Shown: positions 1 through 24,000 of the stretch, one piece after another
Numbering within the stretch: position 1 is the stretch's first letter
Layout of the letters: each line of letters begins with the position of its first letter
DNA from: Aeromicrobium stalagmiti
Lineage (GTDB): Bacteria; Actinomycetota; Actinomycetes; Propionibacteriales; Nocardioidaceae
Reading direction: 5' to 3'
Length of the DNA stretch: 24,000 nt
NCBI RefSeq assembly: GCF_013283745.1
Contig: NZ_JABSTZ010000001.1
Span: 428,406-452,405, forward strand
Position numbers and translations under genes: made by a program
The notes under the pieces: model-generated
Database searches by the model: none
What the model was told of the DNA's origin: nothing
What the model saw: only the letters and a program-made list of their open reading frames with translations

Positions 1-53
1 TGATCCCCCTGCTCGTCATCGCCATCGGAATCGTCTCGGCCGTCCGGTCCTGA
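1..53 (+). CDS. 3' end of an upstream gene (hydrophobic C-terminus, likely membrane protein; possibly another T7SS membrane component)
   Basis: Frame 3 reads ...IPLLVIAIGIVSAVRS* with TGA at 51-53. It lies 15 nt upstream of the next start on the same strand. Too short to assign a family. Confidence 0.3.
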   Translation, partial: IPLLVIAIGIVSAVRS

Positions 54-68
54 CCTACTAGGAGAACC

Positions 69-752
69 ATGCACACCGCCCGCAAGATCGCCGCCACGAG
101 CTCCATCGCCCTCGGACTCGCCATGGTGTCGTTCGCCGTGCCCGGGATCGCCCAGGCCGCCGACGGCGACGACCTCGCCGCCACTCCCGCAGCCGCCACC
201 GCGACCCCGACCGACAAGGCACCGAGCCTCGATCTCGACCTCTTGGTGCCGCAGGTCGAGCTCGACATCCCCGAGACGCTCCCGACCCCCACGCTGCCCA
301 CCACCCCGGGCGACCCGGTCGAGACCACCGAGCCCACGCCCGAGCCGACGCGCCCGACGGACAACCCCGGTGACGACGTCGACGTGCCCGGCACGCCCGG
401 AGGTGTCGAGACCGACGACGACAGCGGCAACAACGGCAACGGCAACGGCAACGGCAACGGGAACCCCGGCGACAGCACGGACGACGACAGCGGCTCCAGC
501 GACCCGGGATCGGGCGACTCCTCCTCGCAGGGCGAGGACGACAACAACGGCGTCGACCCCGTCCTCGGCAACGGCGTCGCGCCGCAGCAGGGCCTACAGG
601 ACGCCACGCCGCCCGCAGCCGACACGCAGCGCACGCTGCCTGCCGCCGGTGGACCGGCGCAGCTGCCCGTGCTCGTGCTCGGCCTGGGCCTGATCGTGGT
701 CGGCGGGGTGCTGGTCAAGCGCCCGTACGCTGCACGTCACCGCGTCGTCTGA
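69..752 (+). CDS. Secreted, highly acidic, low-complexity (D/P/T/G/N-rich) surface protein with a sortase-like LPAAG + TM + basic-tail C-terminus
   Basis: ATG at 69 follows AGGAGA (60-65). The N-terminus MHTARKIAATSSIALGLAMVSFAVPGIAQA/AD looks like a Sec signal peptide. The body has no recognisable folded domain and includes an NGNGNGNGNGN run. The C-terminus reads TLPAAGG-PAQLPVLVLGLGLIVVGGVLV-KRPYAARHRVV. The stop is 3 nt before the eccB start. Confidence 0.75.
   Translation: MHTARKIAATSSIALGLAMVSFAVPGIAQAADGDDLAATPAAATATPTDKAPSLDLDLLVPQVELDIPETLPTPTLPTTPGDPVETTEPTPEPTRPTDNPGDDVDVPGTPGGVETDDDSGNNGNGNGNGNGNPGDSTDDDSGSSDPGSGDSSSQGEDDNNGVDPVLGNGVAPQQGLQDATPPAADTQRTLPAAGGPAQLPVLVLGLGLIVVGGVLVKRPYAARHRVV
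426..464. repeat. In-frame hexanucleotide tandem repeat (AACGGC)n encoding (Asn-Gly)n
   Basis: Sequence reads ggc aac aac ggc aac ggc aac ggc aac ggc aac ggg aac. There are four perfect AACGGC units at 432-455 plus degenerate flanking units. Confidence 0.9.
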
Positions 753-755
753 CGC

Positions 756-2108
756 ATGGCGAGCAAGCGTGACCTGGTCGAGGCGCACGACTTCAACAGG
801 CGTCGGCTGGTCACTGCGTTCCTGAGCGGAGCGCCGGGCGGACGGGAGGTCGAGCCCGTCCGCTACGGCCGTACGATCATCGGCGGGCTGGTCCTCGCGG
901 CGATCCTCGTCGCCGGAGCCGCCGTGGCCGGCGTCCTCAAGCCGACCGTCAGCGACGACTGGCGCGAGAACGGGCTCGTCATCGGCAAGGAGAGCGGATC
1001 GCGCTACCTGATGTTCGAGAAGCAGCTCTACCCGGTCGCCAACATCACGTCGGCCCGCCTGGCGCTGCAGGACGAGCTCAAGATCAGCTACGTCCCCGAC
1101 GACGTCCTGGTCAAGGAGCCCAAGCGCAACGCGATCGGCATCGTCAACGCCCCCGACTACCTGCCGCCGGCCAACCGCCTCGTGCAGGACGGGTGGACCG
1201 CGTGCACCAACGGCGACGGTGGTCTCCGGACCGTCGTCAGCACCCGGTCCGGTGCCGAGCGCTCCACCGGCACGGCCCTGCTGGTGAAGTCCCGCGACGA
1301 CGGGAAGTACTGGATCGTCTCGGGCAGCCGGCGCTACCCCGTGCCCAAGGGCAACGTCGGGACCGCCATCGTGCGAGCCCTCGGCCTCGACACCACCACG
1401 GCGTTCCCCGGCACCAACCGCTGGCTCGACCTGCTCCCCATCGGCAGCACGGTCACGGCATTCACGGTGCCCGGCAGCGGCTCGTCCGTCGACAGCGGCG
1501 TCCCCGGCCTCGACGTCATCGGCACGCGCGTGCAGGCCGACGGGCGCGACTACGTCCTGGTCAAGGGCGGGCTCGTGCTGCTCCAGCCCTTTGCGGCGGC
1601 CATCTACTCGGTGAGTCCCGGCACGGTCGACGCCGACCCGGTCGAGCTCGACCCGACCGACTTCGGTCGCATCCAGACCCTCAACAGCGCCAAGCTGTTC
1701 CCGGCGGACTGGCCGAAGGCCCTGCCGAGCACCTACTCCGAGCAGACGCCGTGCCTCGTGCTCGGCCGCGCCGAGCAGGAGGACGACACCAGCCGGGCCT
1801 ACCTCGCGACGCCGACCGAGCCGTCGATCGTGCCGACGGGTGCCGAGGCCTCCGCCGAGGTCCAGCAGGGTCGCGGCGCGCTCGTCTACGGCAGCACCCG
1901 CACCTCGGGTGGCCCCGTCGACACCGAGTACCTCATCGACTCCCTCGCGACGCGCTATGCGATCGAGCCCAAGAACGCCGCCGCCGAGGCGCAGCGCCGG
2001 CTCGGCTACGGCGACGTCGAGCCGGTGCCCGTGCCCCGCACGTGGACCGAGCTGTTCCGCGACGGGCCGGCCCTCGACGCCACCAAGGCCGGAGCGCCGG
2101 TCGGATGA
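756..2108 (+). CDS. eccB: Type VII secretion system membrane component EccB
   Basis: 450 aa. The N-terminus SKRDLVEAHDFNRRRLVTAFLSG is followed by a single TM (TIIGGLVLAAILVAGAAVAGVL) and a roughly 380-aa extracytoplasmic region, the layout I recognise for the EccB family. The stop overlaps the mycP start (ATGA at 2105-2108). Confidence 0.8.
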   Translation: MASKRDLVEAHDFNRRRLVTAFLSGAPGGREVEPVRYGRTIIGGLVLAAILVAGAAVAGVLKPTVSDDWRENGLVIGKESGSRYLMFEKQLYPVANITSARLALQDELKISYVPDDVLVKEPKRNAIGIVNAPDYLPPANRLVQDGWTACTNGDGGLRTVVSTRSGAERSTGTALLVKSRDDGKYWIVSGSRRYPVPKGNVGTAIVRALGLDTTTAFPGTNRWLDLLPIGSTVTAFTVPGSGSSVDSGVPGLDVIGTRVQADGRDYVLVKGGLVLLQPFAAAIYSVSPGTVDADPVELDPTDFGRIQTLNSAKLFPADWPKALPSTYSEQTPCLVLGRAEQEDDTSRAYLATPTEPSIVPTGAEASAEVQQGRGALVYGSTRTSGGPVDTEYLIDSLATRYAIEPKNAAAEAQRRLGYGDVEPVPVPRTWTELFRDGPALDATKAGAPVG

Positions 2109-3292
2109 GGCGACAGCTGTCCGCAGCACTCGCGGCGACGATCGGCGCCATCGCGCTGCCGGTCGTCGTCGACGCCCCGGCTCGGGCGGCAGAGGGCCGC
2201 AACTGCACGACTGATGAGACGCAGTACGTGACCGAACCGGCCGGGCTGCTCAACCTGCAGCAGACCGGCTTCGAGCAGTCGTGGCGGTTCGCGACCGGCA
2301 AGGGTGTCGTCGTGGCGGTCGTCGACTCCGGCGTCAACCAGCGCAACGTCCACTTCTCCCGGGGCCTCGAGGACGGCACGTCGTTCGTCGGCGGTGCGGG
2401 CACCGACGACCTCCAGGGACATGGCACGGCCGTGGCCGGCATCATCGGCGCCCGCACCTTCGGCGACTCGGTGCTGGTGGGCGCTGCGCCCGACGCCACG
2501 ATCGTCCCCGTCCGCGTCAACACCGTGGCCGACCAGATCTCGACCGCCAACGTCGCCAAGGGCATCCGCTGGGCCGCCGAGCGCGACGAGGTCGACGTCA
2601 TCAACATCTCGATCAGCACCGGACCCAGCGACCCGCAGCTCAAGGCCCTGAGGGCGGCAACGGCCCTCGCGGTCAAGAACGACAAGGTCGTGGTGGCGTC
2701 TGCCGGCAACGGCCCGGGTCGCGACAACCCCTACACCCAGGTGCAGTACCCCGCTGGATTCCCCGGGGTGCTGGGGGTCGCGGCGACGACTCCCGGGGGC
2801 GGCGTCGACAACTACTCGATCCATGGCAAGCACGTCGACGTGTCCGCGCCTGGCGTGAACGTTTTGGCGCCGTTCCACGCGGTCGGCGACTGCCTGTTCG
2901 GCATCGACCAGCCCTACACGAGCTATGCGACCCCGTTCGTCAGCGCACTGGCCGCCCAGCTGCGCGAGCGGTTCCCGAAGGACTCGGCCGCCGACATCGC
3001 CAACCGCATCACGTCCACGGCCGACCGGCCGCGCATCGCCGAGCGCAACGACATCGAGGGCTGGGGCCGCATCCAGCCGGTCGCCGCGCTCACGAGCAGC
3101 GAGGCCACACCTCCGGGTGAGCGCCGCTCGAGCATCAAGCCACCGGCCGGCACCAGCATCACCGCGAGGGCCGCGGCCGACGACCCCCTGGCCGGCCCGC
3201 GGGACCGTCTGCTCTGGTGGGCCCTCGGCGCGACCGCACTGCTGTCGGTCGCCCTGGTCGCCCGTCCGCTCAGCGCTCGGATGCGACGCTAG
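2105..3292 (+). CDS. mycP: Mycosin (MycP), T7SS-associated membrane-anchored subtilisin-like serine protease
   Basis: Internal ATG at 2105 of track ORF 1193..3292. Signal peptide MRRQLSAALAATIGAIALPVVVDAPARA. Subtilase motifs are VVAVVDSGV (Asp), LQGHGTAVAGII (His), ASAGNG (Asn) and TSYATPFVSALAA (Ser). C-terminal TM LLWWALGATALLSVALVA followed by RPLSARMRR. Confidence 0.9.
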   Translation: MRRQLSAALAATIGAIALPVVVDAPARAAEGRNCTTDETQYVTEPAGLLNLQQTGFEQSWRFATGKGVVVAVVDSGVNQRNVHFSRGLEDGTSFVGGAGTDDLQGHGTAVAGIIGARTFGDSVLVGAAPDATIVPVRVNTVADQISTANVAKGIRWAAERDEVDVINISISTGPSDPQLKALRAATALAVKNDKVVVASAGNGPGRDNPYTQVQYPAGFPGVLGVAATTPGGGVDNYSIHGKHVDVSAPGVNVLAPFHAVGDCLFGIDQPYTSYATPFVSALAAQLRERFPKDSAADIANRITSTADRPRIAERNDIEGWGRIQPVAALTSSEATPPGERRSSIKPPAGTSITARAAADDPLAGPRDRLLWWALGATALLSVALVARPLSARMRR

Positions 3293-3836
3293 GACGACGC
3301 GCCCCCGGCAGCGACAGCCGCCGCCAGGCGATCATCACCCCGCCGGTGATGGCGCCGCCCAGCAGCCAGCCGACCAGCACGTCGGTGAGCCAGTGACCGC
3401 CCAGATAGATCATGGCGGCGGCCGACACGACGCACCCGACGACGCCGAGCGCCGCGACGACGCGGCGCCAGGCGATCGACGTCCACCACGGCGCCAGCAC
3501 GACGGCGATCGTCGCCGCCGACGTGATCACGGCGTGCGACGAGGGCATCGACGACTGTGCCAGCGACGTGATTGCGAGGTCGGCAGGTGGACGCGGTCGG
3601 TCGAAGACCTCCTTGAGTGGCCCGGTCACCACGACCGTCACGAGCATCGATCCGATGACGCTGGGCAGGCTCGCCCAGACCCTCAGCCGGGCGACGACGA
3701 CGAGGCCCACCAGCGCCGCGACGGCGAAGAAGATCCATGACGTGCCGAGGTCCTCGAGGAACCGGCACACCCGGGTCAGCGGCACCGTGCGGTGGTCGGC
3801 GACCCAGCGGGCGATCTCGAGGTCGACGGCGTCCAT
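3270..3836 (-). CDS. PAP2-family membrane phosphatase
   Basis: 188 aa, polytopic and hydrophobic. PAP2 signature blocks are KEVFDRPRP (KxxxxxxRP), MPSSHA (PSGH) and YLGGHWLTDV (HxxxD). The 3' end overlaps the mycP 3' end by 23 nt (convergent). Confidence 0.85.
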   Translation of the reverse strand: MDAVDLEIARWVADHRTVPLTRVCRFLEDLGTSWIFFAVAALVGLVVVARLRVWASLPSVIGSMLVTVVVTGPLKEVFDRPRPPADLAITSLAQSSMPSSHAVITSAATIAVVLAPWWTSIAWRRVVAALGVVGCVVSAAAMIYLGGHWLTDVLVGWLLGGAITGGVMIAWRRLSLPGARRPSVASER

Positions 3837-3867
3837 GCGCCCAGCGTACGGAGGTCGCGCCGATCTC

Positions 3868-3883
3868 CTAAGCGCTCGCTTAG
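3868..3883. promoter_or_regulatory. Inverted repeat CTAAGCG-CT-CGCTTAG in the PAP2/qor divergent intergenic region (candidate operator)
   Basis: Perfect 7-bp arms with a 2-bp spacer inside the 68-bp intergenic region. A TAGTGT -10-like hexamer at 3892-3897 lies 7 nt before the ATG at 3905. Confidence 0.3.
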
Positions 3884-3904
3884 TTCTGCGGTAGTGTCGC
3901 CACC

Positions 3905-4864
3905 ATGAAGGCGATCCAGATCACATCCCTCGACGGCCCCTCCGCAGTGGAGCTCCTCGACGTGCCCGAGCCCGTGGCCGCACCCGGCCAGGTCCTGATC
4001 CGCGTCCGCGCCGCCGGCGTCGCGTTCCCGGAGGTGCTGCAGTCGCGCGGGCTCTACCAGATGAAGCCCGACCTCCCCTTCACCCCGGGAGCCGAGATCG
4101 CGGGCGAGGTCATCGCCGCTCCCGAGGACTCCGGGTTCGCCCCGGGCGACCGCGTCGCCGCGCTGTGCCTCCTGGGCGGCTTCGCCGAGCAGGCCGTCGC
4201 CCCGGTCACCGAGACGTTCAAGCTGCCCGACTCCGTCTCGTACGGGCAGGGCGCCTCGATCATCTTCAACTACGGCACCGCCTACTTCGCGCTGATCGAG
4301 CGCGGCCACCTGCAGGCCGGTGAGTCGGTGCTGGTGCAGGGCGCGGCCGGCGGCATCGGCACCGCTGCGATCCAGGTCGCCAAGGCGTTCGGCGCGGGTC
4401 GCGTCGTCGCGGTGACCTCGACCGCCGAGAAGGGCGCCGTGGCGCTGGAGGCCGGCGCCGACGAGTTCGTGCTGGCCGACGGCTTCAAGGACGCGACCGT
4501 CGCCGGCGGCAAGGTCGACATCGTCGTCGACCCGGTCGGCGGCGACCGCTTCACCGACTCGCTGCGCTGTCTCAAGGACGACGGGCGCCTGCTCGTCATC
4601 GGCTTCACCGCCGGCGAGATCCCGACCGTCAAGGTCAACCGCCTGCTGCTCAACAACGTGTCCGTCGTCGGTGTCGGCTGGGGCGCGTACGTGCTGCAGC
4701 GTCCCGGGCACATCGCGACCGAGTGGGCCGCGATGGAGCCGCACCTGGCCAGTGGCGCCCTGCAGCCGGTCGTCGGACCGACGTTCCCCCTCGCCGAGGC
4801 GGCACAGGCCCTGCTCACGCTCGACGAGCGTCGCGCCACCGGCAAGGTGCTGCTCACCCCCTGA
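3905..4864 (+). CDS. NADPH:quinone oxidoreductase-like medium-chain dehydrogenase/reductase (zeta-crystallin/Qor type)
   Basis: 319 aa. N-terminal GroES-like fold (PGQVLIRVRAAGVAFPE, PFTPGAEIAGEV), the nucleotide-binding loop VQGAAGGIGTAAIQVAK, and the C-terminal ATGKVLLTP ending typical of Qor-like MDRs. Confidence 0.9.
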   Translation: MKAIQITSLDGPSAVELLDVPEPVAAPGQVLIRVRAAGVAFPEVLQSRGLYQMKPDLPFTPGAEIAGEVIAAPEDSGFAPGDRVAALCLLGGFAEQAVAPVTETFKLPDSVSYGQGASIIFNYGTAYFALIERGHLQAGESVLVQGAAGGIGTAAIQVAKAFGAGRVVAVTSTAEKGAVALEAGADEFVLADGFKDATVAGGKVDIVVDPVGGDRFTDSLRCLKDDGRLLVIGFTAGEIPTVKVNRLLLNNVSVVGVGWGAYVLQRPGHIATEWAAMEPHLASGALQPVVGPTFPLAEAAQALLTLDERRATGKVLLTP

Positions 4865-5393
4865 CACCCCCACCGGCCGGCGGGGAGGTGAGCTGCTCGC
4901 GGGTGACGAAGGCGAGCTGGGCGGTCTTGTCCGCCAGCTCGACCACGGCGCCCTTCGTCAGACCCGTGCGCTCGGCGCGGGCGATCGACCGCGCATTGGC
5001 GACGTCAGGCTCCGCGACGATGCGGCGCACCGCCGGGTCGGCCAGGACGACGCCGAGCAGGTAGGACGTCAGGCGACCCGTGAACCCGGGCTCCGGGACG
5101 TCGGCCGGCCCGACGAAGAGGTGGCAGCCCAGGTCACCCTCCTGCACGTCGTACGACTCCCCCATCGGGTCGTGCGCCGGGTCGTACGTCTGGAAGATCG
5201 CGACCGCCCGTCCGTCGCGGTGCACGAGATAGGCGTGATGTGTCGTCAGGCCGTCGAGGTAGGCGTAGACCTCACCGACCTCCTCACGGGTGTAGGTCGT
5301 CATGCCCCAGAACGTCGCCCGGGGCGCGGTGACCCACGCGTGCAGGAGGTCGAGGTCGCCGACCGGGTCGACGGGGCGGTGGGTGAAGGTCAT
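4854..5393 (-). CDS. Stand-alone siderophore N-acyltransferase (IucB/DesC-like GNAT, Acetyltransf_8 type), second copy in the operon
   Basis: 179 aa. Motifs LLHAWVTAPRATFWGM, TYDP, GDLGCHLFV and VAEPDVANARS align end to end with the N-terminal domain of the CDS at 7369..9744. The ATG overlaps the stop of the acylase gene (ATGA at 5390-5393). Confidence 0.85.
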   Translation of the reverse strand: MTFTHRPVDPVGDLDLLHAWVTAPRATFWGMTTYTREEVGEVYAYLDGLTTHHAYLVHRDGRAVAIFQTYDPAHDPMGESYDVQEGDLGCHLFVGPADVPEPGFTGRLTSYLLGVVLADPAVRRIVAEPDVANARSIARAERTGLTKGAVVELADKTAQLAFVTREQLTSPPAGGGVRG

Positions 5394-7372
5394 GCGGACT
5401 CCGGATCAGTGGGGACGGGGACGAGTCGACCGCCCGACCAGTGGTCGAGCTGGTCGTGGTGGTGGGGATCGGCCGGGTCACCGGACGCCCCGAGCGGGAC
5501 GATCCACCGGCTCGCGGCGCGATCGGCGAGGTCCCACACGTAGCGGGCGACAGGCCCACGCAGCACCTGGTCGGTGACGCCCGGGACGCTCGAGGTCGAC
5601 AGCACGCACTCGGTGTCACCCGACAGCGCGACCGCCGGGACGCCCGCCGGCGCCCAGACGTGGGTCGCTCCCCAGGTCTCGGGCGGGCCCGCCGCGGCGA
5701 CCTCCTCGAGCGCACGGGTCGCGAGCGCGGCCAGGTCGATGCCCCACGGGGTCGGGCTTCGGTCGACCAGCCGGTCGAGCTCCTGACCGAGCCGGCCGAC
5801 CACGTCGACCCACGGGTCGAAGAGAGCGGGCCAGGGCGACGGCTCGCGCAGGGCGGCGAAGGCGGGCTCGTCGGCGAGGCGGCGCACGAGGGCGCCCCGC
5901 ACCGCGGCGAACGCGGCGGCACCCGCGCTGCCGGCATCCATCCGCCCGTCCCACGAGCCGATGATCGAGCGGAGGTCGGCCGCCCCGGGCGTCAGGGTCT
6001 CGACCGAGTCGAGCAGAGACCGCAGCCTGCCGGCGGGCGCGAGGGCCGTGTCGAGGTGCAGCGACCGCGCGTCCTCGACGGTCAGGTCACGGCGGTCGCC
6101 GAGCAGGTCGCGCAGCCGGTCGGCGCGGTGCGGCGGGGCGAACTCGTGACCCACCGCCGCGCTCTCGGGGCCGCGGCGCTCGTTGGCGGTGACGAGCACG
6201 TCGTCCGCCCCGACGTCCGACGACGGCAACGGGTCGAGCCAGCCCATCCACGCGTGCTGCTCGTCCCACGCCGGGACCGGCACCCGCCGAGCACGCTCGT
6301 CGCGCACCGGCACCCGGCCGGCCACCCGGTAGCGGACCCGGCCGGATCGGTCGGCGATGACGACGTTGTTGACCGGCTCGACCCAGCGGTCGAGGGCGCG
6401 GTCGACGTCCTCGACGGTGCGCGACCGCAGCAGCGGCAGGATCGCGTCGAGCCCGAGGTCGCGACCGACCCGCGACGCCGTCCGCAGGCTGAGCCCCTGA
6501 CCGGCATCGGGTCCCCCGACGACGAGCGGACCCTGTCGGGTGACGACGACCTCGACCGGCACGGGATCGGCCCCGCGGACGTCGATCTGCTCGGTGTGGA
6601 CGTCGGCGGCGTACCAGCCCTCCGCACCCCGCGCCTCGACCCCGGCGGCGGTGCGCCGCAGCTGCTCGACGAAGAGATCCTGGTAGTCCGCCATCGCGTT
6701 GGTGATGGCCCACGCGACCTCGCCGGCGTGGGCGAAGTGCTGCACCCCGGGCACTCCCGGGAACGTGAGACCGACGACGTCGACGCCGGGGCAGACCAGC
6801 CGCACCTGCTGATAGACGCCCGGTGACTCGAGCACACGGTGCGGGTCGCCGGCGATGATCGGGCTCCCCGAGACCGTCCGACCGCCGCCCGCGACCCAGG
6901 CGTTGCTGCCCGACAGGGCGGGACCCTCGCCACCGATGAGGTCGAGCGCGTCCTCGCCGAGCGCCGCGGCGACCCGCGCCCGCCACAGCTTGGTCGGGAA
7001 CGTCCCGAACAGGACGTGCTGCACGCAGAAGATGCCCAGCGGCGTCCACGGCGTCCATGCACCCGGCTGCCGGCGGTCGAGACCTTCCTCGACCCCCGCG
7101 ACGTACGCCGCGCAGAACCGCTGGGTCTCGGTGTCCATGCGCTCGAAGCACTCGCGGGCGGTCCGGTCGATCAGGGTCTGCCGCGCGAAGGTGTCCCAGC
7201 CGACCCCGGCGACGCCCAGCACCTCCGCCGTCCGCCCCACGGCATGGAGGCGGTCCATCTCGATCTGGTCGCCACGGTCGATCGCCGTGACGCGCCCCTG
7301 CTCGCGCGCGAGCTCGTCGATCGACGCCGCCCGGACCGTCGGCACGCCCCACGGGTCGCGCTCGACGCTCAC
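5390..7372 (-). CDS. Penicillin-acylase-family Ntn hydrolase (PvdQ/AHL-acylase-like amidase) with no evident signal peptide
   Basis: 660 aa. The protein starts directly with the mature-type motif RDPWGVPTVRA. The candidate autoprocessing nucleophile is in GS-SNAWVAGG (Ser at residue 156, codon 6905-6907), followed by IIAGDPH. The GTG start overlaps the stop of the upstream synthetase (GTGA at 7369-7372). Confidence 0.85.
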   Translation of the reverse strand: MSVERDPWGVPTVRAASIDELAREQGRVTAIDRGDQIEMDRLHAVGRTAEVLGVAGVGWDTFARQTLIDRTARECFERMDTETQRFCAAYVAGVEEGLDRRQPGAWTPWTPLGIFCVQHVLFGTFPTKLWRARVAAALGEDALDLIGGEGPALSGSNAWVAGGGRTVSGSPIIAGDPHRVLESPGVYQQVRLVCPGVDVVGLTFPGVPGVQHFAHAGEVAWAITNAMADYQDLFVEQLRRTAAGVEARGAEGWYAADVHTEQIDVRGADPVPVEVVVTRQGPLVVGGPDAGQGLSLRTASRVGRDLGLDAILPLLRSRTVEDVDRALDRWVEPVNNVVIADRSGRVRYRVAGRVPVRDERARRVPVPAWDEQHAWMGWLDPLPSSDVGADDVLVTANERRGPESAAVGHEFAPPHRADRLRDLLGDRRDLTVEDARSLHLDTALAPAGRLRSLLDSVETLTPGAADLRSIIGSWDGRMDAGSAGAAAFAAVRGALVRRLADEPAFAALREPSPWPALFDPWVDVVGRLGQELDRLVDRSPTPWGIDLAALATRALEEVAAAGPPETWGATHVWAPAGVPAVALSGDTECVLSTSSVPGVTDQVLRGPVARYVWDLADRAASRWIVPLGASGDPADPHHHDQLDHWSGGRLVPVPTDPESA

Positions 7373-9744
7373 CGGCGGTGCCGGGCGATCGGGTTGGCGA
7401 GCGTGCCGGCGAACATCAGCGACGTCGCCTGGTCCGACAGGTCGACCATCTGACGGGTGTCGCGCAGCTGCAGCCGGTTGAGGCAGGAGTGGGCGAACTT
7501 CGGCGCGAACAGGTCGATCCGGGCGAAGGCCTCGGCCAGCTCGGGGTGGTCCGCCTGGTGCTCGGCGATCGTCGCCGCGACCAGAGACCAGAACTCGTCC
7601 GACGCCAGCACGCCGTCCTCCGCCAGGATCGCCGCGAGGAACCGCAGGAAACCGTCGAAGACGTCGGTCAGCACCGACAACGCCTTGACGTCGTCGGGGA
7701 CGTCGGCCCGCACCCGCTCGATCTCCTCGGGCAGCGGCAGGTCGCCCAGCACGGCGATCTCCTCACCGATGTCCTTCATCAGCATCCGCGTGGGCACGTG
7801 CCCGTCGAGCACCATGATCAGGTTCTCCCCGTGCGGCATGAACGCGAGCTCGTAGCGGTGCAGGCAGTGCACGACGGGTCGGACGTAGGCCCGCAGGTAG
7901 CGACGCACCCACTCGCGCGGGTCGAGGCCGGAGGCGCGGACGAGCCCGACGGCGAACGACGCACCGTCGCGGTCGCGGTGCAGCAGCGACGCCATCGTGG
8001 CGAGCCGATCGCCGGGAGCGAGCTGGGCGACGGGGCTCTCGCGCCAGAGCGCCGCGAGCATCTTGGTGTACGGCTGGGGCGCCGCCCCGCTCGCCGGGGT
8101 CGACGTGCCGATCCGGTGGTAGGCGTCGCCGGTGTAGCCGATCGCCGCCCGCTCGCGCAGCACGCCGAAGCCGGTCGACCGCAGCTCGTCGTCGGACGCC
8201 ACGAGGTCGGCGACCCAGTCGTTGATGGCCGGCGTCGCCCGCATGTAGCGCGGCGACAGCCCCCGCATGAAGCCCATGTTCTGGATCGACAGCGCGGTCT
8301 TGACGTAGTGCCGCTCCGGGCGGTCGACGTTGAAGTACGTCCGGATCGACTGCTGCGCCTGGTAGTGGTCGTCACCGCTGCCGAGCAGCACGAGGTCGTG
8401 ACGGGCCACGTCGGGCGCGAACGTGATCGCGATCTTGTGCTCCCACTGCCAGGGATGCACCGGGATGAGCAGGTAGTCCGACGGGTCGAGCCCGAGGCCG
8501 CGCAGCGTCCCCTCGAAGCGTCCACGGGTCGCGGCGTCGATCTCGCCGGCGTAGAGCGCGCGCTCGTCGAGGCCCTCGCCGGTCGACAGGTGCGCGAGCG
8601 TCCGCCGGGCGGCGACCCACACCACCGCGAACGTCTGCCCGGTCTCGGGCGCATACGCCGCGTGGTCGGCGACGGAGAACCCGATCCGCCCGTTGTTGGC
8701 GACGAAGGCCGGGTGGCCCTCGGTCATCGCCGCCTCCACCGCCTGGAAGTCCGCCTGCAGCAGGTCACGGACCGAGGTCGTGGAGTGGACGTCCTTCCAC
8801 GCCGAGCCCGCAAGGGTGCTGCTGATCTCCTCGAGATAGGTCGGCAGCAGGGCCCCGGGGATGCCGAGCACCTCGGCGTGCTCGATGACGAACGCGAGCG
8901 CATCGACCTCCGCCTCCTCGCCGTCGACGACGCGCGAGATCGACCACGGACCGACGACCCAGTGGTCGAGCTCGTAGCGGTGGGCGTGGAACCGGTAGCT
9001 GACGCGGCCGTCGGGCGAGACCAGCTCGTGGTCGGGCCCGACCGGGCGCGGGTCGAGCAGCCGCTCGTGCGCGAACTCGCCGATCGCCTTGGCCACGAGG
9101 AACCGGTGGGCTCGCTGCATCGGCTCGGGCGCGAGGTGACGGGTCAGGTCGCGCAAGCGGTCCCCCTCGTCGTCGACGGCTCGCAGCAGCTCGCTGCCCG
9201 CGAAGTCGTCGCGGGTGCAGACGCTCAGCGCGGCGACCTTGTCGGTCAGCTGCACCCGGCCGAGCACCCGGAACCCCGCCGCCGCGTTGAGCGCAGCGAT
9301 GCGGTCGTTGCGGACGTCCGGCTCCACGACGACGCGCATCCGCCGCGGGTCGTCGAGGCACAGCTCCATGACGGTGCGGAACACCGCGGACGTGAAGCCG
9401 GTCCGCGGCGAGTCCGTGGGCGCGACGAGCACGTGCATGCCGATGTCGCCCGGCTGCCAGTCGTACGTCCCGGCGAGCTCGCTGTGCTCGGGGTCGTAGG
9501 TCTCGGCCAGGAAGGCCGGCTCCCCGTCGACCCGGCCGAGCCACGCCTCGTGGTGCGGGTCGGCACCGATCTCGGCGTACGCCGCGCAGACGTCGTCCAC
9601 CGAGGCGCCCTGCATCCCCCAGAACACCGATCGGGGGTGGGTGATCCAGGCGTGGAGCAGGTCGCCGTCACGGTCGAGGTCGACCGGCTCGATCGTGATG
9701 CACCCGACCGCGGTGTCGCGCGACAGCAGGACCCCCGCGCTCAT
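7369..9744 (-). CDS. Bifunctional N-hydroxydiamine acyltransferase :: IucA/IucC-family NIS siderophore synthetase (DesC-DesD-type fusion)
   Basis: 791 aa from the internal ATG at 9744 (MSAGVLLSRD...) of track ORF 7369..10164. The N-terminal roughly 190 aa form an Acetyltransf_8-type domain (LLHAWITHPRSVFWGM, VVEPDVRNDR). The rest is IucA/IucC (VHPWQWEH, QSIRTYFNV, MPHGENLIMVL) with an FhuF-like C-terminus. The ATG overlaps the monooxygenase stop (ATGA at 9741-9744). Confidence 0.9.
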   Translation of the reverse strand: MSAGVLLSRDTAVGCITIEPVDLDRDGDLLHAWITHPRSVFWGMQGASVDDVCAAYAEIGADPHHEAWLGRVDGEPAFLAETYDPEHSELAGTYDWQPGDIGMHVLVAPTDSPRTGFTSAVFRTVMELCLDDPRRMRVVVEPDVRNDRIAALNAAAGFRVLGRVQLTDKVAALSVCTRDDFAGSELLRAVDDEGDRLRDLTRHLAPEPMQRAHRFLVAKAIGEFAHERLLDPRPVGPDHELVSPDGRVSYRFHAHRYELDHWVVGPWSISRVVDGEEAEVDALAFVIEHAEVLGIPGALLPTYLEEISSTLAGSAWKDVHSTTSVRDLLQADFQAVEAAMTEGHPAFVANNGRIGFSVADHAAYAPETGQTFAVVWVAARRTLAHLSTGEGLDERALYAGEIDAATRGRFEGTLRGLGLDPSDYLLIPVHPWQWEHKIAITFAPDVARHDLVLLGSGDDHYQAQQSIRTYFNVDRPERHYVKTALSIQNMGFMRGLSPRYMRATPAINDWVADLVASDDELRSTGFGVLRERAAIGYTGDAYHRIGTSTPASGAAPQPYTKMLAALWRESPVAQLAPGDRLATMASLLHRDRDGASFAVGLVRASGLDPREWVRRYLRAYVRPVVHCLHRYELAFMPHGENLIMVLDGHVPTRMLMKDIGEEIAVLGDLPLPEEIERVRADVPDDVKALSVLTDVFDGFLRFLAAILAEDGVLASDEFWSLVAATIAEHQADHPELAEAFARIDLFAPKFAHSCLNRLQLRDTRQMVDLSDQATSLMFAGTLANPIARHRR

Positions 9745-11066
9745 GCGCCGACCTCCATCCGCAGGCGCGCCCCGGGATGCCGGGCGAGGTCCGTCGGCAC
9801 ACCGAACTCCTGGAAGGCGATGTGCTCCTCGACGGGGTAGACCTCCCGACCACACATCTGCCGGATGATGATCGAGCTGCGGTAGGCGCCCATCCCGAGG
9901 TCGGGGGCGATCAGCCCGTGGGTGTGCTCCTCGGCGTTCTGCACGAAGATCTCCTGGTCGGTGTGGTCGATCGTGTAGCCGGCGGCCACGTCGTAACGGC
10001 CCCGGTCGTCCCAGCGGATGCGGTCGGCGATGCCCTCCACGAAGGCGGGCACCTGCGGGCGGTAGCCCGTCGCGAGGACGAGCCCCTCGGTCTGCAGGTC
10101 GAGGGGCTCGTCCAGCTCGGTGTGGCGCAGCTCGAGCGCGTAGCGCCCGGCGGCGGCGTCCCACGACGCACCGCCGAGCTCGGTGTGGGTCAGCAGACGG
10201 GTGGGGACGTCACCGTGCACGCGCTTGCGGTAGAGCGTGTCGAAGATGGCGTCGACGAGATCGCCGCTGATGCCCTTGTAGAGGCCCTTCTGGTCTCGCA
10301 GCAGCCGGTCACGGGTGCCGGCGGGGAGCGCCTGGAAGTAGCGGGTGTACTCCGGTGACGTCATCTCCAGCGTGAGCTTGGTGTACTCCATCGGGAAGAA
10401 CCGCGGCGACCGCGTCGCCCACACCAGCTCGTAGCCGAACGTGTCGATGTCCTCGAGCAGGTCGAGATAGATCTCGGCGGCACTCTGGCCGCTGCCGACG
10501 ACCGTGATCGACGCCGTGGCCTGCAGGGCCGCCTTGTGGGTGAGGTAGTCGGCGGAGTGGATCATCGGCCCGTCGACGCCCTCCACCACCGACGGCACGT
10601 GCGGCCGGGTGCCGGTGCCGAGCACCAGGCGCCTCGCCCGGTAGGTCTCGGTGCCGCCCGAGCGCAGACGCGCGGTGAGCACGTACGCCTCGCCGTCGTG
10701 CTCGACCCGGTCGACGTGGCGTCCGAAGCGGACGCCCTCGACCTGCGACGCGGCCCAGCGGCAGTAGGCGTCGTACTCGGCCCGGAGCGGGTAGAAGCTC
10801 TCGCGGATGTAGAACGGGTAGAGCCGTCCGGTCTGCTTGAGGTAGTTGAGGAACGAGTAGCGCGACGTCGGGTCGGCCATCGTCACCAGGTCGGCCATGA
10901 ACGGGACCTGGAGCGTGGCGTCCTGCAGCATCATCCCGGGGTGCCAGCTGAAGTCGTCGCGTGACTCCAGGACGATGCCGTCGAGGCCGTCGACGGGCTC
11001 GGCCAGGCAGGCGAGGCCCAGGTTGAACGGGCCGAGGCCGATCGCGGCGAAGTCGTGGGTGCGCAT
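9741..11066 (-). CDS. desB: Lysine/ornithine/alkyl-diamine N-hydroxylase (IucD/DesB/AlcA flavin monooxygenase family)
   Basis: 441 aa from the internal ATG at 11066 (MRTHDFAAIGLGPFNLGLA...). Motifs are the FAD motif GLGPFNLGLA, the NADPH motif VVGSGQSAAE, and LVLATGY. The start overlaps the decarboxylase stop (TGATG). The symbol is by analogy only. Confidence 0.9.
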   Translation of the reverse strand: MRTHDFAAIGLGPFNLGLACLAEPVDGLDGIVLESRDDFSWHPGMMLQDATLQVPFMADLVTMADPTSRYSFLNYLKQTGRLYPFYIRESFYPLRAEYDAYCRWAASQVEGVRFGRHVDRVEHDGEAYVLTARLRSGGTETYRARRLVLGTGTRPHVPSVVEGVDGPMIHSADYLTHKAALQATASITVVGSGQSAAEIYLDLLEDIDTFGYELVWATRSPRFFPMEYTKLTLEMTSPEYTRYFQALPAGTRDRLLRDQKGLYKGISGDLVDAIFDTLYRKRVHGDVPTRLLTHTELGGASWDAAAGRYALELRHTELDEPLDLQTEGLVLATGYRPQVPAFVEGIADRIRWDDRGRYDVAAGYTIDHTDQEIFVQNAEEHTHGLIAPDLGMGAYRSSIIIRQMCGREVYPVEEHIAFQEFGVPTDLARHPGARLRMEVGA

Positions 11067-12535
11067 CAGTGAACCTCCTCCGGCGCGTAGAGGTCGTCGA
11101 GGAGCTCGTGCCCGATCGAGCGGACGAGGTCGAGCACCGCCCGCAGGTCGTCCGTCGTCGTGGCGGGGTTGAGCATCGTCAGCTTGAGCCACGACCGGCC
11201 CTCGACCTTGGTGCCGGCGATCACGGCGGAGCCACTGCCGGCGATCGTCCGCCGGATGCCCGGGTTGACCTCGTCGGCCACCGACTCCGGCACCCCGTCC
11301 GGGCGGAAGCGGAAGACCAGGGTGCTCAGCGTCGGCGCGGTGACGACCTCGAGGTCGGCGTCGTCCCGCAGCAGCTCGTAGCCCGCCTGGGCGAGGTCGA
11401 CCACGGCGTCGACGTACTCGCCGATCGCGTCGGCTCCCATGGTGCGGAGCGTCAGCCAGAGCTTGAGGGCGTCGAAGCGCCGGGTCGTCTGCAGGCTCTT
11501 GTCGACCTGGTTGGGCTGGGCCGAGGAGCGCGGGTTGAGGTAGTCCGCGTGGTACGTGACGTGCCGCAGGTCGGCCCCGTCGCGGAAGATCACCGCGCTG
11601 GAGCTGACCGGCTGGAAGAACGTCTTGTGGAAGTCGACCGTGACGGAGTCGGCGCGCTCGATGCCGGCCAGCAGGTGGCGGCGGCGCGGCGAGACCAGCA
11701 GTCCTCCGCCGTACGCGGCGTCGACGTGCATCCAGACGCCGCTCTCGGCGCACACGTCGGCGATGCGCTCGAGCGGGTCGATGCTGCCGAAGTCGGTGGT
11801 TCCGGCGGTCGCGACGACGGCCATCGGGATGAGGCCGGCGGCGCGGGTGTCGCGCAGTGCCTGCTCGAGGGCCCACGGGTCCATCCGGCGGCGCCCGTCG
11901 GTCGGGATCGTCACCACGGCGTCCATGCCGAGCCCGAGGATGTTCGCGGACTTCTGGACGCTGAAGTGGCTGTCGCGCGAGGCGAAGATCCGGAACCTGG
12001 CAGCGGTGTGGGCCAGCGGCTCGGCCGGGTCGGCGTCACCTGCGAGATAGGCCTGGCCACGGGCGACCAGGAGCGCCTGCAGGTTGGACTGCGTGCCGCC
12101 GCTGGTGAAGACGCCGTCCCCGGCGGCGTCGAAGCCGATCCGCGCGGCGGTCCAACCGACGAGCCGACGCTCGATCTGCGTGCCGCCGGCGCTCTGGTCC
12201 CACGTGTCGAGCGAGGAGTTGACCGACGACACCAGCACCTCGGCGACCAGCGCCGGGATGACGACGGGGCAGTTGAGGTGCGCGAGGTAGCGCGGCTCGT
12301 GGAACCACACGGCGTCATCGAGGTAGACGTCCTTGACCTCGGCCAGCGCCTGGCCCATGTCGGCGAGAGGACGGTCGAGATCGATGTCGTCGACCCGCGA
12401 GACCACCTCGGCCACGCCGGCGCCGGTCCACGGCCCGGTGACGGTGGCGACGTGGTCGGCCACGGCCGTGACGCCTCGGGTCATCTCGTCGCGATAGCGT
12501 TCGATGTTGTCGGCGTTGAACAGGTGCTGTCGCAC
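11066..12535 (-). CDS. desA: Group II PLP-dependent decarboxylase (lysine / 2,4-diaminobutyrate decarboxylase type, DesA-like)
   Basis: 489 aa. GTG start at 12535 sits 8 nt after GAAGGA. The PLP-lysine block is SVTVDFHKTFFQP. It is the first gene of the operon. Substrate (Lys vs DABA vs Orn) cannot be called by eye, and the symbol is by analogy only. Confidence 0.9.
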   Translation of the reverse strand: MRQHLFNADNIERYRDEMTRGVTAVADHVATVTGPWTGAGVAEVVSRVDDIDLDRPLADMGQALAEVKDVYLDDAVWFHEPRYLAHLNCPVVIPALVAEVLVSSVNSSLDTWDQSAGGTQIERRLVGWTAARIGFDAAGDGVFTSGGTQSNLQALLVARGQAYLAGDADPAEPLAHTAARFRIFASRDSHFSVQKSANILGLGMDAVVTIPTDGRRRMDPWALEQALRDTRAAGLIPMAVVATAGTTDFGSIDPLERIADVCAESGVWMHVDAAYGGGLLVSPRRRHLLAGIERADSVTVDFHKTFFQPVSSSAVIFRDGADLRHVTYHADYLNPRSSAQPNQVDKSLQTTRRFDALKLWLTLRTMGADAIGEYVDAVVDLAQAGYELLRDDADLEVVTAPTLSTLVFRFRPDGVPESVADEVNPGIRRTIAGSGSAVIAGTKVEGRSWLKLTMLNPATTTDDLRAVLDLVRSIGHELLDDLYAPEEVH

Positions 12536-12562
12536 GCGGTGGTTCCTTCCCCCGAAGATTGC

Positions 12563-12581
12563 TTAGGACAGGCTTACCTAA
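12563..12581. promoter_or_regulatory. IdeR/DmdR-type iron box upstream of the siderophore operon
   Basis: TTAGGACAGGCTTACCTAA matches the actinobacterial iron-box consensus TTAGGTTAGGCTAACCTAA at 16 of 19 positions. Perfect 8-bp outer arms TGCTTAGG / CCTAAGCA span 12560-12584. The site ends 27 nt upstream of the GTG at 12535. Confidence 0.7.
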
Positions 12582-12606
12582 GCAGATCGACGACGGATGC
12601 GACAAC

Positions 12607-12640
12607 CGGGTGGGAGATGCCTCACACCACCTCCCACCCG
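12607..12640 (-). terminator. GC-rich hairpin downstream of the AKR gene (candidate factor-independent terminator without a U-tract)
   Basis: Perfect 10-bp stem CGGGTGGGAG / CTCCCACCCG with a 14-nt loop. It begins 17 nt after the AKR stop (12658) and precedes the iron box and promoter of the next operon on the same strand. Confidence 0.45.
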
Positions 12641-12657
12641 CGACGGACGTGACCCGC

Positions 12658-13662
12658 CTACTTCTCGCTGTCGAGCATCGCCATCTGGTCCTCGGCGTAG
12701 CGGGTGCCGGCGACCCGGTCGGCCGGCATCGCCTGCTCGATCGCGGCGAGCTGGTCGGCGGTGAGGGTCACGTCCACCGCACCGAGGCTCTCCGCCAGGC
12801 GCTCGCGCGTGCGGGCACCCACCAGCGGCACGATGTCGTCGCCGCGCGACGCGACCCACGCGATGGCCGCCTGGGCCACCGTGACGCCGGCCTCGGCCGC
12901 GATGCCGCGCAGCGCCTCGACGAGCGCGAGGTTGGCGTCGAGGTTGTCGCCCTGGAATCGGGGCGTGTGCGCCCGGAAGTCACCGGCGCCGGTCTTGGCG
13001 GGGTCGTAGTGCCCGCTGATCAGCCCGCGGGACAGGACGCCGTATGCCGTGATGCCGATCCCGAGCTCGCGGCACGTGTCGAGGATGTCGCCCTCGACGC
13101 CCCGCGAGATCAGCGAGTACTCGATCTGCAGGTCGCTGATGGGGTGCACCGCGTGCGCCCGGCGGATCGTCTCGGCGCCGACCTCGGAAAGGCCGATGTG
13201 TCGGACGTGCCCGGCCTCGACCAGCTCGGCGATCGCCCCGACGGTCTCCTCGATCGGGACGCGAGGGTCGAGCCGGGCGGGGCGGTAGACGTCGACGTGG
13301 TCGGTGCCGAGGCGTTGCAGCGAGTAGGCCAGCCACGTCTTGGTGGCGGCCGGGCTGGCGTCGAACCCGAACCAGGAGCCGTCGGGGCCGCGCAGCGCGC
13401 CGTACTTGACGCTGATCTGGACCGCGTCGCGGTCGACGCCCCGCAGCGCCTCGCTCAGGAGCAGCTCGTTGTGCCCCATGGCGTAGAAGTCGCCGGTGTC
13501 GAGCAGCGTGATGCCGGCGTCGAGCGCGGCGTGGATCGTGGCGATGCTCTCGTCACGGTCCGCCGGGCCGTACAGGGCTGACATGCCCATCAGGCCGAGG
13601 CCGATCGGCGGGGTGGCACCCAGGGTGCCGAGGGTCTTGGTCGTCCGTGTCTGTGTGGTCAT
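12658..13662 (-). CDS. Aldo/keto reductase (copy 1; catalytic His position is Ala)
   Basis: AKR fold motifs LLDTGDFY, ISVKYG, PIEETVGAIAELVEAGHVRHIGLSE, and the C-terminal GARTRERLAESL. I prefer the ATG at 13662 (GGAGAC immediately upstream) over the track start at 13710, but the start is uncertain. Confidence 0.85.
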   Translation of the reverse strand: MTTQTRTTKTLGTLGATPPIGLGLMGMSALYGPADRDESIATIHAALDAGITLLDTGDFYAMGHNELLLSEALRGVDRDAVQISVKYGALRGPDGSWFGFDASPAATKTWLAYSLQRLGTDHVDVYRPARLDPRVPIEETVGAIAELVEAGHVRHIGLSEVGAETIRRAHAVHPISDLQIEYSLISRGVEGDILDTCRELGIGITAYGVLSRGLISGHYDPAKTGAGDFRAHTPRFQGDNLDANLALVEALRGIAAEAGVTVAQAAIAWVASRGDDIVPLVGARTRERLAESLGAVDVTLTADQLAAIEQAMPADRVAGTRYAEDQMAMLDSEK

Positions 13663-13763
13663 GTCTCCACCGTGCGTCCGCTGCGACACCGGCGAAAGAG
13701 GAGCGTTCAACCACGGACTGCCGGTCCCTGTTTACGCGCTGCACACCGCGTCATGATGGACGC

Positions 13764-14603
13764 ATGGAACGCGAAGCACTGGCCGACTTCCTCGTCCGCC
13801 GCCGGGACGCCCTGCAGCCGGCCGACGTCGGCCTGACCCCGGGCACCCGCCGCCGCGCTCCGGGGCTCCGCCGCGAGGAGGTCGCGCAGCTCACCGGCAT
13901 GTCGGTCGACTACTACGCCCGCCTCGAGCAGGGCCGCAGCCCGCAGCCCTCGACCCAGATGCTGCGCGCCCTCGCCCGGACGCTGCGTCTCAGCCGCGAC
14001 GAGAGCGACCACCTGCACCGGCTCGCCGGGCACCCGGCGCCCGACCGCGTCGGGGTGTCGACGCACGTCCGCCCCGTCATCCTGCACGTGCTGGACCAGC
14101 TCGATGACTGCGTCGCGTTCGTCTGCTCCGACACCGACGTCGTCCTGGCCCAGAACCGTCTCTCGCTGGTCCTCCAGGGGGACCACCGCGGACGGACCGG
14201 GGTCGAGGCGAGCTCGACGTACGAGTGGTTCACCCAGCCCGGCGCCCAGGACCGGATCGTCGCCGAGGACCGGCCCGAGCACAGCCGTGTGCGGGTCGCC
14301 GACCTGCGGGCGACGTGGTCGCGCCGCCACCAGGACACCGACATCACCGAGCTGGTCGACCGGCTGCTCGCCGAGAGCCCGGAGTTCGCCGAGATCTGGG
14401 CGCGCCACGAGGTCGGCGTCAAGCACCTGCAGACCAAGCGCTTCGACCACCCGCAGCTCGGCGTCCTCGAGGTCGACTGCGAGACCATGGCGACCGGCGA
14501 GGACGGTCAGCGCCTCGTCATCCTCGGCGCCGCGCCCGGCACCGAGGCCCACGGCAAGCTCCGCCTGCTCGGCGTCCTGGGCGAGCAGAGCCTCGAGGTC
14601 TGA
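13764..14603 (+). CDS. MmyB-like XRE-family HTH transcriptional regulator
   Basis: 279 aa from the internal ATG at 13764 (MEREALADFLVRRR...). The HTH is GLRREEVAQLTGMSVDYYARLEQGR. The C-terminal roughly 170 aa resemble the MmyB-type ligand-binding domain. It is divergent from an AKR gene, a common pairing. Confidence 0.8.
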   Translation: MEREALADFLVRRRDALQPADVGLTPGTRRRAPGLRREEVAQLTGMSVDYYARLEQGRSPQPSTQMLRALARTLRLSRDESDHLHRLAGHPAPDRVGVSTHVRPVILHVLDQLDDCVAFVCSDTDVVLAQNRLSLVLQGDHRGRTGVEASSTYEWFTQPGAQDRIVAEDRPEHSRVRVADLRATWSRRHQDTDITELVDRLLAESPEFAEIWARHEVGVKHLQTKRFDHPQLGVLEVDCETMATGEDGQRLVILGAAPGTEAHGKLRLLGVLGEQSLEV

Positions 14604-14634
14604 CCCCGCCGCGCCTCCCCCGTAGGCTCGTCGG

Positions 14635-15267
14635 GTGACCTTCGACGGATTCCCCGAGGCAGCGCTCGACTTCTACGACGACCTCGAGATGGACAACACC
14701 AAGACGTTCTGGGAAGCCCACAAGGAGACCTACACGACGGCCGTCGCGACGCCGATGAAGGCGTTGACGTCCGCGCTGACCGACGAGTTCGGCGAAGCCA
14801 AGATCTTCCGCCCCTACCGCGACGTGCGGTTCGCCAAGGACAAGACGCCCTACAAGACCCACCAGGGCGCGTTCGTCGCGAAGGGGCCGTCGACGGGCTA
14901 CTACGTGCAGATCGGGGCACCCGGGGTGCGGGTCGGCGCCGGCTTCTACGAGGCCTCGGCGGCCCGGCTCGCCAGCATCCGCGAGGCGATCGTCGAGAAG
15001 CGCCGCGGCGGTGAGCTCGAGGAGATCCTCGCGCAGCTCACCGCCGCGGGCTGGGAGGTCGGCGGCCAGCGGCTCAAGACCGCGCCGCGCGGCTACGACG
15101 TCGACCACCCCCGCATCGAGCTGCTGCGCCACAAGTCGATGACCCTCGGGCGGTCGTACGGGTTCGAGCCGTTCATCCACACCCCCGAGCTGCTCGACCG
15201 GGTGCGCCTCGACTGGCGCGCCGTCACCCCGCTGGTCGACTGGGTCCTGCGCTACGCCAAGGGCTGA
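14635..15267 (+). CDS. DUF2461 (TIGR02453) family protein
   Basis: 210 aa with a GTG start. Hallmarks are FFxDLxxNNxKxWF-like FYDDLEMDNTKTFWEAH and FRPYRDVRFAKDKTPYKTH. Confidence 0.8.
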   Translation: MTFDGFPEAALDFYDDLEMDNTKTFWEAHKETYTTAVATPMKALTSALTDEFGEAKIFRPYRDVRFAKDKTPYKTHQGAFVAKGPSTGYYVQIGAPGVRVGAGFYEASAARLASIREAIVEKRRGGELEEILAQLTAAGWEVGGQRLKTAPRGYDVDHPRIELLRHKSMTLGRSYGFEPFIHTPELLDRVRLDWRAVTPLVDWVLRYAKG

Positions 15268-15277
15268 GTCTGCCGGG

Positions 15278-16273
15278 TCAGATCGTCAGGCCCTTGAGGG
15301 CGGCCTCGGGGTAGCGGTCGCCCGCCGCGACGCCGACCGGTGCTGCCTCGGCCAGCGCGGCCAGGTCGGCCTCGGTGAGCTCGATGTCGGCGGCGGCGAC
15401 GTTCTCCTCGAGATACGTCCGACGCTTCGTGCCGGGGATCGCGACGACGCCGTCCTGGTGCAGCACCCACGCGAGCGCGAGCTGTCCGGGCGTGACGCCC
15501 TTGGCCTCGGCGAGCGCACGCACGCGGTCGACGACGCTCAGGTTGGCCGTCAGGTTCGCCTCGGTGAAGCGCGGGCTGCTCCGGCGGAAGTCGTCGGCGT
15601 CGAGGTCGTCGGCCGACGCGATCGCGCCGGTCAGCACACCGCGACCGAGCGGGGAGTACGCGACGAACGCGATGCCGAGCTCACGGGTCGTGTCGAGCAC
15701 GCCGTTGACCTCGGGCGACCGCTCGAAGAGCGAGTACTCCGTCTGCACCGCCGAGAGCGGGTGCGTCGCGTGGGCGCGCCGGATCGTCTCCGGCGAGGCC
15801 TCGGAGATCCCGAGGTAGCGGACCTTGCCCTCCTGGACGAGCTCGCCCATCGCGCCGAACGTCTCCTCGATCGGCGTGCTCGGGTCGACCCGGTGGATGT
15901 AGTAGAGGTCGATCGTGTCGCGGCCGAGGTTGCGCAGCGAGCGCTCGAGTGCCGTGCGCAGGTATGCCGGCGAGCCGTTCGGGCCGCGGCGCTCACCGTC
16001 GTCGGTGATCTCGACGCCGGTCTTGGTCGCCAGGGCGTACTCGCTGCTGCGGCTGCCGATCGTCCGACCGATGAGCCGCTCGTTGAGGAACGGTCCGTAC
16101 AGCTCGGCGGTGTCGATCAGGCTGACCCCCAGGTCGAGCGCCCGGTGCAGGGTCGCCGCGGACTCCTCGTCGTCCCGCGCGCCGTAGAACGCGGACATGC
16201 CCATCGCGCCGAGCCCCTCGACGCCGGCCTCGAGGCCCTGGCTTCCCCATGCTGTGGTCTTCATCTGCCCCAT
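15278..16273 (-). CDS. Aldo/keto reductase (copy 2; canonical Asp-Tyr-Lys-His tetrad positions present)
   Basis: 331 aa from the ATG at 16273 (MGQMKTTAWGSQGLE...) inside track ORF 15278..16744. Motifs are IDTAELYG, ATKTG, DLYYIHRVDP and VRYLGISE. The start overlaps the merR-family stop (TGATG). Confidence 0.9.
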   Translation of the reverse strand: MGQMKTTAWGSQGLEAGVEGLGAMGMSAFYGARDDEESAATLHRALDLGVSLIDTAELYGPFLNERLIGRTIGSRSSEYALATKTGVEITDDGERRGPNGSPAYLRTALERSLRNLGRDTIDLYYIHRVDPSTPIEETFGAMGELVQEGKVRYLGISEASPETIRRAHATHPLSAVQTEYSLFERSPEVNGVLDTTRELGIAFVAYSPLGRGVLTGAIASADDLDADDFRRSSPRFTEANLTANLSVVDRVRALAEAKGVTPGQLALAWVLHQDGVVAIPGTKRRTYLEENVAAADIELTEADLAALAEAAPVGVAAGDRYPEAALKGLTI

Positions 16274-16665
16274 CACTTCCCGTCCATCACTGCGGTCTTG
16301 TAGTAGTCGATCTTGCGGTTGATCGCCGTGAGGTGCGTCTGCACCTCGTCGAGCTGCTCCAGCACGTGGACGCGGTGCGCCTCGAGGATCGCGAGGCGGT
16401 CGGCCTCGGTCCCGTCGCGGCGGTAGAGCTCGACGAACTTCTTGATGTCGCGGATCGGCATGCCGGTCCGGCGCAGCATCACCAACGTCCCGAGCCACTT
16501 CACGTTCTGCTCGGTGTAGCGCCGCTGCCCCGACGACGAGCGCCCGGGGCGATGGAGGGTCAGGCCCTCCTTCTCGTAGTAGCGCAGGGTGTCGACGCTC
16601 AGGCCGCTCATCTGGGCGGCCGCGCTGATGGTGAGCCCCTCCGGGGGCACCTCGGTGACGGTCAT
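16273..16665 (-). CDS. MerR-family transcriptional regulator
   Basis: 130 aa from the ATG at 16665 (MTVTEVPPEGLTISAAAQMSGLSVDTLRYYEKEGL...). It has the typical MerR N-terminal wHTH plus a coiled-coil dimerisation helix. It is co-oriented with, and coupled to, AKR copy 2. Confidence 0.9.
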   Translation of the reverse strand: MTVTEVPPEGLTISAAAQMSGLSVDTLRYYEKEGLTLHRPGRSSSGQRRYTEQNVKWLGTLVMLRRTGMPIRDIKKFVELYRRDGTEADRLAILEAHRVHVLEQLDEVQTHLTAINRKIDYYKTAVMDGK

Positions 16666-16682
16666 GCTTCCAGCATGAACCT

Positions 16683-16696
16683 TGGAGTGCGCTCCA
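16683..16696. promoter_or_regulatory. Near-palindrome TGGAGTG|CGCTCCA in the MerR / SRPBCC divergent region (candidate MerR operator)
   Basis: 7-bp arms with one mismatch, 18 nt upstream of the merR-family ATG. On the minus strand it sits between a TTGTGC (-35-like) and a CATGCT (-10-like) hexamer, as expected for MerR spacer operators. Confidence 0.4.
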
Positions 16697-16785
16697 GCAC
16701 AAGTCGAACGACGGGGTGACTCCGCACGCGACGTCCCGGGCCACCGCTCGTGGTGGGGTCGGGGATCAACTGGCAGGATCGAGGC

Positions 16786-17268
16786 ATGACCGATCGCATC
16801 GAGACCGAGCGGCTCATCGCCGCCTCCCCGGCCGAGATCTTCGCCGTGCTGACCGATCCCCAGGGACATGTCGCGATCGACGCGACCGGCATGCTGCAGG
16901 ACGCCGACGGCGACCGGGTGACGGCGGCGGGCGACACGTTCGTGGTGCACATGGACCGCGAGTCGCTGGGCGACATCCCCGAGTACGGCACGTACGACGT
17001 CGAGGTGACGATCCGCGACTTCGTGCAGGACGAGCTCATCTCCTGGACGATCCTGGGTCGCGTCAGGCCCGGCATGGGGCACGTCTACGGCTACCGGCTG
17101 GTGCCCGAGCCCGACCACGGGACGCTGGTCGTCTCGTTCTACGACTGGTCCGAGATCACCCCGGAGTGGCGGGAGGCGGACATCTTCCCGGTCGTGTCCG
17201 AGACCGCCCTCAGCGGGACGCTCGGCATCCTCGACCGCACCGTCCGACGCGGCTACCCGCGCGGATGA
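16786..17268 (+). CDS. SRPBCC (polyketide cyclase/dehydrase, Bet v1-like) family protein
   Basis: 160 aa from the ATG at 16786 (MTDRIETERLIAASPAEIFAVLTDPQGH...), preferred over the track start at 16750 because of the upstream GGATCGAGG. The N-terminal pattern is typical of Polyketide_cyc2 proteins. Confidence 0.7.
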   Translation: MTDRIETERLIAASPAEIFAVLTDPQGHVAIDATGMLQDADGDRVTAAGDTFVVHMDRESLGDIPEYGTYDVEVTIRDFVQDELISWTILGRVRPGMGHVYGYRLVPEPDHGTLVVSFYDWSEITPEWREADIFPVVSETALSGTLGILDRTVRRGYPRG

Positions 17269-17582
17269 TCGTCGAGCAGGGCATCCTGCGCATCGTCCCG
17301 GGCGAGGAGGCCGCCTTCGAGCTGGCGATGGAGTCGGCGAAGACCATCATCGCGGCGATGCCGGGCTTTCGCCGGCTGCAGGTCTCGCGCGGCATCGAGG
17401 CCTCGGAGACGTACCTGCTGCTCGTCGAGTGGGACACCCTCGAGGACCACACGCAGGGGTTCCGCGGGTCGGTCGACTACGAGCGGTGGCGATCGGCGCT
17501 GCACCACTTCTACGACCCGTTCCCGGTCATCGAGCACTTCGCTCCCGTCATCGAGATCGATCGGACCATCGACAAGGTGTGA
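17265..17582 (+). CDS. Antibiotic-biosynthesis-monooxygenase (ABM, ferredoxin-like) domain protein
   Basis: 105 aa (MIVEQGILRIVPGEEAAFELAMESAKTIIAAMPGFRRLQVSRGIEASETYLLLVEWDTLEDH...). The ATG overlaps the SRPBCC stop (ATGA at 17265-17268). It is the tail of track ORF 16716..17582. Confidence 0.75.
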   Translation: MIVEQGILRIVPGEEAAFELAMESAKTIIAAMPGFRRLQVSRGIEASETYLLLVEWDTLEDHTQGFRGSVDYERWRSALHHFYDPFPVIEHFAPVIEIDRTIDKV

Positions 17583-17597
17583 CCTGGGTCACTAGGT

Positions 17598-17633
17598 TTG
17601 ACGTGGGCCCGACGGGTCGGGGGAGCACGTCAA
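17598..17633 (+). terminator. Nested stem-loop between the ABM gene and the SGNH hydrolase gene (terminator or 5'-UTR regulatory hairpin)
   Basis: Outer perfect 8-bp arms TTGACGTG / CACGTCAA enclose an inner stem CCCGA / TCGGG. The structure starts 16 nt after the ABM stop and ends 1 nt before the AAGGAG Shine-Dalgarno (17635-17640) of the next gene. There is no U-tract. Confidence 0.5.
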
Positions 17634-17648
17634 CCAAGGAGACACCGC

Positions 17649-18878
17649 ATGCTGCTGGTCCACCGGGTGCTGAGCACCCGAGCACGTCCGATCCTGGGGG
17701 CCGCGGCACTGCTGCTGGCCACGCTGCCCTTCACCGCGACGCCGGCCCAGGCCGACGGTCCCGGCGTGGGCGCACCGTGGGTCGTGTCGGTCGGTGACTC
17801 CTACATCTCCGGCGAGGCAGGTCGCTGGGCCGGCTCGTCCAACAGCAACAGCGCGGCAGCCGACGCCCTCGGCGGCACGGCCTACTTCGACAACGCCGGC
17901 AACAACGCCGAGCAGATCGACCGTTGCCACCGCAGCAAGAGCGCACAGGTCTACGTCGGCGGCGGCGTCAGCGGGCTCAACCTCGCGTGCTCCGGCGCGA
18001 CGACCGCGACGTCCGACGGCAGCACCTTCAAGCCCGGCCTCGACTTCTACGACAACGGCGCCGGCAAGATCGGGCAGGCCAAGGCCCTGCAGCAGTTCGC
18101 CTCGACCCACAACGTGCGGATGGTCAACGTCTCGATCGGGGGCAACGACTTCAACTTCGCGAGCGTCGTCCAGTCGTGCGTCGTCGACTTCCTCTACTCG
18201 CCGTCGTGGGCCAAGGACTACTGCAACGACGACAGCAGCGTGAAGGCCAACTTCACCGCCGCCAACGTCGCCGCGGTCAAGACCAAGGTCGCCACCGCGT
18301 ACCTCAACGTGCGCGCCGCGATGCGGAGCGCCGGCTACGCCGACAGCGCCTGGACGATGCTGGTGCAGAACTACCCCTCGCCGGTGCCGAACGGATCAGG
18401 GTTCCGCTACGGCCAGTCGGGCTACACGCGCCAGAGCACCGGCGGCTGCGGCTTCTGGAACAACGACGCCGACTGGGCCAACGCGACCGCGCTGCCGACG
18501 ATCAACAGCACCGTGACCGGTGCCATCAGCCAGGCCGGGATCACGAACGCCAGGACGCTCAACCTCGCGTCGGCCTACAACGGCCGCCGCCTGTGCGAGG
18601 CCGGGGTCGGGCTCTACGAGGAGGTCGGGCTCAGCTCGTGGACCCAGTCCACCGCCGTCGACCGCACCGAGTGGGTCAACCAGATCCGCACGGTCACGAC
18701 CGCCGGCAGCAGCCCGTACTACATCCAGGAGTCGCTGCACCCCAACTACTGGGGCCAGCTCGCCAACCGGTCGTGCGTCCGCCAGGCCTACAACGGCGGC
18801 GCTCCGCGTTCGGGCACGTGCGTGCGCAGCGGCAACGGCCTCACGACGCTCGGCGAGCCGAGGATGGCCCTGCAGTAG
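17649..18878 (+). CDS. Secreted SGNH/GDSL-family hydrolase (lipase/esterase)
   Basis: 409 aa from the ATG at 17649 (8 nt after AAGGAGA), preferred over the track start at 17598. The signal peptide is MLLVHRVLSTRARPILGAAALLLATLPFTATPAQA/DG. It carries block I VSVGDSYISGE, block III SIGGNDF and block V QESLHPN. Eight Cys residues are consistent with disulfides in an exported enzyme. Confidence 0.85.
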   Translation: MLLVHRVLSTRARPILGAAALLLATLPFTATPAQADGPGVGAPWVVSVGDSYISGEAGRWAGSSNSNSAAADALGGTAYFDNAGNNAEQIDRCHRSKSAQVYVGGGVSGLNLACSGATTATSDGSTFKPGLDFYDNGAGKIGQAKALQQFASTHNVRMVNVSIGGNDFNFASVVQSCVVDFLYSPSWAKDYCNDDSSVKANFTAANVAAVKTKVATAYLNVRAAMRSAGYADSAWTMLVQNYPSPVPNGSGFRYGQSGYTRQSTGGCGFWNNDADWANATALPTINSTVTGAISQAGITNARTLNLASAYNGRRLCEAGVGLYEEVGLSSWTQSTAVDRTEWVNQIRTVTTAGSSPYYIQESLHPNYWGQLANRSCVRQAYNGGAPRSGTCVRSGNGLTTLGEPRMALQ

Positions 18879-18901
18879 CCCGAGGGCCCGAGGGAGGTGG
18901 G

Positions 18902-19615
18902 TCAGCGTCCGGCCTGAAGCCTGAGACCGGCGAGCAGCAGGTCGAGGCCGGCGACGAACTGCTCGGCGTCGTCGTGGCCCTCGAACTCGTCGGTGATCTC
19001 GTGCAGGAACGGGAACTCGACGGGGTCGAGGGCTCGCCACTGCGCGACGAACCGCCCGAGGTACTCGTCGCGGTCGACCTCGCCGTCGAGGATCTCCTGG
19101 GGCGGCTGCTGCCCCAGGTCGGCGGCGATGCCGACCACGTAGCCGAGCACCGCGGACACGGCGTGGAACCGCTGCCGGGCCGTGAGGTCGAGCCGCAGCG
19201 CCTGCTGTCCGAGACGTTCGTAGAGCCTCAGCCCGTTGGGCTGCACCCCCGTGTCGCGCATGAAGTAGCCCCCCAGCCACGGTCGGTCGGCGACCGCGTC
19301 GAACAGCGTGATCGCGATGGCCCGTATCCCGTCGATCGGGTCGTCCTGCGCGGCCAGCTGCTCGGTGTCGGCGAGCACGTCGGCCAGGACGTGGTCGGCG
19401 GCCCGGTCGAGCAGCTCGTCCTTGCCCGAGACGTACCAGTAGATGCTGCCGACACCCGTCCGGAGGCGACCCGCCAGCGCGCGGAACGTCAGCGCCGACT
19501 CACCGGACTCGTCGAGCAGGGCCACCGCCTCGGTCAGCACCGCCTCCATCGAGTGCGACGCGCGCCGGCGTGGACCGGCGGGACGGGCGGGGGGTCGTTC
19601 ACGTGCGGGTGCCAT
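18902..19615 (-). CDS. TetR-family transcriptional repressor
   Basis: 237 aa. The HTH is ALTFRALAGRLRTGVGSIYWYVSGKDELL, followed by a TetR-type C-terminal ligand domain. An alternative start is M23 at 19549. It is divergent from the MFS gene. Confidence 0.9.
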   Translation of the reverse strand: MAPARERPPARPAGPRRRASHSMEAVLTEAVALLDESGESALTFRALAGRLRTGVGSIYWYVSGKDELLDRAADHVLADVLADTEQLAAQDDPIDGIRAIAITLFDAVADRPWLGGYFMRDTGVQPNGLRLYERLGQQALRLDLTARQRFHAVSAVLGYVVGIAADLGQQPPQEILDGEVDRDEYLGRFVAQWRALDPVEFPFLHEITDEFEGHDDAEQFVAGLDLLLAGLRLQAGR

Positions 19616-19644
19616 GACTCACATCCAATCAGGTCTTGCCGTAC

Positions 19645-19699
19645 ATCGAACACTGTTCTATCGTATAGAACGTCGTTCGATTGTCGAACGCCGTTCGAT
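19645..19699. promoter_or_regulatory. Operator array: six alternating half-sites (consensus ATCGAAC) forming three 7-3-7 palindromes between tetR-family and MFS genes
   Basis: The three sites are ATCGAAC-ACT-GTTCTAT (19645-19661), ATAGAAC-GTC-GTTCGAT (19665-19681) and GTCGAAC-GCC-GTTCGAT (19683-19699). The junction GTTCTAT-CGT-ATAGAAC (19655-19671) is itself a perfect palindrome. The array ends at the AGGAGG SD (19700-19705) of the MFS gene. Confidence 0.6.
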
Positions 19700-19712
19700 A
19701 GGAGGTGTCATC

Positions 19713-21188
19713 ATGACTCCCACCACCACGTCCACGCCGCCGCGGACCTACCCGTCCCTGCGAGCCGCCTGGATCCCCCTCGCCGCCCTCTGCCTCGCCT
19801 TCTTCGTCGAGATGGTCGACAACACCCTGCTGACGATCGCCCTGCCGACGATCGGCCGCGACCTCGACAGCGGCACCACGTCGCTGCAGTGGGTCACCGG
19901 CGCGTACTCACTGACGTTCGGAGGCCTGCTCCTCACCGCCGGCTCGATGGCCGACCGGCTCGGTCGCCGGCGCGTGCTGCTCGTCGGGCTCGTCGCCTTC
20001 GGCGTGGTCAGCGCCTGCGTCGTGCTCGTCTCCAGCGCCGGCGAGCTCATCGGCCTGCGGGCCGTGCTCGGCCTCACCGCCGCAGCCATGGCGCCCATCA
20101 CCAACTCCTTGGTGTTCCGTCTCTTCGACGACCAGGCGCTGCGCATGCGCGCCATGACGATCATGATCGTCGTCGGCCTGTCGGGCTTCATCCTCGGACC
20201 ACTCCTCGGCGGGACCGCGCTCGCCCACGTCAGCTGGGAGTGGCTGCTGCTCGTCAACGCCCCGATCGCGCTGATCGCGTTCGTGGGCGTACGCCTCGGC
20301 GTCCCGGCCGACCACCCGGACGACCTGACCTCGGATGCCCTCGACCTGCCCGGCGCCGTGCTGAGCATCGCCACGATCGGCCTCGCCTGCTACTCGCTCA
20401 CCAGCGGCGTCGAGCACGGCTGGCTCTCGGTCGTCACCCTCGCCTCGGTCCTCGGCGCCGTCGCCGCGGGCATCGCGTTCGTCCGGCACGAGCGCCGGGC
20501 CGCGGCACCCATGCTCGACCTCGGCCTGTTCGCGAACGGCACCGTCCGTGGCGCAGCGATCGCGCAGACCGGGACGTCGATCGCCATGGCCAGCGTGATG
20601 TTCGGGCTGATCCTGCACTTCCAGTACGCCTACGGGTGGAGCCCCGTCCGGGCCGGCCTGGCGAACCTGCCGCTGATCGCGACGATGATCCTGGCGACGC
20701 CGGTGTCGGAGTGGCTCGCCAAGCGCTTCGGGCACCGGATCGCCTGTCTCGTCGGCGCGGCCCTCCTGGCCGGTTCATTGGCCGGCATGGCTTGGAGCGT
20801 CGACCACGGCTACACCCCGATCGCGATCTCCATGGTTGTCATGACCATCGGGCTGCGCACCGTCATGACGATCTGCGCCGTCGCCCTCGTCGAGGCGATG
20901 CCGGCCAACCGCACCTCGATCGGCACCGCCCTCAACGACACCGCCCAGGAGGTGGGAACCAGCATCGGCACCGCCGTCGTCGGCACGCTGATCGCCGTGC
21001 TGGTCACGACCCAGCTGCCCGCGGGCACCTGGAGCAACGAGCTGGTCCAGTCGTTCTTCCACGGCGAGCGGGTGACGTACTCGATCCTCGCGGTGGTCGT
21101 CGGCCTGGTCGCCGCGCTCGGCGCCTCGACCCTGACGAGCTCTCGCAGCACCGACGAGCACGCCGCCGACACCCCACCGGCGCGGTGA
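19713..21188 (+). CDS. MFS transporter, DHA2 (EmrB/QacA-like, 14-TMS) drug:H+ antiporter family
   Basis: 491 aa from the ATG at 19713 (7 nt after AGGAGG) inside track ORF 19443..21188. Motifs are FFVEMVDNTLLTIALPTIGRDL and motif A GSMADRLGRRRVLLVG. There are many hydrophobic segments. Confidence 0.9.
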   Translation: MTPTTTSTPPRTYPSLRAAWIPLAALCLAFFVEMVDNTLLTIALPTIGRDLDSGTTSLQWVTGAYSLTFGGLLLTAGSMADRLGRRRVLLVGLVAFGVVSACVVLVSSAGELIGLRAVLGLTAAAMAPITNSLVFRLFDDQALRMRAMTIMIVVGLSGFILGPLLGGTALAHVSWEWLLLVNAPIALIAFVGVRLGVPADHPDDLTSDALDLPGAVLSIATIGLACYSLTSGVEHGWLSVVTLASVLGAVAAGIAFVRHERRAAAPMLDLGLFANGTVRGAAIAQTGTSIAMASVMFGLILHFQYAYGWSPVRAGLANLPLIATMILATPVSEWLAKRFGHRIACLVGAALLAGSLAGMAWSVDHGYTPIAISMVVMTIGLRTVMTICAVALVEAMPANRTSIGTALNDTAQEVGTSIGTAVVGTLIAVLVTTQLPAGTWSNELVQSFFHGERVTYSILAVVVGLVAALGASTLTSSRSTDEHAADTPPAR

Positions 21189-21207
21189 CTTCTCCACCGC
21201 GCTGGGG

Positions 21208-21975
21208 TCAGGAGCGGCGCAGGAGGTAGGCGTCCATGACCCAGCCCGCGCGAGCCTTGGCCTCGTCGCGGGCGGCGAGGACGGTCGGGAGGACGTCGCC
21301 GACCCGTCCGGCGACGAGCGCCTCGTCGGCTGTGCCGAGGTTGGCGCCCCACCAGATCTGCCAGTCGTCCAGGCCGTCGAGGTCGAGCCGCGCGTTGAGC
21401 ATCACCAGGACGTTGTCGGCACCGGCCTCGACCGCCTCGCGCAGCCGGCGGCCGGTCGTCACCAGGATCGGCTGGCCGATCTCGTGCAGCACGATCCGGT
21501 GGCGGGCCGCCAGCATCTGCAGGCTCGAGATGCCGGGGATGACGTCCCACTCCGCATCGACCCGGCCGCGCGCCAGCACCTTCTCGACGATGCGGATCGT
21601 CGAGTCGTAGAAGGCAGGATCGCCCCAGACCAGGAAGCCGGTGTCACCTTCGTGCTCGAGGATGGCCTGCTCGTACGCAGCGGCGCGGGCGTCGTGCCAG
21701 TCGACGACGACCCGGTCGTAGCCGGCAGCATCGGCAGTCGACGACGCCGACCGGTCGCGCTCTGGATCACGCACGGCCACGACGGGCGGGACGACGTCGA
21801 GGTGCCGCGCCAGCAACGCCTGCCGGGCCGCGAGCAACGGGTCGTCGCCTCCCTTGTCGGCCGTGACGAAGAAGTCGACCGACCGCAGCGCCTCGACGGC
21901 CTCGACCGTCACCTGGTCGGGGTGCCCCGCTCCGATGCCGATCACCCGGATGCGCCGCGGCCGGTCCGGCGTCAT
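21208..21975 (-). CDS. cobF: Precorrin-6A synthase (deacetylating), CobF
   Basis: 255 aa from the ATG at 21975 (MTPDRPRRIRVIGIGAGHPDQVTVEAVEAL...). Blocks FLVWGDPAFYDSTIRIVEKV, DVIPGISSLQMLAARHRI and GWVMDAYLLRR match my recollection of CobF. The start overlaps the cobN stop (ATGA). Confidence 0.9.
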   Translation of the reverse strand: MTPDRPRRIRVIGIGAGHPDQVTVEAVEALRSVDFFVTADKGGDDPLLAARQALLARHLDVVPPVVAVRDPERDRSASSTADAAGYDRVVVDWHDARAAAYEQAILEHEGDTGFLVWGDPAFYDSTIRIVEKVLARGRVDAEWDVIPGISSLQMLAARHRIVLHEIGQPILVTTGRRLREAVEAGADNVLVMLNARLDLDGLDDWQIWWGANLGTADEALVAGRVGDVLPTVLAARDEAKARAGWVMDAYLLRRS

Positions 21976-24000
21976 GCCTGGCGGTCCTCCAGGTCTCCCT
22001 CGATGTCGAGGTAGACCTGCTGCATCTGCGCGAGCAGGTCGGCGTCGGGCTCGGCCCACAGGTCGCGGTCGACGGCCTCGTTGAGCCGCTCGATGATGCC
22101 GCGCAACGCCCAGGGGTTCGACTTCTTCATGAACGCCTGGTTGGTCTCGTCGAGGACGTACTCGTTGGCGAGGGTCTCGTACATCCAGTCGTGCACGACG
22201 CCGGTCGTGGCGTCGAACCCGAAGAGGTAGTCGACGGTCGCGGCCAGCTCGAACGCACCCTTGTAGCCGTGGCGCTGCATCGCGCCGATCCAGCGGGGGT
22301 TGACGACGCGGGCGCGGAACACGCGCGTCGTCTCCTCCTGCAGCGTGCGGGTGCGCACCGCATCGGGCGTGGTCGAGTCGCCGACGTACGCCTTGGGGTC
22401 CTGGCCCGTCAGCGCACGGACCGTCGCCACCATGCCGCCGTGGTACTGGAAGTAGTCGTCGGAGTCGGCGATGTCGTGCTCGCGGGTGTCGATGTTCTTG
22501 GCCGCGACCGCGATGCGGCGGTAGTTGGCGCGCATGTCGTCGGCGGCCGGTGCCCCGTCGAGGTCGCGGCCGTACGCGAAGCCGCCCCACGCCGTGTAGA
22601 CCTCGGCGAGGTCGTTGTCGTTCTTCCAGTTGCCGGCCTCGATGACCTGCAGGATGCCCGCGCCGTACGAGCCCGGCTTCGAGCCGTAGATGCGGGTCGT
22701 GGCGCGGCGCTCGTCGCCGTGCTCGGCGAGATCGGCCTGGGCGTGGGCCCGGACGTAGTTCCGGTCAGCCGGCTCGTCGAGGTCGGCGACCTGGCGGATT
22801 GCGTCGTCGAGGATGCCGATGACGTGCGGGAACGCGTCGCGGAAGAAGCCCGAGATGCGGACCGTGACGTCAATGCGGGGGCGGTCGAGCTCGTCGAGCG
22901 GCACGACCCGCAGGCCGTTGACCCGGCGGGACGCGGGGTCCCACTCCGGCTCGACGCCGATCAGCGCGAGCACCTCGGCGATGTCGTCGCCGGACGTGCG
23001 CATCGCCGACGTGCCCCACACCGAGAGGCCGACCGACCTCGGGTACTCGCCGGTGTCGGCGAGGTGCCGCTCGATCAGCGAGTCGGCCATGGCGCGACCG
23101 GTCTCCCACGCGAGGCGGGACGGCACGGCCTTGGGGTCGACGGTGTAGAAGTTGCGACCCGTGGGCAGGACGTTGACCAGACCGCGCAGCGGCGACCCGG
23201 ACGGCCCGGCGGGGATGAAGCCTCCGTCGAGGGCGTGCAGCACGTGGTCGAGCTCGTCGGTGGTCTGCGCCAGACGCGGCACGACCTCGGTCGCGGCGAA
23301 CTCGAGCACGCGGACGACGTCGGGAACGTCGGTGAGGGTGCGGGCGACCGAGGCGTCCCAGTCGGCCGCTTCCATGGCCAGCACCAGCGCACGGGCCTGC
23401 TCCTCGATCTGGTCGATGGCGCCGAGGTGGCCGTCGCCCTCCTTGAGGCCCAGGGCGGCACGCAGACCGGGGACGGCACCGGCGTCGCCGCCCCAGATCT
23501 GGCTGGCGCGCAGGATCGAGAGCACGAGGTTGACCCGCGCCTCCCCTGCCGGCGCCTGGCCGAGCACGTGCAGCCCGTCGCGGATCTGGGCGTCCTTGAT
23601 CTCGCACAGCCAGCCGTCGACGTTGAAGATGAAGTCGTCGAACTCCTCCTCGTCGGGGATGTCGTCGAGGCCGAGGTCGCGGTGCATCTCCGCGGCCCGC
23701 ATGTGCGTCCAGATCTGCGACCGGATCGCCGGCAGCTTGGCCGGGTCCATGGCCGCGATGTTGGCGTACTCGTCGAGCAGCTGCTCGAGCTTGGCGATGT
23801 CGCCGTAGGACTCCGCGCGGGCCATCGGCGGGATCAGGTGGTCGACGATCGTGGCGTGGGCGCGGCGCTTGGCCTGCGCGCCCTCGCCCGGGTCGTTGAC
23901 GAGGAACGGGTAGATCAGCGGCATGTTGCCGATCGCGGCGTCGGTGCCGCAGGACGCCGACAGGGCCGCGTTCTTGCCCGGCAGCCACTCCATCGAGCCG
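21972..24000 (-). CDS. cobN: Cobaltochelatase large subunit CobN (C-terminal roughly 675 aa; 5' part lies beyond the window)
   Basis: The frame stays open to the window edge. Conserved CobN/Mg-chelatase (CobN-BchH) blocks include LIYPFLVNDPGEGAQAKRRAHATIVDHL, NVLPTGRNFY, VWGTSAMRTSGDDIAEVL and VNPRWIGAMQRHGYKGAFE. Confidence 0.9.
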   Translation of the reverse strand, partial: GSMEWLPGKNAALSASCGTDAAIGNMPLIYPFLVNDPGEGAQAKRRAHATIVDHLIPPMARAESYGDIAKLEQLLDEYANIAAMDPAKLPAIRSQIWTHMRAAEMHRDLGLDDIPDEEEFDDFIFNVDGWLCEIKDAQIRDGLHVLGQAPAGEARVNLVLSILRASQIWGGDAGAVPGLRAALGLKEGDGHLGAIDQIEEQARALVLAMEAADWDASVARTLTDVPDVVRVLEFAATEVVPRLAQTTDELDHVLHALDGGFIPAGPSGSPLRGLVNVLPTGRNFYTVDPKAVPSRLAWETGRAMADSLIERHLADTGEYPRSVGLSVWGTSAMRTSGDDIAEVLALIGVEPEWDPASRRVNGLRVVPLDELDRPRIDVTVRISGFFRDAFPHVIGILDDAIRQVADLDEPADRNYVRAHAQADLAEHGDERRATTRIYGSKPGSYGAGILQVIEAGNWKNDNDLAEVYTAWGGFAYGRDLDGAPAADDMRANYRRIAVAAKNIDTREHDIADSDDYFQYHGGMVATVRALTGQDPKAYVGDSTTPDAVRTRTLQEETTRVFRARVVNPRWIGAMQRHGYKGAFELAATVDYLFGFDATTGVVHDWMYETLANEYVLDETNQAFMKKSNPWALRGIIERLNEAVDRDLWAEPDADLLAQMQQVYLDIEGDLEDRQA

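Follow-up and report, generated by a model that had tools for sequence, protein, structure and literature searches.

The two distal genes of a siderophore operon in the window (the whole 24-kb stretch of DNA analysed) are almost certainly desG and desH, and this pair most likely steers desferrioxamine (DFO) synthesis to linear capped products. The window very probably carries an iron-repressed desferrioxamine operon in the order iron box, desA, desB, desC::desD, desG, desH, and comes from an actinobacterium resembling Aeromicrobium. The finding is ordinary in that the pair is already published: desG was named in 2017 within des clusters, Micrococcus included (Cruz-Morales et al. 2017, PMC5812494), and desG/desH of Streptomyces coelicolor (SCO4049/SCO4050) have been knocked out (Augustijn et al. 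2025, PMC12161575). In these knockouts DFO-B falls about 1000-fold for desG and 16-fold for desH, DFO-E rises, and both mutants could be complemented (PMC12161575). In the model offered there, DesG takes succinyl off HSC (N-hydroxy-N-succinylcadaverine) and DesH then adds acetyl, which is in line with the coupled acylation and deacylation that had been suggested from the letters of the window. The siderophore-tailoring role then proposed for the two distal genes also holds, their placement within the operon included; that the arrangement is unusual does not. DesG and DesH were still termed "putative" in the literature of July 2026, and the literature search turned up no report of activity in vitro for either enzyme from any source.

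The operon and its distal pair

One iron box on the minus strand is followed by five translationally coupled genes (Table 1), so disposed that a decarboxylase, an N-hydroxylase, an acyltransferase and a type C NIS synthetase, the makings of a desferrioxamine NIS pathway, lie in one operon. A search with TTAGGTTAGGCTAACCTAA at three or fewer mismatches returns the iron box upstream of desA as its sole match in 24 kb (0 of 100 shuffles contained any match), and a similar box lies 5' of desA in the colinear loci L001 and L003. The stop of desA and the start of desB abut without a spacer (TGATG), and desB overlaps desC::desD at ATGA. The remaining junctions, GTGA for the desC::desD stop and desG start and ATGA for the desG stop and desH start, confirm what had been read as a gapless operon: desG and desH each overlap their neighbours by 4 nt. 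The window contains no desJ, desE or desF, and uptake genes are absent from it.

Table 1. Positions of the iron box and the five des genes in the window
Feature	Position	Strand	Product	Details
Iron box	12563..12581	.	DmdR1/IdeR-type palindrome TTAGGACAGGCTTACCTAA	27 nt from proximal edge to downstream desA start
desA	11066..12535	-	PLP-dependent diamine-forming decarboxylase, 489 aa	GTG at 12535; Pyridoxal_deC 2.9e-69; syntenic in 12 related loci
desB	9741..11066	-	Diamine N-hydroxylase, 441 aa	ATG at 11066 as true start; Lys_Orn_oxgnase 1.9e-119
desC::desD	7369..9744	-	DfoC-type acyltransferase fused to type C NIS synthetase, 791 aa	Acetyltransf_8 (residues 22-166) + IucA_IucC + FhuF
desG	5390..7372	-	Leaderless Ntn (S45) amidase, 660 aa	GTG start; predicted autocleavage between G155 and S156
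desH	4854..5393	-	Stand-alone DesC-paralogous N-acyltransferase, 179 aa	ATG start; Acetyltransf_8

How common is the pair? Relatives of DesG occur in more than 590 species-level genomes. Among 80 loci from as many related species genomes, a desH orthologue lies immediately 3' of desG in 76 (one of the four loci with no adjacent desH is truncated). The pair as described is far beyond chance. DesG-DesH fusion proteins also exist (P0028, P0029, P0036, P0105). In 64 of 79 loci an iron box precedes desG by no more than 250 nt; elsewhere there are 15 matches in 1.64 Mb. The comparison of gene neighbourhoods that the original prediction called for places desABCD within 10 kb of desG in 12 of the 80 loci, colinear as in the window in five. 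Elsewhere desG and desH stand under their own iron box; in the window they are appended to the des operon.

As for desG itself, the gene is the fourth of an iron-box-led des operon, and its product is orthologous to the amidase of Streptomyces desJGH. DesG of the window is 52% identical over 99% of its length to the Streptomyces protein P0117, whose neighbourhood (HhH-GPD, SIP, amidase, Acetyltransf_8, cupin, short-chain dehydrogenase) agrees in gene order with SCO4047-SCO4052 as described in PMC12161575; the genes called around a second protein, P0088, likewise show the neighbourhood expected. The residue changed in the SCO4049 knockout, W61*, corresponds to the near-invariant W59 of the window's DesG (the offset of +2 is that of the Streptomyces N-termini); orthology to SCO4049 accordingly rests on synteny and on this correspondence rather than on direct alignment. 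Locus L040, where open reading frames were picked by hand, has no SIP or HhH-GPD gene and has a recombinase and a cupin among its neighbours.

DesH follows desG directly and is, as originally described, a stand-alone Acetyltransf_8 protein (E 3.2e-44) that aligns with the fused DesC domain over 167 residues at 40% identity and with zero gaps; its closest solved structure is the N-terminal domain of DfoC. It belongs to the DesH and not the DesC lineage. At the position after desG, a DesH query scores above a DesC query 76 times out of 77 (mean 152 versus 108 bits); at the 12 acyltransferases that lie within des clusters it is always the DesC query that scores higher. DesH belongs to an old acyltransferase lineage apart from DesC, nearly always directly 3' of desG. 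The notion that it is a recent copy of the fused domain is ruled out because DesH and DesC fall into two separate old orthologous groups. In annotation, desG and desH are the names that the pair should carry.

DesG and its acyl site

The desG product is a cytoplasmic penicillin-amidase-family Ntn hydrolase with an intact catalytic set. The family assignment made from the letters alone is borne out by a profile search (Pfam Penicil_amidase, PF01804: E 1.5e-145, 487 bits, curated cut-off 21.3) with a match that covers protein residues 2-658 and, of the 675 profile positions, 3-671. The two motifs that had been pointed out, RDPWGVP and GSNAW (the latter containing the SNAW nucleophile motif), lie at residues 5-11 and 155-159. 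In an alignment of 16 DesG-family sequences, with the residue register checked against 4hsr, G155, S156, N157, H178 and N397 are invariant; if the roles of residues in the S45 catalytic site are taken from PMC6712217, the Gly preceding the Ser nucleophile, the β23 His and the β242 oxyanion Asn are all present, and H178, R179, Y187, H212 and N397 are the predicted acyl-site residues. An AF2 model (pLDDT 83.9, pTM 0.88) submitted to Foldseek retrieves more than 50 S45 structures at probability 1.00, with the D-succinylase of Cupriavidus sp. P4-10-C (7eby/7ea4) as top fold match (TM 0.80, E 9e-34). A close homologue, PDB entry 35sz, for which the literature search found no publication, was entered as two chains, alpha and beta, of which the latter starts at the residue aligned with S156.

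DesG is placed in the cytoplasm, as had been presumed, because it has no leader. (A technical note: the missing leader could have been an artefact of start-codon choice. This is ruled out: the 131 in-frame codons 5' of the desG GTG include no ATG, GTG or TTG, and the same N-terminal motif opens all 15 aligned homologues, none of which has a leader peptide. The N-terminus is also hydrophilic.)

Which acyl group is the site made for? After 35sz, the best sequence and fold matches are the class III glutaryl-7-ACA acylase of Pseudomonas sp. N176 (4hsr/4hst) and the D-succinylase. DesG matches these succinyl/glutaryl acylases at E 1e-69 and 1e-37, as against 1e-13 or weaker for the phenylacetyl-specific penicillin G acylases (PGA). 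The invariant DPHR motif of the DesG family sets an Arg (R179) at β24, a position at which, among the structures compared in PMC11241749, only 4HSR and D-succinylase have Arg, and at which PGA, PvdQ, MacQ and class I acylase are hydrophobic. In the N176 enzyme R24β, Y32β, H57β and N242β hold the substrate (PMC6712217), and all four positions are invariant in the DesG alignment. The acyl site of DesG resembles those of enzymes that cleave succinyl and glutaryl amides, and Arg β24 is consistent with succinyl removal. That Arg β24 and the acyl-site residues around it are common to the DesG family and the two S45 enzymes with known succinyl/glutaryl cleavage, and not to enzymes specific for phenylacetyl or fatty acyl groups, is the modest new point of this analysis; it supports the putative de-succinylase role over the earlier idea of aryl transfer, which is taken up below.

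Where DesG and DesH may act

The proposed sequence of events, after PMC12161575, would be the following: 1) DesC succinylates N-hydroxycadaverine to HSC. 2) DesG, self-cleaved, hydrolyses the succinyl-hydroxamate bond in part of the HSC pool and thereby returns N-hydroxycadaverine. 3) DesH re-acylates the freed N-hydroxycadaverine with acetyl-CoA or another acyl-CoA, generating HAC; the preference of DesH for acetyl-CoA or some other non-succinyl donor is suggested by the S. coelicolor genetics. 4) HAC, which has no free carboxylate, would for that reason cap the chain. 5) The DesD domain would then yield linear capped DFO-B-type siderophores and macrocyclic DFO-E. We put the probability that DesG de-succinylates at the level of the monomer, as here, at roughly 0.55. 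Nothing was found that points to the transient pro-siderophore or to the amphiphilic acyl-ferrioxamine-like intermediate envisaged in the original prediction.

A cluster that includes desGH is accordingly predicted to make capped linear (DFO-B-like) desferrioxamines besides the macrocyclic ones. Because DFO-B is approved as a drug for iron chelation, an enzyme pair setting the ratio of DFO-B to DFO-E would be of practical value, a point already made in the literature.

The exchange of caps might instead come late, with DesG removing the terminal succinyl from a linear, succinyl-ended dimer or trimer (e.g., DFO-G1) after its assembly by DesD, and DesH acetylating the exposed hydroxylamine, so that a DFO-E precursor would be turned into DFO-B and the monomers would not be rebalanced. 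This is possible, if rather unlikely. A carboxylate-recognising pocket (R179, β24) would take any intermediate with a free succinyl carboxylate end, S45 acylases tolerate large leaving groups (7-ACA, amino acids), the knockout phenotype of lowered DFO-B and raised DFO-E is explained equally well, and a 2026 paper on DesD is undecided on the point at which DesG acts. The authors of the genetic study nevertheless prefer the monomer as substrate; in their argument, the DesG-DesH fusions take advantage of N-hydroxycadaverine being highly concentrated locally (PMC12161575). Were late exchange true, desGH would be a post-assembly "cap-swap" editing module that settles whether the macrocycle or the linear DFO-B of the drug type is made, and that could be re-used for installing non-natural caps.

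Penicillin G acylases are capable of kinetically controlled acyl transfer, and this counts in favour of a quite different, and improbable, reading of DesG as a synthetic acyl or aryl transferase, in which penicillin-acylase chemistry run in reverse would decorate N-hydroxycadaverine with phenylacetyl or other groups, the outcome being aryl-desferrioxamines. DesG as the phenylacetyl-adding enzyme was in fact the original 2017 proposal; Micrococcus and Streptomyces strains carrying desG made aryl-DFOs (PMC5812494). S. coelicolor, however, has desG and yet makes no aryl-DFO (PMC5812494, PMC12161575); the sequence matches given above place DesG far nearer to the succinyl/glutaryl acylases than to PGA, which has Phe where DesG has Arg at β24; and the acyl-CoA-dependent DesH that nearly always adjoins desG is able to supply caps.

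There is only a slim chance that DesG is catabolic, an amidase that cuts ferrioxamine or acyl-ferrioxamine once these have been imported into the cytoplasm, releasing iron or reclaiming building blocks, with DesH salvaging the fragments. The cytoplasmic location of DesG, the regulation of desG by iron and the siderophore-interacting reductase paralogue that adjoins it in Streptomyces would all suit such a function. Intracellular iron release or recycling, which had been raised at the outset, is nonetheless a poor fit with the biosynthetic phenotype of the S. coelicolor orthologues: the knockouts shifted the ratio of products and raised secreted DFO-E, and did not abolish utilisation (PMC12161575). 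The translational coupling of desGH to biosynthetic genes, in a window that is devoid of uptake genes, also speaks against it. That the two genes are passengers with no relation to the operon (an AHL acylase for quorum quenching or a beta-lactam acylase, with a resistance-type GNAT, beside siderophore genes), a reading to which weak sub-threshold NCBIfam similarities to PvdQ and AAC(6') acetyltransferases might point, is already contradicted by how far these scores fall under their cut-offs (17 versus 950 and 28 versus 280), by the lack of a leader peptide on DesG, by the 4-nt overlaps with neighbouring genes and by the pairing and iron boxes kept across genera.

Likeness to known systems

PvdQ-type acylases, with which an analogy was drawn at first (together with the trimming of marinobactin), have the same S45 Ntn fold and likewise serve siderophore maturation. 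The analogy is weak: PvdQ is exported, acts on an NRPS product and combines a deep hydrophobic pocket with Phe at β24, whereas DesG has no export signal, has Arg at β24 and finds no equivalog-level match in the PvdQ model NF051460 (the 17 bits above; over the core, E is about 6e-3). Among characterised enzymes, DesG is instead closest to the succinyl/glutaryl acylases. The best of these, the N176 acylase (beta chain E 1.6e-69, 33% identity), cleaves the amide of a dicarboxylic acyl group and has Ser1β, His23β, Arg24β, Tyr32β, His57β, Phe58β and Asn242β in common with DesG. The two pockets are not identical, since β70 and β178 are His in the N176 acylase and Asn in DesG; DesG also has a shorter alpha chain and no leader, and the physiological substrate and genomic context of the N176 enzyme have no siderophore connection. 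D-succinylase, which has the DPHR motif in common with DesG, strips succinyl from an amine, the very chemistry proposed for DesG; it is just 23% identical and about 160 residues longer, and its substrates are N-succinyl-D-amino acids, not hydroxamates.

The fusion of acyltransferase to synthetase, correctly recognised from the start, is a known architecture, as the end-to-end match of the 791-aa protein to DfoC of Erwinia amylovora (5o7o; E 8e-226, with DesD structures at about 1e-201) makes plain. DfoC hosts of the Pseudomonadota kind are without the desGH pair: PMC12161575 surveyed sequenced DFO producers, and the four Pseudomonadota in that set have no homologues of either gene. Micrococcus desG lies inside its des cluster, as in the window. 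The S. coelicolor pair agrees with that of the window in its two protein families and their order, in the leaderless N-terminus and in iron-box control, and the window's DesG of 660 aa compares with about 685 aa for the Streptomyces homologues retrieved and about 782 aa for SCO4049 as annotated. The layout differs: in S. coelicolor desGH forms, together with the desJ reductase, a locus of its own under DmdR1 control, whereas in the window its translation is coupled to that of a DfoC-type desC::desD, with which it has the des promoter in common.

Operon structure, iron box and leaderless amidase

The five minus-strand genes of the des operon form a gapless series whose last three junctions are 4-nt overlaps (ATGA, GTGA and ATGA), and at its 3' end the operon meets a convergent dehydrogenase gene, the two overlapping by 11 nt (see the table). 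With three or fewer mismatches allowed, the actinobacterial consensus picks out just one site in the window, the iron box TTAGGACAGGCTTACCTAA; none of 100 shuffles produced a match. The fused DesC::DesD protein is a full-length match to Erwinia DfoC (5o7o, E 8e-226) and matches the DesD structures at about 1e-201. The window has a G+C content of ~72%, and its closest protein matches are 77-82% identical to Aeromicrobium (Nocardioidaceae) entries and 99% identical to one further assembly contig. As a description of the sequence, the original prediction is right in every testable detail (ORFs, junctions and Pfam domains), including the placing of the two distal gene products among the penicillin amidases and the Acetyltransf_8 acyltransferases.

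Positions of features in the window
Feature	Position	Strand	Properties
Pro/Thr/Asp-rich protein	69-752	+	227 aa
Type VII secretion EccB homologue	756-2108	+	E 1.5e-62
Zinc-type dehydrogenase gene	3905-4864		convergent with desH
desH, acyltransferase	4854-5393	-	179 aa, ATG start; Acetyltransf_8, E 3e-44
desG, amidase	5390-7372	-	660 aa, GTG start; Penicil_amidase, E 1.5e-145, residues 2-658
desC::desD fusion	7369-9744	-	791 aa; Acetyltransf_8 + IucA_IucC + FhuF
desB	9741-11066	-	441 aa; Lys_Orn_oxgnase
desA	11066-12535	-	489 aa, GTG start; Pyridoxal_deC
Iron box	12563-12581		proximal edge 27 nt upstream of the desA start
Aldo/keto reductase	12658-13710	-	
MmyB-like regulator	13647-14603	+	
Second aldo/keto reductase	15278-16300		
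ORF	17598-18878	+	426 aa
TetR-family regulator	18902-19615	-	
MFS transporter	19443-21188	+	
CobN/Mg-chelatase-type protein	21972-23993	-	C-terminal 673 residues, E 1e-269; runs past the window end

The 660-aa amidase was also said to lack a leader, and three observations confirm this: 1) 5' of the desG GTG (position 7372) the frame is open for 131 codons and contains no ATG, GTG or TTG; 2) the first 40 residues of DesG are hydrophilic; 3) when DesG is aligned with 15 homologues (their sources being Aeromicrobium, Nocardioides, Streptomyces, genera of the Arthrobacter group and Micromonospora), all of the proteins start 4-28 residues ahead of the RDxWG(V/I)P motif, and all but two of them 4-7 residues ahead. 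Since the homologues start in common, absence of an export signal is a property of the whole clade rather than a local problem of annotation.

Other features of the window are recorded for their own sake. The des promoter region is bordered by an aldo/keto reductase gene and a divergent MmyB-like regulator gene; the longest ORFs of these two share ~60 nt, so that one of the starts probably lies farther downstream. The longest ORFs of the divergent TetR-family regulator and MFS transporter genes also overlap; the latter was considered as a siderophore exporter, and nothing ties it to the des operon. The coding signal of the 426-aa ORF is strong (GC3 0.94). Its N-terminus resembles a signal peptide, and it carries a GDSY(I)SG motif as is usual in SGNH/GDSL hydrolases; a Pfam search at E 1e-3 returned zero matches. 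The 227-aa protein encoded directly 5' of the eccB homologue, with zero matches in Pfam, looks sortase-anchored, judging by its signal peptide, C-terminal LPAAG-like motif, hydrophobic stretch and basic tail. Between eccB and the PAP2 gene (2108-3270, ~1.1 kb) none of the reading frames looks convincingly coding, and Pfam gave zero matches for the 279-aa ORF tested there.

desG and desH in related genomes

When one genome per species was scanned, at least 591 loci with a DesG relative turned up, the best 80 of which were analysed. At 76 of these 80 the gene immediately downstream of desG is of the DesH type and runs in the same direction; of the four loci where this is not so, one is truncated at the end of its contig. 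The arrangement, which had been thought unusual, is in fact already known: it is widespread, was named in 2017 and was characterised genetically in 2025. The desABCD genes lie within 10 kb of desG at 12 of the 80 best loci: colinear with desGH, as in the window, in three Aeromicrobium genomes, one unclassified actinobacterial MAG and one Micromonospora, and divergent from desG in seven Streptomyces/Micromonospora-group genomes. The DesC::DesD fusion, a type also on record in 2017, is present in three of these clusters (loci L001, L018 and L058) and missing from the other nine. At 64 of 79 loci desG is preceded within 250 nt by an iron box (four or fewer mismatches), as against 15 hits across the remaining 1.64 Mb; at the colinear loci L001 and L003 the box is found 5' of desA instead, just as in the window.

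Is DesH, then, merely a second DesC? Scored against the acyltransferases in the post-desG position, the window DesH (mean 152 bits) beats the DesC domain of the window (mean 108 bits) in 76 of 77 cases; against those inside des clusters the DesC domain scores higher at 12 of 12. These opposite preferences imply that DesH and DesC are separate, old lineages. DesG-DesH fusion proteins are present among the homologue hits. The neighbourhood of P0117, a Streptomyces homologue 52% identical to DesG, runs HhH-GPD, SIP reductase, amidase, Acetyltransf_8, cupin and short-chain dehydrogenase, thereby reproducing the SCO4047-SCO4052 order described in PMC12161575.

Individual loci depart from the common pattern in various ways. 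Loci L023 (Kribbella), L046 (an uncultured actinobacterium) and L059 (Arthrobacter) have no DesH-type gene within 10 kb, and resemble the Gordonia case in the literature, in which another GNAT is thought to substitute. Some genomes have extra DesH copies: in two Micromonospora loci a second DesH-type gene (L063:3197-3679 and L070:4453-4935), 57% identical to the window DesH, lies on the other strand some 5-6 kb ahead of desGH, with weak iron-box-like sites nearby and desABCD not within reach. In Streptomyces flavusporus (locus L040; features at 6040-7713 and 12653-13126) desG is preceded, at a distance of a few kb, by a serine recombinase gene, and, as in other Streptomyces, a Cupin_5 gene comes after desH; the usual SIP reductase was not detected among hand-picked ORFs.

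Relatives and fold of DesG

Among solved structures the nearest to DesG in sequence, by a wide margin, is 35sz (E 8e-113), an uncharacterised protein labelled only "penicillin acylase family protein"; its processed alpha and beta chains were deposited separately, the beta chain starting at the equivalent of DesG S156. No paper mentioning the entry was found, and the Foldseek library (to April 2026) does not contain it; 35sz is apparently unpublished and may be a DesG structure. Next come the class III glutaryl-7-ACA acylase of Pseudomonas N176 (4hsr, E 1.6e-69) and D-succinylase (7eby, E 1.5e-37), with the penicillin G acylases at 1e-13 or weaker. PvdQ had been offered as the analogue, and it is not the closest: the PvdQ equivalog model gives DesG 17 bits for a cut-off of 950, and when structures are ranked by the AlphaFold model (pLDDT 83.9, pTM 0.88) the order is D-succinylase (TM 0.80), class III acylase, class I acylases, MacQ, penicillin G acylase (PGA) and, last, PvdQ.

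Ser1β serves as nucleophile in the N176 enzyme, Asn242β and the backbone of residue 70β form the oxyanion hole, and the substrate is held by R24β, Y32β, H57β, H70β, H178β, N242β and Y467β (PMC6712217). DesG has alignment-invariant equivalents in this site: S156, H178 (β23), R179 (β24), Y187, H212 and N397. It differs from the N176 acylase in having Asn at β70 and β178, where the latter has His.

What DesG and DesH may do

A phylogenomic study of 2017 (PMC5812494) saw the penicillin-amidase gene within Micrococcus des clusters and, in Arthrobacter and Streptomyces, at other genomic sites preceded by an iron box; it gave the name desG and proposed a role in adding phenylacetyl groups. Genetics followed in 2025 (PMC12161575): S. 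coelicolor SCO4049 (desG) and SCO4050 (desH, a DesC paralogue) are under DmdR1 control; stop-codon mutations lower linear, capped DFO-B ~1000-fold (desG) and 16-fold (desH), macrocyclic DFO-E goes up, and both mutants were complemented. Homologues of both genes occur, sometimes as fusions, in 36 of 46 sequenced DFO producers, and producers lacking them gave uncapped products only. W61* in SCO4049 corresponds to the near-invariant W59 of the window DesG, counting two extra Streptomyces N-terminal residues. A paper of July 2026 still terms DesG and DesH putative.

Orthologue genetics and the active-site comparison together suggest a four-step scheme for the window. The DesC domain would produce N-hydroxy-N-succinylcadaverine (HSC); self-processed DesG would hydrolyse a share of the HSC pool; DesH would re-acylate the N-hydroxycadaverine, with an acetyl or other acyl group, to make a capping unit; and the DesD domain would assemble linear capped desferrioxamines alongside the macrocycle. 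What survives of the original interpretation is its logic of coupled deacylation and acylation, which comes near the published model.

Might the swap of caps instead come late, with DesG acting on DFO-G-type succinyl-ended oligomers? This would match all of the data equally well but for the fusion-based argument of the authors of PMC12161575, and we consider it unlikely. The aryl-transfer role proposed in 2017 is a good deal harder to sustain: DesG is distant from PGA and has Arg at β24, and S. coelicolor carries desG yet has no aryl-DFO. An amidase for iron release or recycling would suit the cytoplasmic location of DesG and its reductase neighbour in Streptomyces; it is at odds with the knockout phenotype and with the coupling of desG to biosynthetic genes in the window, and is, if anything, slightly more improbable still. 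The reading of DesG as an AHL or beta-lactam acylase unconnected with the siderophore genes can in effect be dismissed.

With the arrangement itself known, what remains of interest is the biochemistry of DesG, for which the β24 comparison yields a testable prediction. Among ten S45 enzymes compared structurally (Table 1 of PMC11241749), Arg at β24 is found only in 4HSR and D-succinylase; PGA, PvdQ, MacQ and the class I acylase have Phe, Trp, Val or Leu there. The two enzymes with Arg are the two that cleave amides of dicarboxylic acyl groups, and the same Arg, invariant in DesG, lends sequence-level support to a DesG that is probably specific for succinyl, and would argue against specificity for phenylacetyl or fatty-acyl groups.
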